Shown: piece after piece, positions 1-64,000 of the stretch | Numbering within the stretch: the first letter of the stretch is position 1 | Layout of the letters: each line of letters begins with the position of its first letter | Translations under genes and position numbers: made by a program | The notes under the pieces: generated by a model | What the model was told of the DNA's origin: nothing | Databases searched by the model: none | The model's input: only the letters and a program-made list of their open reading frames with translations | Assembly: GCA_043819555.1 (NCBI GenBank) | Contig: JBDREQ010000020.1 | Span: forward strand, 89,132-153,131 | Direction: 5' to 3' | DNA from: Candidatus Zixiibacteriota bacterium | Lineage (GTDB): Bacteria; Zixibacteria; MSB-5A5; GN15; JAAZOE01 | DNA length: 64,000 nucleotides

Positions 1-2504
1 TCTTCCTGCTTCTGTGATAGGTAATTCGCATCATTGATTGCGTTGAGCATTTCCTGAGCCATTTTGCGGCCCTCTTCATCGGAAAAAGCGGCCATGATAT
101 CCTGCATTTTTTTCACCAAACCGCTCAACTTTAAAGAAGATTCTTCACCGTGAGGCGTCGCTTTATTTGCGTTTTTATAATTAAGTTCCTGCTCCATCCG
201 GTTCATATCCAAATCAGCCTGGTTATTCATAACCGCATCAGCAAAATCATTTTGCAAATCCGTGTTCTGCAATTCCGATTTCTCAATAAGATCCTTTAAT
301 TTATCAGCCTCATTTTTGAGAGCATCCATTTGGTCCTGAAGCTTATTTTCTCTGCGAGATAATCGAGGATATTCATCGTCCGATTTTAATTGCTGTGTTT
401 CGATATTGATGCGATTCTGCTCCAATAGCATCTCTTCGGCCATTTTCAGCATTGCAGCCATTTTCTGTTCAGCCTGCATTTTCTTCAGAAGTTCAACTGA
501 GCGTTCCAGCCTCTTGAGCATTTCTTCCTGAGAAACCTGAAAATCTTTCATCGCCTTTTCTATTTCTTCCGGATTCATATTCTTCAAGGCTTCGGCGAGT
601 TTGCGCATCGCTTCTTTCATTTCGGGCGTGGCGATTTCATTAAACAGCTTCTGCAGTTCCATCATTTTTTGCATTATCTGTTCTGACAGAAGATTGTTTT
701 GCTCCATCTGTTTTATCGATTCTTCCATCTGCTCGGCCATTTTTTCGATATTCTCCGCGGTCAGATTCTGCTGCTTGACCATATTTTCCAGTTCTTTTGA
801 TTTTTGCCAGTCGATTTTCTTCGCAGATTTCATCTCACGAGCCAGCTCTTTTAACTGGTCAGCCATTTCCCTCTGTTCCCGCAAAATCTTTTCCGCCTCA
901 AAAATGCGGCTTTCCTGCTGGGCGCCGGTCTCAGCGATTATCTCATCAATAGAGGGCAATCGGGCCGCAAATACTCGAGTACTGCTTGTTTTTGGACCCG
1001 AAACGACATCATTATCTGATATTTCAAAATGATATAAAATTAAATCTGAAGGCAATAAGTTAAAGCGGTCAACATCCCAGTTAAAAGCCACTTCGCCTTC
1101 GGTTGAAATATCATCCGAAAAATTGATCACCGCCACATTTTCTTCTCCTTGCTGGCCACTTGATATTATTCGATATTTCATGACCAACGAGCCAAGGCCG
1201 AAATCATCGGAAATGGAAAGATTAAATGGAATTATCATCCGATCATCGAGGTTTATATCGTATCCGGGAGAATTGACATTTATATACGGATACTCATCGG
1301 GAATAGCCGTTACCATGTACTCAATCGGATCCGGGTTAGTCTCACCATTCTTATCATACAGTCTGACGTGATAAGAAAAATCATTTTGTACGGCGAGGTT
1401 GATTTTGCCCAGAGATTTTTCAAAATCTATTGGCAAATTGATCGAATCATCCCTTATTAAATATCCGGATTCAATATTGCGATTGGCTTCAATTTCAAGA
1501 AATACGCGGCTGCCAACCAGCGCCGCGAACGATCCGTTATTTTCATCGGTAGTCAAGTCGGCCAGCGCAGTATATTCAGGTGGTTGAATAATAAGCTTCA
1601 GGCTGGTTACGCGAGGTTTCTCCACAATGTTTATGGCGTATTTATCCGATGTGATGTCACCGGCAACAATATAATAATCAAACGATCTTCTGACCTGCTT
1701 CAACGAAATGCCAAAGGGGAGGGTATCAACATGAAGATTACCGTTACCGTTAACTGAAAAATTATAAGAGTCTTCTACCGGGATTTTCTCGGATTGCCAG
1801 CGGCCGTCAGTGAATTTATAAAATATTTCAATCCTGTTCGGAAATCCGTCGCCGACTAACCGGCCCCCAATTTCAATATCCGAATATTTGACTTTTTCGG
1901 CATTACCAGGTTGAATGAAAATCGCAAAACCGGGAGGAGGCGCGATTCGGGTCGTCGGGTGCGAATAAACTTCCAGTGCATTGGAAAATATTCCCGGAGC
2001 CAAAACAGCAGTCAGTACCGCCAGGATAACCACAACTGCTCCTGAACGGATTTTTCTATATAATGGATAGCCTGAGATTATCTCGTTGAAATTAATATCC
2101 CGAGTCAGCTCAAGAGCCTGTTTGCCAGTCATATCAACAAGAGCCGGGGAGAAGTTGGTTTTTTCGAAATTAAAGTCGCGGAACTGCAAAGCGGCAACTA
2201 GCCGATTCTTCAAATTCGGGTGCTTCTGCTCAATCATCAAAGCCGCCGAAATCAAATCGCCGCCTTTTTTGACCGGTTTATACACATATCGAATAATCGC
2301 AAAAATCAAAAACCCGCATGTAATTGCCATCAAGGATAATTTCAGGAAAACCGGCAGAATGATAACCGCCGCTATCGCCGATAAGAACAACCCCAAACCA
2401 ATAATTGTTGAAATTGTAGCAACGATTCCCGCCCCGAATAGAATTACCCTGTTTTTCCGTATTGCCCCCTTCAATCGCTTTTCTAATTGAATTAGTTTCT
2501 CCAT
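1..2504 (-). CDS. DUF4175-like membrane-anchored coiled-coil protein (3' end runs off the window start)
   Basis: Not in the ORF track because it is open at the edge. I translated the two ends: ATG at 2504 reads MEKLIQLEKRLKGAIRKNRVILFGAG, then two TM helices and IEQKHPNLKNRLVAALQF; the same frame at the window edge is Q/E/K/M-rich and coiled-coil-like. Lies directly downstream of a DUF4159 gene, a usual pairing. Confidence 0.75.
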   Translation of the reverse strand, partial: MEKLIQLEKRLKGAIRKNRVILFGAGIVATISTIIGLGLFLSAIAAVIILPVFLKLSLMAITCGFLIFAIIRYVYKPVKKGGDLISAALMIEQKHPNLKNRLVAALQFRDFNFEKTNFSPALVDMTGKQALELTRDINFNEIISGYPLYRKIRSGAVVVILAVLTAVLAPGIFSNALEVYSHPTTRIAPPPGFAIFIQPGNAEKVKYSDIEIGGRLVGDGFPNRIEIFYKFTDGRWQSEKIPVEDSYNFSVNGNGNLHVDTLPFGISLKQVRRSFDYYIVAGDITSDKYAINIVEKPRVTSLKLIIQPPEYTALADLTTDENNGSFAALVGSRVFLEIEANRNIESGYLIRDDSINLPIDFEKSLGKINLAVQNDFSYHVRLYDKNGETNPDPIEYMVTAIPDEYPYINVNSPGYDINLDDRMIIPFNLSISDDFGLGSLVMKYRIISSGQQGEENVAVINFSDDISTEGEVAFNWDVDRFNLLPSDLILYHFEISDNDVVSGPKTSSTRVFAARLPSIDEIIAETGAQQESRIFEAEKILREQREMADQLKELAREMKSAKKIDWQKSKELENMVKQQNLTAENIEKMAEQMEESIKQMEQNNLLSEQIMQKMMELQKLFNEIATPEMKEAMRKLAEALKNMNPEEIEKAMKDFQVSQEEMLKRLERSVELLKKMQAEQKMAAMLKMAEEMLLEQNRINIETQQLKSDDEYPRLSRRENKLQDQMDALKNEADKLKDLIEKSELQNTDLQNDFADAVMNNQADLDMNRMEQELNYKNANKATPHGEESSLKLSGLVKKMQDIMAAFSDEEGRKMAQEMLNAINDANYLSQKQE

Positions 2505-2559
2505 GTCATCATCCCGATAAAGGCTCTTATTTTATTGACGGCAATCGGCAGGTATAAGT

Positions 2560-3285
2560 TTAGTATGCCATCGCGTAAGCCACTATATTTAATCCCATTT
2601 TCAGGGCTTTAAGTCTTTTTTCCGGCGGATCATTATGGACATGCTCGTCTTCCCAGCCATCAATAATATCAGATTCAAACAAGTAGAATAATACTATCCG
2701 CCCGTCGATTACGACACCAAGGCCGGAGGCCGGTTTGTTGTCGTGTTCGTGAATCTTGGGGGGACCGTTGGGAAAATCAAAAAACGAATGATAGATAGGG
2801 TGCTCAAAAGGGATTTCCTGCAGAGGATTGCCTGGAAATAAGTCGGCCACCGCTGTCCTGACCGATTTATCCATTCCGTAAGAATCGTTGATTAATAGAA
2901 ATCCGCCGGTTATTAAATATTGGCGCAACCGTGCCATTTCATTTTCAGTAAATTTTATCACGCCGTGTCCGGTCGCGAATAAAAAAGACGATGAAAACAA
3001 ATCATCATCCTCAATCCTGACCTGTTTTTCCTCCAGATCAACCGGCCACCCGGTTTGTTCGGATATAAAATTCAATATGTTAGTTCCCGCGGAATTCCCT
3101 AAGTACCAGTCACCTCCGCCGCCGTAATGAAGTCTCGTCAAAGTTATTGAAGAAGGATTTTGTGCTTGAACAGTCTCTGCCCGCACAAACGGATTGGTCC
3201 CCGGAATCTGCCTTAATTGATCCTGCGCCGGAATTTGCGAAACGGTCAATGCGCAGATTAACGCTGTCACTATTTGATGCTTCAT
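2560..3285 (-). CDS. DUF4159 domain protein
   Basis: Signal peptide, then RLHYGGGGDWY, FLFATGHG, LRQYLITGGFLLIND, HPIYHSFFDF, PKIHEHD, DGWED...ALKMGLNIVAYA, characteristic of DUF4159. Confidence 0.85.
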   Translation of the reverse strand: MKHQIVTALICALTVSQIPAQDQLRQIPGTNPFVRAETVQAQNPSSITLTRLHYGGGGDWYLGNSAGTNILNFISEQTGWPVDLEEKQVRIEDDDLFSSSFLFATGHGVIKFTENEMARLRQYLITGGFLLINDSYGMDKSVRTAVADLFPGNPLQEIPFEHPIYHSFFDFPNGPPKIHEHDNKPASGLGVVIDGRIVLFYLFESDIIDGWEDEHVHNDPPEKRLKALKMGLNIVAYAMAY

Positions 3286-3516
3286 ACCATTAACATTATA
3301 CTGCCAAAACCAGGAATTGATAGAAAAAAATGAGACGATTAAGGTTTTTAATTGATTTTTCCATGTATCAGAGGCATAGTTTTTCTTGCGTTCGGGTTTA
3401 TCAAATTACTAATTTAGACAATTGCCCGGGGGCATTGATTATTGATTCTGACAAGAATTCTTACCCCGGGCTTGGGTTATTACGTAATTTAAACATAAAA
3501 TACAGGGAGAGCAATT

Positions 3517-4440
3517 ATGCCATTAGCGTCATTGATTGATATGTATGCGAAGGCGAATAAGGGATATTACGCTATACCGCAATTCAATGTAAATAACCTG
3601 GAATTTATCCAGGCCGCTCTGGAAGTTTCCGAAGAAATGAAGGCTCCGGTTATTCTGGCCGCCTCAACTTCAGCCATCAAATATGCCGGTATTGACTATC
3701 TGATGGGTATGGTCAAAGCCGGCGCCGCCAATGTCTCCGTCCCGGTCGCCATGCATCTTGATCATGGCGCCACGACAGCCGACGCCAAAATGTGCATCGA
3801 CGCCGGATTCACTTCAGTTATGATTGATGCCTCCAAAGAATCACTGGACAAAAATATCTCAATCACTCAGGAAGTAATGGCTATGTCTAAGGCCAAAGGA
3901 ATTTGCGTTGAAGCCGAACTGGGCTTGTTGGGCGGCATAGAAGATGATGTCGTTGTGGATGAAAAGGATGCTTTCCTGACTAATCCTAAGGAGGCCGAAA
4001 GATTTATCAAAGAAACCGGTTGCCATGCATTGGCCATAGCAGTTGGAACCAGTCACGGGGCATATAAATTCAAACATACGCCTGAACTGGCGATGGAGCG
4101 CATAACTCAGATTAAAGAAATAACAGGAGCAGCACTCGTGCTTCACGGCGCCAGCGGTGTGCCCAAAGATTTGCTCGAACTGGCCGCCAAATACGGCGCC
4201 GAACTCCCTGGAGCGATGGGCGTCCCCGATGAAGCATATACCGAGGCTGTTAAACGGGGCATCAACAAAATTAATATTGATACCGATTTGCGCCTTGCCT
4301 TTATGAGTCACATTCGTGAATTCCTTACCAATAATCCCAGCCAGTTTGATCCGCGCAAAATATTGAAACCTGCCAAAGAAGCAATCAAAGTCCAAATGCG
4401 CAACAAAATCAAATTATTCGGCTGCGAAGGTAAAGGATAA
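3517..4440 (+). CDS. fba: Class II fructose-1,6-bisphosphate aldolase
   Basis: Motifs HLDHG, GFTSVMIDAS, VEAELG, LAIAVGTSHGAYK, LVLHGASG, KINIDTD, FDPRK; RBS GGGAG. Confidence 0.97.
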   Translation: MPLASLIDMYAKANKGYYAIPQFNVNNLEFIQAALEVSEEMKAPVILAASTSAIKYAGIDYLMGMVKAGAANVSVPVAMHLDHGATTADAKMCIDAGFTSVMIDASKESLDKNISITQEVMAMSKAKGICVEAELGLLGGIEDDVVVDEKDAFLTNPKEAERFIKETGCHALAIAVGTSHGAYKFKHTPELAMERITQIKEITGAALVLHGASGVPKDLLELAAKYGAELPGAMGVPDEAYTEAVKRGINKINIDTDLRLAFMSHIREFLTNNPSQFDPRKILKPAKEAIKVQMRNKIKLFGCEGKG

Positions 4441-4470
4441 GAATAGATTTTAATTTGAAGTATTGATGAA

Positions 4471-4499
4471 AAAATGGCGGATTCATTATCCGCCATTTT
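4471..4499. terminator. Bidirectional intrinsic terminator between fba and the omptin-like gene
   Basis: AAAATGGCGGAT-tcatt-ATCCGCCATTTT hairpin between convergent genes. Confidence 0.8.
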
Positions 4500-4510
4500 A
4501 ACATTTGCGT

Positions 4511-5524
4511 TTAAAATGTTCCGGTAATTGAAAACGTTAACGACTTCTGACTACTTTTCAAATCATAGTCTATTCCGCGTAAGAATAATCCCGTCTCATC
4601 ATCAGACGTACCCGGATCGTCTCCATAGAATTCCTGTCTTTGCTCACCCGAAGTACTTATACTCAAATATCGATAACCGAGATTAATTGAAAAATCCGAT
4701 CCATTTTGCCTTTTCCAAAATGGCCATTCGATATCTCCCGATAGAATCAAAGTCGCCCCACTACAGGTTCCTTCGCCCGTTTTCTTTCGCAGTACATGAT
4801 CATCAAAATCCCTGCCGAATGTTAGCGGAGAAAATCCTAAATTGAGATTGAGGTTTATCGGGTTAATCGCACGAATTTGGCTTTGCAGGGCCAAATAGGG
4901 AATGTGGTATGTGTATTTATTGATGAGAACAAGCGTGTCATTATATTCTTGATAGTAAACACTATCATACTGGTCATTCTCATATGTCAGATACCATCCA
5001 TCGATTCCAAACGCCTTGAAACTAAATTTCTGATACATATAACCAGCGGCAGCACTAATCGTAAATTTCGGCTTATTAGCAAGGTTAAAGGCAACATTTA
5101 TATCAATGTCCGTTGCCTTTAGAGTATTATCCGATTCAGTATAACTAAATTTTTCATCAAAATCATAAGTTAAAGATTTTAACCAATCAGAATCTAAGGC
5201 TGGTTTAGTCGGATCCTTCAAATTCGTGAAGTAGCTTAAGTTCAGTAACCACTTCAAATCCCCTTTAAGTTTTCCAATAAATGAAAGATGTCCTCCTCCC
5301 ATATATGTATCAAGTGGATATTCAATCTCACTATCAATTTGGGTTAAATCGTCAATATAAAAATATGAAAATCTCTCAGTGAATGAAAGATGCAATAACG
5401 TCGATCCCGAAGTCTTCCGACTTTCTAGTGACGCTTTAACCTTCAGGTAATCCCCAAGTATCCCCGAAGTTGCTGTTGATGAAAGAAAAAGCCCCAAAAT
5501 CGTAAGAATGATTAATCGTTTCAA
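4511..5524 (-). CDS. Omptin-family outer-membrane protease-like beta-barrel
   Basis: Likely TTG start at 5524 after GGGAGG; signal peptide; SEIEYP, LDSDW and DFDDHVLR match the OmpT catalytic DxDW and DxH motifs; C-terminal Phe. Confidence 0.7.
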   Translation of the reverse strand: MKRLIILTILGLFLSSTATSGILGDYLKVKASLESRKTSGSTLLHLSFTERFSYFYIDDLTQIDSEIEYPLDTYMGGGHLSFIGKLKGDLKWLLNLSYFTNLKDPTKPALDSDWLKSLTYDFDEKFSYTESDNTLKATDIDINVAFNLANKPKFTISAAAGYMYQKFSFKAFGIDGWYLTYENDQYDSVYYQEYNDTLVLINKYTYHIPYLALQSQIRAINPINLNLNLGFSPLTFGRDFDDHVLRKKTGEGTCSGATLILSGDIEWPFWKRQNGSDFSINLGYRYLSISTSGEQRQEFYGDDPGTSDDETGLFLRGIDYDLKSSQKSLTFSITGTF

Positions 5525-5656
5525 TTGTACCTCCCGCCTGACCTCAATCGAGATCTCAACGCCCCGATAACAGCCCCTTTCTGTTTTCATAAGAATAAAA
5601 ATAATATATAACAGATTGTCAAGTGAAGAATAGAGAATTCCCATACGTATTATGAT

Positions 5657-7042
5657 TTAATTCTTAAATGGCTCTAAATGAAGAGTTATTGATTTCAGCT
5701 CGGGTATTTCATCATGTAGTTTTTCCTGGACCCGAATAGAGACAGAGTCGGTTTTGGCCAGAGTCATTTTGCCATCAAGGCGCATATCGGCCGAAAGCGC
5801 CAGTCCGTTTTTGTGAGGCGTCAAGACAATATTATGGCAGTCTTCAACATCCTGAAACGACTCCACTATAGATTTAACTCGTCCCGCAACCCAGTCAATG
5901 TCGGGAAGCGCCCCTCCGGCCAGAGATGTATCCGATTTATAAGGCTGAGTATAGATTACGACCTTTTTCAAACCTGTAACGGTTTTATGAAGTTTTTTGG
6001 TTATTTCACCGGTCAAATTGTGAGCGTCATTAAGCGTCGTGTCGCCCGGCATTTCAATATGCATAGACACAAAATGTCCGCCTTCTTCCTCGCTGATAAT
6101 GACATGATGATTTGAGAGGCCGAATGATGAGACAATATATTGAATGGCCGATGTGATTTTTTCCGATTCAGGGGAGATCGGACGGAATGAACAGGTAACA
6201 TCTACATCTTTCATGGCCAGTCGCACATTTTCATGCAACCTGTCTTTCAATTCGCTTGTACGCGCAAAGCTTAGGGAACGGTCGACATCCAGAATTAACT
6301 CGGCAAATGTCGTCCGGCCATCGCTTCTTAATCGAATAGAATCGACTCCAATAACTTCAGGTTCAGAGGTCACTATCTTAAAAATTTTCCCTTCCGTATT
6401 CACCGGAGCCCGATCCAAAAGGACATCAATTGATTGTTTCCCCAAACGATATATGGCGGTAATAATAAACAGGGCCACACCGATAGCGGCGATGGCATCA
6501 GCCATGGGCCATCCCAAAGATACAGCCGCCAGACCAAACAAAACTACCATCGAAGAATAAATATCGGTCGAAAAATTCAGGGCGTCGGCTTCCAGCGCCT
6601 GACTTTTGTATTTTTTCGCGACTCGTCTCAAAGCTCTAACCCTGGTTATATCGATTATCATCGCCGCCACGATCACAATAAATGCCCATGGTGTCATCTT
6701 GATAATTGATTCACCCACAGCCAGTCGCCCGACCGCTTCATGAATTATCCAGATGCAGGTCACAAATAATATAATAACCTGGGCCAGCGCGGCCAGCGAT
6801 TCCACCTTAGTGTGCCCAAAATGATGATGTTGATCAGCCGGCCGATCGGATATCCGCACCGCAAAATACGTTATTATTGACCCGCCCATATCAAGAAGTG
6901 AATGCAGCGCATCGGTGAGAATAGCCAATGAACCAGTCATAAGGCCAATAATCGATTTACCGACTATCATTACAACAGCGGCCAGAATTGAATATAACGC
7001 GACCGCCCTCTTTTCATTCTTGGGGCCAGGAAAATTTATCAT
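5657..7042 (-). CDS. Cation diffusion facilitator (CDF) transporter with three tandem C-terminal dimerisation domains
   Basis: SLAILTDALHSLLD, PADQHHHFGHTKVE, ALEADALNFSTD TM core plus three repeated ZT_dimer-like domains. Start placed at the ATG at 7042 (ORF track gives 7141). Confidence 0.9.
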   Translation of the reverse strand: MINFPGPKNEKRAVALYSILAAVVMIVGKSIIGLMTGSLAILTDALHSLLDMGGSIITYFAVRISDRPADQHHHFGHTKVESLAALAQVIILFVTCIWIIHEAVGRLAVGESIIKMTPWAFIVIVAAMIIDITRVRALRRVAKKYKSQALEADALNFSTDIYSSMVVLFGLAAVSLGWPMADAIAAIGVALFIITAIYRLGKQSIDVLLDRAPVNTEGKIFKIVTSEPEVIGVDSIRLRSDGRTTFAELILDVDRSLSFARTSELKDRLHENVRLAMKDVDVTCSFRPISPESEKITSAIQYIVSSFGLSNHHVIISEEEGGHFVSMHIEMPGDTTLNDAHNLTGEITKKLHKTVTGLKKVVIYTQPYKSDTSLAGGALPDIDWVAGRVKSIVESFQDVEDCHNIVLTPHKNGLALSADMRLDGKMTLAKTDSVSIRVQEKLHDEIPELKSITLHLEPFKN

Positions 7043-7187
7043 ACGCCATGAGTCTAACATCTTTATAGCCAGGACGCAATTATTTATTGCTTGAAGTTTT
7101 ATTGAACTTTTATTAAAATAAAATAAATTCTTATTCGGCAATTAATATTGTCGAATAATTTCCGACGTTATTTTTAGAGGGGGAATT

Positions 7188-7580
7188 ATGAACTCCAAAA
7201 AAATCTTAGTTGTAGATGATGAACAAGCAATCAGATTATTAGTTTCGTCGCTTTTGCGCAAATTAGGACACAGCGCCATTATTTCCGAAAACGGTAAACA
7301 GGCAGTCGGTATTTATGAGCAATTTTCATCGGAGATAGATATTGCCATAATTGACATGCAAATGCCGGAAATGAGCGGGCCTGCAACCTATGAACGGCTA
7401 AAATCAATTGACCCTGATATCAAAGTTATTTTTTCCAGTGGTCAAATATGTGACCAGATGAATCAATTGGTCCGCGATTCCGGATGTATCTGTCTTGCAA
7501 AACCGTATAAAATGGCACAATTGACCGAGGCATTGGAAGAATTGGGTGCGTTTACAAAAATCGAAGGAAATGACGATTGA
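7188..7580 (+). CDS. Single-domain response regulator (CheY-like receiver)
   Basis: ILVVDDE, IIDMQMP, SSG, LAKPY; RBS GAGGGGG. Confidence 0.92.
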   Translation: MNSKKILVVDDEQAIRLLVSSLLRKLGHSAIISENGKQAVGIYEQFSSEIDIAIIDMQMPEMSGPATYERLKSIDPDIKVIFSSGQICDQMNQLVRDSGCICLAKPYKMAQLTEALEELGAFTKIEGNDD

Positions 7581-7583
7581 TAT

Positions 7584-9275
7584 TTATATGTTCGAAATCT
7601 CGATTTCTTTGTCAGTGATTTTCTGATTAACTGGCAAAGCAATTATGAAATTAGTACCCTGGCCCGGTATTGATTCCACCTTAATAGAACCTTTATGTTT
7701 ATCAATTATCCCCTTACACACAATAAGCCCAATCCCGTGACCCGATTCCTTTGTCGTAAATTTTTCCTTAAATAATTTACCAATTTTATTTTCCGGAATT
7801 CCGCAGCCATAATCCTTTATAGAAATTTGGATAAGATCATTGTTTGGCTTGCTTGTTGAAATTTCAATTTTCTTAATTTCCGATTCCGATAAAGCATCAG
7901 CCGCGTTATTAAGAAAATTGTAGAGAACCTGCTCGAAAAGACTGGCGTCAATTTCAGCCTCCAGAACTTCCGTATTGGTTTTGATTTCGATGTCGAGATC
8001 CCTGAATCTCTTTTGTGGCTGCAAAAATTCCACGATTCTCTCCAGGAGCGAAATTACATCGGTAATCTTAAAAACAGCAGATTTGGCTGAAGAATGATCC
8101 ATAAGATTTTTCGTGAACTGACTGATTTTATCAAGATGATTGTTTATAGATTCAGTAAACCTTTCCAATCCTTCAGTAATGCCTTTTTGTAAGCGAATAT
8201 TCATTAGTTGAAAATTAGCCATTACAACCCCGATATAATTATTCAGTTCATGGCCAATTTCAGCAGACATTTGACCGCGTGTGGCCATTTTTTCCATCTG
8301 AATGGTTTGATCCTGCAAGTATTCAAGATTTTTATAGGCTTCTCGCGCTTCATCCAATAGCTGGAAATTCTCAAGCGATATCGCCAGCTGGCTGGCAATA
8401 AAGGATAGCAGTTGTGTGTCGGTGGATTCATTCTTATTTGCGGCATCATCATTAAATAAGGTAATGAATCCCAGGATGTTACCGCCACGACACAGGGGTG
8501 CCAAAGTCGTCCCACCTGTTTCAAAGAACTGTTTAGGCAAGAAAGTATCCTGATTATTTTGAAATACTTCTGTGTCTCCCAAGGGATAATTCTCAATCGA
8601 ATTAAGGAAAATTGGTTCAGTAAATTGTCGGATATTGCTCATGTCTTCATCGGAACACTCAAAATCAATGGTTTCCGTGAACCCGACTTGATTTTCTTCC
8701 TGGTGCATAACTGTGATTTGATTGCACTTATTATTAATATAGACTGCGATTCCGAATATGGCCTTGCTTTGCACCATTGCGAATGATAATGATAGTCCAA
8801 GCAATGATGCCAAATCACCAGAAGCGTACATTTGTTTTGATAAATATGCTATTTTATTAAGCTCTTTGGATAATGCCGCCGAACTATTCCACTCCATTTT
8901 TTGGACCGCCCGGGACATCGCCTGACGAATCTCAGATAATTCAAAAGGTTTCATTATATAATCATAGGCGCCTTCCTTGATGGCCTGCTTGGCGCTATCA
9001 AGATTGGCGTAACCCGTCATAAAAATAACGCCGATAGCAGGATTAAAATGTCGAATCTCACGCGCCAATTCAATACCGTTCATATCAGGCATTCGGATAT
9101 CAGTAAGTAAAAAATCAAATTGCTTATTTTTCGCGAGTTTAATTGCTTCTGATGGCGTTAAGCAAGTAGTTATTTCATAACCTTCATCGGTCAAAGTATC
9201 TTCGATGAGACTGAGAACAATTTGTTCATCGTCTACGACGAGTATACTGGCGATTATGTCAGTATTCTCACTCAA
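7584..9275 (-). CDS. Hybrid sensor kinase (receiver-GAF-HisKA-HATPase)
   Basis: N-terminal receiver (VVDDE, TDIRMP, KPF), GAF-like middle, H-box EIGHELNN, N-box NFLNNAADA, DYGCGI, FTTKESGHGIGL. Confidence 0.93.
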   Translation of the reverse strand: MSENTDIIASILVVDDEQIVLSLIEDTLTDEGYEITTCLTPSEAIKLAKNKQFDFLLTDIRMPDMNGIELAREIRHFNPAIGVIFMTGYANLDSAKQAIKEGAYDYIMKPFELSEIRQAMSRAVQKMEWNSSAALSKELNKIAYLSKQMYASGDLASLLGLSLSFAMVQSKAIFGIAVYINNKCNQITVMHQEENQVGFTETIDFECSDEDMSNIRQFTEPIFLNSIENYPLGDTEVFQNNQDTFLPKQFFETGGTTLAPLCRGGNILGFITLFNDDAANKNESTDTQLLSFIASQLAISLENFQLLDEAREAYKNLEYLQDQTIQMEKMATRGQMSAEIGHELNNYIGVVMANFQLMNIRLQKGITEGLERFTESINNHLDKISQFTKNLMDHSSAKSAVFKITDVISLLERIVEFLQPQKRFRDLDIEIKTNTEVLEAEIDASLFEQVLYNFLNNAADALSESEIKKIEISTSKPNNDLIQISIKDYGCGIPENKIGKLFKEKFTTKESGHGIGLIVCKGIIDKHKGSIKVESIPGQGTNFIIALPVNQKITDKEIEISNI

Positions 9276-9678
9276 TTGAGACTCTCCGTACTCGGCAAAT
9301 TTGAGATATTATCTTCCTGAGTTCATCCAAATCAAAAGGTTTTTGCAGGCAACACAATGCACCTTCCGCTGTTGCACTGGCGGCCAATTTATCAGGAAAA
9401 CTATCGGTCAAAACAATCTTTGAATGAGGCTTTATGGCCATGAGTTCTCGCACTACTTCCAATCCATTTTTGAGAGGCATATGCACATCAGAAATAATTG
9501 CATTATAATCCTGAGCTATGGCTTGATTCAATCCGATCTCCCCGTTTTCCGCCGTATCGACCTGATATCCATCATCGGACAATATATCTAAAAGAAGATT
9601 TCTCATTATCGGTGAATCATCAATAACAAGAATTCTTAAGTTCTTAAAACCGGTCAAATTGTCCTCTTGCTTACCCAT
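9268..9678 (-). CDS. Single-domain response regulator
   Basis: ILVIDDS, SDVHMP, QKPF; start likely the ATG at 9678. Confidence 0.9.
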   Translation of the reverse strand: MGKQEDNLTGFKNLRILVIDDSPIMRNLLLDILSDDGYQVDTAENGEIGLNQAIAQDYNAIISDVHMPLKNGLEVVRELMAIKPHSKIVLTDSFPDKLAASATAEGALCCLQKPFDLDELRKIISQICRVRRVSIE

Positions 9679-9680
9679 AT

Positions 9681-10043
9681 TTAACTTTCGAAACATTTTC
9701 TCACTTCATCACGCAACTGAACGATCGTAAAAGGTTTCGCCAGAAAACCGATAGCTCCCAGACGAACGCATTCACTGGCAATATTCAATGATGTATAACC
9801 GGTTATCACCATAACCGGTAATTCTGAATTAAACTCTTTCGCATACTTTATGACTTCTTCACCGCCCTTTTTGGGCATCTTGATGTCGGTAATTATCAAA
9901 TCAGGATTGAATTGAGGAATTTTGTCAATGGCATCTTGTCCATCAATTGCCTGACAAATACTATAATCCTCAAGCACTTCGGCAACGAATTCGCGAATTA
10001 TTTCTTCATCATCTACAATAAGAATTCGGGCTGTTTGATTCAT
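9681..10043 (-). CDS. Single-domain response regulator
   Basis: ILIVDDE, TDIKMP, VITG, AKPF. Confidence 0.92.
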   Translation of the reverse strand: MNQTARILIVDDEEIIREFVAEVLEDYSICQAIDGQDAIDKIPQFNPDLIITDIKMPKKGGEEVIKYAKEFNSELPVMVITGYTSLNIASECVRLGAIGFLAKPFTIVQLRDEVRKCFES

Positions 10044-10048
10044 GAATT

Positions 10049-11710
10049 TTAACTTTCTTTGTAGTCTTTTTTCAAGTCATTTATATCTATATCGGAATCC
10101 GGCACTTTTTTCTCAAGTGGCAGAATGATAGTAAAAGTTGTCCCGCAATCCTCAATCGATTCGACATTTATCTCTCCACCATGCTCATGAATAATCCCGT
10201 AACTTACTGATAATCCCAATCCGGTACCCTGTCCGATGGACTTTGTTGTGAAGAACGGTTCGAATATATTTTTCTGTATTTCAGTCGGGATGCCGATTCC
10301 GTCATCGGCAATGCTTATTTCTACCGCCCCTAAGAACTCTCCCAGGCCGGGCGAATGGCGGGAAGTAATCAAAAGATTGCCTCCATTTTCCATAGCATGG
10401 AGGGCATTAATAATGATATTTGTAAAGACTTGCTGAAGCATTGCTGTATTACCCATGATAGCTGGAATATTATCGGACAGGTCCGTCGCCAAATTTATTT
10501 TGTGCATTGAAAGTTGATGTTCAATGAGAGTGATAGTTTCCAGCAAAGTACTATTGATATCGACTTCGGATTTTTCAATTTTCGAGGTTGATCGTGAAAA
10601 CTTCAACAAATTCTGAACAATTTTCTTGCACCGCCTTGTTTGAATCTCAATATCTCGCAGATGCTTCTTGTATGATTCAAAATCTTTTTCTGTGATTTCA
10701 GAAAATGGCTTACGGTTCATTTTTTCCAAAGTATATTGACTGTAACCGAGAATCCCACCCAGGGGATTATTTAATTCGTGGGCCACGCCCGCCGAAAGCT
10801 GACCAATGGCTGCCATTTTTTCGGTTTGGATAAGTTGCGATTGGGCCTTTTCCAGTTCATGCGTTCTTTCTATTATTTTTTCTTCCAAAGTGCGGTTATA
10901 TTCTTCAATTTCCCATCGGGAGTCTTTTAGCGACTCGACCATTAAATCAAATGATGTCGCCAACTGGCCGATTTCATCAAATCGTTTAATTCCTGTCGTT
11001 AATGATAAATCGCCCTGAGCGATTTTTTCAGCAGCCGTGGCTAACTGCTCGATCGGTTTGGTAATTAAATTTACAAACCCAAAAGTGAGCAGTATCGTCG
11101 CCGAAATCACCAGAAGAATGATTATGATTGCGCCGCGTACATTATTATCCGCCTCGGCCATTGTATTGGAAACAGATATCCCCAATCGAACATTACCGAT
11201 TACCTCAGTGATTACATGACCTCGGGTTTTGCCTATATCGCCCAGGATTTCGCGTGAAACAATACTGTGAGTTGTCACAACCGCATGACATAATTCGTAA
11301 TAATAATCCTCGACATTCTTATGAAATAATTTTCTGATTGTAATTGAATCTTCTTGATTTAAAATAGGAGGATTGGCAGGTATCTCTATGTCCAATTTTG
11401 ACTTCTGGGCCAGGATGTCGCCGTCAAGATTCTGTATGACAATATAAGTAATATCCTGTTCTTTGACAGTCGCATCGATAAGCTCCATCAATACCATTTC
11501 GTTTTCGATAAACGTACCGTATTCGCAGTTGGCCGCCAAAACTTCGATCAGGGCTGAACCTTTATCGATCAATCCCTCTTCGGTTGACCGAATTTGGGTC
11601 GAAATTAAGTAATAAGATACAGAAAAACCGCTGGCAATAATAAGAAGCGAAAACGTCAGGATAAATTTCACCCGCAAGGAAAGAATTTTGAATTTGCCCA
11701 GGAGACTCAT
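10049..11710 (-). CDS. Membrane sensor histidine kinase (2 TM, periplasmic domain, HAMP, HisKA, HATPase)
   Basis: Two TM helices, HAMP (KPIEQLATAAEKIAQGDL...DEIGQLA), AHELNNPL, NALHAM, FEPFFTTKSIGQGTGLGL. Confidence 0.95.
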   Translation of the reverse strand: MSLLGKFKILSLRVKFILTFSLLIIASGFSVSYYLISTQIRSTEEGLIDKGSALIEVLAANCEYGTFIENEMVLMELIDATVKEQDITYIVIQNLDGDILAQKSKLDIEIPANPPILNQEDSITIRKLFHKNVEDYYYELCHAVVTTHSIVSREILGDIGKTRGHVITEVIGNVRLGISVSNTMAEADNNVRGAIIIILLVISATILLTFGFVNLITKPIEQLATAAEKIAQGDLSLTTGIKRFDEIGQLATSFDLMVESLKDSRWEIEEYNRTLEEKIIERTHELEKAQSQLIQTEKMAAIGQLSAGVAHELNNPLGGILGYSQYTLEKMNRKPFSEITEKDFESYKKHLRDIEIQTRRCKKIVQNLLKFSRSTSKIEKSEVDINSTLLETITLIEHQLSMHKINLATDLSDNIPAIMGNTAMLQQVFTNIIINALHAMENGGNLLITSRHSPGLGEFLGAVEISIADDGIGIPTEIQKNIFEPFFTTKSIGQGTGLGLSVSYGIIHEHGGEINVESIEDCGTTFTIILPLEKKVPDSDIDINDLKKDYKES

Positions 11711-12702
11711 TTTATAACCTCCTTGGCAATCGCCAGCAATTCCTCGGGAATCTGAATACTAATTAGCCTGGCAGTTTTTTCATTATACTTGAAGTAAATT
11801 ATACCAGCCCCGGGCGTTAGTACGGGAATTTCCGAGGGGTGTTTTCCTTTCAATACTTGTATGGTTATTTCACCAGCCTGACGGCCAATATCCTTAAAAT
11901 CAAAATCAAGGGTAAATAGTCCGCCGGCCTCAACCAGAGCCTGAGAAAATCCCATTAGTGGAATTCTATGACGCAGGGTCTGGAGAATTATATGCTGAGT
12001 TGATTGTGGGGTAAATATTTTTTGATCGGCTACCGTCCAAAAAGCGTCAACAATGGTGCACAAAGAATCCAATACTTTGGGAATCTCTCGTTCCGATTCT
12101 ATCTTTGAGGCAATTAACTCAATGCCTAATTGCTTGGCTGCGATTTGTGCCGGGTGTATCAGGTTCTCAGTTTCATCCGAGTAAATAACGCCCATTTTTT
12201 TAATGTGCCCAACAACTTTTTGATAATACTTAAATTGTATGTTAGGCGGCACATCAAGAGCGGCGCCGCTTATATTCCCTCCCGGGTAATTCATCGATGA
12301 AACAAAACCCGATGCCGAAGGATTTATAACGGTCGCGAATATAATGGGTTTATTGGGGAAAAACCTGGATGCTGTCAATGTTGCGAATGATCCTATGGTG
12401 ATTAATATATCCGGATCAAACGACGCAATCTCATTCATCAATCCCGCATCCGCGGACTGCTCGCCGGTAAGAAGCGTATTTTTGTATAAAACTTCAAATT
12501 CCGAACTGTCCAGGGATTTTTTTAAGCCTCGAATAGTTCTTTGTGTAGAGGGGTCTTCATCAATGCTGATAATGGCAACTTTTTTTGCATTGGATGCAAA
12601 GATCGAATCTGTGCAAATCCCCGGCAACAAAAGAACCAATAGGACATAAAGCGCTGCCGGTCCAACGGTAAATTGCTTTATTACCCGGACAAAAACCTGC
12701 AT
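11707..12702 (-). CDS. Periplasmic substrate-binding protein (ABC_sub_bind family), no cognate permease nearby
   Basis: Signal peptide; PDILITIGS, PIIFATV, GGNISG, LVEAGGL, DIGRQAG, PSEIPV motifs; its stop overlaps the kinase start (ATGA). Confidence 0.85.
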   Translation of the reverse strand: MQVFVRVIKQFTVGPAALYVLLVLLLPGICTDSIFASNAKKVAIISIDEDPSTQRTIRGLKKSLDSSEFEVLYKNTLLTGEQSADAGLMNEIASFDPDILITIGSFATLTASRFFPNKPIIFATVINPSASGFVSSMNYPGGNISGAALDVPPNIQFKYYQKVVGHIKKMGVIYSDETENLIHPAQIAAKQLGIELIASKIESEREIPKVLDSLCTIVDAFWTVADQKIFTPQSTQHIILQTLRHRIPLMGFSQALVEAGGLFTLDFDFKDIGRQAGEITIQVLKGKHPSEIPVLTPGAGIIYFKYNEKTARLISIQIPEELLAIAKEVIK

Positions 12703-12804
12703 AACCGCCTATTATTTTTAATCAAGATGCTAAATTGTTGTATTCCTGCCGGATGAATCTAATAGTCAACAGATGTAATACCGGCTGCACCATAACTATT
12801 TTGT

Positions 12805-12832
12805 GTATCGGACGCCTTCATAAAATCTTAAC
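12805..12832 (-). promoter_or_regulatory. Sigma28 (FliA/SigD/WhiG)-like promoter for the signalling operon
   Basis: Minus strand GTTAAG-N14-TCCGATAC, close to the consensus TAAA-N15-GCCGATAA. Confidence 0.6.
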
Positions 12833-12941
12833 CGGGATATACCTGGACCAAATTATCCAACCATTTGAATAGCTGTCCTTAAGAAATATTTATAAAGAGG
12901 ATTAATTAAATCGAAATATTAAAAAATATCAAAAACACGCT

Positions 12942-12969
12942 CTAAAGGAATGAGTGGGATTTCCGATAC
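12942..12969 (+). promoter_or_regulatory. Sigma28-like promoter for the TonB receptor operon
   Basis: CTAAAG-N14-TCCGATAC (TAAA-N15-tCCGATAc). Confidence 0.65.
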
Positions 12970-13004
12970 CTAAAAAGACATATATATCTAATGCGTAATG
13001 AAAA

Positions 13005-15725
13005 ATGTCCAATTATGAATACTTTTTTAAAAAGTATTCATACAAAACGAAGGAGTCGGGCTTGTTGGCATTAAACAATGCAGCCAGGCTATTTATCCTG
13101 TTCAGTTTTCTTGTGCCACTTTGCGTTTCTACCGCATTTGGGGGTACGACAGGAAAAATAGCTGGAATGGTGGCTAGTGCGGAAACAGGGGAAGAACTGA
13201 GGGGAGCAACTATCCGAGTTCTGGAAACTCAAACGGCAACAATGACTGACCCGGATGGAGAATTTTATATCATCAATCTACCGGTTGGTGTTTATACATT
13301 GGATATCTCGATAATCGGATATGAATCAGCGATTGTCCGGGAAGTCAGAGTTTTAATGGACCTGACTACTCCGGTTGAAATTAACCTAGATGTCAGTCCG
13401 GTGGATCTTAACAAATCAGTGACAGTCTATGCTAAACAACCATTAATACAACGCGATAAGACATCATCGGGGGCGATTGTCACTCGCGATGATATCATGG
13501 CTCTTGCTGATGCCAGAGATGTCGGTAGTATTATTTCAAATATGAGCGGTTCTGTTGTCGGTGGCGATGGCGCGGTGCATGTTCGCGGCGGACGTATGGG
13601 GACATTATCATACTTCTTTGACGGATTCTCGGTTCAGGATCCTTTTTTCTCCACCATGGGAATGAGAATAGTCCCTGAAGCCCTGGAAGAGCTGTCAATG
13701 ACTTCAGGCGGCTTGGCCCCTGAATATGGCGAAGCCCTGGCTGGTGTGGTCAACGCCATTACTCGCGAAGGTACCGATGAATTTCAGGGGCGTCTAAAAG
13801 TCTTCGACGGTGCCTCTCACACCTACAATGTTTATACTGGTGAATTCAGTAATCTTAGGCGAATTAATAATCATAACATTTCTCTTGATCTTTCAGGACC
13901 AATCGCCAGAATTGGCGAACGTAACGCCACCTTTTTCACCTATTTGGAATTTGAGCGCAATGATGGATATTTACCTCATAATCGGCACAAATCATATTCC
14001 GGAGTCGGTAAAATTGTTTCCTACCTGTCGAATAACACCAAATTGACATTTAACGGCGCCTACCATAGTTCTGACGAGCAAAGATATAATCACCGGGATA
14101 ATAACCTTCTGTCTTATGATTTCAATCTTGATGGTTCCGGAAAATATGAGGATAAATCGTACCTATTCGGTGTTAAATTTGACGTTAACAAATCAGCCAA
14201 TACAGTGTACTCATTCAAAGTCAATAAATTCAGAACGCAACGAAAATTGGCGCCGGAACATCTTTTTGATTTGTATTGGAACCAATGGCCTGGTTATTCT
14301 GAAGATGAAAACGGAGTTTATAATGGCACTATTCAGGATTCCAACTATATTCGTTCCCCGGAATACTATTACTGGGGTTACACCACAGGTGATGATTTTT
14401 ATCCGGTCTATATGGAACGATGGTCGGATTATTCAGGCGCGAATTTTTCATTGCTGTCACAGCTTGACAAATTTCATCAGTTGAAATTTGGATGGGATCT
14501 GCGTCATTATGAACTGCATTGGGATACACGCCAATTTTTCAATGAATTACCATACGGTGAAACCTATACCGCATTTCCCTGGATCGGTGCGGCTTATCTG
14601 CAGGATAAAATCGAACTTAATGACCTGATCGTAAATATTGGCATGAGGTTTGACTATCTTAATTCTGACGCCGAATACTGGAATGATCCAATTGAGCATG
14701 ATTATAAGAAAAACGCAAAAGCAAAATATCAGATTTCACCGCGACTTGGTATTTCACATCCGATCAGCGAAAATTCGGTATTGCATTTCAATTACGGCTA
14801 CCTGTTTCAACCCCCTCAGGCCTCGATTATGTACACCAACCTGAAAGGCGAACTCGATAGCGGATTTCCGCTATTCGGCAATCCTGATTTGGAAGCCGAA
14901 AAAAGCATTTACTATGAACTTGGCCTGACTCAGTTGCTGAATAACAATATCAGGATGCAGATTACCACATACTATAAAGATATCAGTAATATGGTGGGCG
15001 CCCGCGAAGTTGTTGACGGCATCAATAATTATACCGTCTACATCAACTCCGATTACGGTTCAACTAAGGGCGTTGATCTTATTCTGGAAACGACTAATCA
15101 GAAACTGCTCAACTGGTCGCTCAACTACTCATATATGATTGCACGCGGAAACGCCTCCGACCCGGATGATTGGTATTATAATTATTACACCATACTCGAT
15201 TTGGATGATCGGCCTGAAATCCCGACCCGCGAATATCCGTTGGCATTTGACCAACGACACAGCCTGTCAGCTGTTATTGATTTACAGGTGCCCAGATATG
15301 AAAAGCTGCGGGTATTAGGAAAGAAAATGCCGACGGCCTGGGGAATTAACCTCCTGGCACGCTATGGCTCAGGATTAGCTTATACCAGAACAGATAAGAA
15401 TGGCCGACCGGTAGGTTCGCTTAATGATGAACGACTGCCTTCAACTCTTAGAATAGATTCGCGCTTTAATAAAGATTTCTATTTGGCACAAAACAGCGAT
15501 AGATACATGACTTTTTATATCGAGGTTGTGAACCTGTTTAACCGGAAAAACGTTCGCCAGGTTTACACTTCGACCGGAAAACCGGATGACGATGGTTTTG
15601 ATGTCCTGAATATTTCGAGCGCGACATATGAGGAAGAAGTGCTTTATCATAGTCTTTTGGAAAGAGATCCCCAAAACTACGAGCCTCCGAGGCAACTCCG
15701 GTTTGGCTTGGAGTTTAATTTCTAA
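13005..15725 (+). CDS. TonB-dependent receptor with N-terminal carboxypeptidase-regulatory-like domain
   Basis: GTTGKIAG...DPDGEFYIINLPVGVY, plug HVRGGR...FDGFSVQDP, SGGLAPEYG, GNPDLEAEK, C-terminal PRQLRFGLEFNF. True start probably TTG at 13062 or 13065 after AAGGAG. Confidence 0.93.
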   Translation: MSNYEYFFKKYSYKTKESGLLALNNAARLFILFSFLVPLCVSTAFGGTTGKIAGMVASAETGEELRGATIRVLETQTATMTDPDGEFYIINLPVGVYTLDISIIGYESAIVREVRVLMDLTTPVEINLDVSPVDLNKSVTVYAKQPLIQRDKTSSGAIVTRDDIMALADARDVGSIISNMSGSVVGGDGAVHVRGGRMGTLSYFFDGFSVQDPFFSTMGMRIVPEALEELSMTSGGLAPEYGEALAGVVNAITREGTDEFQGRLKVFDGASHTYNVYTGEFSNLRRINNHNISLDLSGPIARIGERNATFFTYLEFERNDGYLPHNRHKSYSGVGKIVSYLSNNTKLTFNGAYHSSDEQRYNHRDNNLLSYDFNLDGSGKYEDKSYLFGVKFDVNKSANTVYSFKVNKFRTQRKLAPEHLFDLYWNQWPGYSEDENGVYNGTIQDSNYIRSPEYYYWGYTTGDDFYPVYMERWSDYSGANFSLLSQLDKFHQLKFGWDLRHYELHWDTRQFFNELPYGETYTAFPWIGAAYLQDKIELNDLIVNIGMRFDYLNSDAEYWNDPIEHDYKKNAKAKYQISPRLGISHPISENSVLHFNYGYLFQPPQASIMYTNLKGELDSGFPLFGNPDLEAEKSIYYELGLTQLLNNNIRMQITTYYKDISNMVGAREVVDGINNYTVYINSDYGSTKGVDLILETTNQKLLNWSLNYSYMIARGNASDPDDWYYNYYTILDLDDRPEIPTREYPLAFDQRHSLSAVIDLQVPRYEKLRVLGKKMPTAWGINLLARYGSGLAYTRTDKNGRPVGSLNDERLPSTLRIDSRFNKDFYLAQNSDRYMTFYIEVVNLFNRKNVRQVYTSTGKPDDDGFDVLNISSATYEEEVLYHSLLERDPQNYEPPRQLRFGLEFNF

Positions 15726-18406
15726 TGGATGAAAATCACGAGGATTTAAAAATGAAAATTGACGTTATAAAATCTGGTCTATTTGCTCTGCTATTATTGG
15801 GTTGGACTTTGTCTCCCATTATTGCGGCGGAGCAGGCGCCGCAGGCGCCACCCTCCAGCGTCATTAATCAAATCATCCATAATCAGGGGAATATAGGTTT
15901 GGCCGTTACAAATTTCGGCTATTTGGGTGATTATTATTGGGCAGGAATACCGTCGGGCAGATGGCCCGCGAACAGTACACACGATTACCTCGCCCAGATG
16001 GTGTTTTGGATAGGCGGCGTTAATGCCGCAGGTGATACGCTCCTGGCAAATACTATGGATGATTTTTATCCTATTCTGAATGTCGCATCGGGCAACAATG
16101 ATTATCGAATTATGGTTTCAAACGACACCACAACTTATAATTATGATGCCTCTGATACAACCGGAGCTGGAATCGGTTTTCCCGCCCATGGCTGGAGAGT
16201 CTGGGATATCACCGCTCAGCAATGGGATTATAATCAAGTTTATAACAGCCTTTCATCGAGTTTTCAGCCGGGAGGAGCGGTTTCGGTTCAGGAATCAATT
16301 TGCCGATATGGCGACGATGCCTCCGGCACGCCCGTCTTGGGTCTTGAAATAACCCAGACAATAAGGCAATGGAATTATAAGCATATCGGCGATATGATTA
16401 TAATTACTCTTGAAATTACCAACGCCAGCACCGAAGATTATCATGATGTCGCTTTTGGACTTTATTGCGACTTCGATATTGGCGGACCGGATCCAAATAC
16501 GGGTGAAAATGGCCGTTTGGGCGATCTGGTTAATCATGATACCGATTTGGATTTGGCATGGACCTTCGACGAGGATGGATACGATCCCGGCTGGGGTCCT
16601 GGTGTTCGTACCGGATACATGGGAACGACTTTCCTTTCTACACCGGGCGATATCGGTATGACATCCTTTAGTACCGGACAGTGGGAACTGTTGCCGACAA
16701 CTGACCGGGCACGGTATCAAATGATTGATGGAACTGAATTCGCTCAATCTCTTCCACCCACCGATCAATATTATGTGCAAGCGATTCGTGGTATGGATCT
16801 AGCCGCCGGCGAGTCTATTAGAATTGATTATGCTCTCATTGCCGGTTCCAGCGAAGATAAACTCAAATCGGTTGTAAATGATGCCAGAAATTTATATGCC
16901 AATAATTTTATATCTTCGCGTCCCCCTGATAACGCCTCTGTCCAGTCAACGCCACGCTCTAATAAAATCGCCATTTCCTGGGATAATACCTCGGAATTAT
17001 CTGTAGATCCATCGAATAACTCAACAGATTTTCGCGGTTATAAAATATTTCGTTCAACTGACATGGGAAAAACATGGGGAAATTTGATTGAAAATGTGGA
17101 TGGTTCCAAAGGCCCGGATTATGTGCCTCTGGCACAATACGAGCGGGACGCCTTTGGCCGTATTCCTCATACTTTCATAGATTCAAATTTGACTAATGGA
17201 ATGGAATATTGGTACGCTGTCATACCATATGACAGTACCGCGCTTGAAATTGATTTCAACTCGGGCAGACCTGAAATCGCCAGTTATATCGTCTCTGCTT
17301 TTCCACGCGCAGAACCGTTGGGATATCAACATCCGGTTGAGACTATCGAGCATGCTTATTCCGGTAACTGGAAAGGCGACGAGGATGCCGTATCGCTCTT
17401 CGTCATTAATGATGCAGATATTACCGGTGACGATTATCAAATTACTTTCAACGAGGATTGTCTGGATATAACCTGGAATCTGATAAATACGACTACTGGA
17501 GATACCGTTCTTGGTGACCAAACGCAGACATCGGGTTTGCCAAATTCTTATCCTATTGCTGATGGTCTTCAAATAATTGTTACAGTCCCCACAGTAGATG
17601 AACACTACTTGCCTGAAACGGCAGAACAACTCGAGTTTTCAACGTCAGGAGTAGAGACAATATTGCCGGATTTCATCGAGAAATTTTATCCTGAAGATAA
17701 TTGCTTTGAGCATTTTAGGAATGATATAGAAATCAGGTTTACCGATAATGGTTCATTTGGTTATGATTTCGGGGCATTGGTCTGGTATGACGCCATTGTT
17801 CAAGTACCTCTGCCTTTTGAGGTCTGGGATATAACGAATGAAATTCAACTTGATGTCTGGATCGTTGATTGGTCGGAAGACGGTGAATGGACTATCGCCG
17901 ATTTCGATTGGCTGATCCTGACCAATTATCAATATGATAATGGAAATCTTCAACTCGAAGCTATCCCTGATTATTTTACATGGTTGGTGGAACTAAGTGA
18001 TATCAGCGCTCCCGCTACTGGTGATATTTATTCGATTAGTGGCGTACCGATTGTCTCTTCCGATGATGAGTTTCTTTTCTCATCTGAAAAAATTATCGCC
18101 GGTCAAGTCTCAGCCAATCTCGATAAAATACATACTGTACCCAACCCATATATCGGATATGCCAAATGGGAAACCGGACGAGGAAATCGGAAAATGCAAT
18201 TTGTCAACCTCCCCGATATCTGCACTATTCGAGTATACACTTTATCGGGGGAGTTGATTAACACTCTGGAGCACACCGACGGTTCAGGCGCCCATGACTG
18301 GAATATGCTTTCCGAATCGGGACGGAGCATCGCCGCCGGAGTTTATCTATATAATGTTGAAAGTCAATACGGAAATTTCAACGGCAAATTTGCCGTTGTC
18401 AAATAA
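15725..18406 (+). CDS. Large secreted acidic protein with FN3-like domain and T9SS/FlgD-like C-terminal sorting domain
   Basis: Signal peptide (start probably 15752), FN3-like ISWDN...FRGYKIFRS...DSNLTNGMEYWYAV, C-terminal VPNPY...FVNLP...IRVYTLSGELI...AGVYLY...GKFAVVK. Confidence 0.8.
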   Translation: MDENHEDLKMKIDVIKSGLFALLLLGWTLSPIIAAEQAPQAPPSSVINQIIHNQGNIGLAVTNFGYLGDYYWAGIPSGRWPANSTHDYLAQMVFWIGGVNAAGDTLLANTMDDFYPILNVASGNNDYRIMVSNDTTTYNYDASDTTGAGIGFPAHGWRVWDITAQQWDYNQVYNSLSSSFQPGGAVSVQESICRYGDDASGTPVLGLEITQTIRQWNYKHIGDMIIITLEITNASTEDYHDVAFGLYCDFDIGGPDPNTGENGRLGDLVNHDTDLDLAWTFDEDGYDPGWGPGVRTGYMGTTFLSTPGDIGMTSFSTGQWELLPTTDRARYQMIDGTEFAQSLPPTDQYYVQAIRGMDLAAGESIRIDYALIAGSSEDKLKSVVNDARNLYANNFISSRPPDNASVQSTPRSNKIAISWDNTSELSVDPSNNSTDFRGYKIFRSTDMGKTWGNLIENVDGSKGPDYVPLAQYERDAFGRIPHTFIDSNLTNGMEYWYAVIPYDSTALEIDFNSGRPEIASYIVSAFPRAEPLGYQHPVETIEHAYSGNWKGDEDAVSLFVINDADITGDDYQITFNEDCLDITWNLINTTTGDTVLGDQTQTSGLPNSYPIADGLQIIVTVPTVDEHYLPETAEQLEFSTSGVETILPDFIEKFYPEDNCFEHFRNDIEIRFTDNGSFGYDFGALVWYDAIVQVPLPFEVWDITNEIQLDVWIVDWSEDGEWTIADFDWLILTNYQYDNGNLQLEAIPDYFTWLVELSDISAPATGDIYSISGVPIVSSDDEFLFSSEKIIAGQVSANLDKIHTVPNPYIGYAKWETGRGNRKMQFVNLPDICTIRVYTLSGELINTLEHTDGSGAHDWNMLSESGRSIAAGVYLYNVESQYGNFNGKFAVVK

Positions 18407-18424
18407 AACGCCTGGGAGAAAGAT

Positions 18425-19420
18425 ATGAAAAAGGTAGTAATACAAATCGCTGTCCTTTTAATTCTGCTGGGCGGCATGAGCCAGGCCGATCAATTTAGCA
18501 AAATCGGATCGGTTGGCGCGCAATTTCTAAAAATCGGAGTCGGCTCCCGGTATCAGGGATTGGGCGAGGCATCCGTAGCAATCGTCAATGATGCCTACAG
18601 CCTTTATTGGAATCCCGCGGGATTGGCTTATATTGAAGGCAGTAACCTGACCTTTACCAATGTCAACTGGGTAACCGATGTTAATCTCAATTACGTTGCC
18701 TTTGGTACCAGGATTGAAGATTTTGGGACTCTGGGCATATCCGCGGCTCTTCTATCAATGGGCGATATGGAAGTTACGACTATTGATGAGCCCGATGGAA
18801 CCGGAGACATGTTCACCGCCTCCAGTTTCGCTCTGACCTTTGGCTACGCTCGATTTCTAACGACTCGTTTAGCCTTTGGAGCTTCATTCAAATATATTTA
18901 TGAAAAAATATATACTGAATCAGCTGGGGGCATCGCGTTCGATTTCGGCACCCAGCTTCATACCGGTTATAAATCACTCCGAATTGGAATGAACATCTCC
19001 AATTTAGGACCCAATATGGAGTTTTCTGGTCCGAATCTAAAAGTACCAATTGAAACCCAATCGGCTACTTCCAGAAACGGCGAAGTTGCGGTCGATTCGT
19101 ATGACATCCCGCTGACATTCAGACTGGGTTTGGCGTATGATTTAATCAATGATCCCGACAATACCGTCACCATGATCGTTGAGGCCAAACATCCCAATGA
19201 CCTTGAGCAGCAGGCGTCGCTTGGAAGTGAATACAATTACCGGGATCAGTATTTCCTGCGGGCGGGCTACAAATTCAATTACAGCGAACAGGGTCTGACT
19301 CTTGGCGGCGGCCTCAATGCGCCAATTGGCAGAAACAGTACTTTAGTTGCTGATTATGCCTGGTCTGATTTCGGCCGTTTTGATTCTGTTCACCGCTTTT
19401 CAATTGGTTTCAAATTCTAA
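18425..19420 (+). CDS. PorV/PorQ (UPF0164)-family outer-membrane beta-barrel
   Basis: AQFLKIGVGSRYQGLGEA, DAYSLYWNPAGLA, C-terminal DYAWSDFGRFDSVHRFSIGFKF. Confidence 0.88.
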   Translation: MKKVVIQIAVLLILLGGMSQADQFSKIGSVGAQFLKIGVGSRYQGLGEASVAIVNDAYSLYWNPAGLAYIEGSNLTFTNVNWVTDVNLNYVAFGTRIEDFGTLGISAALLSMGDMEVTTIDEPDGTGDMFTASSFALTFGYARFLTTRLAFGASFKYIYEKIYTESAGGIAFDFGTQLHTGYKSLRIGMNISNLGPNMEFSGPNLKVPIETQSATSRNGEVAVDSYDIPLTFRLGLAYDLINDPDNTVTMIVEAKHPNDLEQQASLGSEYNYRDQYFLRAGYKFNYSEQGLTLGGGLNAPIGRNSTLVADYAWSDFGRFDSVHRFSIGFKF

Positions 19421-19440
19421 TTACGCTTAGATATATCATT

Positions 19441-19470
19441 AAAACCCCGTCATCTCGGCGGGGTTTTTTT
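19441..19470 (+). terminator. Intrinsic terminator of the TonB receptor operon
   Basis: AAAACCCCGTC-atctc-GGCGGGGTTTTTTT. Confidence 0.85.
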
Positions 19471-19544
19471 GTGGTATTTTTCTTCTAATGCCGGCTGAAA
19501 TCATTGCATAATAGTAAATGGGATTTGCATGCTTGTCCATTTAG

Positions 19545-19580
19545 AAAACCGCCGCCTCGCTAGCGCGAGGCGGCGGTTCT
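19545..19580 (-). terminator. Terminator hairpin downstream of rpmB
   Basis: 14-bp perfect stem AACCGCCGCCTCGC-tagc-GCGAGGCGGCGGTT followed by a T run on the minus strand. Confidence 0.75.
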
Positions 19581-19603
19581 TATTGACAGGGGGGTTGGTG
19601 TTT

Positions 19604-19807
19604 TTATAATTTTTTCTTAACGGTTTTGGTTACTTTTCCAGCCTTGAGACAAGATGTACATACTCTCATTTTTTTCGGGACGCCATTAACTTTGGCGTGC
19701 ACCGTCTGGAGATTCGGGTTCCAGCGCCGTTTAGTACGATTCTGGGCGTGAGAGACCGAATTACCGACTCCCGGCTTCTTTCCGCATATTTCACAAATTT
19801 TCGACAT
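19604..19807 (-). CDS. rpmB: 50S ribosomal protein L28
   Basis: [34 protein letters not shown]...[11 protein letters not shown] (zinc-binding C+ form). Confidence 0.98.
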
Positions 19808-20020
19808 CAAAAACAACCTTTCTAAGCGTCGAGTGTATCATTTTATACTTAAATCCAAAATTGTCAAGAGAAATTTTAAATTTAATGGCTATATCTTTAT
19901 CGGACTTTGATTCCAAAATCCATACTATCAAGGTAAAAACAACTCCTCTTCAAAATGTACGCTTGTATTGACGAATAGACCAAATATTGCTATTATAAGG
20001 CGGGAGGAGGAGGCACTATC

Positions 20021-21022
20021 ATGCCGGCCAATCTGCCGCCGCAATATTATGAGCTGGAGCGAGTCTTTAAGGCCGAACGGGATCCCAGGGAAAAACTGCG
20101 TCTGGCTCAGGAGCTTCTGGCGATGATGCCTAAACATAAGGGCACCGATAAGCTGCAGGCTGATCTTAAATCCAAAATATCCAAGCTCAAAAAACAACTG
20201 ATTTCCGGCGGAAACAAAGCCGGAGCGGCCAAATCGACTTCACTTGACCATATTGACAAAGAGGGCGCGGGACAGGTTGCTCTGATTGGTCCTCCCAACT
20301 CCGGCAAATCCTCGTTGGTTGACGCTTTGACCAACGCCCGTCCGATGATTGCCGATTACCCCTACACTACTCGCGAACCGGTGGCGGGGATGATGCCATA
20401 TGAGACAATTCAGATTCAACTGATCGATACGCCTCCGATTTCCCCAGATATGTTTGAACCCTGGATGCTGGGAATAATCCGCAATGCCGATTTGATTTGC
20501 CTGGTTGCCGGAGTCGGCGACGATGGTTTCGAAGAACGGGTGCAGTATGTCTTTGATAAACTCAAAGAGCGGCGAGTAATCCTGACTCACGCTATCCCAA
20601 ATCCGGAAGATGTGGACGATCCCAGCCTGGCATATAAACGAACGATAATCGCGGCCCATAAATTTTATGACGATGGGGGTGGGAAGCGTTTTAGTAGGTT
20701 TACCGAGCTCTATCCCGGATTTTCCGTCATTGGTACCTCGATTCTCGATGAAGAGACGCTCGAGAGATTCAAAAAGATGATGTTTGATAATTTGAATATC
20801 ATGCGCGTTTATACCAAAACTATCGGGCATGAACCGGATTTTACAGATCCAATTATAGTTCCACCCGGTTCGACAGTCGAAGAAGCGGCTTTGATGCTCC
20901 ATAAAGATTTTGCCTACAAACTGCAGTTCGCCAAAATTTGGGGCTCCGGCAAATACGACGGCCAACGAGTTCAAAAATCATATGTCCTTCGGGACAAAGA
21001 CATCATCGAATTTCATATTTAG
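20021..21022 (+). CDS. DRG/OBG-like GTPase with C-terminal TGS domain
   Basis: PKHKGTDKL helix, GPPNSGKSS, YPYTT, DTPP, TGS (STVEEAALMLHKDF...AKIWGSGKYDGQRV...DKDIIEFH); TTGACG-17-TATTAT promoter and GGAGGAGG RBS. Confidence 0.9.
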   Translation: MPANLPPQYYELERVFKAERDPREKLRLAQELLAMMPKHKGTDKLQADLKSKISKLKKQLISGGNKAGAAKSTSLDHIDKEGAGQVALIGPPNSGKSSLVDALTNARPMIADYPYTTREPVAGMMPYETIQIQLIDTPPISPDMFEPWMLGIIRNADLICLVAGVGDDGFEERVQYVFDKLKERRVILTHAIPNPEDVDDPSLAYKRTIIAAHKFYDDGGGKRFSRFTELYPGFSVIGTSILDEETLERFKKMMFDNLNIMRVYTKTIGHEPDFTDPIIVPPGSTVEEAALMLHKDFAYKLQFAKIWGSGKYDGQRVQKSYVLRDKDIIEFHI

Positions 21023-21068
21023 AAAGTTGGAGCCTGAAATGCTCCAGCCATATCGTATGATAACTATA

Positions 21069-21670
21069 GATCGTCGCGTCGTTCCGCATGGCGGAACTCC
21101 TCGCGATGACCGGTAAAGAGAAAAAGCCGAAGTTATCCACATTTTGTTTCATAAAATTCCTTATAATACGATGTATTTCTGTTGGTTACAGCAAATTGGC
21201 TTTGTTCTGTCATTTTTCAGGCAAAAGCCTGTTTTCAGCTGTCGCGCGGTTGACTTGGTATCGGTTCACCGCTTCTCCAAGGAAGCGACAGGACCTGTGC
21301 GAAACTTCTAAAATGGGTTTGTTTGCTCAGATTAACGTTTTTGGTCATATCAAATCGGTGTTGATTGTGGCAAAAGCCACTTATTGGCTGTCGTATAGAT
21401 AACTTGGATTTTTCCGGCAGGGGTCGCTTGCGTGAGACCCGAAGATTCGTCACAACATTTGGGACGGGCTCGTCGCGACGAGCCCCTACGATTCCGTATA
21501 TCTTTTTTTATATAATCCATACTACTAAACGTTGATTGTTTCGGAAACAATGGGGGATTGGTTGGGTAATTGTAATTATACGGGTGAGGGATTGTCGGAA
21601 AATTGGGGAAGGCGACAACTCGAGAGTTGTCGCTACGTAAAGTAACACACCGCGCCCCTGCGGGTGATGG
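21069..21670. repeat. Cluster of heterogeneous REP-like palindromes
   Basis: Hairpins at about 21069-21110, 21418-21455, 21461-21490 (minus strand CGTAGGGGCTCGTCGCGACGAGCCC) and 21605-21637 (minus strand CGTAGCGACAACTCTCGAGTTGTCGC); GTAG foot typical of REPs. Confidence 0.65.
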
Positions 21671-21886
21671 CTTTATTGTAATTTGTTTCATTTTACATAT
21701 GGTGATGATTTCGGAAATAGAGGAAAACAGGGTAGATAAATGCTATTTTTATATACGGAACTCGAAGGTGGAAATTCTAAATATTAGCAGGATCGTGGCG
21801 GTCCTGCCCCACTGGCGCAATAGCAATTTCGCAAAAAAAAAGGCCGATATCAGTCGGCCTTTTGAATTCTATATCATCAGATCAAT

Positions 21887-24538
21887 TTACGGACAATCAA
21901 AACATGGTGGCGGGCCGCCTTTGAAGACGGTGCTGATCATATATACCGCATCGCCAACATTGCATTGATCGTCGCAGTTGGAATCGCATGCTTCAAATGG
22001 GTAAGGGGGGGGACCGCCTTTAAAAACATGATTAATGACAAACACCGCGTCCCCAACGTTAACTTCATCATCACCATTGGCGTCGCCGCATTTAAAAGGA
22101 CTTACCAAATTAACAGACACTATCATTCTTGTCTGCACATCCGGCTGCGGGTCAGCCCAGGGATTAAAATCAGGATCATTTGAGCCTATATCGATATAAA
22201 AATCATTCCGACCTTCCTGTAAAGCGGTGGGATCAATTTCAAATGCGAATATTGTTGTATCTCCCGGACCAAGAATTTCAGCAGTAGTTTCATTGCCGGA
22301 CGGCGGATTGTACCAACTTACCCAGCTTGGCGGTATTTGGCTTTCAGCATTTTTGTTTGCCTTTGGAGGAGTACCGGCAACGAGTGTAGCAGTATATTCA
22401 AGCATCTCGTAGCCAAGGTTGGCAATGGCGGCACCGTTAATAAATCGGAAAACAGGTTCGGTTTCAGTGGCCAAAATTGAATCGAGAGATAAAATGATTT
22501 GGGGAATATGCATTCTGGGCCGATAAGTTTGCTCAACCGCAAAGGCATACAGATAAGCATAAAAATCTCCTGAGGCTGGAGTGCTCCAATCGCATGTGAC
22601 GACATAATTCTTACCGTCAGAGCCATGGGCAATTGCGGTTGCCAACGGATAATCAAGATGATATTGTAGCAGGAATTCACCGGTTTCGGCGTCGTGTATC
22701 CTCCATCTACCATTACGCGTACCTGAGAAGATGTATGGATCGCATGTTAATGATGGAGGCATTGGAAGATAATCTGCATTGGTATCAATGTCTTCTTCCT
22801 GCCATACAATTGTGTTAGTCTCAATATCGACAGCTTTTAAACCCAAATCTGATTGCGGTGAAGGATAATCGCTGCCGAAATAAGCAATTCCATTATAAAC
22901 CGCGGGAGTAGAATACAGTGAACGCCCCATCTCGTAATCACTCCATTGCTCTACCCCGAAATCGACATTGAGATTAATTCTATATCCATCATGCCCATTA
23001 TTGGCCTCCGGGAATCCGACATTGGCATGGGCAAGAAGATTGCCTTTATAAAAGACCGGACTGGATGTAAATCCATCCGAAAGGGTTGATTGATTGATAT
23101 TTCTATATTCCCATTGCATGGCCAAAGAACCATCGGCGGATATAGCCCAAATTGATCCCGGTCCGGAAGAGCCTGATGCGGTGCCAAAAAAGAGTAAATC
23201 CCCGAATAGATCAGAATGTCCAAAACAGGGGGAGTTCCAGACGTTGGCGCCCACTGAATAATAATTAAGAACATAGCCGGTATATTTGTCTACCATATAA
23301 ATACATCCGTCCTGAGTTCCAAAAAATACGTAGTCACCAACTATGACGCTATGTGCCCAACGAGTCGCACCGTGAGAACTGCATGGAAGAGGATCGTCGG
23401 ACATTAATCCTTTTGCCCATATAATGTTTCCAGTACTGCCATCCGCGCATATAAATCCGGCGGCCGACCCAGTTCCAAAATAAATATAACCGGTTTCTAA
23501 ATCTACGGTCGGGGCGCTTCTCGCTTCACCTAAGAATAAATTGGAATAACTGGGATGAGTATAAGCACTCCATATAAGTTCGCCGGTCAATAAATCATAG
23601 GCATGAATCCCAGCATTTACAGATGTTATATAAACAATGTCATTAGCGATTACCGGAGAAGCAAAACGAGGGTAGTCATGTCCGGAAATTTGAGATGCCC
23701 ATTGGCGAGTGAGACCGGTAATATCACCCAGTTTTATTCCAGAGCGGGATGTACGGCCGTAGTCGTGCGCATACGTGGGCCATTGGTCATTGGGATCGCA
23801 GACATCCAAATCACAGTCATTGGATGTCGAACTTTCCCCTTCCGACCAAAGCATAAGATGATCCATACCCTGGTCAACAACCAGATCTTTCCAGCCGACC
23901 CCCCAATCATTATATAGCGCACAGGCACGGGCCGATGAAGGATTATCCGCCCATATTCCAATTGTTCCCCATCCGATATATTCTGAAAACAAAATACCGG
24001 CAAAATATGGACCATTGACACAAAACGGACTACTGAAATAAATAGTTAAATCGAATACCATGCCAGTTGCCGGAATTGAAACGTCTAATAATGAACCGGT
24101 TAAAAGAACTTCACCCGGTTTGGGACAACCGGGCTCAGAATAATCGACATCCCAGATCATTACTCTTATTCCATTCAGATTAATAGAGGAGGTGGTCACA
24201 TTTAGTAATTGCATCCTGACAAAATCTACTCCAAAAGGATAGGTATCAGTGCAGCCCTGTTCTGATGGATCCTGGTAAACGGCATAGTATTCGTTGCCGG
24301 TGTACCAATTAAGATAATAACCATTTATTGGCCCCTGGAATTTACCCGTGCATCCCGCCGCTGATGATTTATTTTGCTTATCGCCTAAATCTAGGATATT
24401 GGAGGTGATGATTTTTTTTGAAGATGTTTTTTCGGGTTTTTCCGAATCGATTATGAAAATTTCATCAGCTGCCCAGATATTGGCTGCGCCGATCAACATG
24501 AAAATGATGGCAGTGAATAGAGAAATGGACTTTTGCAT
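21887..24538 (-). CDS. Secreted PQQ-like beta-propeller protein with C-terminal dockerin-like double repeat
   Basis: Signal peptide; WPTYAHDYGRT and repeated SP/AP...YFG...DxxTG..W blades; C-terminal CGDANGDDEVNVGDAVFVINHVFKGGPPP motif twice. Confidence 0.85.
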   Translation of the reverse strand: MQKSISLFTAIIFMLIGAANIWAADEIFIIDSEKPEKTSSKKIITSNILDLGDKQNKSSAAGCTGKFQGPINGYYLNWYTGNEYYAVYQDPSEQGCTDTYPFGVDFVRMQLLNVTTSSINLNGIRVMIWDVDYSEPGCPKPGEVLLTGSLLDVSIPATGMVFDLTIYFSSPFCVNGPYFAGILFSEYIGWGTIGIWADNPSSARACALYNDWGVGWKDLVVDQGMDHLMLWSEGESSTSNDCDLDVCDPNDQWPTYAHDYGRTSRSGIKLGDITGLTRQWASQISGHDYPRFASPVIANDIVYITSVNAGIHAYDLLTGELIWSAYTHPSYSNLFLGEARSAPTVDLETGYIYFGTGSAAGFICADGSTGNIIWAKGLMSDDPLPCSSHGATRWAHSVIVGDYVFFGTQDGCIYMVDKYTGYVLNYYSVGANVWNSPCFGHSDLFGDLLFFGTASGSSGPGSIWAISADGSLAMQWEYRNINQSTLSDGFTSSPVFYKGNLLAHANVGFPEANNGHDGYRINLNVDFGVEQWSDYEMGRSLYSTPAVYNGIAYFGSDYPSPQSDLGLKAVDIETNTIVWQEEDIDTNADYLPMPPSLTCDPYIFSGTRNGRWRIHDAETGEFLLQYHLDYPLATAIAHGSDGKNYVVTCDWSTPASGDFYAYLYAFAVEQTYRPRMHIPQIILSLDSILATETEPVFRFINGAAIANLGYEMLEYTATLVAGTPPKANKNAESQIPPSWVSWYNPPSGNETTAEILGPGDTTIFAFEIDPTALQEGRNDFYIDIGSNDPDFNPWADPQPDVQTRMIVSVNLVSPFKCGDANGDDEVNVGDAVFVINHVFKGGPPPYPFEACDSNCDDQCNVGDAVYMISTVFKGGPPPCFDCP

Positions 24539-24828
24539 GGATTTCTCCTGATATATGCGCTTTTCAGGTCTATCATTGATATTAATTAAGTGCCTTTTTG
24601 CCCCCTTATAAAGGTGTTCGTTCGAAAAATAAAACTACATAACCTAAAATACCGATTATGGGCCAATTTGTCAACGGAAAAACGCACAGTACTCTGCTTC
24701 ACAGAAACAGGTGGCATTCTCATTAGTAAATGGTCTGAAGTCCCATAGATTCTATTCTTGCAACTGCGACAGGGAAACATGACAAGAAAAATGTAACAAA
24801 ATTGTACGATTTTCGTTAATTTCTGATT

Positions 24829-25380
24829 ATGAAGCAGCCTAAATTACATACTGAAAGAATAATTCTGAGGCCGTTTGAACTGTCCGATGCCGGTGTCGTT
24901 CAGAGACTAGCCGGTGAATTTGAAATCGCCGATACGACTATTCTAATTCCGCATCCATACGAAGACGGGATGGCGGAAGAATGGATTTCCACGCATCAAC
25001 CGCAGTTCGAAGCGGGGGAGATTGCCAATTTTGCGATTACGCTGATCGAATCCGGGGATTTGATCGGCGCTATCGGGTTGGTTATTAACCAGCGACATAA
25101 TCATGCCGAGATGGGTTATTGGATCGGTAAACCATATTGGTCAAAGGGGTATTGCACCGAGGCGGCTCGTGCCATATTGGAATTTGGTTTCACTGAGTTA
25201 AGCCTGCATCGCATTCATGCGCATTATATGACGCGAAACATCGCCTCCGGGAAGATTATGGAAAAACTCGGGATGACTCGGGAGGGATTGATGCGGCAAC
25301 ATATCAAAAAGTGGGATAAGTTCGAAGATATAATTTTGTATGGGATATTGAAATCGGATTGGGAGCTGGCGGGCAGTTGA
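24829..25380 (+). CDS. RimJ/RimL-family GNAT N-acetyltransferase
   Basis: LHTERIILRPF, AEMGYWIGKPYWSKGYCTEA, NIASGKIMEKLGMTREG. Confidence 0.93.
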   Translation: MKQPKLHTERIILRPFELSDAGVVQRLAGEFEIADTTILIPHPYEDGMAEEWISTHQPQFEAGEIANFAITLIESGDLIGAIGLVINQRHNHAEMGYWIGKPYWSKGYCTEAARAILEFGFTELSLHRIHAHYMTRNIASGKIMEKLGMTREGLMRQHIKKWDKFEDIILYGILKSDWELAGS

Positions 25381-25407
25381 ATTTAGTATTGCATGCCAGG
25401 CTTTGAT

Positions 25408-25495
25408 ACGTGATGCATAAAGGGGCAGACGAGGACGTCTGCTGCCCACGAACGTGATGTATAAAGGGGCAGCGAGGACGTCTGCTGCCCACGAA
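25408..25495. repeat. Tandem duplication of a 44-bp REP-like palindrome
   Basis: ACGTGATG(C/T)ATAAAGGGGCAG(A)CGAGGACGTCTGCTGCCCACGA twice, between convergent genes; internal stem GCAGACG/CGTCTGC with a GTGG foot on the minus strand. Confidence 0.85.
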
Positions 25496-25548
25496 AATAT
25501 GTGACAAAAATCCCAGCATAGGGTTTTAAAAATTCGTCTGATGGCTAT

Positions 25549-26673
25549 TCATACCAAAGCTTTTCTGGTAAATTTATTTTTAAGCTGAGGATGAACAAAT
25601 TTGCCGTTTTTGCGAATCAGTTTACCATCAAACCAGATCTCCCCGCCGCCATAATCGGGACGCTGAATGCAGACCAAATCCCAGTGGATGGCGGATTTAT
25701 TGCCGTTATCGGCTTCATCGTAACATGCGCCCGGAGTAAAGTGAAAAGAACCATCGATTTTTTCGTCAAAGAGAGTATCCATCATTGGTTCTTTAATCAT
25801 AGGATTGACTCCGATGGCGAATTCGCCGATATATCTCGCCCCGGCGTCCGTATCAAGATGCTTATTCAGTTTTTCGTTATTATTAGAGCAAGCGGCTTTG
25901 ATGATTTTCCCGTTTTTGAATTCAAAGCGAATATCGGTGAAAAGGCTTCCTTCGTAGAGAGAAGCGGTATTGAAAGAGATGACTCCATTGACGGAGTTTT
26001 TTACCGGGGCGGTGAAAACTTCACCGTCGGGGATATTGAATTCGCCATCGCACTTGATGACATTAATGCCCTTGATAGAGAAAGTCAGGTCGGTGCCTTT
26101 GCCTTTGATATGAACTTTGTCGGTTTTTTTCATCAGTTTCACGAGGGGATCCATCGCTTTTGACATTTTGGCATAATTGACGCAGCAGACATCGTAATAA
26201 AAATTGGCAAATTTCTCTTGCGGTTGTTTGGCCAGTTGCGCCATGGCGTAATCGGGATAGCGAACTGCAACCCATTTTTTACTTTTGGTTATGATGTTGG
26301 ACATAACCGGTTGATAGAAATCTTTGCGAATCATTTGCTTCGTTTTTGGGGGAATGTCGGTCATCTCGAATGGATTATTGGCTCCCGCAATGCTGATGTA
26401 GCAGTCGCAATCTCGAGCTATTTTCTTAAAGAGTGACGCATATCGCTTGAGCTGTTTATCATTCATTTTCAGACAGAATTGTCTCATATAGGCATCGTCG
26501 GAAAACATCCAGAACGGGACGCCGCCAACCTCGGTTACTTTGCGAATCAGGCTAAAACCCAAATCGCGGGCGCTGTCGCCTTTTACTGATATGACAACCA
26601 GTTCTCCTTTTTTCACTCGGCAGGAATAATTGACAAGGACGTCAGCCAGTTTATCATTGCGTGGATCATTCAT
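25549..26673 (-). CDS. M29-family aminopeptidase (AmpS/AmpT type)
   Basis: MNDPRNDKLADVLVNYS, NIPDGEVFTAP, GARYIGEFAIG, LFDEKIDGSFHFTPG, NKSAIHWDLV. Confidence 0.95.
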   Translation of the reverse strand: MNDPRNDKLADVLVNYSCRVKKGELVVISVKGDSARDLGFSLIRKVTEVGGVPFWMFSDDAYMRQFCLKMNDKQLKRYASLFKKIARDCDCYISIAGANNPFEMTDIPPKTKQMIRKDFYQPVMSNIITKSKKWVAVRYPDYAMAQLAKQPQEKFANFYYDVCCVNYAKMSKAMDPLVKLMKKTDKVHIKGKGTDLTFSIKGINVIKCDGEFNIPDGEVFTAPVKNSVNGVISFNTASLYEGSLFTDIRFEFKNGKIIKAACSNNNEKLNKHLDTDAGARYIGEFAIGVNPMIKEPMMDTLFDEKIDGSFHFTPGACYDEADNGNKSAIHWDLVCIQRPDYGGGEIWFDGKLIRKNGKFVHPQLKNKFTRKALV

Positions 26674-26893
26674 TGGGATATTCCTTATAAATAGATTTTT
26701 TAGTTTACGGTTCTTAATCATGTCGAATTTATAATAATCGCATATAGATATCAAGGCGTTACATAAATATTCTTATAATTCGTATGATGCTATAAAATTA
26801 AATGCAGAATGGGAAAAATACAGCTTTGCGATTTCTTCGGTGTTTGATATATTTATCCAACAGCGAAAAACTGATATGTGATTAGGAGGTTTC

Positions 26894-29017
26894 ATGCATA
26901 ATAGTCGCTTTATCCGGTACTTTGCGTTAATTGCGTTTTTTGTTTGCCTGGTATCATGTGAGTTTAAATCGAGCACAAATATTTATTCATACCCTGCGGC
27001 TCATACCGTGGATGTCGTCGATGATTATCATGGAACTCTGGTGGCAGATCCTTATCGATGGCTGGAAGATTTGAATTCTCCCGAAACTCGGACCTGGATT
27101 GCCGCAGAAACGGCAATTACTGACCAATATCTTGAAAATACGGATCGCGAAGAAATGGGAAATGAATTAACCAAGAAGTGGAATTATGTCAGGTACGGTG
27201 ATCTCAGGATTGAAGGGGATTGGTATATATTTGAGAAAAACGAGGGTCTTCAAAATCAATATGTTTATTATAAACAAAAATCATTTTCGGACGCGCCGGA
27301 AGTATTGATTGACCCCAATACTTTGAGTAATGACGGTACGGTCGCGCTCGGATCAATGTATTATTCCAATGATGGTTCGCTGGTCGCCTATACAGTTTCA
27401 CAGTCGGGGAGCGACTGGCGGGAAGTGCGCATCCGCAATGTGGCGACCAATGAAGAATATGACGAGACAATTAGATGGACGAAATTTACCGCTATTGCCT
27501 GGATGAATGATAACTCAGGGTTTTATTATGGCCGATATCCGGATTCCAATCTAGTTGCACTCGAGAACCGCACTCTGGATAACAAAGTTTATTATCATAA
27601 ACTGGGGACGGATCAGGTCGAAGATGAACTTGTTTATGAAGATTCTGAAAATAGGGAACTGGGATTTGACCCCTTCATTACAGAGGACGGTATGTACATA
27701 GTGCTTAGGGTCTGGCGGGGAACGGATGTCGAAAATCGAATATATTATTTGAGGCCGGGGAAAAGTGAGGTTATCAAGCTTATTGATCAACCAGAAGCCG
27801 AATACATTTTCCTGGAGAACATTGGCAATAAATTTTATTTCTTGACGAATAATGAGGCGGCCAATTACAGGATAATCGCGATTGATATAACCAGGCCCCA
27901 AAAATCGAAATGGCATGAAATTATACCGGAAAATGATGATGCCATACATTCGGCCAGGATGATAAATAATCATCTGATCGTTAATTATATGCACAATGCC
28001 TGTAGCGTGCCAAAGATATTTGATCTGAAAGGAAAATTCATTCAGGATATTGAGCTTCCTGTGGCCGGAACAGTCTCCGGCGTTAAGGGGAATAGAATGG
28101 GAACGGAAATGATTTATAGTTTTCAATCATTTACCTATCCCCAGCGTTTCTATCACTATGATTTTGAAACTGGCGAAACCATACTTCGATTACGAGATGA
28201 TATTGAAATTGATTCCGATCTTTATGAAACGAAACAGGTCTTTTTTCCGTCGAAGGATGGTACCAAAATACCGATGTTTATAGTTCATAAAAAAGATTTG
28301 GAAATGAACGGCAATAATCCGACTATTCTAAATGGTTACGGCGGATTTAATTCCAGTTCAAGGCCATATTTTAGTCATACATATTTGTATTGGCTGGAAA
28401 AAGGCGGAATATATGTCAAAGTAAATCTGCGCGGAGGCGGTGAGTTTGGCGAGGAATGGCATAAGGCCGGCATGCTTGACAAAAAGCAGAATGTGTTTGA
28501 TGATTTTATCGCAGCCGCCGAATGGCTGATTGAAAATAAATATACAAGTACACCAAAGTTGGCGATCTGGGGCGGAAGCAATGGAGGATTATTGGTCGCG
28601 GCTTGTATGGTTCAAAGACCAGAACTTTTTAGCGCAGTTGTTTGCAGCGTTCCCGTGATTGATATGCTTCGCTATCATAAATTTACGGCCGGAAGATATT
28701 GGACCGGCGAGTACGGCAATGCCGAAGAAAACCCGGAGCATTTTGAATTTTTATATGCCTATTCGCCGTTGCATAATATAAAACCGGGGATGAAATGTCC
28801 TCCGATAATGGTAACGACTGCGGAATCGGACAATCGCGTCTATCCGGCCCATTCATTGAAATTCGTGGCCGCTATTCAGGCGGCCGATGGAGGAGATAAT
28901 AGTATCCTTTTGCGGTATGAATCAAAGGCCGGTCATGGAGCGGGGAAGCCAATGACAAAGCAGATTAATGAGAAGGCGGAAATTTTTGGATTTTTATTCA
29001 AAGAATTAGGCATGTAA
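26894..29017 (+). CDS. Prolyl oligopeptidase (S9A), probable lipoprotein
   Basis: Lipobox-like LVSC; DPYRWLED, GYGGF, GGSNGG nucleophile, DNRV, GHGAGK. Confidence 0.96.
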   Translation: MHNSRFIRYFALIAFFVCLVSCEFKSSTNIYSYPAAHTVDVVDDYHGTLVADPYRWLEDLNSPETRTWIAAETAITDQYLENTDREEMGNELTKKWNYVRYGDLRIEGDWYIFEKNEGLQNQYVYYKQKSFSDAPEVLIDPNTLSNDGTVALGSMYYSNDGSLVAYTVSQSGSDWREVRIRNVATNEEYDETIRWTKFTAIAWMNDNSGFYYGRYPDSNLVALENRTLDNKVYYHKLGTDQVEDELVYEDSENRELGFDPFITEDGMYIVLRVWRGTDVENRIYYLRPGKSEVIKLIDQPEAEYIFLENIGNKFYFLTNNEAANYRIIAIDITRPQKSKWHEIIPENDDAIHSARMINNHLIVNYMHNACSVPKIFDLKGKFIQDIELPVAGTVSGVKGNRMGTEMIYSFQSFTYPQRFYHYDFETGETILRLRDDIEIDSDLYETKQVFFPSKDGTKIPMFIVHKKDLEMNGNNPTILNGYGGFNSSSRPYFSHTYLYWLEKGGIYVKVNLRGGGEFGEEWHKAGMLDKKQNVFDDFIAAAEWLIENKYTSTPKLAIWGGSNGGLLVAACMVQRPELFSAVVCSVPVIDMLRYHKFTAGRYWTGEYGNAEENPEHFEFLYAYSPLHNIKPGMKCPPIMVTTAESDNRVYPAHSLKFVAAIQAADGGDNSILLRYESKAGHGAGKPMTKQINEKAEIFGFLFKELGM

Positions 29018-29024
29018 AAATGAT

Positions 29025-29060
29025 GCGGCGGTATCTCCGGTCATGATACCGCCGCTTTTT
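29025..29060 (+). terminator. Intrinsic terminator
   Basis: GCGGCGGTATC...GATACCGCCGC followed by TTTTT. Confidence 0.8.
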
Positions 29061-29134
29061 ATTTATATTTATTAATTCATTCATTTCTCGATTTTCCTTG
29101 CAAATAGAAATACCATATTTATCTTAGTCCGATT

Positions 29135-30289
29135 ATGGCCCTCGGGATAAATAAAGTTTCAATAAAGACAATTACCTTTTCGGCAATCGTAATGTGGGTC
29201 GGGTTTTATGCCTGGCGGATAATGTTTAATAATTTCGCGGTTGAGGTGTTTGATGCTTCGCCCACCGATGTCGGCATCATTCAGGCTGTACGCGAAATTC
29301 CGGGACTTCTGGCATTTGGTGCAGGAGCGCTGGCGATCTATTTTACTGAATCCAAAATTGCCTCGCTGGCTCTAATAGCGATGGGGTTAGGACTGCTATT
29401 TTGCGGATTCTCACCTACTTTGGTGGTATTGGGATTGGCGACCGTTATGATGTCATTCGGGTTTCATTATTTTGAACCGGTAAATTCCTCGCAACTCCTG
29501 GCATTATCGGATACCAATGAAGTCGGTAAAACACAGGGTCGTTTACTCTCTAATGAATCAATGGCCGGCTTACTTGGAGCCGGGCTGGTACTCCTGATGA
29601 CGCTGTTTATTAGTTTTCGCAACTCATTCATAATTTTCGGCAGCGCAGTAACGTTAATCGGTTTGTATCTTGTTTTGGCCCTGCCGCCCAATCGAGGCAA
29701 GCAGGAAAAAAGAAAGATCAGGATTAAGAAAAAGTACTGGCTATATTATGCGTTGTCATTTCTACGCGGGTGTCGCCGCCATATTTTCACGACATTCGCG
29801 ATTTTTCTGCTGGTGAAAAATCACGATCTCAGCATCACCGCAGTATCAATGATAATGCTGCTCAATAATTTCATCACCATTTTTACCAATCGTTATCTGG
29901 GGAATTTAAGCGATCGTTACGGAGAGAAATATGTCCTTGTGGGATGCTCGTTCTTTCTGGTATTTATTTTTTGCGGATATGCCTTCGTCAGCCAGTTGTC
30001 GATGTTAATTGCCTTATATGTCATTGATAACGTCCTGTTCGGATCATCCATTGCTCTTAAATCTTATATCAGGAAAATCTCCACTGAGGAAGATTTAACC
30101 GGATGCCTATCGTTCGGAATGACTTCCAATCATATCACGGCAGTTGTAATCCCGATTGCGGGCGGAGTTATGTGGAGCATGTTTGGATATCAGATAACTT
30201 TTTTGGCCGGTGCTTTCATTGTCCTTATAGATTTATTGCTGGCGCTGAAAATGCCGGGTAAGCGAGTGCTGTTGATTGTTTCGAAATAA
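29135..30289 (+). CDS. MFS transporter
   Basis: About 12 hydrophobic segments, REIPGLL, LGNLSDRYGEK loop motif, NHITAVVIP. Confidence 0.9.
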   Translation: MALGINKVSIKTITFSAIVMWVGFYAWRIMFNNFAVEVFDASPTDVGIIQAVREIPGLLAFGAGALAIYFTESKIASLALIAMGLGLLFCGFSPTLVVLGLATVMMSFGFHYFEPVNSSQLLALSDTNEVGKTQGRLLSNESMAGLLGAGLVLLMTLFISFRNSFIIFGSAVTLIGLYLVLALPPNRGKQEKRKIRIKKKYWLYYALSFLRGCRRHIFTTFAIFLLVKNHDLSITAVSMIMLLNNFITIFTNRYLGNLSDRYGEKYVLVGCSFFLVFIFCGYAFVSQLSMLIALYVIDNVLFGSSIALKSYIRKISTEEDLTGCLSFGMTSNHITAVVIPIAGGVMWSMFGYQITFLAGAFIVLIDLLLALKMPGKRVLLIVSK

Positions 30290-30405
30290 TATAGACTTCG
30301 CCATGGTGAAATGTCATCCAGAAAATATTTCTGAGAAAATGCCGATAAAATAAATGTCATGGAAATTATTAATTGTGGATAAGGAAAGACTGAGGTACAG
30401 TTGAT

Positions 30406-30621
30406 TTGAGAAGGTTAATAAAAATGCCGGCTGATATTTTGGATATCGGGGATAGGGTAGATATCAAGAAGTCGAAAAGTGATGTATTGCGGGAGCAAAA
30501 GGATGTTATGAAAATTGTCAAAGAGGAATTTGACGATATTATATATAACTCGCATCTACATGACGACTTTGACATCGTCATTGACGAACCAATCAAGATA
30601 GACGTTCAAACAAACCAGTAA
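30406..30621 (+). CDS. Small hypothetical acidic protein
   Basis: 71-aa ORF filling an intergenic gap; perfect GCCGATAA element at 30341-30348 upstream; no recognisable motif. Confidence 0.4.
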   Translation: MRRLIKMPADILDIGDRVDIKKSKSDVLREQKDVMKIVKEEFDDIIYNSHLHDDFDIVIDEPIKIDVQTNQ

Positions 30622-30696
30622 ATCTCTTTTTCATATTTCATTTGCGCATACGATTTCCAAGTATTTCCTTATAACTAAACCATAAGGGGTACTATC

Positions 30697-32358
30697 ATGA
30701 AGAAGATTGCCTGCCTGTGTGCGTTTATTGCTGCGTTTGGATTAATTGCGCAGTATGGATGTTGCGGAATTGACTCCGAAGAAATAACGGTTAACAATGT
30801 TAAAAATGCCGAAAAAATAATCGGATTGAGTTTTGAGCCTGACGAGCGTGATTCCATGCTTACTGACTTGTCGGATAATTTGGAATCTTATGCCGAAATA
30901 AGAAAGATCGAGATTGACAACTCGGTTCCGCCTTCGCTCTGGTTCAATCCTCTGCCGCGGAATTTCGAAATTAATTATAAGCAGGAAAAAGTAAAATTCA
31001 ATCGACCCAAAAACGTAGTTATGCCTGAGAATATCAAGGATCTTGCCTTTTATTCAGTCGGTGAGTTGGCGGAATTGGTGCGGACGAAGAAAGTCACATC
31101 GATCCAATTGACCCGGTTGGCTCTGGACCGATTGAAAAAATTCGATTCGGATTTGCATTGTGTTATTACTTTAACCGAAGATTTGGCATTGACCCAAGCC
31201 GCCCAGGCTGACAAAGAAATTAAATCCGGGAAGTATCGAGGACCATTGCATGGTATTCCTTATGGAACCAAAGATTTGTTAGCCGCGAAAGGATATAAGA
31301 CAACGTGGGGAGCGATGCCTTTTAAAGATCAAGTTCTCGATTATGATGCGACGGTGACAAAAAAACTGGAAGCAGCGGGAGCCGTGCTAGTGGCAAAACT
31401 ATCTCTGGGAGCATTGGCCTGGGGCGACGTCTGGTTTGCCGATACGACGCGCAATCCGTGGAATCTGGAGCAGGGTTCAAGCGGTTCGTCGGCCGGGCCG
31501 GCATCAACCGTGTCGGCCGGACTGGTGCCTTTCGCGATCGGTTCGGAAACATGGGGCTCCATTGTTTCGCCTTCGACTCGGTGCGGAACGACCGGCCTGA
31601 GGCCAACCTATGGCGCGGTCAGTCGAGCGGGTGCGATGGCCCTGAGCTGGTCGATGGATAAACTGGGACCGATCTGCCGCACCGTTGAAGATTGCGCCCT
31701 GGTTTATGATGCCATTCGCGGAACGGATGGTATTGATGTATCAGTTGTTGACGCGGCCTTCAATTACAAACCAGAAATAGAATTGAAATCGTTAAAGATC
31801 GGTTACCTCAAGAAAGATTTTGATAACGACTCGAGTTATATGGGGCATAACAATAATGCTCTTCAGGTAATGCGCGATCTGGGAGCGGAGTTGATTGAGA
31901 TTGAACTCCCCAATCTTCCTATTATGTCAATGTCAATAATTCTCAGCGCTGAAGCGGCTGCCGCCTTTGATGAATTGACACGATTCAATCGTGATGATTT
32001 GCTGGTCAGGCAGATAAAAAATTCATGGCCCAATTCTTTTCGCAGCAGCCGGTTTATTCCGGCCGTTGAATATATTCAGGCCAATCGCATGAGAACACTG
32101 ATGATCGAGGAAATGGCCGATTTGATGAAGAACATTGATGTTTATATTGCGCCTTCGTTTGAGGGAGATAATCTCCTGTTGACCAATCTCAGCGGACATC
32201 CTTGCGTGGTTTTACCGCACGGATTTGATGACGAAGGCTCGCCGACAAGCATTACTTTTATCGGAAGATTGTATGATGAAGCAACTGTTTTGGCGGTGGC
32301 GGGGAAATTTCAGAACGCAACTGATTTTCATTTGAAGCATCCGGAGAGGTTTAAGTAG
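30697..32358 (+). CDS. Amidase-signature family enzyme, exported
   Basis: RGPLHGIPYGTKD, GSSGSSAGPAS, IGSETWGSIVSPS; N-terminal signal or lipoprotein-like peptide. Confidence 0.93.
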   Translation: MKKIACLCAFIAAFGLIAQYGCCGIDSEEITVNNVKNAEKIIGLSFEPDERDSMLTDLSDNLESYAEIRKIEIDNSVPPSLWFNPLPRNFEINYKQEKVKFNRPKNVVMPENIKDLAFYSVGELAELVRTKKVTSIQLTRLALDRLKKFDSDLHCVITLTEDLALTQAAQADKEIKSGKYRGPLHGIPYGTKDLLAAKGYKTTWGAMPFKDQVLDYDATVTKKLEAAGAVLVAKLSLGALAWGDVWFADTTRNPWNLEQGSSGSSAGPASTVSAGLVPFAIGSETWGSIVSPSTRCGTTGLRPTYGAVSRAGAMALSWSMDKLGPICRTVEDCALVYDAIRGTDGIDVSVVDAAFNYKPEIELKSLKIGYLKKDFDNDSSYMGHNNNALQVMRDLGAELIEIELPNLPIMSMSIILSAEAAAAFDELTRFNRDDLLVRQIKNSWPNSFRSSRFIPAVEYIQANRMRTLMIEEMADLMKNIDVYIAPSFEGDNLLLTNLSGHPCVVLPHGFDDEGSPTSITFIGRLYDEATVLAVAGKFQNATDFHLKHPERFK

Positions 32359-32493
32359 AATTTATAATTTCGGGAAAATGACCTCTGATTAATTTGATTC
32401 AATAAACTAATTATAGAGATTATGCAAACGATAAAGGCGGGATGTCCGATAAGACAACCCGCCTAAGATGTCAAGCGAGATGCCATCGCGACT

Positions 32494-34377
32494 TTATGGC
32501 AATAGGGTATAAGCGGCCAATTTGCTGTTATACAGTCGCGGCACAATCAGCAGATTTTTCTCGGGGATGAAAGTAATATCGGCTGTGAACCTGTCGATCG
32601 CGTTGGTGTTTATCAAAGGTGTTTTTTCTCCCGCTAAATTGACGCGAAAAATCCTTCCATAAAAGTCGGATATTATATAATTGCCCTGGCCATCCGGCGT
32701 TATTCCATCCATCAGGGCTCCGGCGCCAAGGCTGACAATTGGCGTTACTTCCTGTGTTTCAATATTGATTGATTTAAGGCATCCATCTCCGGTACACCCA
32801 ACCAATAAGCGGCCGTTGTCATAGAGTAATCCGTTAGGTGAGATGATATCATCGGATTGAAACCAGATTTTAAATTCCTCATTATCAGATTTATAAATAA
32901 TGTTCTGATCGCCATCAGAAAGATATCCGATGCCATTTTCATCGAGAGTGAAATCATTGGGGAAGGCTGGATTTGGAATTGCAAAGCGATTGAGTATTTG
33001 ACCGCTTTCTATATCAATCTCGGCCAGGTTGGTTCGCTCGACCGCATATAATTTATTATCAAACATGGCTAATCCGGTCGGCCTATTTAGGCGAGAGACC
33101 CATTTCAATTCCTGAATCTGACCATCGAGAGTGATTTTTGATATGAATTCCTGACCGGCGTTGTAATAATTAGTGATGTAAATCAGTTCTTTTTCTGTAT
33201 CGTAAACGGCTGATTCCGGCATTCTAATTTTGTTTTCAATTTCCCAGGTTTTTGTAATTCCCTCAGCAAGAAAAACGGTATCGGCGTCACGGCACATAAA
33301 ACCCCAGCCGCCGAATGTTTCGATAATGGCAAAGATGAGTTCGTTTTCACCCTTTTTGAGAGGCAAATATACGGCGTCATTATAACCGATGATGCCTAAA
33401 AATGACGGATCGCGACCCTGATAGGTGCTGACTCCCGCAAAAATCAATTGGTCGTTCAGGAAAATTTTTACCGCATCGCTGTAACCAAATGTAAATTCTC
33501 TTACTTGATCCTCAGCCGAATAGATACTTGTTTTTGCCCAGACCAAATTGGCGTCCATATAATTCCAATTATAATACCGGCAAATATCAACCAAACCGTA
33601 CGGGTCGCATTCGATGCTTTTCCATGTCAACTCGATCAACCCAAGTTGATTGGGTGTCTTTTCGTCATTGATATCATATTGACTAACTGGTTCAGATAAT
33701 TCCCATTTCTTAATGATGCCCAAAATGGGTTCTTTAATCGGCATTGGATCAATGCGGACATTGGAATCAAGAGTATAAGAGAAATTTGAAAAATACGAGG
33801 TCCCGTCAGCAGGTCCGAAAACGCCAATCGAACCCTTTCGTATTCCTGATCTTAATTCCGGTATTGAGAGAGCAGGTTTTTTATCATCATCTATAAATAA
33901 TATGGCCTGGGTTCCTTTGATAATCATTTTTAAATGAATCCATTGATTTACTGGAATGGTGGCCTTTTCAGTATATCCTTCACCGGCGTAAAGCTGCCAC
34001 CCGGAAACACCATTTATTGTAGGCGAATATTGTAACACATCCGAATATAGAGCTGAACGGTGAGGCCTGACGTAAAAACGCTCATAGGTCTGTCCCTGAA
34101 CGCGGAATATGATTCCCGGGTATGATTTTTCGCGATCTGTTGTCACTGCAATATCAAATTCGATTATCCCATCTTCAAATTCGACATCTTTCAGTACAGC
34201 GATTCCTTCAAAAGCCGTTCGCCCCATGTGCTCGGCAACTGCCCCACTCAGAATAGTCCAGCGGTTTGAATCAAAACCTGTTGTTTCCGCATAAGCCCAT
34301 TTATAAAAGGCACTTGTATCAAAAATAATTAGAAGAAAAACGAAAACAAAAATTCTACGAGGATAATGATTTTTCAA
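32494..34377 (-). CDS. Secreted multidomain protein: DUF1080/lectin-like N-terminus plus SMP-30/gluconolactonase-like beta-propeller
   Basis: Signal peptide; FEDGIIEFDI...YPGIIFR; C-terminal blades MPESAVYD, RPTGLA, FPNDFT, SPNGLL, MDGIT, TADIT. Confidence 0.7.
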   Translation of the reverse strand: MKNHYPRRIFVFVFLLIIFDTSAFYKWAYAETTGFDSNRWTILSGAVAEHMGRTAFEGIAVLKDVEFEDGIIEFDIAVTTDREKSYPGIIFRVQGQTYERFYVRPHRSALYSDVLQYSPTINGVSGWQLYAGEGYTEKATIPVNQWIHLKMIIKGTQAILFIDDDKKPALSIPELRSGIRKGSIGVFGPADGTSYFSNFSYTLDSNVRIDPMPIKEPILGIIKKWELSEPVSQYDINDEKTPNQLGLIELTWKSIECDPYGLVDICRYYNWNYMDANLVWAKTSIYSAEDQVREFTFGYSDAVKIFLNDQLIFAGVSTYQGRDPSFLGIIGYNDAVYLPLKKGENELIFAIIETFGGWGFMCRDADTVFLAEGITKTWEIENKIRMPESAVYDTEKELIYITNYYNAGQEFISKITLDGQIQELKWVSRLNRPTGLAMFDNKLYAVERTNLAEIDIESGQILNRFAIPNPAFPNDFTLDENGIGYLSDGDQNIIYKSDNEEFKIWFQSDDIISPNGLLYDNGRLLVGCTGDGCLKSINIETQEVTPIVSLGAGALMDGITPDGQGNYIISDFYGRIFRVNLAGEKTPLINTNAIDRFTADITFIPEKNLLIVPRLYNSKLAAYTLLP

Positions 34378-34594
34378 TTTTAGCTCCAGGCGCTATTTGT
34401 GCAACAAAGTTTTTTCAATTCCTTTAGACGCATTATCGTCTTCTTTGTTTAAAAAAGACGAGGCCATAAAATAAAAATATGGCGCATTTTTTAGAATTTT
34501 TTGAAAAAAATCATAGGTAATTACCGAAAACTCAGATTCGACGTATCAAGATTCCTCGGAACTATCAGCAAATTTCCAAAAATCTAAAGAAAAA

Positions 34595-34785
34595 TGTCCA
34601 GTATCTGGACAAAATTAAAATTAGCGTAACTTATTTTTAGATATATGGATAAATTGTTTTGGCGTGCGAAGCTTATTAAAAATGTATATAGCATAAACAG
34701 TTTCGAGAATTAGATTTGGGTCAAAAATATAAATCATTGATTATTAACGAGTTAGATTTTTGATTAAACTGGTATAAATTTTGCT
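34595..34785 (+). promoter_or_regulatory. Sigma54 promoter with enhancer palindrome and IHF site (PEP-CTERM gene 1)
   Basis: TGTCCAG-TAT-CTGGACA (34595-34611); IHF consensus AATCAATGATTTA on the minus strand (34730-34742); TGGTAT-AAATT-TTGC giving GG-N10-GC (34770-34784). Confidence 0.8.
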
Positions 34786-34830
34786 GGGACTTTTGCAGGT
34801 AAAATGAAAATTAACTATATGGAGGTTAAA

Positions 34831-35445
34831 ATGAAAAAGGTTTTGGTGTTAGGGTTTGCGTTTTGCCTGCTAAGCCTTACAGCCCCGTCATTTGGTTACA
34901 GTTATTTTGAAATGATTGGCGATAATGATGGTTATGGATATGGTTTGGCTGACAATGCTACGCTGCCGGCGACCAGTCATCCGTCGGGTAACTGGTTCTT
35001 TGATAACCGTTCCGCGGCCGAAATGGCTGCCGCGAATGGCGCTCAATTTACCGATAACGAACCGACTTATGTGATTAATGCACTGTTTAGTTTCGCTCCG
35101 TTTGCTGCTACAACGTATACCACTGCGATGTTTACAATTGATGTGGCCGGTATCCAGACTTCCAGTTTTGGTCAGAGCAGACTTTGGTTTGACGGCGTTG
35201 AAGTTGCCGGCGCTTTTGCCGGAGTTGAATTGGGCGTTTGGGGCTCTCAGGTATTCACATTTGCTATCCCAGTCGCAACCTTAACTGACGGTATGTTAAG
35301 TGTTGACTACGCTGGTGGTAGCAACGATGCGACCGCGATCGATTTCGTATCAATCGATATCGTTGCCGTTCCAGAACCGGCTTCAATGGCTCTTTTGGGA
35401 CTTGGTTTGCTTGGGACTGGTTTGGTTCGCAAATTCAAAAAATAA
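34831..35445 (+). CDS. PEP-CTERM sorting-domain protein, copy 1
   Basis: Signal peptide after GGAGG RBS; C-terminal VPEPASMALLGLGLLGTGLVRKFKK. Confidence 0.93.
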   Translation: MKKVLVLGFAFCLLSLTAPSFGYSYFEMIGDNDGYGYGLADNATLPATSHPSGNWFFDNRSAAEMAAANGAQFTDNEPTYVINALFSFAPFAATTYTTAMFTIDVAGIQTSSFGQSRLWFDGVEVAGAFAGVELGVWGSQVFTFAIPVATLTDGMLSVDYAGGSNDATAIDFVSIDIVAVPEPASMALLGLGLLGTGLVRKFKK

Positions 35446-35466
35446 CATGAGTTCGAATAGTGAGAA

Positions 35467-35496
35467 AATACCGCCTTTAGGGGCGGTATTTTTTTT
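35467..35496 (+). terminator. Intrinsic terminator
   Basis: AAATACCGCC-tttagg-GGCGGTATTT followed by a T run. Confidence 0.85.
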
Positions 35497-35580
35497 GGAT
35501 ATTAAGTTTTTGCTAAAATTGTCAATTATTTTTCTGTTTTTCCTCAGACAATAATTAATTCGAGTTTTCCATTCTGAAAG

Positions 35581-35771
35581 CGTTCAAAGTTTGAACAGTA
35601 GCAAAACCGCTATAAGTTATTACAGTATAATGATATAGGCGATAGGCGCAGTCAGGGTCAATTATATTTGTCGAGTAAACATACAGTTTCACAGGCCAAT
35701 TTTAAGCTAAAATTTTAAGTTGTTGATTATTAACAGTTTAAATGTTCGATTTAATTGGCATGGGTTTTGCT
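35581..35771 (+). promoter_or_regulatory. Sigma54 promoter with enhancer palindrome and IHF site (PEP-CTERM gene 2)
   Basis: CGTTCAA-AGT-TTGAACA (35581-35597); IHF AATCAACAACTTA on the minus strand (35716-35728); TGGCAT-GGGTT-TTGC (35756-35770). Confidence 0.8.
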
Positions 35772-35820
35772 AGTATTATAATTAAGTAAAATGAAAATAA
35801 AATATTTAAGGAGGCTAGTA

Positions 35821-36441
35821 ATGAAAAAGGTTTTGGTATTAGGATTTGCACTTTGTTTGCTTAGCCTGTCCGCCCCGTCATTTGGTTACAGTTATTTTGA
35901 AATGATTGGCGACAATGATGGATTCGGATATGGTATAGCCGACAATGCCACACTTCCGTTTTCTGATGATCCATCAACGGGAAATGGCTGGTTCTTTGAC
36001 AATCGTTCTGCGGCCGAAATGGCTGCCACAAACGGCGCCCAGTTTACTGATGTCGAGCCGCATAATGTCCTTAGCGCCACCTTTAATTTTAGCCCATTTG
36101 CCGCATCCGCGTTTCATGAAGGCACATTCATGATTGATCTGGCCGGCATTCAGACTGCTGATTTGGGTCAAAGCAGACTCTGGTTTGACGGTGTTGAAGT
36201 ATTCAATGCTTTTGCCGGAGTTGAAATGGGTGCCTGGGGCTCTCAGGTATTCACGTTTTCTCTCGGCGCGTTAACTTTGGCTGATGGCATCCTGAATGTT
36301 GACTACATGGGCGGTAGCAGTGATGCATCCGCAATTGACTATGCGTCGCTAAAAGTTGTCGCCGTTCCTGAACCGGCCTCGATGGCTCTTTTGGGACTTG
36401 GATTGCTCGGAACTGGTTTGGTTCGCAAATTCAGAAAGTAA
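35821..36441 (+). CDS. PEP-CTERM sorting-domain protein, copy 2 (paralogue of copy 1)
   Basis: Near-identical signal peptide and VPEPASMALLGLGLLGTGLVRKFRK tail; AGGAGG RBS. Confidence 0.93.
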   Translation: MKKVLVLGFALCLLSLSAPSFGYSYFEMIGDNDGFGYGIADNATLPFSDDPSTGNGWFFDNRSAAEMAATNGAQFTDVEPHNVLSATFNFSPFAASAFHEGTFMIDLAGIQTADLGQSRLWFDGVEVFNAFAGVEMGAWGSQVFTFSLGALTLADGILNVDYMGGSSDASAIDYASLKVVAVPEPASMALLGLGLLGTGLVRKFRK

Positions 36442-36460
36442 TACGAGTTTAATGAACGTT

Positions 36461-36492
36461 AAAATGCCGCCTTTAGGGGCGGCATTTTTTTT
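36461..36492 (+). terminator. Intrinsic terminator (paralogous to 35467-35496)
   Basis: AAAATGCCGCC-tttagg-GGCGGCATTTT followed by a T run. Confidence 0.85.
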
Positions 36493-36519
36493 GGATATTT
36501 TTTTCTAAACATCGCTGGA

Positions 36520-38916
36520 TTATTTTTTTAGGTTTTCCTCAAACAATTTATATATGCGTCTATATTCGTCGATCCAATTCTCTTCCTTCCGGAAAGTATG
36601 TCCATCGAGAGGGTATGAAGCCAGCTCCCAATTATCCTTACCCAGTTCGATTAATCTCTGGCAGAGGCGGACAATATCCTGATATTGAACATTCCTGTCG
36701 AGCATCCCGTGACACATTAATAGCGCACCTTGAAAACCTTCGGCATAATAAATAGGCGAGCTTCGAATATAAGCGATGCTATCCAAATGGGGGACATTCA
36801 GGATATTGGAAGTATATTCATGATTATAATGAGCCCAGTCGGTAACAGCGCGGAGGGCCGCCCCGGCTTTGAAAACTTCCGGTTCTTTAAAGAGTGCCAT
36901 AAGGGTTAAGAACCCTCCGTAAGATCCGCCGTAAATCCCGATTCGAGTTGAATCGACGCCATAAGTGGAAATTAGATATTGGGCGCCATCAACATAGTCA
37001 TCCAAATCTTTCCCGCCCATATTACGATAAATGCCCGTTCGCCAATCTCGCCCGTATCCGGCGCTTCCACGATAGTCAACATCAAGAACGATGTAGCCGT
37101 TATCGACCAGTAAATTGTGAAACATGTATTCCCGGTAATAACCACTCCACCGTTTGTGGGCGTTTTGCAAGTAGCCGGCGCCATGGACAAACATTACCGC
37201 CGGCGCGCCGGGGTTCAGGTTGTCCGGCTTATACAATCGGGCATAAATAATCATGGAATCCCGGGCCATAAATGTAACTATTTCCGGAGTTCTCCACGGA
37301 TATGTTAAAAATTCATCGGTAAGAGAAGAGGTGATTTTTCTCATGGGTGCGCCGGGATTATTTTCCATAAGGTACAATTCAGGGGGATGAGTTGGAGTTG
37401 AATAAAGAATGGCCAGAGTTTTTTCATCTGGTGAAATAGAGATATTATAGCCCCCGCTAAGCGTCGAAATGCGCTCTCGGTTGCCACCCAGTAATTTCAT
37501 CCGATAGAATTGTTGTTCCCCGGGGTGAATTTCATTCGAGATAAAATACCAATATTCTTTATATCGAGACATTTCAAGATCTCGAATTTCAAAGGGACCT
37601 GAAGTCAGTTGAATTTTCTGACCGGAATTTACGCTGACAGTATAAAGATGCGAATACCCTGTTTCCTCCGATTGGAACCAAATTGATTGATTGTCGGGGA
37701 GCCATCCGATACTCCGTCCATACCATCCATCGATTCCGGGTCCCCCGATCCAGGCCTCATCATGTTGACGGTCGAGCAATTTCAAACTTCCGTCGGATAA
37801 ATTTAAAAGCATAATCCAACGGTCTTTATTGTCCAAAGACATTATTTCAACGACGGCTTGCGTGCCGTCGTCAGACCAGACCGGGTCATAGATTATAATT
37901 TCACGTTTCAAAGGCCGGTTGGCAGTATCGGAAAGGGAAGGATAATCCGCATAATACTCCAGCTGATCAAAAATGCCGGGAATACTATCGGTTTCGACAT
38001 AGTAAACAGTGTCCTTCCCAATATTATAAATTCCAAATTCATAAGTTGATCCCGGCCGTCCAACCTTGGTACGAGAATTAATATCCTCGGTAAAGCCGCT
38101 TCGAGTAACATAGTTTGGAACGATTGTTTCCGGGGATTCGGAAGGGCTTAGTGTTAGGCGAAAGGTAATAAATCTCTCATCCGGGCTCAAATTAAGATTT
38201 GATTGTCGTTTTCCACCCAAAAATATCTTGTGTGGTCGGTCTGAGTTTTTTTTGTTACGAGATTGATTTACTTTTTCATCACTCTTATTTTTCTTTTGAA
38301 ATGATTGAAAAAGATTTTTTTGCTGGTCACTCAACCACTTTTCGTGTTCAGATTTTCCCCCTCCTCTCTGTTTACTTTCTGAATCCTCCTGGAAATCGGT
38401 CAATTGGCGGACAGTTCCATCATTAATGTCCCACATGAAGAGATTACCATCGTTCAGGTAGGTTATACTTAATTCATCATGCGTGAAACGGGGACTGGAT
38501 TCACGGCGGACAGTGTTTGTGATTTGTAAAGTAGAATTGTCCCTAAGGTTATATAAGAAAATATCGCCGTCACGTTCATATAGTTTACGTTTTCGATTTT
38601 TGTCATAATGACCATAACGGGACGGCTGGGCGTCGATTTCATCCGAAGAAACTATATGGGGTTTATTCCCGTCGATGTCTATAACATACAAGGAGTCTTC
38701 GTTGGAATTTTCAGGATTCCAACGAAAATAGACTCTTTTACCATGTTCGCCCCAGTAAGCGTTCTTAGGCCAATTTCCCATCCAGGCGCGATCGCGCATG
38801 ATTTTTTTGACCGTTAATGGGGCCAACTGCGTTTTGGTTGATTTTTGTTCGGCAAATGCTGATACAGCCATTAACCAGAACATGCTGCCAAGGACAAGTA
38901 CTTTAATAATTCTCAT
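36520..38916 (-). CDS. S9B/C-family peptidase (dipeptidyl peptidase IV-like), secreted
   Basis: Signal peptide, propeller, VHGAGYLQN, DYRGSAGYG, GGSYGG nucleophile, HGMLDRNV, GHTF. Confidence 0.93.
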   Translation of the reverse strand: MRIIKVLVLGSMFWLMAVSAFAEQKSTKTQLAPLTVKKIMRDRAWMGNWPKNAYWGEHGKRVYFRWNPENSNEDSLYVIDIDGNKPHIVSSDEIDAQPSRYGHYDKNRKRKLYERDGDIFLYNLRDNSTLQITNTVRRESSPRFTHDELSITYLNDGNLFMWDINDGTVRQLTDFQEDSESKQRGGGKSEHEKWLSDQQKNLFQSFQKKNKSDEKVNQSRNKKNSDRPHKIFLGGKRQSNLNLSPDERFITFRLTLSPSESPETIVPNYVTRSGFTEDINSRTKVGRPGSTYEFGIYNIGKDTVYYVETDSIPGIFDQLEYYADYPSLSDTANRPLKREIIIYDPVWSDDGTQAVVEIMSLDNKDRWIMLLNLSDGSLKLLDRQHDEAWIGGPGIDGWYGRSIGWLPDNQSIWFQSEETGYSHLYTVSVNSGQKIQLTSGPFEIRDLEMSRYKEYWYFISNEIHPGEQQFYRMKLLGGNRERISTLSGGYNISISPDEKTLAILYSTPTHPPELYLMENNPGAPMRKITSSLTDEFLTYPWRTPEIVTFMARDSMIIYARLYKPDNLNPGAPAVMFVHGAGYLQNAHKRWSGYYREYMFHNLLVDNGYIVLDVDYRGSAGYGRDWRTGIYRNMGGKDLDDYVDGAQYLISTYGVDSTRIGIYGGSYGGFLTLMALFKEPEVFKAGAALRAVTDWAHYNHEYTSNILNVPHLDSIAYIRSSPIYYAEGFQGALLMCHGMLDRNVQYQDIVRLCQRLIELGKDNWELASYPLDGHTFRKEENWIDEYRRIYKLFEENLKK

Positions 38917-39657
38917 TAATACACCTTTGAATTGTACAATGATTCGAATTGTAAAATACATAATCTCGTTTCAGGCGGTTTTGAATCGAGCCGCATGCGA
39001 AAGATAATTATAGAAACGCCCCGTCCATGAATGCTAAGTTAAGACGTAACTGTTTAGAGTCAAGAGATTTAAGGAGGTTTTTTATAATTTAAGGGGCTTT
39101 CGAATGCGGGACACAAGTTCGGATTTAAGAAAGGCAAAAAGGACAACCAATTGAAGAATTGAACATACTACAAGTTGAGGAGATTTTTAAAAAAATGGGA
39201 TGCTTCAAATCCCGGAATTATTTCTTTAAAATCACAGATCTGCAAAGCCGCGTTGTGTATCTAAAATATTTTATTCAATTAAGGATTTAAGGGGACTGGT
39301 TACTTTTGGAAATTGTAAAATGCCGACTAATTATATCCGATATTATTGAATTCAGGGAAGAAAATTGGTTGCCTGAAAAAATTAATGCCCGATGGGCAAA
39401 AATAAAACACTGAGCACTTGCATATCAGAAATTTTCTTTATAGTTTAGCCATTTATGACCGGTCAAGTGCGGCCGATCAATGACCGGCTCAAGAAGGAGC
39501 TGTTCGAGTAATTAATCGCTTTGGCTTTGTATCAATTCAAGGCTAAGGGGCACCATTGAGCTGTGTACAAATGAGTAAAGTGAATTTTAAAACCAAACCG
39601 TTCAGACATGCTTATCAAGTCTTGAAGGGGTTATGGAATTAAGGAAGGAAATAAACC

Positions 39658-41613
39658 ATGTTGGAATTGAAAAAAGGTGACGACATACTTGCCGTCGTCG
39701 GCGGAATTCACAACAAACGGGAAGCTAATGCGTTATTTAAAAAAACCTTGAACAAGAAAACACTTGATAAACTTTCGAAGATAAAAAATGAAGAAGCTTT
39801 GCTCAAGGTTGCGAACGCGATTGCCATGTGCAAACCCAAAGATGTATTTATCAATACCGGTTCCAAGAGCGACGCAAAGTGGATCCGCGAATATTCTCTC
39901 AAGAAAGGTGAGGAAAAACCGCTGGCCATGAAAGATCATACGATACATTATGATCTGGCCAAAGAACAAGGCCGCCTGGTCGCACAGACTTTTTATATTG
40001 TCAATAAGGGCGAGAAGCTCAGCCCACTGGCCAAGAAACTAGACCGTGCCGATGCGATGGAATATGTAAAAAAATATATGCCCGGGATCATGTCGGGCAA
40101 AACCCTGATGATTGGTTTCTTCAGCCGCGGCCCGATCGGCGCCGTTGGTTCGATTCCGGCCATTGAAATCTCTTCTTCAACATATGTAATGCACTCCGGA
40201 GATATTCTATATCGCAATTGCTATAAGCATTTTGACGCGGAAGTAAAAAGAAAAGGGATATTTTATACGAATGTTCATGCTGAGGGCAACAATACTATCG
40301 AAGATCTTCCCAATGCCCGAATCCTGATGGATCGCAGCTGGTTTACAACCTTCTCCACTTTTTGCACTTATGCCGGAAATACTTTATTGTTGAAGAAAGG
40401 CAATCACAGGTTTTCGGTTGATTATGCCACTTATTTCAGGCATGGTGAAGAATTATCCGAGCATATGTTCATTACCGGCATCAAAGGTCCGGGCGGCCGC
40501 GTAACTTATTTTGCGGGCGCGGCGCCATCAGGATGCGGCAAAACCACCAGCGCGATGGCTGGAACCGATTTTATTGGCGATGACCTGGCCCAAATCTGGA
40601 TTGACAAAGATGGCACTTGCCGCGCTGTCAATCCGGAGCAGGGGATTTTCGGCATCGTCGCGGATGTAAATAAAGAAGGCGATCCCCATTTGATGAAATG
40701 TTTACGGGAAGAAGGAAGCGAAGTTATCTGGTCCAATGTCCTGATTGATAAGAATAACAAACCGCACTGGACCGGCAACGGAGAAAAACATCCCAAAAAA
40801 GGAATTAATTTTCAAGGCGAATGGTTCGAAGGCAAGACTGATGAAAATGGAAAGCCGATTCCGCTTTCGCATCCCAATTCTCGCTGTACTTTGCGCTGTG
40901 ATCAGATCGCCATTTACAACAAGAAAGTCGGCGAAAGCCCGAACGGCGCTCCGGTAAAAGTATTTACCTATTCCGGACGCGACGCGGACACTATGCCTCC
41001 TATCTGGGTTTCGAAAGACGGAGATGGCGGCGTTCTTATTGGAGCTTCGATCGTGTCGCAGGCAACAGCGACTGAAGTAGGCGCGACCGGCGTTAAGCGT
41101 CAACCCTGGGCCAATGCTCCGTTTATTCCGGGATCACTGGCTGATTATATGGATGCCCAGATGAAATTTTTCAGCAATCCGAAATTCAGCGATGCTGGTC
41201 GTCCGATTATATCCGGCCTGAATTATTTCCTGACTCATGAAAAACGAGGCAGTAGTGGGAAAGGCCTTCTTGGTGAGAAAAAAGATGTACCGGTATGGTT
41301 GAGCTGGCTGGATCGTTTTGCTCACGGAGAGGTCGAAGCCATTGATACTCCGATAGGTTATATTCCGAAATATAAAGATTTGAAAAAACTCTTCAAGGAA
41401 GTCATCAACAAGAAATACTCTGAAGAGCTTTACACCATGCAATTCTCGCTGTATATCGATAATATTATTGCACGGATTGATTTGCAGGATGAAGCCTACA
41501 CTAAAGAGGGTGGCATTCCCAAAAAGTTCTTTAATTTGCTTAAGGAGCAAAAGACCGCTCTCGAAGCGCTCAAGGCGAAACATGGTTCGGTGGTAAAACC
41601 GCAGGACCTGTAA
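39658..41613 (+). CDS. pckG: Phosphoenolpyruvate carboxykinase (GTP)
   Basis: YAGNTLLLKK, LSEHMFI, APSGCGKTT, IGDDLAQI, RAVNPEQGIFG, SHPNSRC, NYFL motifs. Confidence 0.93.
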   Translation: MLELKKGDDILAVVGGIHNKREANALFKKTLNKKTLDKLSKIKNEEALLKVANAIAMCKPKDVFINTGSKSDAKWIREYSLKKGEEKPLAMKDHTIHYDLAKEQGRLVAQTFYIVNKGEKLSPLAKKLDRADAMEYVKKYMPGIMSGKTLMIGFFSRGPIGAVGSIPAIEISSSTYVMHSGDILYRNCYKHFDAEVKRKGIFYTNVHAEGNNTIEDLPNARILMDRSWFTTFSTFCTYAGNTLLLKKGNHRFSVDYATYFRHGEELSEHMFITGIKGPGGRVTYFAGAAPSGCGKTTSAMAGTDFIGDDLAQIWIDKDGTCRAVNPEQGIFGIVADVNKEGDPHLMKCLREEGSEVIWSNVLIDKNNKPHWTGNGEKHPKKGINFQGEWFEGKTDENGKPIPLSHPNSRCTLRCDQIAIYNKKVGESPNGAPVKVFTYSGRDADTMPPIWVSKDGDGGVLIGASIVSQATATEVGATGVKRQPWANAPFIPGSLADYMDAQMKFFSNPKFSDAGRPIISGLNYFLTHEKRGSSGKGLLGEKKDVPVWLSWLDRFAHGEVEAIDTPIGYIPKYKDLKKLFKEVINKKYSEELYTMQFSLYIDNIIARIDLQDEAYTKEGGIPKKFFNLLKEQKTALEALKAKHGSVVKPQDL

Positions 41614-41637
41614 ATCTGACGAGAATTATGCTTTTGG

Positions 41638-41673
41638 AAAAAGGCGTCCTTATTATGCCGGGACGCCTTTTTT
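41638..41673. terminator. Terminator after pckG (bidirectional)
   Basis: AAAAAGGCGTCC...GGACGCCTTTTTT. Confidence 0.85.
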
Positions 41674-41692
41674 TAATTAATTTTCCGCAAAG

Positions 41693-41935
41693 CTATATTT
41701 GAAAATAGCAATTAAGCGTGGGTACCGGCTGCGAGAGCTTTGCGTCTTTGGCGGTCAACGCCTTTCCACCAATTCCCCACGAACCGCTTTTCATTTCCTC
41801 AATTACAACAGTGGTAACTTCGCGCATATTCTCGCCTTCAATGGAGACCATCGCATCGGTGAGTTTTTCAATAATTTCCCTTTTTTGGGTGTCGGAAAAG
41901 ACGCCTTCGATTAATTTAACTTCAATAAATGGCAT
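41693..41935 (-). CDS. 4-oxalocrotonate tautomerase family protein, probable 1-bp deletion near the 3' end
   Basis: Pro-1 (MPFIEVK), QKREIIEKLTDAMV, WGIGG; the family-like tail KALAAG is present in a shifted frame. Confidence 0.85.
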   Translation of the reverse strand: MPFIEVKLIEGVFSDTQKREIIEKLTDAMVSIEGENMREVTTVVIEEMKSGSWGIGGKALTAKDAKLSQPVPTLNCYFQI

Positions 41936-42142
41936 TTGATTTACTCCTTAAAGTAATGTTAAAGATATATATTTTTCTTCGCTAATTAAGCACGTTGGCG
42001 TACCTTGCCTGAGTAGTACGATTCGAGATTGATTAGTATTGGATATGATTCTCGGCAAAAATGATAATGTTGCCGGAACAAAACACCGTGAAGTCATCTG
42101 AAGGCTGATATAAAATCCAACCTTCTTCCATTATTATAGTTT

Positions 42143-42778
42143 TTATAAGCTGGCGTTGATTGCAAAGGCCGGATTTTCAGATTCAATCATCATAAAGGAA
42201 ATGGCCAGCCAATTATTGGCATTCCATGATGCTCCTTCGTGGTAGGATATGCCGTCGTAACTAACAAACAGGCTGTAATTTTCAAAAATACCAGCAGTTG
42301 CTCCATATAGTTCGAAAGCCTCGTCAGCATCAGGTAATAGCATAGCAGCTCCGGCGCTAAAACTCAAACTGAAGTTTGAGTTTAGGTTTATTGATTTCAA
42401 AAGCTGGGTATAGATTGACTGGTCATTGCCGCCGATTTGAACGCTGCCGCTTCCGATAATTATTCCGGGGCGCCAATTGTCCTTTTGTTCAATTAGAGGC
42501 TGGACTCGAACGTTCCAGATAAATTTATCAGTTCTGACAGCGTATCCAATACCAGCGTCCAGCCAATTGAAGATTCCGTATTTCATATTGATGACCATAC
42601 GCTCTTCGTCTGCATCGGGGATGGCTAATACGGAAGTCATGATCGAGTTTTTGGCGAGGAGAGCTCCCTCGCTGTACCCCGCTCCGGAACATACCGGACA
42701 GTTGGGACCGCATTCCTGCGCGAAAGATAAGTTAGAGATCAAAATCATTATTAGAAAAATGAAAATCCATATTCTCAC
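42143..42778 (-). CDS. Exported hypothetical protein, probable small beta-barrel with N-terminal CxxxCxxC
   Basis: Signal peptide, then QECGPNCPVCSG and amphipathic beta-strand patterns; directly downstream of czcA on the same strand. Confidence 0.7.
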   Translation of the reverse strand: MRIWIFIFLIMILISNLSFAQECGPNCPVCSGAGYSEGALLAKNSIMTSVLAIPDADEERMVINMKYGIFNWLDAGIGYAVRTDKFIWNVRVQPLIEQKDNWRPGIIIGSGSVQIGGNDQSIYTQLLKSINLNSNFSLSFSAGAAMLLPDADEAFELYGATAGIFENYSLFVSYDGISYHEGASWNANNWLAISFMMIESENPAFAINASL

Positions 42779-42822
42779 AATTATTTTCCTTCCTTTATGT
42801 TTTATTCAAATCTCGGATGGAC

Positions 42823-45800
42823 TTAGTTGTCATTTATTCGCCTCACTTTAGGCGCGAACCATCCATATAAGACCGGTATCAGTATTAACGTTAAAAAAGT
42901 GGATGAAAGCAACCCAAATACTACTACTATAGCCAGCGGCCGCTGGACTTCCGATCCCATCCCACGGGACAATAATAAAGGTACCAATCCCAAAATCGTA
43001 GTCAGGGCGGTCATTAAAACCGGTCTAAGCCTCAGCAAACAGGCCTGCATAATCGCTTCATTTATTGATGTGCCCCGGCTCCGCAATTGATCCATATAAG
43101 AAACAAGGACTAATCCATTTTGAACAGCGATGCCGAAAAGAGCTATAAATCCAACCGAGGCGGGAACGGAAAGATATTCGCCGGTAAAATACAGTCCCAA
43201 AACTCCACCGATTAAAGCCAGTGGAACATTTATAAAAATTAGCGAGGCGCTGCGAATGGTTCCGAATGACATATAGAGCATCAGAAAGATCAGTGCGAAA
43301 GTAACCGGAACAATGATTCCCAATCGTTTCATTGCCCGTTCCTGGTTTTCGAATTGTCCCCCGTATTCAAGATAATATCCGGATGGTAATTCAATATTCT
43401 CTTTCACCAGATTTTTGATATCGCCCACGACTCCGCCCATATCGCGTCCGCGGACATTGGCTGATATGACCCAACGGCGCTGGTTTTTCTCGCGGTTAAT
43501 TTGAATTGGGCCATTCAATGTTTCAACGCGGGCAACCTGAGAAAGCGGCAGAAGGATTCCGTCGGTAGATTGGATAAGTAAATTTTTTATCGCTTCGGGA
43601 TCATTACGATGCCGTTCATCGAAGCGGACATGAATTCCGAAACGGCGTGTATTCAGGAAAATATGATCAATGACTTCTCCGCCAATTGCCAGTTCAACTA
43701 CTTCAAGGATATCAGAAACGTTGACACCATAACGGGCACATGCCTCTCGGTTTGCGATAATCTGTACCTGCGGCTGGCCAAAGCTTTGCTCTATAGAAAG
43801 ATCAACTAAACCCTCGACAGATTCAATAGCATGTTCAATCTCCTCCGCTTTGGAACGCAGTATATTCAGATCCTCACCAAAAATTTTTATAGCTAATTGG
43901 GTCCGAACGCCAGAAAGTAACTCGTCAAACATATTTTGAATTGGTTGTGAAAAATTGAGTTTTATGCCGGGATATTGAGAGAGTTTTGTATTGAGGGCTT
44001 CGATTATTTCAGCCTTGGAATCATATTGATTCCATTCTGCCTTCGGTTTAAGCATAATCTGAATGTGGGATGAATTGACCGGATGCGGGTGACTGCCCGC
44101 TTCGGGTCGGCCGATTTTTGATATTGTCTGATCAACTCCGTCGAAATCAATTATGAGTCGTTCGATTTTCATTATGGTTTCGGTCGCCTTTTCGAGTGAA
44201 ATCGAAGGCGCCATCGTAATATTTATTTGAATGATACCTTCTTCAAGAGTAGGAATAAACTCGGTACCCAATTGTGGAATAAGAGCCAGCGATCCTCCGA
44301 AGATGACAAGCGTAATGACGACTATTAGTATTTTCTGACGCAGGACAAAATTCAATAAGGGTTGGTAGGCGCTTTTAATGAAACGAACAACGACAAACTC
44401 AGGTTTTGTTTTCTTGCTAAGCAGAAGCGATGACAAAACGGGGGAAAAGACAAGGGCCGCAATTAGTGAGCCAAACAGGGCGAAAGTAATTGTAAAGGCC
44501 ATCGGTGAAAACATCTTGCCTTCGACTCCTTCAAGAGTGAATAGCGGAATAAAAACGATAATAATAATTGATACCGAAAATATAATCGGGCGCATAACTT
44601 CGCGGCAGGCGATATTGATAATCTTAAATTTGCTCTTGTCTTTATATTTTTCATCGGATAAATGACGATAAATGTTTTCAACGATAACGATCGAAGCATC
44701 GCCTAACATGCCAATCGCAATGGCAATTCCTCCAAGAGACATAAGATTGGCCGACATGCCCGCCAAACCCATAAATATAGCCGCAATCAGGGCGCAAACC
44801 GGTAACGCCAAAGCAACGATAAAGGCGCTTCGGGCGTTTCCCATAAAAAGGGCCAAAACCAATATTACCAAAATGGCGCCAAGCCAGAGAGCGTCGCGCA
44901 CGGTTTTGACGGCATTGTCAACAAGGGAGGTCTGGTTGTAATAAGGAACCAGCTGAACACCTTGCGGAAGCGATGCCTGGACCTGCGGTATCTTTTGCTC
45001 CAGTTCGCTTATCACTTCGGATGTATTAGTGCCGAATAGTTTCATCACTATTCCGGCGACGACTTCATCGGTTCCATTGCGGGTTACCACTCCGCGGCGA
45101 ATTTCTTCTCCATAATCTACTTCGGCGACATCTCCAAGTCGAACGGGTGTGCCTCCATATACTTTTATTTGTACATTTCGCAGATCTTCTCGTTTTTCCA
45201 TAAGACCGATGCCGCGCACAAGGTATTCCTCCGAACCCAGCACCAGGAACTGCCCGCCGGCATTGCGGTTATTGTTGGTGACAGATTCAACAATATCATC
45301 AAGACCCAATCCGAATTTATTAAGTGCGAATGGATCGATTTTGATTTGATATTGAAGAACATGACCGCCCATTGACAGTATGTCCGTCACGCCGGGAACA
45401 GTCTGCAATTGATATTTTACAATCCAGTCATTTACTTCCCGGAGATAAGTATTAAGCTGTTTACCTTCAGTATTTACAGAATTGTCGGCGGTTAGATAAT
45501 ACATATATACTTCACCGAGGCCGGTAGAAATCGGCCCCAAGCCGGGCGGTTCATGCATTTCGGGAAGGTCAGAAGAAACCCCTGCCAATCTCTCGGACAC
45601 TATCTGGCGGGCAAAATAGATGTCAATAATATCTTCGAAATAGACATATACAACGGCCATGCCAAAAGCCGAAGTGGATTTTATTAGCTTTACGCCGGGA
45701 AGGCCGTTCATAGCCGATTCGATTGGAAAAGTTATCAGGCGCTCAATTTCCTCGGGCGCCATACCATGGGCCTCGGCAAAGACCGGAACCATCACCGGAG

Positions 45801-45924
45801 ATATGTCCGGAAAGGCGTCGGTGGGCAGGTTTTGGTATTGATATATCCCCACGCCGATAATGCACAAAAGAATAACGACAATGAACAGTCGGTTTTTCAA
45901 AACGCTATTAAAATAATTTTTCAT
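42823..45924 (-). CDS. czcA: CusA/CzcA-family heavy-metal RND efflux permease
   Basis: LPTDAFPDIS, ANLMSLGGIAIAIG, IVIVEN, GVEGKMFSPMA, GGQFENQERA, RLRPVLMTALT, GSEVQRPLA. Confidence 0.95.
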   Translation of the reverse strand: MKNYFNSVLKNRLFIVVILLCIIGVGIYQYQNLPTDAFPDISPVMVPVFAEAHGMAPEEIERLITFPIESAMNGLPGVKLIKSTSAFGMAVVYVYFEDIIDIYFARQIVSERLAGVSSDLPEMHEPPGLGPISTGLGEVYMYYLTADNSVNTEGKQLNTYLREVNDWIVKYQLQTVPGVTDILSMGGHVLQYQIKIDPFALNKFGLGLDDIVESVTNNNRNAGGQFLVLGSEEYLVRGIGLMEKREDLRNVQIKVYGGTPVRLGDVAEVDYGEEIRRGVVTRNGTDEVVAGIVMKLFGTNTSEVISELEQKIPQVQASLPQGVQLVPYYNQTSLVDNAVKTVRDALWLGAILVILVLALFMGNARSAFIVALALPVCALIAAIFMGLAGMSANLMSLGGIAIAIGMLGDASIVIVENIYRHLSDEKYKDKSKFKIINIACREVMRPIIFSVSIIIIVFIPLFTLEGVEGKMFSPMAFTITFALFGSLIAALVFSPVLSSLLLSKKTKPEFVVVRFIKSAYQPLLNFVLRQKILIVVITLVIFGGSLALIPQLGTEFIPTLEEGIIQINITMAPSISLEKATETIMKIERLIIDFDGVDQTISKIGRPEAGSHPHPVNSSHIQIMLKPKAEWNQYDSKAEIIEALNTKLSQYPGIKLNFSQPIQNMFDELLSGVRTQLAIKIFGEDLNILRSKAEEIEHAIESVEGLVDLSIEQSFGQPQVQIIANREACARYGVNVSDILEVVELAIGGEVIDHIFLNTRRFGIHVRFDERHRNDPEAIKNLLIQSTDGILLPLSQVARVETLNGPIQINREKNQRRWVISANVRGRDMGGVVGDIKNLVKENIELPSGYYLEYGGQFENQERAMKRLGIIVPVTFALIFLMLYMSFGTIRSASLIFINVPLALIGGVLGLYFTGEYLSVPASVGFIALFGIAVQNGLVLVSYMDQLRSRGTSINEAIMQACLLRLRPVLMTALTTILGLVPLLLSRGMGSEVQRPLAIVVVFGLLSSTFLTLILIPVLYGWFAPKVRRINDN

Positions 45925-45938
45925 TCGGCCAACTCCCC

Positions 45939-47054
45939 TCAATGCCCATGTCCGGCATGTCCGCCCAATGAACTGGTGACTAATTTGGCTTTCAATTCAA
46001 AGGCGCCATTGGCGACGTATTGTGCTCCCTGCTCGAGACCGGAGAGAACTTTTATATATTTGGAATCGTATTCACCGGTTTCAATGCGGGTTATTACAAA
46101 ATGCCCGGGACCTTCAGCGACAAAGACAACATTTTCGTTATCAAGAATCTGAACAGCATCTTTTTCGATTAACAGTCCGGGCTGTCCATAATCGGTTGTG
46201 ACAACGGCATGAACAAATGTTCCAGGACGCCACTTATTATTCGGATTGGGTAGCACCACCCGGGCAGTTATACTACGGGTATTGACATCAACGATGGGTG
46301 TGATGTATTCTATCGTTCCCTCTGCGTGAATATTAGAACTAATTGACTCGATGGAAACTTTCATATCCGGTTTTACGCGATCAGCATCCCTGGGATATAC
46401 CGCCAGATTAACCCAGACCGTCGATAAATCGACGATAACATAGATACTATTTTCGGCCGAAACGAATTCACCTTTGGAAATATGGCGCATAATTATCCAT
46501 CCCGAAATCGGGGATTTAATATTATATGCGCTCATGCTTTCATTGCTCTCAATTACAGCGAGAATATCACCTCCATTGGCGTAATCCCCGACAGAAAATC
46601 GAGCCTCGCGGGCAATACCCTCAAAACGAGGGGAGATGTGCACAACCTGATCTTCGTTGAATGTGATTTCCCCCGGAAGATTGAGGGAGTTGCCCAGGCG
46701 GCCTTTAATGACGGTTGAAATGCTTATGCCCGCCATTTCTATCGCCTCCTCGGTTAATTCAATGACTTCCTCATCTCCATGCTCATCATGCTCGTTGCCC
46801 TCAATTTGCTCCGCGGCATGGTCATGACCATCATCAACTTCATCGTCATAATCATCATCATGATGTTCCGGGTTCTCCCTCAATTCATTTTTCTTATGAT
46901 CGTCATCTTTTTTCTGATCATGCTTATGCTGGTCAGTTTGATTTTGGATAAAAGTTGTAGTATCGGTCAGGGACAGGGACCAAAATGCGAATGTCAGAGC
47001 GGTCACTATTAAAATCAGCCGAGATATAGATAATTTTGTTGATTTCATCTTCAT
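45939..47054 (-). CDS. czcB: CzcB-like membrane fusion protein with His/Asp-rich N-terminal insert
   Basis: HKHDQKKDDDH...HHDDDYDD...HDHA...HDEHG insert, DLSTVWV, WRPGTFV, C-terminal GHAGHGH. Confidence 0.9.
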   Translation of the reverse strand: MKMKSTKLSISRLILIVTALTFAFWSLSLTDTTTFIQNQTDQHKHDQKKDDDHKKNELRENPEHHDDDYDDEVDDGHDHAAEQIEGNEHDEHGDEEVIELTEEAIEMAGISISTVIKGRLGNSLNLPGEITFNEDQVVHISPRFEGIAREARFSVGDYANGGDILAVIESNESMSAYNIKSPISGWIIMRHISKGEFVSAENSIYVIVDLSTVWVNLAVYPRDADRVKPDMKVSIESISSNIHAEGTIEYITPIVDVNTRSITARVVLPNPNNKWRPGTFVHAVVTTDYGQPGLLIEKDAVQILDNENVVFVAEGPGHFVITRIETGEYDSKYIKVLSGLEQGAQYVANGAFELKAKLVTSSLGGHAGHGH

Positions 47055-47059
47055 ATCCT

Positions 47060-48385
47060 CTAGTTTTTTATGCTTTCAAGGGGAATGCCTATAGTTCTTT
47101 CCACTTCAATCTGCAGTTCTTTTATGTTTAGAAAGATATCATTTTTATCGAATCTTAGACCAATCAATGCACGTTTGCCTTCCAGGAGGCTTGTATAAGG
47201 GATGCGTCCGGCGTTGTATGCCTGTGTCAGGGATTCATAGGTTCTTTCTGCAGTGGGCAGGAGGAGGGAATCTATCATTTCCATTTTTTCATCCAACTGT
47301 ACTATCTTTCCAATTTGAGAACGAACGGTGGACGAGACTCTAGCTTTTTTATCATTTATCTCAAGGTCCAGCGCATTTATTTCGGCTTGAAGTCCGGCTC
47401 GCGCGCCCTGATTTCGATTAACGAAGGGGAGAGGCAGGGACAATCCCATAATGAAGGAGTTGGCTTTATCGCCCTGGAGACGCTTGATTCCCCCGCTGTA
47501 AGTTATGGCGGGATTTGCCTCGGCGCCAAGAAGTCGACTTTCCGAATCTATCATACCTCTTCGAAATATCATCTCCGTAATTTCTCTACTCGAATCGATA
47601 GAAATATCAAGCCCAGCGATATTTTTTAGACAATCATGTTTATCGATGCCGCAATTGGCGACAACAATGCCACTATCACTAGCGTTCCAAAGCGCCGATA
47701 ATTCCAGGCTTGCGTATTTTCGGTCGCATATGGCCTCGTTTAATTCCAGTTGGGCACTTTGCAATTCAAGTTGGGATAAGAGCAATTCAGATTGATGGAC
47801 TGCCCCAATCTTATTTCGATTCTCAATGTCACTTTGTATTGACTGTGATAACTCAAGCGCTTCCTGAGCCAGACATGCCTTATCCTGGGCATGAGTCAGG
47901 CGGAGATATCGCAATTTAGCGTCCAGAAATAAATCAAAAACCGATTTCTGATTGTTCCATCTTGTGTATTTTATGTTTGCCTGGGCATGTTGTTTCCGCG
48001 CCGCACGCTGTCCAAAAAGCTCAAATTTCTGCGATAGGATTATGGTCATTTCGGTTTCTTTGAAACCGGGAGCGTCCCACCCAAATTCCTCAAGTTCAAG
48101 ATTTAATTCAGGATTGAACCGAAGTCCGGCCTGACGCAGGTTCCCCTCGGATGATTCAAGATTCCATTTTAAAGATTTCAGGATTGGATTATTTTTCGCC
48201 ACAAGTCCTACAATATCATTGAGCGACAATGAATCGTAATTGACATGACGAGCATCCGCGTTCTCGAACGGCGACTGCCATTGAGCCGGGGATGAATCGG
48301 CAAAGGCCACACTTCCCATTAGCATCATGGCGACAGCGGCACAGCGGCATATCGCTCTTTTGTAAATTAGGTGTTTTAATCTCAT
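47060..48385 (-). CDS. czcC: TolC/CzcC-family outer-membrane efflux protein
   Basis: NNPIL...RFNPEL, SQKFELFGQRAAR, LSLPLPFVNRNQG, AYNAGRIPYTSLLE. Confidence 0.9.
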   Translation of the reverse strand: MRLKHLIYKRAICRCAAVAMMLMGSVAFADSSPAQWQSPFENADARHVNYDSLSLNDIVGLVAKNNPILKSLKWNLESSEGNLRQAGLRFNPELNLELEEFGWDAPGFKETEMTIILSQKFELFGQRAARKQHAQANIKYTRWNNQKSVFDLFLDAKLRYLRLTHAQDKACLAQEALELSQSIQSDIENRNKIGAVHQSELLLSQLELQSAQLELNEAICDRKYASLELSALWNASDSGIVVANCGIDKHDCLKNIAGLDISIDSSREITEMIFRRGMIDSESRLLGAEANPAITYSGGIKRLQGDKANSFIMGLSLPLPFVNRNQGARAGLQAEINALDLEINDKKARVSSTVRSQIGKIVQLDEKMEMIDSLLLPTAERTYESLTQAYNAGRIPYTSLLEGKRALIGLRFDKNDIFLNIKELQIEVERTIGIPLESIKN

Positions 48386-48493
48386 GAATAATTCCTTTGG
48401 TGTCTCTATTTGCCTTGTTGTAAGTGTGCTCGAAATATTTAGTTCAAGCACATTATACTAAGTCAGAGTTCTTAAATTTTGTTGAAGATAAAA

Positions 48494-48937
48494 TCAGCAA
48501 ATTAGGATAGATAATAATCCATAATTATCTATTCCGGGATCAATGAGGGGATTGGCAGAATTTATAAATTTGTCATAATCAGGATTACTTTTCAGGGAAG
48601 TATTAATCAATAAAGGAATTCCACAAGGATTTATTATGTCATTCAATAGTGATGCACCAATAATGGGAGCAGTTCTACTAAAACTATAAAACGCGATTAA
48701 CGGAATATCCGTGCAATTGCCGCAATCATGGGCACGCGATGATCCATGAATCGCGGGATTTCCGGGCGACAAATAAGTTGAACAATCGGTATGGCAGCAC
48801 GAATCCTTCGCCAACTCAATCTCGAATTGATTACTGCCTCCTACGCAGAGAACATCGCCGACACAGGATGCATAATTCGCCAGAAATAAGGCGGACAATA
48901 TGCCCCAACATATATAATCGCGGAACCGTTTCTTCAT
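48494..48937 (-). CDS. Cys/His-rich exported protein upstream of czcCBA (CzcI-like position)
   Basis: Hydrophobic N-terminus, VLC, CCHTDC, HDCGNCTDIP, C-terminal SILIC; TTGACA-16-TATATT promoter directly upstream. Confidence 0.6.
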   Translation of the reverse strand: MKKRFRDYICWGILSALFLANYASCVGDVLCVGGSNQFEIELAKDSCCHTDCSTYLSPGNPAIHGSSRAHDCGNCTDIPLIAFYSFSRTAPIIGASLLNDIINPCGIPLLINTSLKSNPDYDKFINSANPLIDPGIDNYGLLSILIC

Positions 48938-49166
48938 CGCGCCAATATAACAAAAAAATGGACTCTGTCAACCCCTGTTATGCAACTTGTTGAGGGGTAT
49001 GAGGCAAGTCGAAAAAAGCTGTAAATTTTAATCTTTTGAGTTTTTGAATTATGGTAATTTTTCACAGCTGCGCAGATTATTTGTAGTCAAGATGGGCTGT
49101 TTTCATCCTTTTAAGTATCCTTCTGGATCCTGATATTAGCGAAGGATATTCAAGGATATTCTTTGA

Positions 49167-49480
49167 GTCGCGCTCCTCGGTGATATCGGCCAGCTGGCGC
49201 CGAAGTTTTTGAACTTCCTCATCCGAGGCCTTCATCTTGCCCAAACCCGGAAAAGCTCCCCCGGGATCGGCCGCCAACTGCTTCTTCCAAAGATAAATCA
49301 CATTGACATGAAAACCAAGATCGCGAGCTATCTCGGTCGCTTTGCGACCGCCCTCGGTTACTAAACGAACTGCTTCAATCTTAAACTGACGGTCATATCG
49401 TCGCCTACGTTCCATTCAGACACCTCCTTAAGATATAAAATACACCTTAACTCCGTGTCCGTCAAATCGGGGGAAGGGCA
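49167..49480 (-). mobile_element. Truncated IS3-family element (left inverted repeat plus most of orfA)
   Basis: IRL-like TGCCCTTCCCCCGATTTGACGGACAC begins at 49480; orfA MERRRRYDRQFKIEAVRLV...IARDLG...LRRQLADITEERD breaks off before the usual ILKK frameshift window; no orfB. Confidence 0.85.
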
Positions 49481-49643
49481 ACTTGATACTTTGTTGAGGT
49501 ATGTCCTGTCAGGTTGCTCGAAGTAGCTAATGTGGGCACCGAGATCTTCGCCGCCATAAGGAAATTGCCAAGAATCAACGACTACTAATCATCTTAGCGT
49601 ACCGTGCCTTGATTCACGCAATCCCAAAAGGATCATATTCTGC

Positions 49644-49672
49644 TTGACAAATATAGTACTATCTCGTACTAT
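49644..49672 (+). promoter_or_regulatory. Sigma70-type promoter overlapped by a palindromic operator (probable MarR site)
   Basis: TTGACA-17-TACTAT with TAGTAC-tatctc-GTACTA spanning the spacer and overlapping the -10. Confidence 0.7.
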
Positions 49673-49710
49673 ACTATATAGAACTACCTAACTGGAAGGG
49701 CGAAGAAAAA

Positions 49711-50184
49711 ATGAGCGGTAATGATGCAAGACAGGATTGCCTTGAGTTAATGGAAGCAACTGATATTATGTACTTGTCAACTATCGGAGAAGGCGGTTTC
49801 CCTTACATAAGAGGCGTTATGAATCTAAGAAATAGCAAAAATTACCCCGACCTGGTCGAAGTATTTAACCAACATCGCAATGACTTTCAAGTGTACATTA
49901 CGACTAGAACATCCTCCAACAAGGTCAAACAAATCTCAGCCAATAATGCAGTCAGTGTTTACTATTGCGACCCTGGAAAATACCAGGGTTTAATGTTGGC
50001 AGGTCAAGCAGAAATTGTCTCAGATTCGAAAATGAAGCATAGGCTATGGCAGGATGATTGGAGAGCATTTTTCCCAGATGGCAAGAATGACCCCGACTAT
50101 TCGATCATTCGTATTAAACCCGCATTTGCACAAGGTTGGTGGGAGTCTGCAACCTTCAGATTCGAATTGGCTGGAAGAATATGA
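49711..50184 (+). CDS. Pyridoxamine 5'-phosphate oxidase-like FMN-binding protein (general stress protein 26 type)
   Basis: MYLSTIGEGGFPYIR, TTRTSSNKVKQI, GLMLAGQAEIV, LWQDDW..FFPDGKNDPDY. Confidence 0.88.
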   Translation: MSGNDARQDCLELMEATDIMYLSTIGEGGFPYIRGVMNLRNSKNYPDLVEVFNQHRNDFQVYITTRTSSNKVKQISANNAVSVYYCDPGKYQGLMLAGQAEIVSDSKMKHRLWQDDWRAFFPDGKNDPDYSIIRIKPAFAQGWWESATFRFELAGRI

Positions 50185-50623
50185 AGAAGCAACCTGAAGG
50201 CGGATTTCTGATAGGCAAGATACATCGACTGGCACAGAGGATACTCACAAGAAAACTCAAAGACTATCAAATCAATCTTATCAATCCAGCTCAGGGCGAA
50301 TAATGTTTGTGGTGTGGCGGAAAGATGGTCTTTCAATTAGCGATCTTGCCAGAGAGACATCTCTTGGCAAATCAACTTTAACAAGCATGCTCGACCGTCT
50401 GGAGAAAGCAGGTCATCTAAAACGCATTCCTTCGCAGGATGATCGTCGAAAACTGTTAATCAGGCGCACCAGGAAAGACAGGGCGGCTGAGGAAACATAT
50501 AAGGCGGTATCAAAGAAAATGACTAAGCTATTTTATAATGGTTTTTCGAAATATGACATTGATCAATTTGAAAGATACTTAAAAAGAGTATTAGACAATC
50601 TCACATCTTCTGATCAGCATTGA
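50181..50623 (+). pseudogene. MarR-family regulator split by a 1-bp deletion
   Basis: 50181-50303 reads MKKQPEGGFLIGKIHRL...INPAQGE*; 50303-50623 continues MFVVW..DGLSISDLARETSLGKSTLTSMLDRLE...DDRR. Restoring one base gives NPAQGRIMFV. Confidence 0.85.
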
Positions 50624-50699
50624 TATGATGTTTTTACTGCCGCACGAACTGTGTTATGTCTGATGTCTTATGAAGTTTATTTTCAGAAAGGAGTTATTC

Positions 50700-51308
50700 A
50701 TGGGTAAGGTAGGTCTTGTCAATAACATGAGTCGCAGGAAGTTTGTCGCTGCAATAATGCCTGCGTGCGGACTTTCATGTTTAGGTTTTGCAGATTTATT
50801 AGCAAGTGGAGGAACAGAAATGTCGGATCAGGAGGAACCCAAGATGCATAAATTTCAAAAGGACTATTGTCAAACCTATGAGAAGGCGTTCGAGTGGCGG
50901 TATGGATACTACATCGAATACATGGAACGGTTTGCCGAATATCTTGGCCGGGATAATTTAATCCGGATGATCAAACGGGCAGTCGACGATAGTAACCCGC
51001 CTGCCCAAACTGCCGACCCTGATTTTTCCTTTAGCAAATGGGTTAAGGGGGGCAAAGACGTATATAAGAATATGATGACTTGGGACATAGTTGAGGAATC
51101 GGAAACTGTCTACGAAATGAAGGTCTCGGAATGCCTATGGTGGAAGATATTCAAAGAACACAATGCTACCGATATAGGCTATGCGTCCGTTTGCTACACG
51201 GACTTCTCGTATTGCCGGATGGTTCATCCAAAACTTAGGCTGGAACGCACCAAGTCACTGATGGAAGGGCATGACTGCTGTAACCATCGCTGGATCTTTG
51301 AAGGCTGA
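50700..51308 (+). CDS. L-2-amino-thiazoline-4-carboxylate hydrolase-like protein with Tat-like signal
   Basis: SRRKFV twin-Arg-like leader; ECLWW, IGYASVCYTD, LERTKSLMEGHDCCNHRW. Confidence 0.8.
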   Translation: MGKVGLVNNMSRRKFVAAIMPACGLSCLGFADLLASGGTEMSDQEEPKMHKFQKDYCQTYEKAFEWRYGYYIEYMERFAEYLGRDNLIRMIKRAVDDSNPPAQTADPDFSFSKWVKGGKDVYKNMMTWDIVEESETVYEMKVSECLWWKIFKEHNATDIGYASVCYTDFSYCRMVHPKLRLERTKSLMEGHDCCNHRWIFEG

Positions 51309-51404
51309 GTTTCAATTGAAAGAGACCATATTGATTAGTGGCCGATGCGAAGGTGATTTGCCTGGAATACGGATCACGGATGATCTATATCAGGTCGTCG
51401 AGTG

Positions 51405-51564
51405 TCGGGTTATGAGCCTGTACAGAAGTCCAAATAGTAGAAAGCACCAGACACTAAGAGGCAATAATAGCAACAACTTAGCTTGAGCCTTTTGTCTGGT
51501 GTTTCTCTTATTATCTGGTGTTTTGGCTAATTCTGTTAGAAAAATGTTAGAAAGAGGTGTATGT
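51405..51564. repeat. 160-bp direct repeat, copy 1 (att-like; core matches tRNA-Met anticodon arm)
   Basis: About 10 differences by eye from 55809-55969; begins TCGGGTTATGAGCC (minus strand GGCTCATAACCCGA). Confidence 0.92.
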
Positions 51565-51762
51565 ATTCTTGGAGACTTATATCGACTAATGGCAGCGACA
51601 TTTTGTACTTCAGACACATAAAATTCCCAAATTATTGAATAACTCTATGATTTGCCTCCATTCATCTTGTTATTGATAAAATCCAATAATATATTATATT
51701 TAAACAGCTTAATGACTCTGGGAAACAGTCAGTGGCAATTAAGTTTATCCCAGGAGGTACAT

Positions 51763-54700
51763 ATGCTCAAGCGTTATCTATTATTTGTTTCAATAACAAT
51801 TTCACTTATTTTTGTTTTCATCGTTTCAAATGCTTTTGCCGAGCTGAAGGAGGAATGGCACATTCATTATACCTCCGAAGCTGACATCGAAGATTATGAG
51901 GTAGACCAGAATGGTAATATCTACCTGGTCGGGTGGGATCGGGAGCCTGGCAGCTGCACCGATTGGTTTATTCTAAGCTACGACGCCAGTGGCGAATTCA
52001 GATGGATGAAAACATATGATGGTCCGGACGATCCGGCCGTTGATTCTCTGAGTGACTCCCATACGGACGATGCATTGGAGGTGGAGATCGGACCCAATGG
52101 CATGATCTATGTCGCCGGCCGCTCATCAATATATATAGCAGGAAGCGAATACCCCGATGATCTGTACGGTTATCCCATGATCATTGGCTATTCATCCCTT
52201 GGTTCCCGTGTCTTTGAGGCGTTTCCTGAGGGAGACCCCGATGGCAATCTCGCCATGAACTACAACCAACACACCGATATGCTTGTAGATAACAACGGCT
52301 TCGCTCATTTCAATTTTGGCGGCGTGGCGATCTCTACTCAAGCGGGAGAGGCTACATTCTTGTATGATACCGACGAGATCAGTAATGGGGCTTTTAAGAA
52401 GTGGCATTCTCTACTGGGTGTGGATGGAGTCGGCAACAACTACTACGCAGGATATGATAATACGGACGAGGGTAGATTCGCCGGCCTAGTAAAACTGTCC
52501 CCATTTGGGGGGGTTGTGTGGAAGACGATGACGGACCTGGGCATACGATCATGGTGCATGGCCGTGGATCATATCGGCCATGCATATGTCACAACCAGTA
52601 CAACACTGACTTATACAGGCGGACTGATACACAAGTTCGGTCTGGGAGGCGGTATTGAATACAGTATACCGGTGCCGTTGGACCAGGCTATTTATCAGAT
52701 GAAGTGCGATAATGCCGGTCATTTGATAATAAACGTGCAAGGACATCTCTATGTCTACTTATCTGACAACGGTGCCCTTCTGTGGGACGTGCCCAACGCG
52801 TACTTTTTCCAATTGGGGCCGGAGGGCGACATCTATGTATCAGGCATTAACGGTGAGACGGCCCGCAGGTTCAAACCCGACGGCACCATGCTATGGAGAG
52901 CCAGTGACATTACTCTATATAACGGGGATAATATTTATCAATCCCAATTCCGAGTAGCCGAGAATGGCTGCATCTATCAGGCAGGATTTGGGGGAAGCGA
53001 AATATGGATAGAGAAACTCTCCCAGCCAAAAGTTTTCACAATCAAAGATATCAACAACGACACGATTCCGTACGCTAAATTTACGATGATGAAGGTCACC
53101 AACGATAAGCCGGATTACACCGAAGACACGCTTGGTACGTTTGAAACCGATTCACTGGGCAATTTCCTGTGTGACTATCTTGGCGTTGACAGTTTTCTCT
53201 TTGTAACTGATGAATATGATATTGAACCGGATACTATCGTAATCGGCGATACTCTTAAATTCTCTCGTTTGGTAACCGACTTAGCCGCAGTGAAGCACTC
53301 CAGTGGGTTAGGGACAATGTACAGTCTACATCTGGACAATATCAAGTTCGATGAATTGGGCGCACTTGAGTTCGACACCCTTGATGGTGTGCGGCAGGAG
53401 ATCTTTATGGATCACACCGAAATCCGCTATAACCTTCTGGTCTCGGTCGAGTGGGATGCGTCATGGTGGTATCTGGCCGGTTTGCAGGAGAATTTCCGTA
53501 GCATGTCGAATTACCTGTACGATGTCACCGATGGTCAGATGCGCGTGGATACGGTAATGATTTATGACAACGCCGACCACTGGCTGGAGGCCGATATATG
53601 GAGATACGCCAGCAATATGGAGCATGCGCGGGCCAATGCAAATGGAATATACAGGGTCAACGATGGCAAAGTGTTCATGCCCCGCATATGGTATTATGAT
53701 GTTAGAAACCGCAGTTACTACGACCATCCGATAGACATCGATGAACCAATTGATTACCGTACCCAAGCACACGAGTTTGGCCATTACGCCTTGGATTTCT
53801 ATGATGAATACTTGTATCTGGATCCAACCGATCCCGATTCTGGATCGTTCGTGAACGATCCTTCTCTCCGCTGCCCTCAAGTTGCCATGTACGGGTTCAT
53901 GCAAAGTCAGTTTCCGGGCGCCGATCCGTACCGATCTGAAATGTCGAGTATTCTTCACTATCAGGAGACCGCTTGTAAGAACACCGTGCAGTTCAGGCTG
54001 AACAATTCGTCCTGCTGGGATCATCTGGAGTCTATGTTTGAGCGTCTCTACGAAGCGGACACTTTTTACGTGCCGATCATCATGGCCACCGATTCGGCTC
54101 GGGCCTCGTACCCCGGTTCACCTTACTGCCCGGGTCCGAACAATGACCTGATCAGCGCCGATGCGCTTGACTACGACGTCGGCGCCAAGATCGTGTTCCC
54201 GATCTCACCATCCTCGCCCGCCGTCGGCATAATGGATGTCGACGCGGAGATCCGGCAGGGAGGGAAGCTCGTGCCCAACGCCGAGGTTGATCTCTACAAA
54301 CCTAACATTGATATGACCTGGCGTACAATCAAGCAGGGGAAGACGGCTGACAACGCGAGGATCATAGTCCTTGGGGCAAAGGCCGGTGACGAGATACGGT
54401 CGGGTGGAACCAGAATTGTGTTGACCAAATCAACGCAGGCTACTCAGGAGGAGTGGCTCTACGGTTCAGCGGTTGTGGATAGCGACAGTCTGACTGTTGA
54501 TCTGGCGGCGGTTGACGGTTATTTCCCTATGATATGCGAAGTGGTCTTGAGCGATACTTCCGGAACGTACCGCCTGGTAAATCAGACTGATTTCCCGTTG
54601 GAGCCGTCATTGATTTATCGACCATCAGGTGGCGGCGAGTATGCTTACGGCCCGACTTCAATTACTGATGGATATGAAGTCTTTATCGAGGAACGTTCTG

Positions 54701-55512
54701 GTATTTATGGAACAATCACAGTTGAAGCTGAAGATAATTCAGCCAATAACTTCTTTTTTATAAATGATTACACTTTTGCAGAATTTACGCCCGGCGCTGC
54801 GAAAATCGAGTTATTTGGACCTTCGGGTGGGTCACAGATTCTCTTTAATGATAGCAACGAGACTATGGAACAGGCAATGTTCCTGAGTTCACCTTATACA
54901 ATAATTAGAACCGGTTTGACAGAAGCCAATATCCAGGCGAGTAAGACTCACTGCTTATCGGTCTATCCCAATGATGCCATGACTGGCAACGGTCTCTTCC
55001 GAGTCCTTTATTCGGAGGCCGATATTATTCAACGGGGCGGGTCTGCGGATGATGAAACTTCATTAAAAATATTCAGGTGGGCCGATGCGACCACCGGCTG
55101 GCAAGAGGTCGGTGGCTCAGTTGACACAGTCTTCAATCAGGTGGTCGAGACAGTCTCGGAACCGGGCGTTTACGCCGCCTTCACGACCGATGCTTCGGTT
55201 GATGTCGATGACGAATGTGGAGACAACTTGCCGTATCGGTTCGAGCTGTCACAGAATTACCCAAACCCATTCAATCCTGTGACGACTATAAGTTACAGTT
55301 TGCCGAGGAAATCGGCTGTTTCAATTGAGATATTTAATATCCTTGGACAGAAAGTCAAAACGCTGATTGATGAGACCAAACCGGCCGGTGATTATCAGAT
55401 AACTTGGGATGGTAATGATTCCAATGGCGCTAAAGTCTCAACAGGTATTTATTTCTACCGCTTTCAGGCTGGAGATTTTGTCGAAACGAAGAAGATGATA
55501 CTCTTGAAATAA
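51763..55512 (+). CDS. Secreted multidomain protein: beta-propeller, CLCA-like HExxH metalloprotease and FlgD/T9SS-type C-terminal domain
   Basis: AGGAGG RBS and signal peptide; VDQNGNIYLVG-type blades; SNYLYDVTDGQMR, AHEFGHYALDFYDEY, SCW; C-terminal LSQNYPNPFNP...STGIYFYRF...KKMILLK. Confidence 0.85.
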   Translation: MLKRYLLFVSITISLIFVFIVSNAFAELKEEWHIHYTSEADIEDYEVDQNGNIYLVGWDREPGSCTDWFILSYDASGEFRWMKTYDGPDDPAVDSLSDSHTDDALEVEIGPNGMIYVAGRSSIYIAGSEYPDDLYGYPMIIGYSSLGSRVFEAFPEGDPDGNLAMNYNQHTDMLVDNNGFAHFNFGGVAISTQAGEATFLYDTDEISNGAFKKWHSLLGVDGVGNNYYAGYDNTDEGRFAGLVKLSPFGGVVWKTMTDLGIRSWCMAVDHIGHAYVTTSTTLTYTGGLIHKFGLGGGIEYSIPVPLDQAIYQMKCDNAGHLIINVQGHLYVYLSDNGALLWDVPNAYFFQLGPEGDIYVSGINGETARRFKPDGTMLWRASDITLYNGDNIYQSQFRVAENGCIYQAGFGGSEIWIEKLSQPKVFTIKDINNDTIPYAKFTMMKVTNDKPDYTEDTLGTFETDSLGNFLCDYLGVDSFLFVTDEYDIEPDTIVIGDTLKFSRLVTDLAAVKHSSGLGTMYSLHLDNIKFDELGALEFDTLDGVRQEIFMDHTEIRYNLLVSVEWDASWWYLAGLQENFRSMSNYLYDVTDGQMRVDTVMIYDNADHWLEADIWRYASNMEHARANANGIYRVNDGKVFMPRIWYYDVRNRSYYDHPIDIDEPIDYRTQAHEFGHYALDFYDEYLYLDPTDPDSGSFVNDPSLRCPQVAMYGFMQSQFPGADPYRSEMSSILHYQETACKNTVQFRLNNSSCWDHLESMFERLYEADTFYVPIIMATDSARASYPGSPYCPGPNNDLISADALDYDVGAKIVFPISPSSPAVGIMDVDAEIRQGGKLVPNAEVDLYKPNIDMTWRTIKQGKTADNARIIVLGAKAGDEIRSGGTRIVLTKSTQATQEEWLYGSAVVDSDSLTVDLAAVDGYFPMICEVVLSDTSGTYRLVNQTDFPLEPSLIYRPSGGGEYAYGPTSITDGYEVFIEERSGIYGTITVEAEDNSANNFFFINDYTFAEFTPGAAKIELFGPSGGSQILFNDSNETMEQAMFLSSPYTIIRTGLTEANIQASKTHCLSVYPNDAMTGNGLFRVLYSEADIIQRGGSADDETSLKIFRWADATTGWQEVGGSVDTVFNQVVETVSEPGVYAAFTTDASVDVDDECGDNLPYRFELSQNYPNPFNPVTTISYSLPRKSAVSIEIFNILGQKVKTLIDETKPAGDYQITWDGNDSNGAKVSTGIYFYRFQAGDFVETKKMILLK

Positions 55513-55537
55513 CGGAATTTTTAATTAAGAACATATG

Positions 55538-55563
55538 GGACAGAGTAAAAATCTGTCCCTTTT
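55538..55563 (+). terminator. Intrinsic terminator
   Basis: GGGACAGA-gtaaaaa-TCTGTCCC followed by TTTTT. Confidence 0.8.
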
Positions 55564-55775
55564 CTTTGTCCATAAAATCCCAATAGATTCTTATTGTTAG
55601 AACATAGTTAGAAAATCAGAGATTTATGCAATTGTCAGAATATACTTAGCGACCCAACGCGTTGAATTTCATGTGCATAGAATTGACTGATTGAATTCAT
55701 GACCTTCGGGCTGGTAACCTTAACAGAATTTGGGTGCCATGATGGCGTGTAACTTGTTGTATAATAACCGGTTAT

Positions 55776-55822
55776 TTGTAACGGGGGCAGGGTTTGAACC
55801 TGCGACCTTCGGGTTATGAGCC
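55776..55822 (-). other. 3' half of an initiator-type tRNA-Met (att-site fragment, not a full tRNA)
   Basis: Minus strand GGCTCATAACCCGAAGGTCGCAGGTTCAAACCCTGCCCCCGTTACAA: CAT anticodon loop, T-arm GGTTCAAA, acceptor 3' strand; no D-arm or 5' acceptor strand upstream. Confidence 0.88.
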
Positions 55823-55969
55823 TGTACATTAGTCCAAACAGTAGAAAGCACCAGATATTAAGAGGTAATAATAGCAACAACTTAGCTTGAGCCTTTTGTC
55901 TGGTGTTTTCTCTTATTATCTGCTGTTTTGGCTGATTATGTTAGAAAAATGTTAGAAAGAGGTGTATGT
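55809..55969. repeat. 161-bp direct repeat, copy 2 (att-like)
   Basis: Matches 51405-51564 and overlaps the tRNA-Met fragment. Confidence 0.92.
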
Positions 55970-55973
55970 TAAA

Positions 55974-56306
55974 ATGGATAACAATAGCCCAGTTAAAGAA
56001 GACGATGAACATATTGAGAATCGCCAGCCTATATACATCCCACACATAAAAGAACGATTCGAATTCGAGATTCATTATAGACTTGTTATCATTTCCTTGC
56101 CGATCCTTATGGTTGGCATCTTTTCAAGTAATTACATAAACACTGTCATAGGTATCATAGCCGGAATCATCTCGGCACTATTATACAGGTATTATGCTTC
56201 AATGCCGATCGAGTTTGAGGAATTCTCATCTAAAAGAACAAATGCTAATTCGAACGGGGATTCTGATATGTTTTTGAAGAAACTCAACGATTCGGTAGAG
56301 AACTAA
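55974..56306 (+). CDS. Small hypothetical protein with two TM helices
   Basis: LVIISLPILMVGIF and VIGIIAGIISALLY hydrophobic segments; followed by a terminator. Confidence 0.55.
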   Translation: MDNNSPVKEDDEHIENRQPIYIPHIKERFEFEIHYRLVIISLPILMVGIFSSNYINTVIGIIAGIISALLYRYYASMPIEFEEFSSKRTNANSNGDSDMFLKKLNDSVEN

Positions 56307-56336
56307 GTGAGGCAATAAGATATTAAGTAGCAATTG

Positions 56337-56364
56337 GGAGCTGTCATCTTACAGCTCCTTTTTT
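56337..56364 (+). terminator. Intrinsic terminator
   Basis: GGAGCTGT-catctt-ACAGCTCC followed by a T run. Confidence 0.8.
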
Positions 56365-56473
56365 CTTATAGAATCTTGCCTTTTTAGGCAATTGATAATC
56401 TCCTCCAAGAATCTAAGCTGGAATGTGAATGAATCAAACATAGCACATTCACAATCCAAACCAGGAGGTTATC

Positions 56474-57547
56474 ATGCCTACAAATCTGTATGATGCACAT
56501 CGGCAATGGGCTTCGCGCCCGCCGGATGAACGATTCAGTAGTCTTGAGACTCTACAGAGTTTCACCGATGCTCGCAAAAGCTCTTCTATCGAAGCAGAGC
56601 GAGTTCTGAAAATGGTTGATCTAAAGGTATTGCCGGGAGGATCAATCGCAGTGAACGGCAATTCACCGCCTGCCGATTTATCGAATTGGGCATTTGGACA
56701 ACTTTGCTATTCAGTCGGAGCACCGGCCAAATATCTTCGCACACTTCCGGCTGATATGGCTAGAGATTGCCTATCACACGGACTCGGCAAGTCAGGACAA
56801 CGCTGCAAATTGCTTCTAAGAGAGAATTCTGAGGATTCCGATACTCAACCCCAGAGGACGGCCTCTGCCTTCACAGGACCCAATTATGGGCGAATTTGGG
56901 ACGCAGACGTGGTTCAACAGATCACCGAGGCAACTCAGAATAGCGGCTGGCATACCCCACCTTCCGAATCAATGACCGGATCGGAAAACAGTGGTCTTTA
57001 CGCTTCCGACAGGGATATGTTTATTTTCATGGTAAACGACGAGAATCAGGTAGAAATAGGCAATGCCAAGCTTGGCCGAGGATTCTTTTGCTGGAACTCC
57101 GAAACTGGAGCCGCCAGCTTCGGACTGACTACTTTCCTCTACAACTATGTGTGTGGTAATCACATTGTTTGGGGGGCCGAGGAAGTCCGTGAAATACGGA
57201 TAGTTCACAAAGGCGAAGCTCTTGACCGTTTTCACAACCTTGCCTTACCCCGGCTGAATCAGTTTGTCGAGAACCAAGCCTACGACGATACGGTCAAAAC
57301 CACCGTGTCACGAGCAATGTCAGAGTCAATTGCCAACGACTTGGAAAAGACTCTGGAATGGTTCAAAGACAAGCCGTTCACCAAATCCGAGGTTAAGAAT
57401 GCCTGGGAAACTGGAATCGCCGAAGAAAACGATGTGACCACAGTTTGGGGAATGGTTCAGGGGCTGACGGCCTCTGCCCGATCACTTCCATACACAAATT
57501 GGCGTGTCAATCTCGAACGCCGGGCTGGCACCCTCTTAAACCTCTAG
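56474..57547 (+). CDS. DUF932-family (phage/plasmid-associated) protein
   Basis: QWASRPPDERFSSL, WAFGQLC..VGAPAKYLRTLPA, YGRIWD, LYASDRDMFIF, RGFFCWNSETG, YVCGNHIVWG; AGGAGG RBS. Confidence 0.8.
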   Translation: MPTNLYDAHRQWASRPPDERFSSLETLQSFTDARKSSSIEAERVLKMVDLKVLPGGSIAVNGNSPPADLSNWAFGQLCYSVGAPAKYLRTLPADMARDCLSHGLGKSGQRCKLLLRENSEDSDTQPQRTASAFTGPNYGRIWDADVVQQITEATQNSGWHTPPSESMTGSENSGLYASDRDMFIFMVNDENQVEIGNAKLGRGFFCWNSETGAASFGLTTFLYNYVCGNHIVWGAEEVREIRIVHKGEALDRFHNLALPRLNQFVENQAYDDTVKTTVSRAMSESIANDLEKTLEWFKDKPFTKSEVKNAWETGIAEENDVTTVWGMVQGLTASARSLPYTNWRVNLERRAGTLLNL

Positions 57548-57562
57548 AATCGCACCTTCCAC

Positions 57563-57593
57563 AAGAGCTTGAATAAACTTCAAGCTCTTTTTT
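57563..57593 (+). terminator. Intrinsic terminator
   Basis: AAGAGCTTGAA-taaac-TTCAAGCTCTT followed by TTTT. Confidence 0.8.
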
Positions 57594-57699
57594 AATACCA
57601 ATATAGTCTGGTATTAAGATGTTTCTCTTGCCTTTTTGACCACATTTTAGTTATATTTGTAACAATTTCAATCCCATCAGAAACGAGATTGAGGTATTT

Positions 57700-57870
57700 A
57701 TGCCAAGAAAGAAATTGCCGGAAAAGCGGGAGCGGATGATTCACATTCGACTTACTGATGATCTACATAAGAAGCTGAAGATCGAGATAGCTGAGAAATG
57801 CCAGACTATACAAGATTGGGTTACTGAGTCAATCGAGATTCGACTTTCTAAGAGCAAAAGAATCAAGTAG
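57700..57870 (+). CDS. Small ribbon-helix-helix DNA-binding protein (56 aa, not in the ORF track)
   Basis: GAGGT RBS; MPRKKLPEKRERMIHIRLTDDLHKKLKIEIAEKCQTIQDWVTESIEIRLSKSKRIK*, with an RHH strand-helix-helix pattern. Confidence 0.75.
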   Translation: MPRKKLPEKRERMIHIRLTDDLHKKLKIEIAEKCQTIQDWVTESIEIRLSKSKRIK

Positions 57871-57886
57871 GGGTGTCTAGTTCAAT

Positions 57887-60800
57887 ATGAATTCTGTAAG
57901 CGACAAAGCGATTAGACTCTTTACCTACCTGAAAGAGTTATCGAAGCTCCGAACAACGCATACAAAGGATGTTGCAAAGTACGATGAAGTTCTTTGGTTT
58001 TCGGATATTCCAAAGGAAAAACACTGCCATTGTATAGCATGGGATTTGTGGAGCCAGACAGAAGATGAAAAAGAGAGGGCAAAGGATATTTGGATTGAAG
58101 TTCACAAACCAAATTTGAAAAGTCCTCCTGAGGTTCCGGATGAATTGGAGCAGTGGATCAAAGATAATGAAGTATCTGACTCTGCTTTCGAGGAACCTGG
58201 ACTGCGTGATAAAATCACAATTACTACCGACTCTGATCCTGAAACAGGTGAGGAGATAACAGAGGTTCTCGCCTTAGATGACCATGCCAACATTTTCGAA
58301 CTGTGGATGAAGTATACAGACGAAAAATGGAAACCGTGGGCTGAGGAAGATAGACGACTTCAGAAAATCCAAGACGTTTACAATAGACTATATACTATCT
58401 ACCAAAGATCAGAAAAACTTGGTGAGCAGTATGAGGTCATAGTAGGTCTTGGCTTCCTACTTTGGCATTCGCCCAAGAGTGGCGAAGTACGTCATCCGCT
58501 GCTGTCAATTCATGCAAGGGTCAGTTTTGACAGCGTGAGAGGCATTATGAGTGTCTCTCATTCAATAGATGGACCACTGCCAAGGCTTGAGATAGATATG
58601 CTAGAAAATGAGGATCGTCCGAGCGTTAAGGATCAGCAGGGAATTCAGGAAATGGTAGATGAGCTTGACGGTGAACCCTGGCAGGGGTCTGCTCTAGAGG
58701 CCGTATTGAAATCACTTGCTAACGGTATCTCCACCAGAAGTAACTATGATAGAAGTATGTCGAAGCCTTCTACCATATCGGATGCCCCGCAGCTCTATTT
58801 GTCCCCCACTTTGATTCTTAGAAAGCGTACGCGAAGATCCTTCGTTGATTTCTATAGCAAGATTGTGGAACAGCTTGAGGATGGTGGTGAAGTTCCAGAT
58901 AGTGTGCGGGTCTTGGTGGAGATTATAGATAATGAAAGACAGCCCGAAGAAAGTGAACCTCATGCACACCCGCCAACAGTAGTTGGCAGCGACAGCGAAC
59001 TGTACTTTCCTCTCCCTTCCAATGATGAACAGAAACAGATTGCGGAGCGAATAGAGAATAACCGTGGTGTATTAGTCCAAGGGCCACCTGGAACAGGAAA
59101 ATCTCAAGCAATTGCGAATCTAGTCGCTCACTCACTCGCAAAGGGAAAGCGGATACTAGTTACAAGTGAAACTCCTCGAGCTCTGGAAGTGCTTTCGGAA
59201 ATGCTCCCAGAGGAGATCAGAGAATTGTGTGTCATGTGGTTGGGTTCAGGGCCTAAAGCTCAGGAATCGCTTGAGCGGTCAGTTCAAGGTATAACTCAGC
59301 GAAAGATTAATTGGGATTCCAATCATACAAGTAGAAATCTGGATGACTTAAGAAAACGATTAGATCAGATACGTAAGGACCAGGCAAAACTTCGAGGAGA
59401 CCTTACTGCTTGTCGCGAGGCCGATACCTATCGTCACACCAGTATTTGTGATAGCTATAGTGGAACATTGGAGAAGATTGCTGTTCAGATTAACGCCGAT
59501 AGGAGTAAATTTGAGTGGTTCATAGACCGACCAAGTCCTAATAAAGCAAATAGTATCACAACATCTGTTCTCATTGAACTCCTTGAGACCGACAGAATGA
59601 TGACAGATGATCTGAAGCGCGAGATCAAGATGCGGCATTTGACTATGGACGACTTGATTCCGCCTTCTCAATTCACAGTTCTATCTGACTCCGAAAAGGA
59701 AGCCCTTGATTTCCATGCGGGTATAGAACACAAAAGGAATTATCCAGGATACGAATCGTTAAAAGGGTTAAGTCCTAAGACAAGGATGCGGTTGCTCGAC
59801 CTGTCGAAAAGCCTAGTCAGTTGCATGGATGAACTAGCAAAGCATATTCACAGTTGGGTTGATCGTGCCGCACGTGAGATTGCTGCTGATCAAGACAGAG
59901 TGTGGCGACATTTACTTGAATTAACAGACCAACACATGAAAGAACTTTCAGATAGGTGTCAAGACGTTTCTACACTACGCATTGTAGGCTTAGAAGGTCT
60001 TGACTACACCGATGTAGCACTTCAGGCAAATTCTCTCAAGGAACATCTCGAAAGTGGTAAAGGATTGAGATACCTTGGGTTATTTAAGACTAAAGTTGTT
60101 AAAGATGCTTGGTATTTAGTAAAATCAGTTCGTGTAGAGGGAGTACCTTGTAAGTCTATCGCTACTCTCCAACGATTAATTGAGTGGCTCAACTATGATA
60201 GGCTACTAGGCCAATTGGATGATCAATGGAAAGCATATACCACTCCACCTGATGGCAATTATGCAACAAGGATTGCAGCTTACCAAGACTTATGTGAACC
60301 TCTCCGAGATGCAATAGAGATACATCCCACCGTACAGGAATTGAAGAACATCATTTCTCAGCACACGGGCGTGTTTTCGCCACACTGGCATTTGAGAGAC
60401 GAAGTAGAATCTCTGTGCGACGCCTTGGAAGCAGTGGAAAGCGATGAGAAGCTCCGCGCTGCGACTAATGAATTTGATCCCCTAGAACACAAAGTTTCAG
60501 AAACTGTGAAATACGATGATGCCCATCCAAATACACAGTTGATCCTCGATGCTATTCGTGAACGAGATAGGGTCAAGTATGAGCAGGCATATGAAGCGAT
60601 TAAGAGTATTGGTGACCTGATAAAGAGGTATGAAGTCACGAGAGAGACTTTACAACATTTCATCGACTTCACGCCAAAAACGGCTTCAGAGTATAAGAAC
60701 ACATTTAGTGAAGCCATTTGGGAGAACCGATTCAACACATTCCAGATGGCTTGTAACTGGGCAGGAACAGACCGCTGGTTGACTGAAATGTGCAGTGAGA

Positions 60801-62788
60801 ACCGTGCTGCTGAACTTGGAACGATGCTTGAGCAATGTGAAATTGATGAACGCAAAATCTTAAAAGAAATGGCAGCCCAAAAGTCGTGGCAACATTGCAT
60901 GAGAGGTTTAGGAGAGTTCGAAAGGCAAGCATTGATTGCTTGGATGCAGGCTGTGAAGAAAATTAGAGGTGGAACAGGCCGTCATGCAGAACGAAATCGT
61001 GAAGAAGCTAGGCGTAAATTAGTAGAATGTAGAAGTGCTATCCCTGCATGGGTTATGCCCTTATATCAAGTAGTTCAAACTACGAGCCCCGAAAAAGGGC
61101 TTTTCGATCTTGTTATTATCGATGAAGCCAGCCAATCTGGTCCGGAAGCTATTTTGCTTAACTATATTGGAACTAAGATTGTAGTAGTCGGAGATGACAA
61201 ACAAATTGCACCAGTTCACGTAGGAGTCAATCGTGATGATGTCACTCGACTCCAAGAGATGCATCTTAAGGAGATACCTCATAGAGAGTCATTCGATTTG
61301 GAAGGCAGTTTTTTCTCTCAAGCAGAACTGCGTTTTCCGGGTAGAGTTCGCCTGAGAGAGCACTTTCGCTGTATGCCAGAAATAATTCAATTCTCAAACC
61401 GTCTGTCATACAGTAGCGAGCCACTTATCCCTCTGCGTCAGTATGGTGCAGACCGCTTAGAACCTTGTAAGGCAACTCATGTTTCACATGGTTATCGTAC
61501 TGGGAAGTCCCCGAACATTGAAAATAGACCAGAAGCAGAAGCCATAGTTGAACAAGTGGTTCAATGCTTGGAGGATTCAGCGTATGAGGATAAGAGCTTC
61601 GGAGTTATTAGTCTTCTAGGAAATGCACAGACCACACTGATAGCAAAGCTTCTTATGAAAGAGGTTGGTGCTGACGAAATGGAAAACCGAAGACTGTTAT
61701 GCGGTAGCCCCTACGATTTTCAGGGAGATGAGCGAAATGTAGTATTTCTGAGCATGGTTGATGCTCCACAGGACGGTAGAACATGTCGCATGGTCCGTGA
61801 CTCTGAGACCCAGCGAAGGTTCAATGTAGCTGCTAGCCGAGCTAAGGATCAACTATGGCTGTTTCACTCTCCAACACTAAATGATCTTCGGACTGAATGT
61901 CTGCGTTATCGCCTATTGGAGCATTGTCTTAATCCAACAGTAGAACAAACACGGGTAGGTGATTATGATATTGATGAGCTTAGAAGACTAGCAAAAAGTG
62001 AAAGACGAGACCGAGTAAAGCCACCTGAACCCTTTGATAGTTGGTTTGAGGTTGATGTCTTCTTGAGAATCGTGGAACGAGGTTATCGCATTATACCCCA
62101 ACATGAAGTAGCAAATCGCAAGATTGACCTTTATGTTGAAGGGCTAAAAGGTGGACTGGCCGTCGAGTGCCATGGAGATAAGTGGCATGGTCCGGATCGG
62201 TTTAATAAGGATATGGAGCGAAAGCGACAACTAGAGAGATGTGGATGTAGATTCGCAATCATATGGGGAAGTCAGTTCTATCGCCATCCAGCCATAGCAC
62301 TTCAACCTCTTTGGGAGGAACTGGATAGACTTAAAATATATCCAGAACATAGATGGGAAGAAGAGAAACACAAGAAAGAGTTGCTAACCGCAAGTATGGC
62401 GGGTGATTCTTACGATGACAGCGATATGGATGATAATGGCAAGAACTATCGTGGCGATAATGTAAACAGCACAAATAAGAGAGATCATCCAGACCTGTTT
62501 CCACACAACGGCAATCATAAGGGTAAACGACATTCAAAGAGTATTTCGGCTAGTTTGATTCAAAACGGCATTATATCAGCACTTGAGCGATGTCCTCATA
62601 ATACGTGTACCACAAAATCTCTGACTAAACGTGTTCTAAAGGAGCTTGGCATTATAACCCGTGGCAATCCACGCTTGGAACTCGAGAAAAGGGTAAAACG
62701 AAACGTTGGAGTTTTGGTTCAAAAAGGTCAGGTCCAAGAATATAAAGCAAAGAACAATAGATTACGACTCCTGAAAAAAGGAACTTAG
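57887..62788 (+). CDS. UPF1-like SF1 helicase fused to a Vsr/DUF559-like nuclease and a C-terminal winged-helix-like domain; candidate anti-phage protein
   Basis: GPPGTGKS, IIDEASQ, VVGDDKQ, EHFRC, FQGDER, RFNVAASRAK; nuclease FDSWFE...IDL...LAVECHGDKWHG...RQLERCG. Confidence 0.88.
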   Translation: MNSVSDKAIRLFTYLKELSKLRTTHTKDVAKYDEVLWFSDIPKEKHCHCIAWDLWSQTEDEKERAKDIWIEVHKPNLKSPPEVPDELEQWIKDNEVSDSAFEEPGLRDKITITTDSDPETGEEITEVLALDDHANIFELWMKYTDEKWKPWAEEDRRLQKIQDVYNRLYTIYQRSEKLGEQYEVIVGLGFLLWHSPKSGEVRHPLLSIHARVSFDSVRGIMSVSHSIDGPLPRLEIDMLENEDRPSVKDQQGIQEMVDELDGEPWQGSALEAVLKSLANGISTRSNYDRSMSKPSTISDAPQLYLSPTLILRKRTRRSFVDFYSKIVEQLEDGGEVPDSVRVLVEIIDNERQPEESEPHAHPPTVVGSDSELYFPLPSNDEQKQIAERIENNRGVLVQGPPGTGKSQAIANLVAHSLAKGKRILVTSETPRALEVLSEMLPEEIRELCVMWLGSGPKAQESLERSVQGITQRKINWDSNHTSRNLDDLRKRLDQIRKDQAKLRGDLTACREADTYRHTSICDSYSGTLEKIAVQINADRSKFEWFIDRPSPNKANSITTSVLIELLETDRMMTDDLKREIKMRHLTMDDLIPPSQFTVLSDSEKEALDFHAGIEHKRNYPGYESLKGLSPKTRMRLLDLSKSLVSCMDELAKHIHSWVDRAAREIAADQDRVWRHLLELTDQHMKELSDRCQDVSTLRIVGLEGLDYTDVALQANSLKEHLESGKGLRYLGLFKTKVVKDAWYLVKSVRVEGVPCKSIATLQRLIEWLNYDRLLGQLDDQWKAYTTPPDGNYATRIAAYQDLCEPLRDAIEIHPTVQELKNIISQHTGVFSPHWHLRDEVESLCDALEAVESDEKLRAATNEFDPLEHKVSETVKYDDAHPNTQLILDAIRERDRVKYEQAYEAIKSIGDLIKRYEVTRETLQHFIDFTPKTASEYKNTFSEAIWENRFNTFQMACNWAGTDRWLTEMCSENRAAELGTMLEQCEIDERKILKEMAAQKSWQHCMRGLGEFERQALIAWMQAVKKIRGGTGRHAERNREEARRKLVECRSAIPAWVMPLYQVVQTTSPEKGLFDLVIIDEASQSGPEAILLNYIGTKIVVVGDDKQIAPVHVGVNRDDVTRLQEMHLKEIPHRESFDLEGSFFSQAELRFPGRVRLREHFRCMPEIIQFSNRLSYSSEPLIPLRQYGADRLEPCKATHVSHGYRTGKSPNIENRPEAEAIVEQVVQCLEDSAYEDKSFGVISLLGNAQTTLIAKLLMKEVGADEMENRRLLCGSPYDFQGDERNVVFLSMVDAPQDGRTCRMVRDSETQRRFNVAASRAKDQLWLFHSPTLNDLRTECLRYRLLEHCLNPTVEQTRVGDYDIDELRRLAKSERRDRVKPPEPFDSWFEVDVFLRIVERGYRIIPQHEVANRKIDLYVEGLKGGLAVECHGDKWHGPDRFNKDMERKRQLERCGCRFAIIWGSQFYRHPAIALQPLWEELDRLKIYPEHRWEEEKHKKELLTASMAGDSYDDSDMDDNGKNYRGDNVNSTNKRDHPDLFPHNGNHKGKRHSKSISASLIQNGIISALERCPHNTCTTKSLTKRVLKELGIITRGNPRLELEKRVKRNVGVLVQKGQVQEYKAKNNRLRLLKKGT

Positions 62789-62896
62789 GGTGGTCAATCA
62801 AACAAATACAGTTTACATTACCGTCAGGGAATTATGGCACTACGGCGATGAAATTCTGAAAGTGTATGATGTGTAATATTTGAAAGGTGGTAATAT

Positions 62897-64000
62897 ATGA
62901 AGTTGATTCAATTTCAAGTCTTTAACTATAGGTCGGTTAATGATAGTGGACCTATAGAAGTTCGCCAACAGACTTCTTTAGTTGGTCGCAACGAGAGCGG
63001 TAAAACCAACTTACTTATAGCACTTCAAAGTTTCAATCCTCCGGATGGAATGAAGGAGTTATCTTACGTCAAGGACTTTCCAAGGGATAGGCACAAGAAT
63101 GACTTTTCTGAAGATTTGAAAGTAGTTGAGACATTATGGGAAATAGACTCTGATGAACAGGCTGAATTAGCTTCTATCTTTCCAAGAGCAAAGGAAGTAA
63201 CTAAAGTAAGCATTGGTCGTAATTACAAAGCCACAAGGTGGCTCAGATTTGAAAATCTACCTGCTCTATCGGTCAAACCTGATAAAGTTGATACGTGTGT
63301 GAAAAAGATTCAACAGTCCATTAATAGCAGTCTAAAAGGAGTGGAGAACCCAGATCATCAAAAGGCTATTGCCGAAGGTCTTGAAACATTTGTGAAATCT
63401 GTACCAAGAGAAACCACCTATTTGGATAAATGGGCGACGACTACCCAAAGTGCTGTTACTGCATTAGAATCTACATTGTCATCTGTAGTATTTTCTGCAT
63501 CTGAGGTGGCAAGAGAGAATATTGAATTACTCAAGTCGATGGGAACAGGAATAATTGACGACAAAGCAAGACATGATAAAGCAAGAAGCTGGGCGGTTGA
63601 GAAAATGCCAGTTTTTATTTATCTTAACGAGTATCCCGAATTACAGGGACACCAAAACATACCTGAATATATTGTTCGTGCACAACAAGGGACTCTAACT
63701 AAAGCCGATGACAATTTCATCAAGCTATGCAAAGTTGCTGGTCTCGACCCTGAAGAGTTAAACACATTGCTGCAAGGTGACCATGAAACTAGGCAGCAAT
63801 TGGTTAATCGGGCTGGTGCAGTTGTAACCAATAAATTGAGGGAGCTATGGACTGATCGAGAGCTAAAAATCAGATTCAATCTTGACGCAAACCATTTTGA
63901 TACACTAATATGGGACCCCTCTTCCATTTATCCGGTGGAGATAAATCTGGATGAGCGAAGCAGAGGATTGAAATGGTTTTTTTCTTTCTATATAACTTTT
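62897..64000 (+). CDS. OLD/AAA_15-type ABC-like ATPase (runs off the window end)
   Basis: Not in the ORF track. MKLIQFQVFNYRSVNDSG...LVGRNESGKTNLL (Walker A); in the same frame at the edge LDERSRGLKWFFSFY (ABC signature-like). Confidence 0.85.
   Translation, partial: MKLIQFQVFNYRSVNDSGPIEVRQQTSLVGRNESGKTNLLIALQSFNPPDGMKELSYVKDFPRDRHKNDFSEDLKVVETLWEIDSDEQAELASIFPRAKEVTKVSIGRNYKATRWLRFENLPALSVKPDKVDTCVKKIQQSINSSLKGVENPDHQKAIAEGLETFVKSVPRETTYLDKWATTTQSAVTALESTLSSVVFSASEVARENIELLKSMGTGIIDDKARHDKARSWAVEKMPVFIYLNEYPELQGHQNIPEYIVRAQQGTLTKADDNFIKLCKVAGLDPEELNTLLQGDHETRQQLVNRAGAVVTNKLRELWTDRELKIRFNLDANHFDTLIWDPSSIYPVEINLDERSRGLKWFFSFYITF

Follow-up and report, generated by a model that had tools for sequence, protein, structure and literature searches.

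The protease segment of the window, by which we mean the whole 64,000-nucleotide stretch analysed, is an integrase-less cassette and probably one unit in a row at tRNA-fMet that was assembled by an IME's tyrosine integrase; the front of this IME lies on contig C6. The order from the tRNA outward would be tRNA-fMet, IME, protease cassette, PNPOx-MarR-ATC cassette and possibly an efflux block. The features are listed in Table 1.

Table 1. Features of the window relevant to the cassette row
Feature	Position	Strand	Basis
RND/MFP/OEP heavy-metal-type efflux block	42143..48937	-	relatives' blocks near P arms
IS remnant (HTH_Tnp_1)	49077..49480	-	Pfam; G053 has the third cassette's P arm there
Third cassette: PNPOx-like, MarR, ATC_hydrolase genes	49481..51418	+	counterpart in G053
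Integrase-less single-gene cassette, core to core (4.4 kb)	51405..55822	.	repeat, ORF and remnant searches
Cassette order: P arm, cargo gene, terminator, P' arm, tRNA 3' half	51405..55822
Left 14-bp core, tRNA-fMet anticodon arm	51405..51418	-	sequence comparison
P arm of protease cassette	51419..51564	.	most conserved columns of 44 aligned arms
Cargo, 1,249-aa secreted-type protein	51763..55512	+	Pfam and homologue alignment
Intrinsic terminator of cargo gene	55537..55559	+	terminator scan scored on both strands
P' arm of protease cassette	55596..55775	.	comparison with relatives' P' arms
Displaced tRNA-fMet 3' half including right core	55776..55822	-	tRNA comparison
P arm of neighbouring element (probable right end of IME)	55823..55969	.	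G029 and G036 elements end in the same arm
Inferred distal IME part	55970..64000	+	Pfam; comparison with G029 element
Small ORF, distal IME part	55962-56306
DUF932 gene, distal IME part	56474-57547		Pfam
Helicase with MTES_1575 nuclease domain, distal IME part	57887-62788		Pfam
AAA_15 ATPase, distal IME part	62897 to contig end		Pfam

Structure of the protease cassette

A sequence-only reading had described two 160-bp repeats about 94% identical, and BLAST against the 3.35-Mb genome aligned 51405-51564 with 55809-55969 at 151 of 161 positions (93.8%, E 1e-64). These were the two full copies found by a profile search of the genome, both at the cassette ends. The same reading took the repeats for att sites starting at the anticodon arm, in agreement with the 14-bp core that opens both copies (51405-51418 and 55809-55822) and with a break in identity at the loop. 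The core occurs at three sites in the genome, two at the cassette and one in an intact tRNA-Met on contig C6. As had been noted, the tRNA part of the left copy is the core alone, within which the loop at 51410-51416 would be the 7-bp overlap; the non-tRNA half of this left site belongs to the third cassette. The right copy does run into a tRNA 3' half, which was called full and proved imperfect, with CAA for CCA at its end and one acceptor-stem change. Its T-stem is that of the tRNA-fMet allele of G001, G002, G029 and G036 and differs from the C6 allele. Since the CCA end is missing, the protease cassette may now be immobile.

The P arm contains an inverted pair, CACCAGACA (51445-51453) and TGTCTGGTG (51493-51501), and a direct repeat, GTTAGAAAAATGTTAGAAA, at 51535-51553, which are likely protein-binding sites. 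A GTTAGAA direct repeat lies at 55596-55614 in the P' arm, and homology to the P' arms of G001, G003, G045 and G050 stops at another core-like stretch, TGACCTTCGGG (55700-55710). ARAGORN and Rfam gave zero matches in the window. No remnant of an integrase, relaxase or coupling protein was detected in 49401-55960 when eight IME proteins were searched (best E 0.03).

One long ORF was present between the repeats (frame 51652-55512), the start of which is likely the ATG at 51763 behind AGGAGGT at 51752-51758. The single secreted-protein gene with a terminator that had been proposed was thus recovered. The protein has C-terminal FlgD_ig / Por_Secre_tail domains (Pfam) and a HEFGH..DEY motif, in which H, E, G, H and DEY were invariant among 20 aligned sequences. 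Its family, which is common in the phylum, was present in 51 of 251 genomes, and the cargo is likely a zinc metalloprotease. A model built from the alignment had a pLDDT of 69, compared with 30 for the single-sequence model; fold matches were weak, with none at E<=0.001, and nearly all were zinc proteases. A PDB sequence search with the cargo gave nothing useful. A CLCA match (0.87) in the comparison with Atlas was kept as a lead only. No second copy of the cassette was found in 251 genomes, the best cargo homologue being 44% identical, and at 19 cargo-homologue loci inspection of about 1.1 kb on the downstream side revealed no att site.

The neighbouring element and the intact tRNA-fMet

The integrase and intact tRNA-fMet that the sequence-only reading had advised looking for were both found in the genome, on contig C6, where the end of the tRNA gene is overlapped by a 3'-pointing tyrosine integrase with phage-integrase SAM domains. 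In this tRNA position 1:72 is unpaired and the anticodon stem has three G-C pairs at its base, features that we take as marks of the initiator type. Genes for a coupling protein, Replic_Relax (PF13814), a RuvC-like protein, an HTH protein and Phage_rep_O follow the integrase. The element has its own integrase and relaxase (PF00589, PF13814 and TrwB/TraG matches), and its classification as an IME rests on these C6 integrase, relaxase and coupling genes, with its middle missing from the assembly and the G029 and G036 elements partly scanned. No excisionase was identified. Of 61 genomes, 10 had the integrase clade, near full length in 7 and truncated in 3, and in all 10 its terminus was tRNA-Met.

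A sister island sharing the att arm had been proposed, and complete IMEs on single contigs in G029 (about 27 kb) and G036 (about 31 kb) end in the same P arm and tRNA half. Because these complete elements end in the window's arm, the right part of the window is likely the far end of an IME. Its P arm has the GTTAGAA repeat at 55940-55958, and its DUF932 protein has a 57% identical counterpart at the same place in the G029 element. The distance from tRNA-fMet to PEPCK was about 52 kb in G002 and about 40 kb in G011, in an orientation that would join C6 to the window's contig end. Contig C6 ends in a repeat common to three other contig ends, and the assembly is broken here; from the G002 and G011 linkage and the G029 and G036 elements we infer that C6 adjoins the window contig.

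Arms and integrase-less units in relatives

The non-tRNA half-site that forms the left side of the left core is the right end of the third cassette. A counterpart in G053, from another family, was 86.5% identical over 1,930 nt and lay between two P arms with other cargo alongside. The body was 86.1% identical and the half-site side 89.5%; the loop matched at 7/7 positions and the P arm was 68.8% identical, with 66.6% for a flanking host gene as the baseline. This drop at the loop points to a crossover in the anticodon loop. We rejected decay in this genome as the source of the core-only left site, because this half-site also occurs in G053. The full half-site cassette was present in 2 of 285 genomes, and a search of the 285 for the donor context of the half-site gave only G053 and att-less paralogues in G000, G001, G220 and G112, in which the likeness stops at or before the stop codon. 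On its other side, the third cassette would have lost its left arm to the IS, the HTH_Tnp_1 remnant of which is presumably IS3-type. Further left, the efflux block has no att site in the window; related blocks adjoin P-arm matches in G001, G029 and G034, and this one may be an older member of the row.

Further att copies with different cargo, the search for which had also been advised, were found in many relatives. The P arm gave 71 matches in 38 segments of 23 genomes, counted after removal of reverse-strand self-matches inside the arm, in segments that were chosen for matching and from related genomes that are not independent. A tRNA half accompanied 35 of the matches and was absent from 22, an upper bound that includes a few truncated or insertion-bearing tRNA halves; the other 14 were partial or at an edge. 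The joints are tRNA-core sites with 150-bp arms, as the proposal of an array built on a tRNA-type att site had it, and the loop was perfect at 12 of 19 non-tRNA joints, several with an altered stem. The 33 internal units measured 0.9-8.0 kb, and for neither of two integrases compared with them did any unit match the catalytic part. An integrase remnant, consisting of the last 23-42 codons only, was present in 7 of the 33.

The likeliest alternative, itself unlikely, is that deletion in an older island left the cassette behind as an inert remnant and that the joints record past whole-element integrations, with no movement since the integrase was lost. The imperfect tRNA half, the divergent P' arm and the missing second copy among 251 genomes would agree with this, as would the 14 partial or edge matches and the truncation of the tRNA-adjacent integrase in 3 of 10 genomes, where decay is under way. 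No match to the C6-type integrase (E<=1e-40) was found in 15 of the 23 arm-bearing genomes, an absence that fits transient visits and inert relics equally. Against inertness, the neighbouring third cassette has the same two ends in two families with different neighbours, and a second unit of about 0.9-1.0 kb (a PALP enzyme in G050) is common to G028, G030, G038, G040 and G050 at 73-80% identity. The arms, moreover, are 90-97% alike across families although the integrase sequence past the arm is all gone.

It is still less probable that the row is an integron-like platform of a resident recombinase, either the C53 integrase or Xer, rather than of a visiting IME. A second tyrosine recombinase is encoded on C53 with a similar TTAGAA repeat right before its start, in G011 a 32%-identical relative adjoins a non-tRNA joint, cargo ORFs were co-directed in 48 of 64 cases and 15 of 28 units had one ORF. 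A tRNA-Ser array in the same genome also has the same repeat and no integrase seen nearby; none was found for it in the contigs inspected or among 12 loci, each about 3 kb long. However, it is the C6 clade and not C53 (25% identical) that occupies tRNA-Met in the 10 carrier genomes, the integrase tail in the cassettes is that of the C6 clade, and the P arm had no promoter above the scan's top scores, the cargo gene having its own candidate promoters. A local duplication or an IS or homologous rearrangement that included the tRNA piece by chance, for which the mere two copies in this genome and an IS remnant 1.9 kb off could speak, was rejected as highly improbable, since each window arm is 97% identical to arms of other genomes versus 94% to its partner, and the arm family spans 23 genomes and, in at least 57 of 71 matches, starts at the core.

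Proposed assembly of the row and known systems

On the preferred reading, a row unit could be what remains of an IME after deletion of all the sequence that separated its two arms. It could also result from the joining, by the integrase, of a P arm to a half-site beside foreign genes that resembles the core by chance. Entry of a new unit or IME at the intact tRNA would supply a fresh 3' half and push older units outward, so that each joint would consist of the nearer unit's P arm and the farther unit's tRNA half or bare half-site. The integrase of a visiting IME could then cut any two joints, and units might move along with the IME or as circles of their own and swap neighbours. With respect to deletion, the P arm of the cassette belongs to the IME's arm family, the integrase tail is kept at 9 of 29 tRNA-half joints, where it begins <=27 nt from the GTTAGAA repeat, and in G001 one repeat of this kind is the point of fusion of an empty unit. 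The P' arm of the protease cassette has the GTTAGAA repeat alone in common with the integrase tail, and its descent from this IME would therefore not be direct.

Mobilisation of the cassette in trans, as first suggested, gained no support from the search for second copies, nor was a clean empty site found when one was sought; the tRNA-PEPCK interval of G002 has no P-arm match and different genes. Joint mobilisation with the neighbouring IME would account for the data equally well. A wider reading, which we put forward tentatively and think rather doubtful, is that Zixibacteria maintain a pool of individually mobile cassettes based on the tRNA-fMet att arm. The integrase of a visiting IME would capture genes via chance 12-bp half-sites and then excise, re-insert and shuffle single cassettes in trans across families, an integron-like capture without a resident integrase; arrays that carry GTTAGAA at tRNA-Ser and at other RNA genes would run in parallel. 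If a P arm and a 12-bp half-site suffice for re-integration, this would be a one-step route of gene capture. A likely enzyme, with its target and site anatomy, can be named for the traffic in accessory genes of an uncultured phylum. A pattern scan of species genomes returned 17 stretches, titled by their depositors as 10 Zixibacteria, 3 'bacterium', 3 Ignavibacteria and 1 Phycisphaerae; as these are depositor labels, we make no claim of spread across phyla.

For CIMEs, the references are reportedly Pavlovic 2004 and Bellanger 2011. The sequence-only reading regarded the system as the window's best candidate for an undescribed one; it is preceded by streptococcal CIMEs and microCIMEs (PMC5704250, PMC7563491) and by the Dehalococcoides ssrA islands (PMC3146451). 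CIMEs are att-flanked units that lack an integrase and are stacked next to an IME or ICE, of 1.2-13 kb with cargo or 130-220 bp without (PMC5704250, PMC7563491). Like them, the protease cassette has no integration or transfer genes (one ORF, and no integrase, relaxase or coupling-protein gene) and apparently has att sites at both ends, the left one made up of P arm and core, the right one of P' repeat, tRNA half and core. In streptococci such units lie farthest from the target gene and the intact IME nearest, as would be the case here, and IMEs with a PF13814 relaxase are on record as well (same sources). Composites in S. salivarius comprise 2-3 elements each (PMC5704250, PMC7563491), whereas one relative here has 7 arm matches within 13.7 kb. 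Also unlike CIMEs, many joints consist of a P arm and a bare half-site with no tRNA half, one bare-half-site unit is common to two families with different neighbours, and the rows are known from sequence in an uncultured phylum.

At Dehalococcoides ssrA, several islands likewise stand in tandem behind one RNA gene, and 15 of 31 islands have no integration module and were proposed to be cis-mobilisable (PMC3146451). That system uses tmRNA, the serine recombinase DsiB and a 20-bp repeat; the present one has the tRNA-fMet anticodon loop, a tyrosine integrase and a 150-bp arm. Islands of tRNA-targeting integrases at the anticodon-centred subsite A, as mapped by Islander, are similar in their intact tRNA, displaced 3' fragment, tyrosine integrase, anticodon-loop crossover and attP of about 250 bp (PMC4383910). 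Islander demands an integrase per island and a tRNA end fragment (PMC4383910), so units and core-only joints such as these would be rejected; finders with such requirements overlook integrase-less units. In Prochlorococcus Tycheposon islands, for which the targets include one tRNA-Met, transient elements at a tRNA also push older material outward and leave partial tRNAs (10.1101/2020.12.28.424599). The DNA of those islands is there interpreted as mostly flanking or degenerated, whereas sharp conserved arms and a helper with relaxase and coupling protein are found here.

Accretion of integrase-less units is thus already known as a class from streptococci and Dehalococcoides, and what appears to set the present case apart is long rows and minimal half-site units that would move between families. 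A search of openly accessible papers found none on such elements in Zixibacteria. Integron arrays, based on attC and IntI, consist of short, mostly co-oriented and often one-gene units that change neighbours. The rows resemble them in their short, mostly co-directed, frequently single-gene units with changing neighbours, but have long tRNA-type att joints and a cargo gene with its own terminator and promoter-like sites. Judged by the SAM domains and tRNA overlap of the C6 integrase, there was no IntI with attI, and judged by the tRNA-core joints with 150-bp arms and the zero Rfam matches, there was no attC per cassette. Among the cargo of the rows were secreted proteases, FG-GAP and lectin-domain proteins, catalase, an AbiEii system and metal efflux.

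Anatomy of the cassette and its left neighbour

When the 3.35-Mb source genome was searched by BLAST, the repeats bounding the cassette were identical at 151 of 161 bases (E 1e-64), in agreement with the sequence-only reading of two repeats of about 160 bp and 94% identity, and a profile search found only these two full copies in the genome. Both open, as had been read, at the anticodon arm of tRNA-Met: their 14-bp core occurs three times in the genome, twice in the repeats and once inside the intact tRNA-Met of contig C6, which by inspection bears initiator marks. The right repeat extends into a tRNA 3' half as claimed, but this half is imperfect, ending in CAA instead of CCA; its T-stem matches that found in four relatives, and paired changes set it apart from the T-stem of the C6 tRNA. 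The left repeat has the core only, without a tRNA 3' half. Between the repeats lay the single large gene, of 1,249 aa, and the terminator that had been described.

Coordinates of features in the window, in other contigs (C) of the source genome G000 and in loci (L) fetched from genomes
Feature	Location	Remark
Left repeat	51405-51564
Right repeat	55809-55969
Putative protease cassette	51405-55822	ORF starts at ATG 51763
Second core-like stretch	55700-55710	also L036:6407-6526, L037:7155-7277
Third cassette	49481-51418	PNPOx-like, MarR, ATC_hydrolase
Putative right IME end	55823-64000	DUF932 gene at 56474
Intact tRNA-Met	C6:4911-4987
Empty unit	L030:3120-3389 (G001:C44)	core, P arm, one GTTAGAA repeat, integrase-tail arm, tRNA half, core
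G001 array starts	L030:2650-3120, L033:7040-7460
REP-like hairpins	L031:3700-3800	also L032, L040 (G053, G045, G050)
Second tyrosine recombinase	L011:9211-10239 (C53 end)
tRNA-Ser(TGA) joint	C79:55-142
T-arm fragment	L008:275-302 (C79)
PEP-CTERM gene pair	34723-36441	213 + 216 aa
23-bp direct repeat	25430-25495	43-bp spacing

Of 251 genomes searched in the phylum, 51 had this cargo family; the nearest relative is 44% identical, and paralogues were found on contigs C10 and C76 of the source genome. No att site was detected downstream of cargo homologues at 19 loci, the upstream side lying beyond the range of these loci. The residues HEFGH..DEY were invariant in 20 aligned sequences, a FlgD_ig / Por_Secre_tail domain forms the C-terminus, and the structure model (pLDDT 69) gave weak fold matches, nearly all to zinc proteases. 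The cargo is likely a secreted zinc protease.

Some 100 bp from the core, the second core-like stretch may mark a further breakpoint. In relatives G001 and G003, an inverted copy comes next and, after it, the opening codons of a DUF932 gene.

To the left of the cassette, 1.9 kb of sequence form a third cassette, found whole only in the window genome and in G053, a member of another family, among 285 genomes. The G053 copy (86.5% over 1,930 nt) lies between two P arms, the conserved arms of about 150 bp beside the core; it begins just past one arm and ends in the same non-tRNA half-site, after which a different arm and cargo follow. The two copies were 86.1% identical through the body, 89.5% over the final 105 nt and identical at 7/7 positions of the anticodon loop, where the likeness broke to 68.8% in the arm; a host antiporter gene of the same genome pair gave a reference level of 66.6%. 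Because the half-site side and loop are conserved and the arm is not, the bare left core was inherited with the third cassette, and at the loop each of the two genomes joined this unit to a partner of its own. The window has an IS end at the position expected for this cassette's own P arm.

The tRNA-fMet integrase and arm-bounded units in relatives

An integrase and an intact tRNA-fMet, both anticipated by the sequence-only reading, are present in the same genome: on C6, the 3' end of the tRNA-Met is overlapped by a tyrosine integrase gene oriented toward it. On the side of the integrase away from the tRNA follow genes for a coupling protein, a Replic_Relax relaxase, a RuvC-like protein, an HTH protein and Phage_rep_O. 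Of 61 genomes, 10 had an integrase of this clade (E<=1e-40), nearly full-length in 7 and truncated in 3, and in all ten it ended at tRNA-Met. Complete elements on single contigs in G029 (~27 kb) and G036 (~31 kb) terminate in the same P arm with a tRNA half, and the window's DUF932 gene recurs in the G029 element. The tRNA and PEPCK are ~52 kb apart in G002 and ~40 kb in G011, oriented as they would be if C6 were joined to the end of contig C20, which is also the window's end. We therefore infer that C6 and the window beyond the cassette are the two ends of one integrative mobilisable element (IME), across an unassembled gap. A second tyrosine recombinase gene, on C53, is 25% identical to the C6 enzyme at the protein level, has a TTAGAA repeat just 5' of its start codon and is cut by the contig end.

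Across 38 fetched segments, selected for matching the arm, 71 P-arm matches were obtained in 23 genomes. Cargo differed widely among the units, which bears out the predicted further att copies with different cargo, and joints with the tRNA-fMet core recur in relatives; the array stands, as proposed, on a tRNA-type att site. The row is not an integron. A tRNA half accompanied 35 matches, 22 lacked one by pattern (an upper bound) and 14 were partial or at an edge. The 33 internal units measured 0.9-8.0 kb (median 2.3 kb); none matched the catalytic part of the two tyrosine integrases to which this screen was confined, and 7 kept the last 23-42 integrase codons. In the first set, the integrase tail was kept at 9 of 29 tRNA-half joints, starting <=27 nt from the GTTAGAA repeat; one-ORF units numbered 15 of 28, and 48 of 64 ORFs ran from the P arm to the opposite arm, P'. 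G053 had seven arm matches within 13.7 kb, and five genomes, all of one family, had in common a second unit of ~1 kb at 73-80% identity. In 15 of the 23 arm-bearing genomes there was no match to the C6 integrase at E<=1e-40. Sequence records with the arm pattern were titled Zixibacteria in 10 of 17 cases.

In a recurring form of the tRNA half, the variable loop holds an inserted short hairpin whose stem shows paired changes (L030, L023, L027, L031, L036, L136 and L138, from G001, G004, G030, G041, G049 and G053). If such a half were used for integration, the tRNA-fMet would gain a long variable arm. REP-like hairpin sequences also lie within tRNA halves of several joints. Two G001 arrays begin without a tRNA at the same IS-like end; read by eye, both starts also show an integrase tail and a tRNA-like half-site, and host genes adjacent on C28 of the source genome lie apart there on two G001 contigs.

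Proposed origin of the row and comparison with known systems

The protease cassette is probably a unit of a tRNA-fMet row built by the IME integrase. Units would come about when an IME loses its interior, often as far as the GTTAGAA repeats, or alternatively when an arm is joined to a half-site that happens to be present; each new arrival would restore the tRNA and displace older units outward, and a visiting integrase could excise units singly or together with the IME. Several observations count against present mobility of this cassette: no second copy was found in 251 genomes and no clean empty site among the relatives examined, its tRNA half is imperfect, its P' arm is unlike the integrase-tail type and no excisionase was identified. 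A bolder reading, less likely than not, is a stock of cassettes that move one at a time, in the manner of an integron but with the integrase supplied in trans. That the cassette is an inert relic of an older island seems unlikely. A platform run by a resident recombinase is improbable. Local duplication of the repeats is hardly credible, because the window arms each match an arm of another genome at 97% and one another at 94%.

The cassette had been put forward as the best candidate for an undescribed system, which the comparison does not support: the row works like the accretion of cis-mobilisable elements (CIMEs) in streptococci, where att-flanked integrase-less units, gene-less microCIMEs included, lie distal to an IME (PMC5704250, PMC7563491). 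No CIME feature that was tested failed. The cassette has no integrase, relaxase or coupling-protein gene and has putative att sites at both ends. It may also derive from an IME by deletion, its P arm belonging to the IME's arm family and its P' arm sharing just the GTTAGAA repeat with the integrase tail, and it may lie in tandem with and distal to an IME; a CIME would in addition be excised and transferred together with its neighbour. Dehalococcoides ssrA rows (PMC3146451) and tycheposon islands (10.1101/2020.12.28.424599) are similar, the crossover corresponds to anticodon subsite A of Islander (PMC4383910), and both secondary att sites and arrays of ICEs in tandem are on record (PMC5812530). 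The differences from these accounts are that the rows here are longer, the arms keep 90-97% identity from family to family, and two families have in common a minimal unit of arm plus half-site. A literature search listed nothing on such elements in Zixibacteria. The empty G001 unit, of ~270 bp, resembles a microCIME; its two arms meet at a single GTTAGAA repeat, which suggests a deletion between the two repeats.

Joints at tRNA-Ser and other observations

The 3' end of tRNA-Ser(TGA) and the same GTTAGAA repeat mark a further family of att joints, larger than the first. BLAST gave 11 matches in the source genome, with joints on C79, C23, C36, C29, C46, C55 and C62 (L001-L005, L007, L008), and 1-3 in 7 of 60 relatives; no integrase was seen near them. 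One unit carries an entire NiFe-hydrogenase operon together with its maturation genes (10.4 kb), and others a DUF4412 and CsgG-OmpA pair or a Na/H exchanger-TrkA gene. About 130 bp behind the tRNA-Ser(TGA) on C79 lies another T-arm fragment, resembling that of a tRNA or tmRNA. Elsewhere in the window, two tandem PEP-CTERM genes are 74-86% alike and share a repeated AT-rich upstream stretch, and a perfect direct repeat lies between two convergent ORFs.
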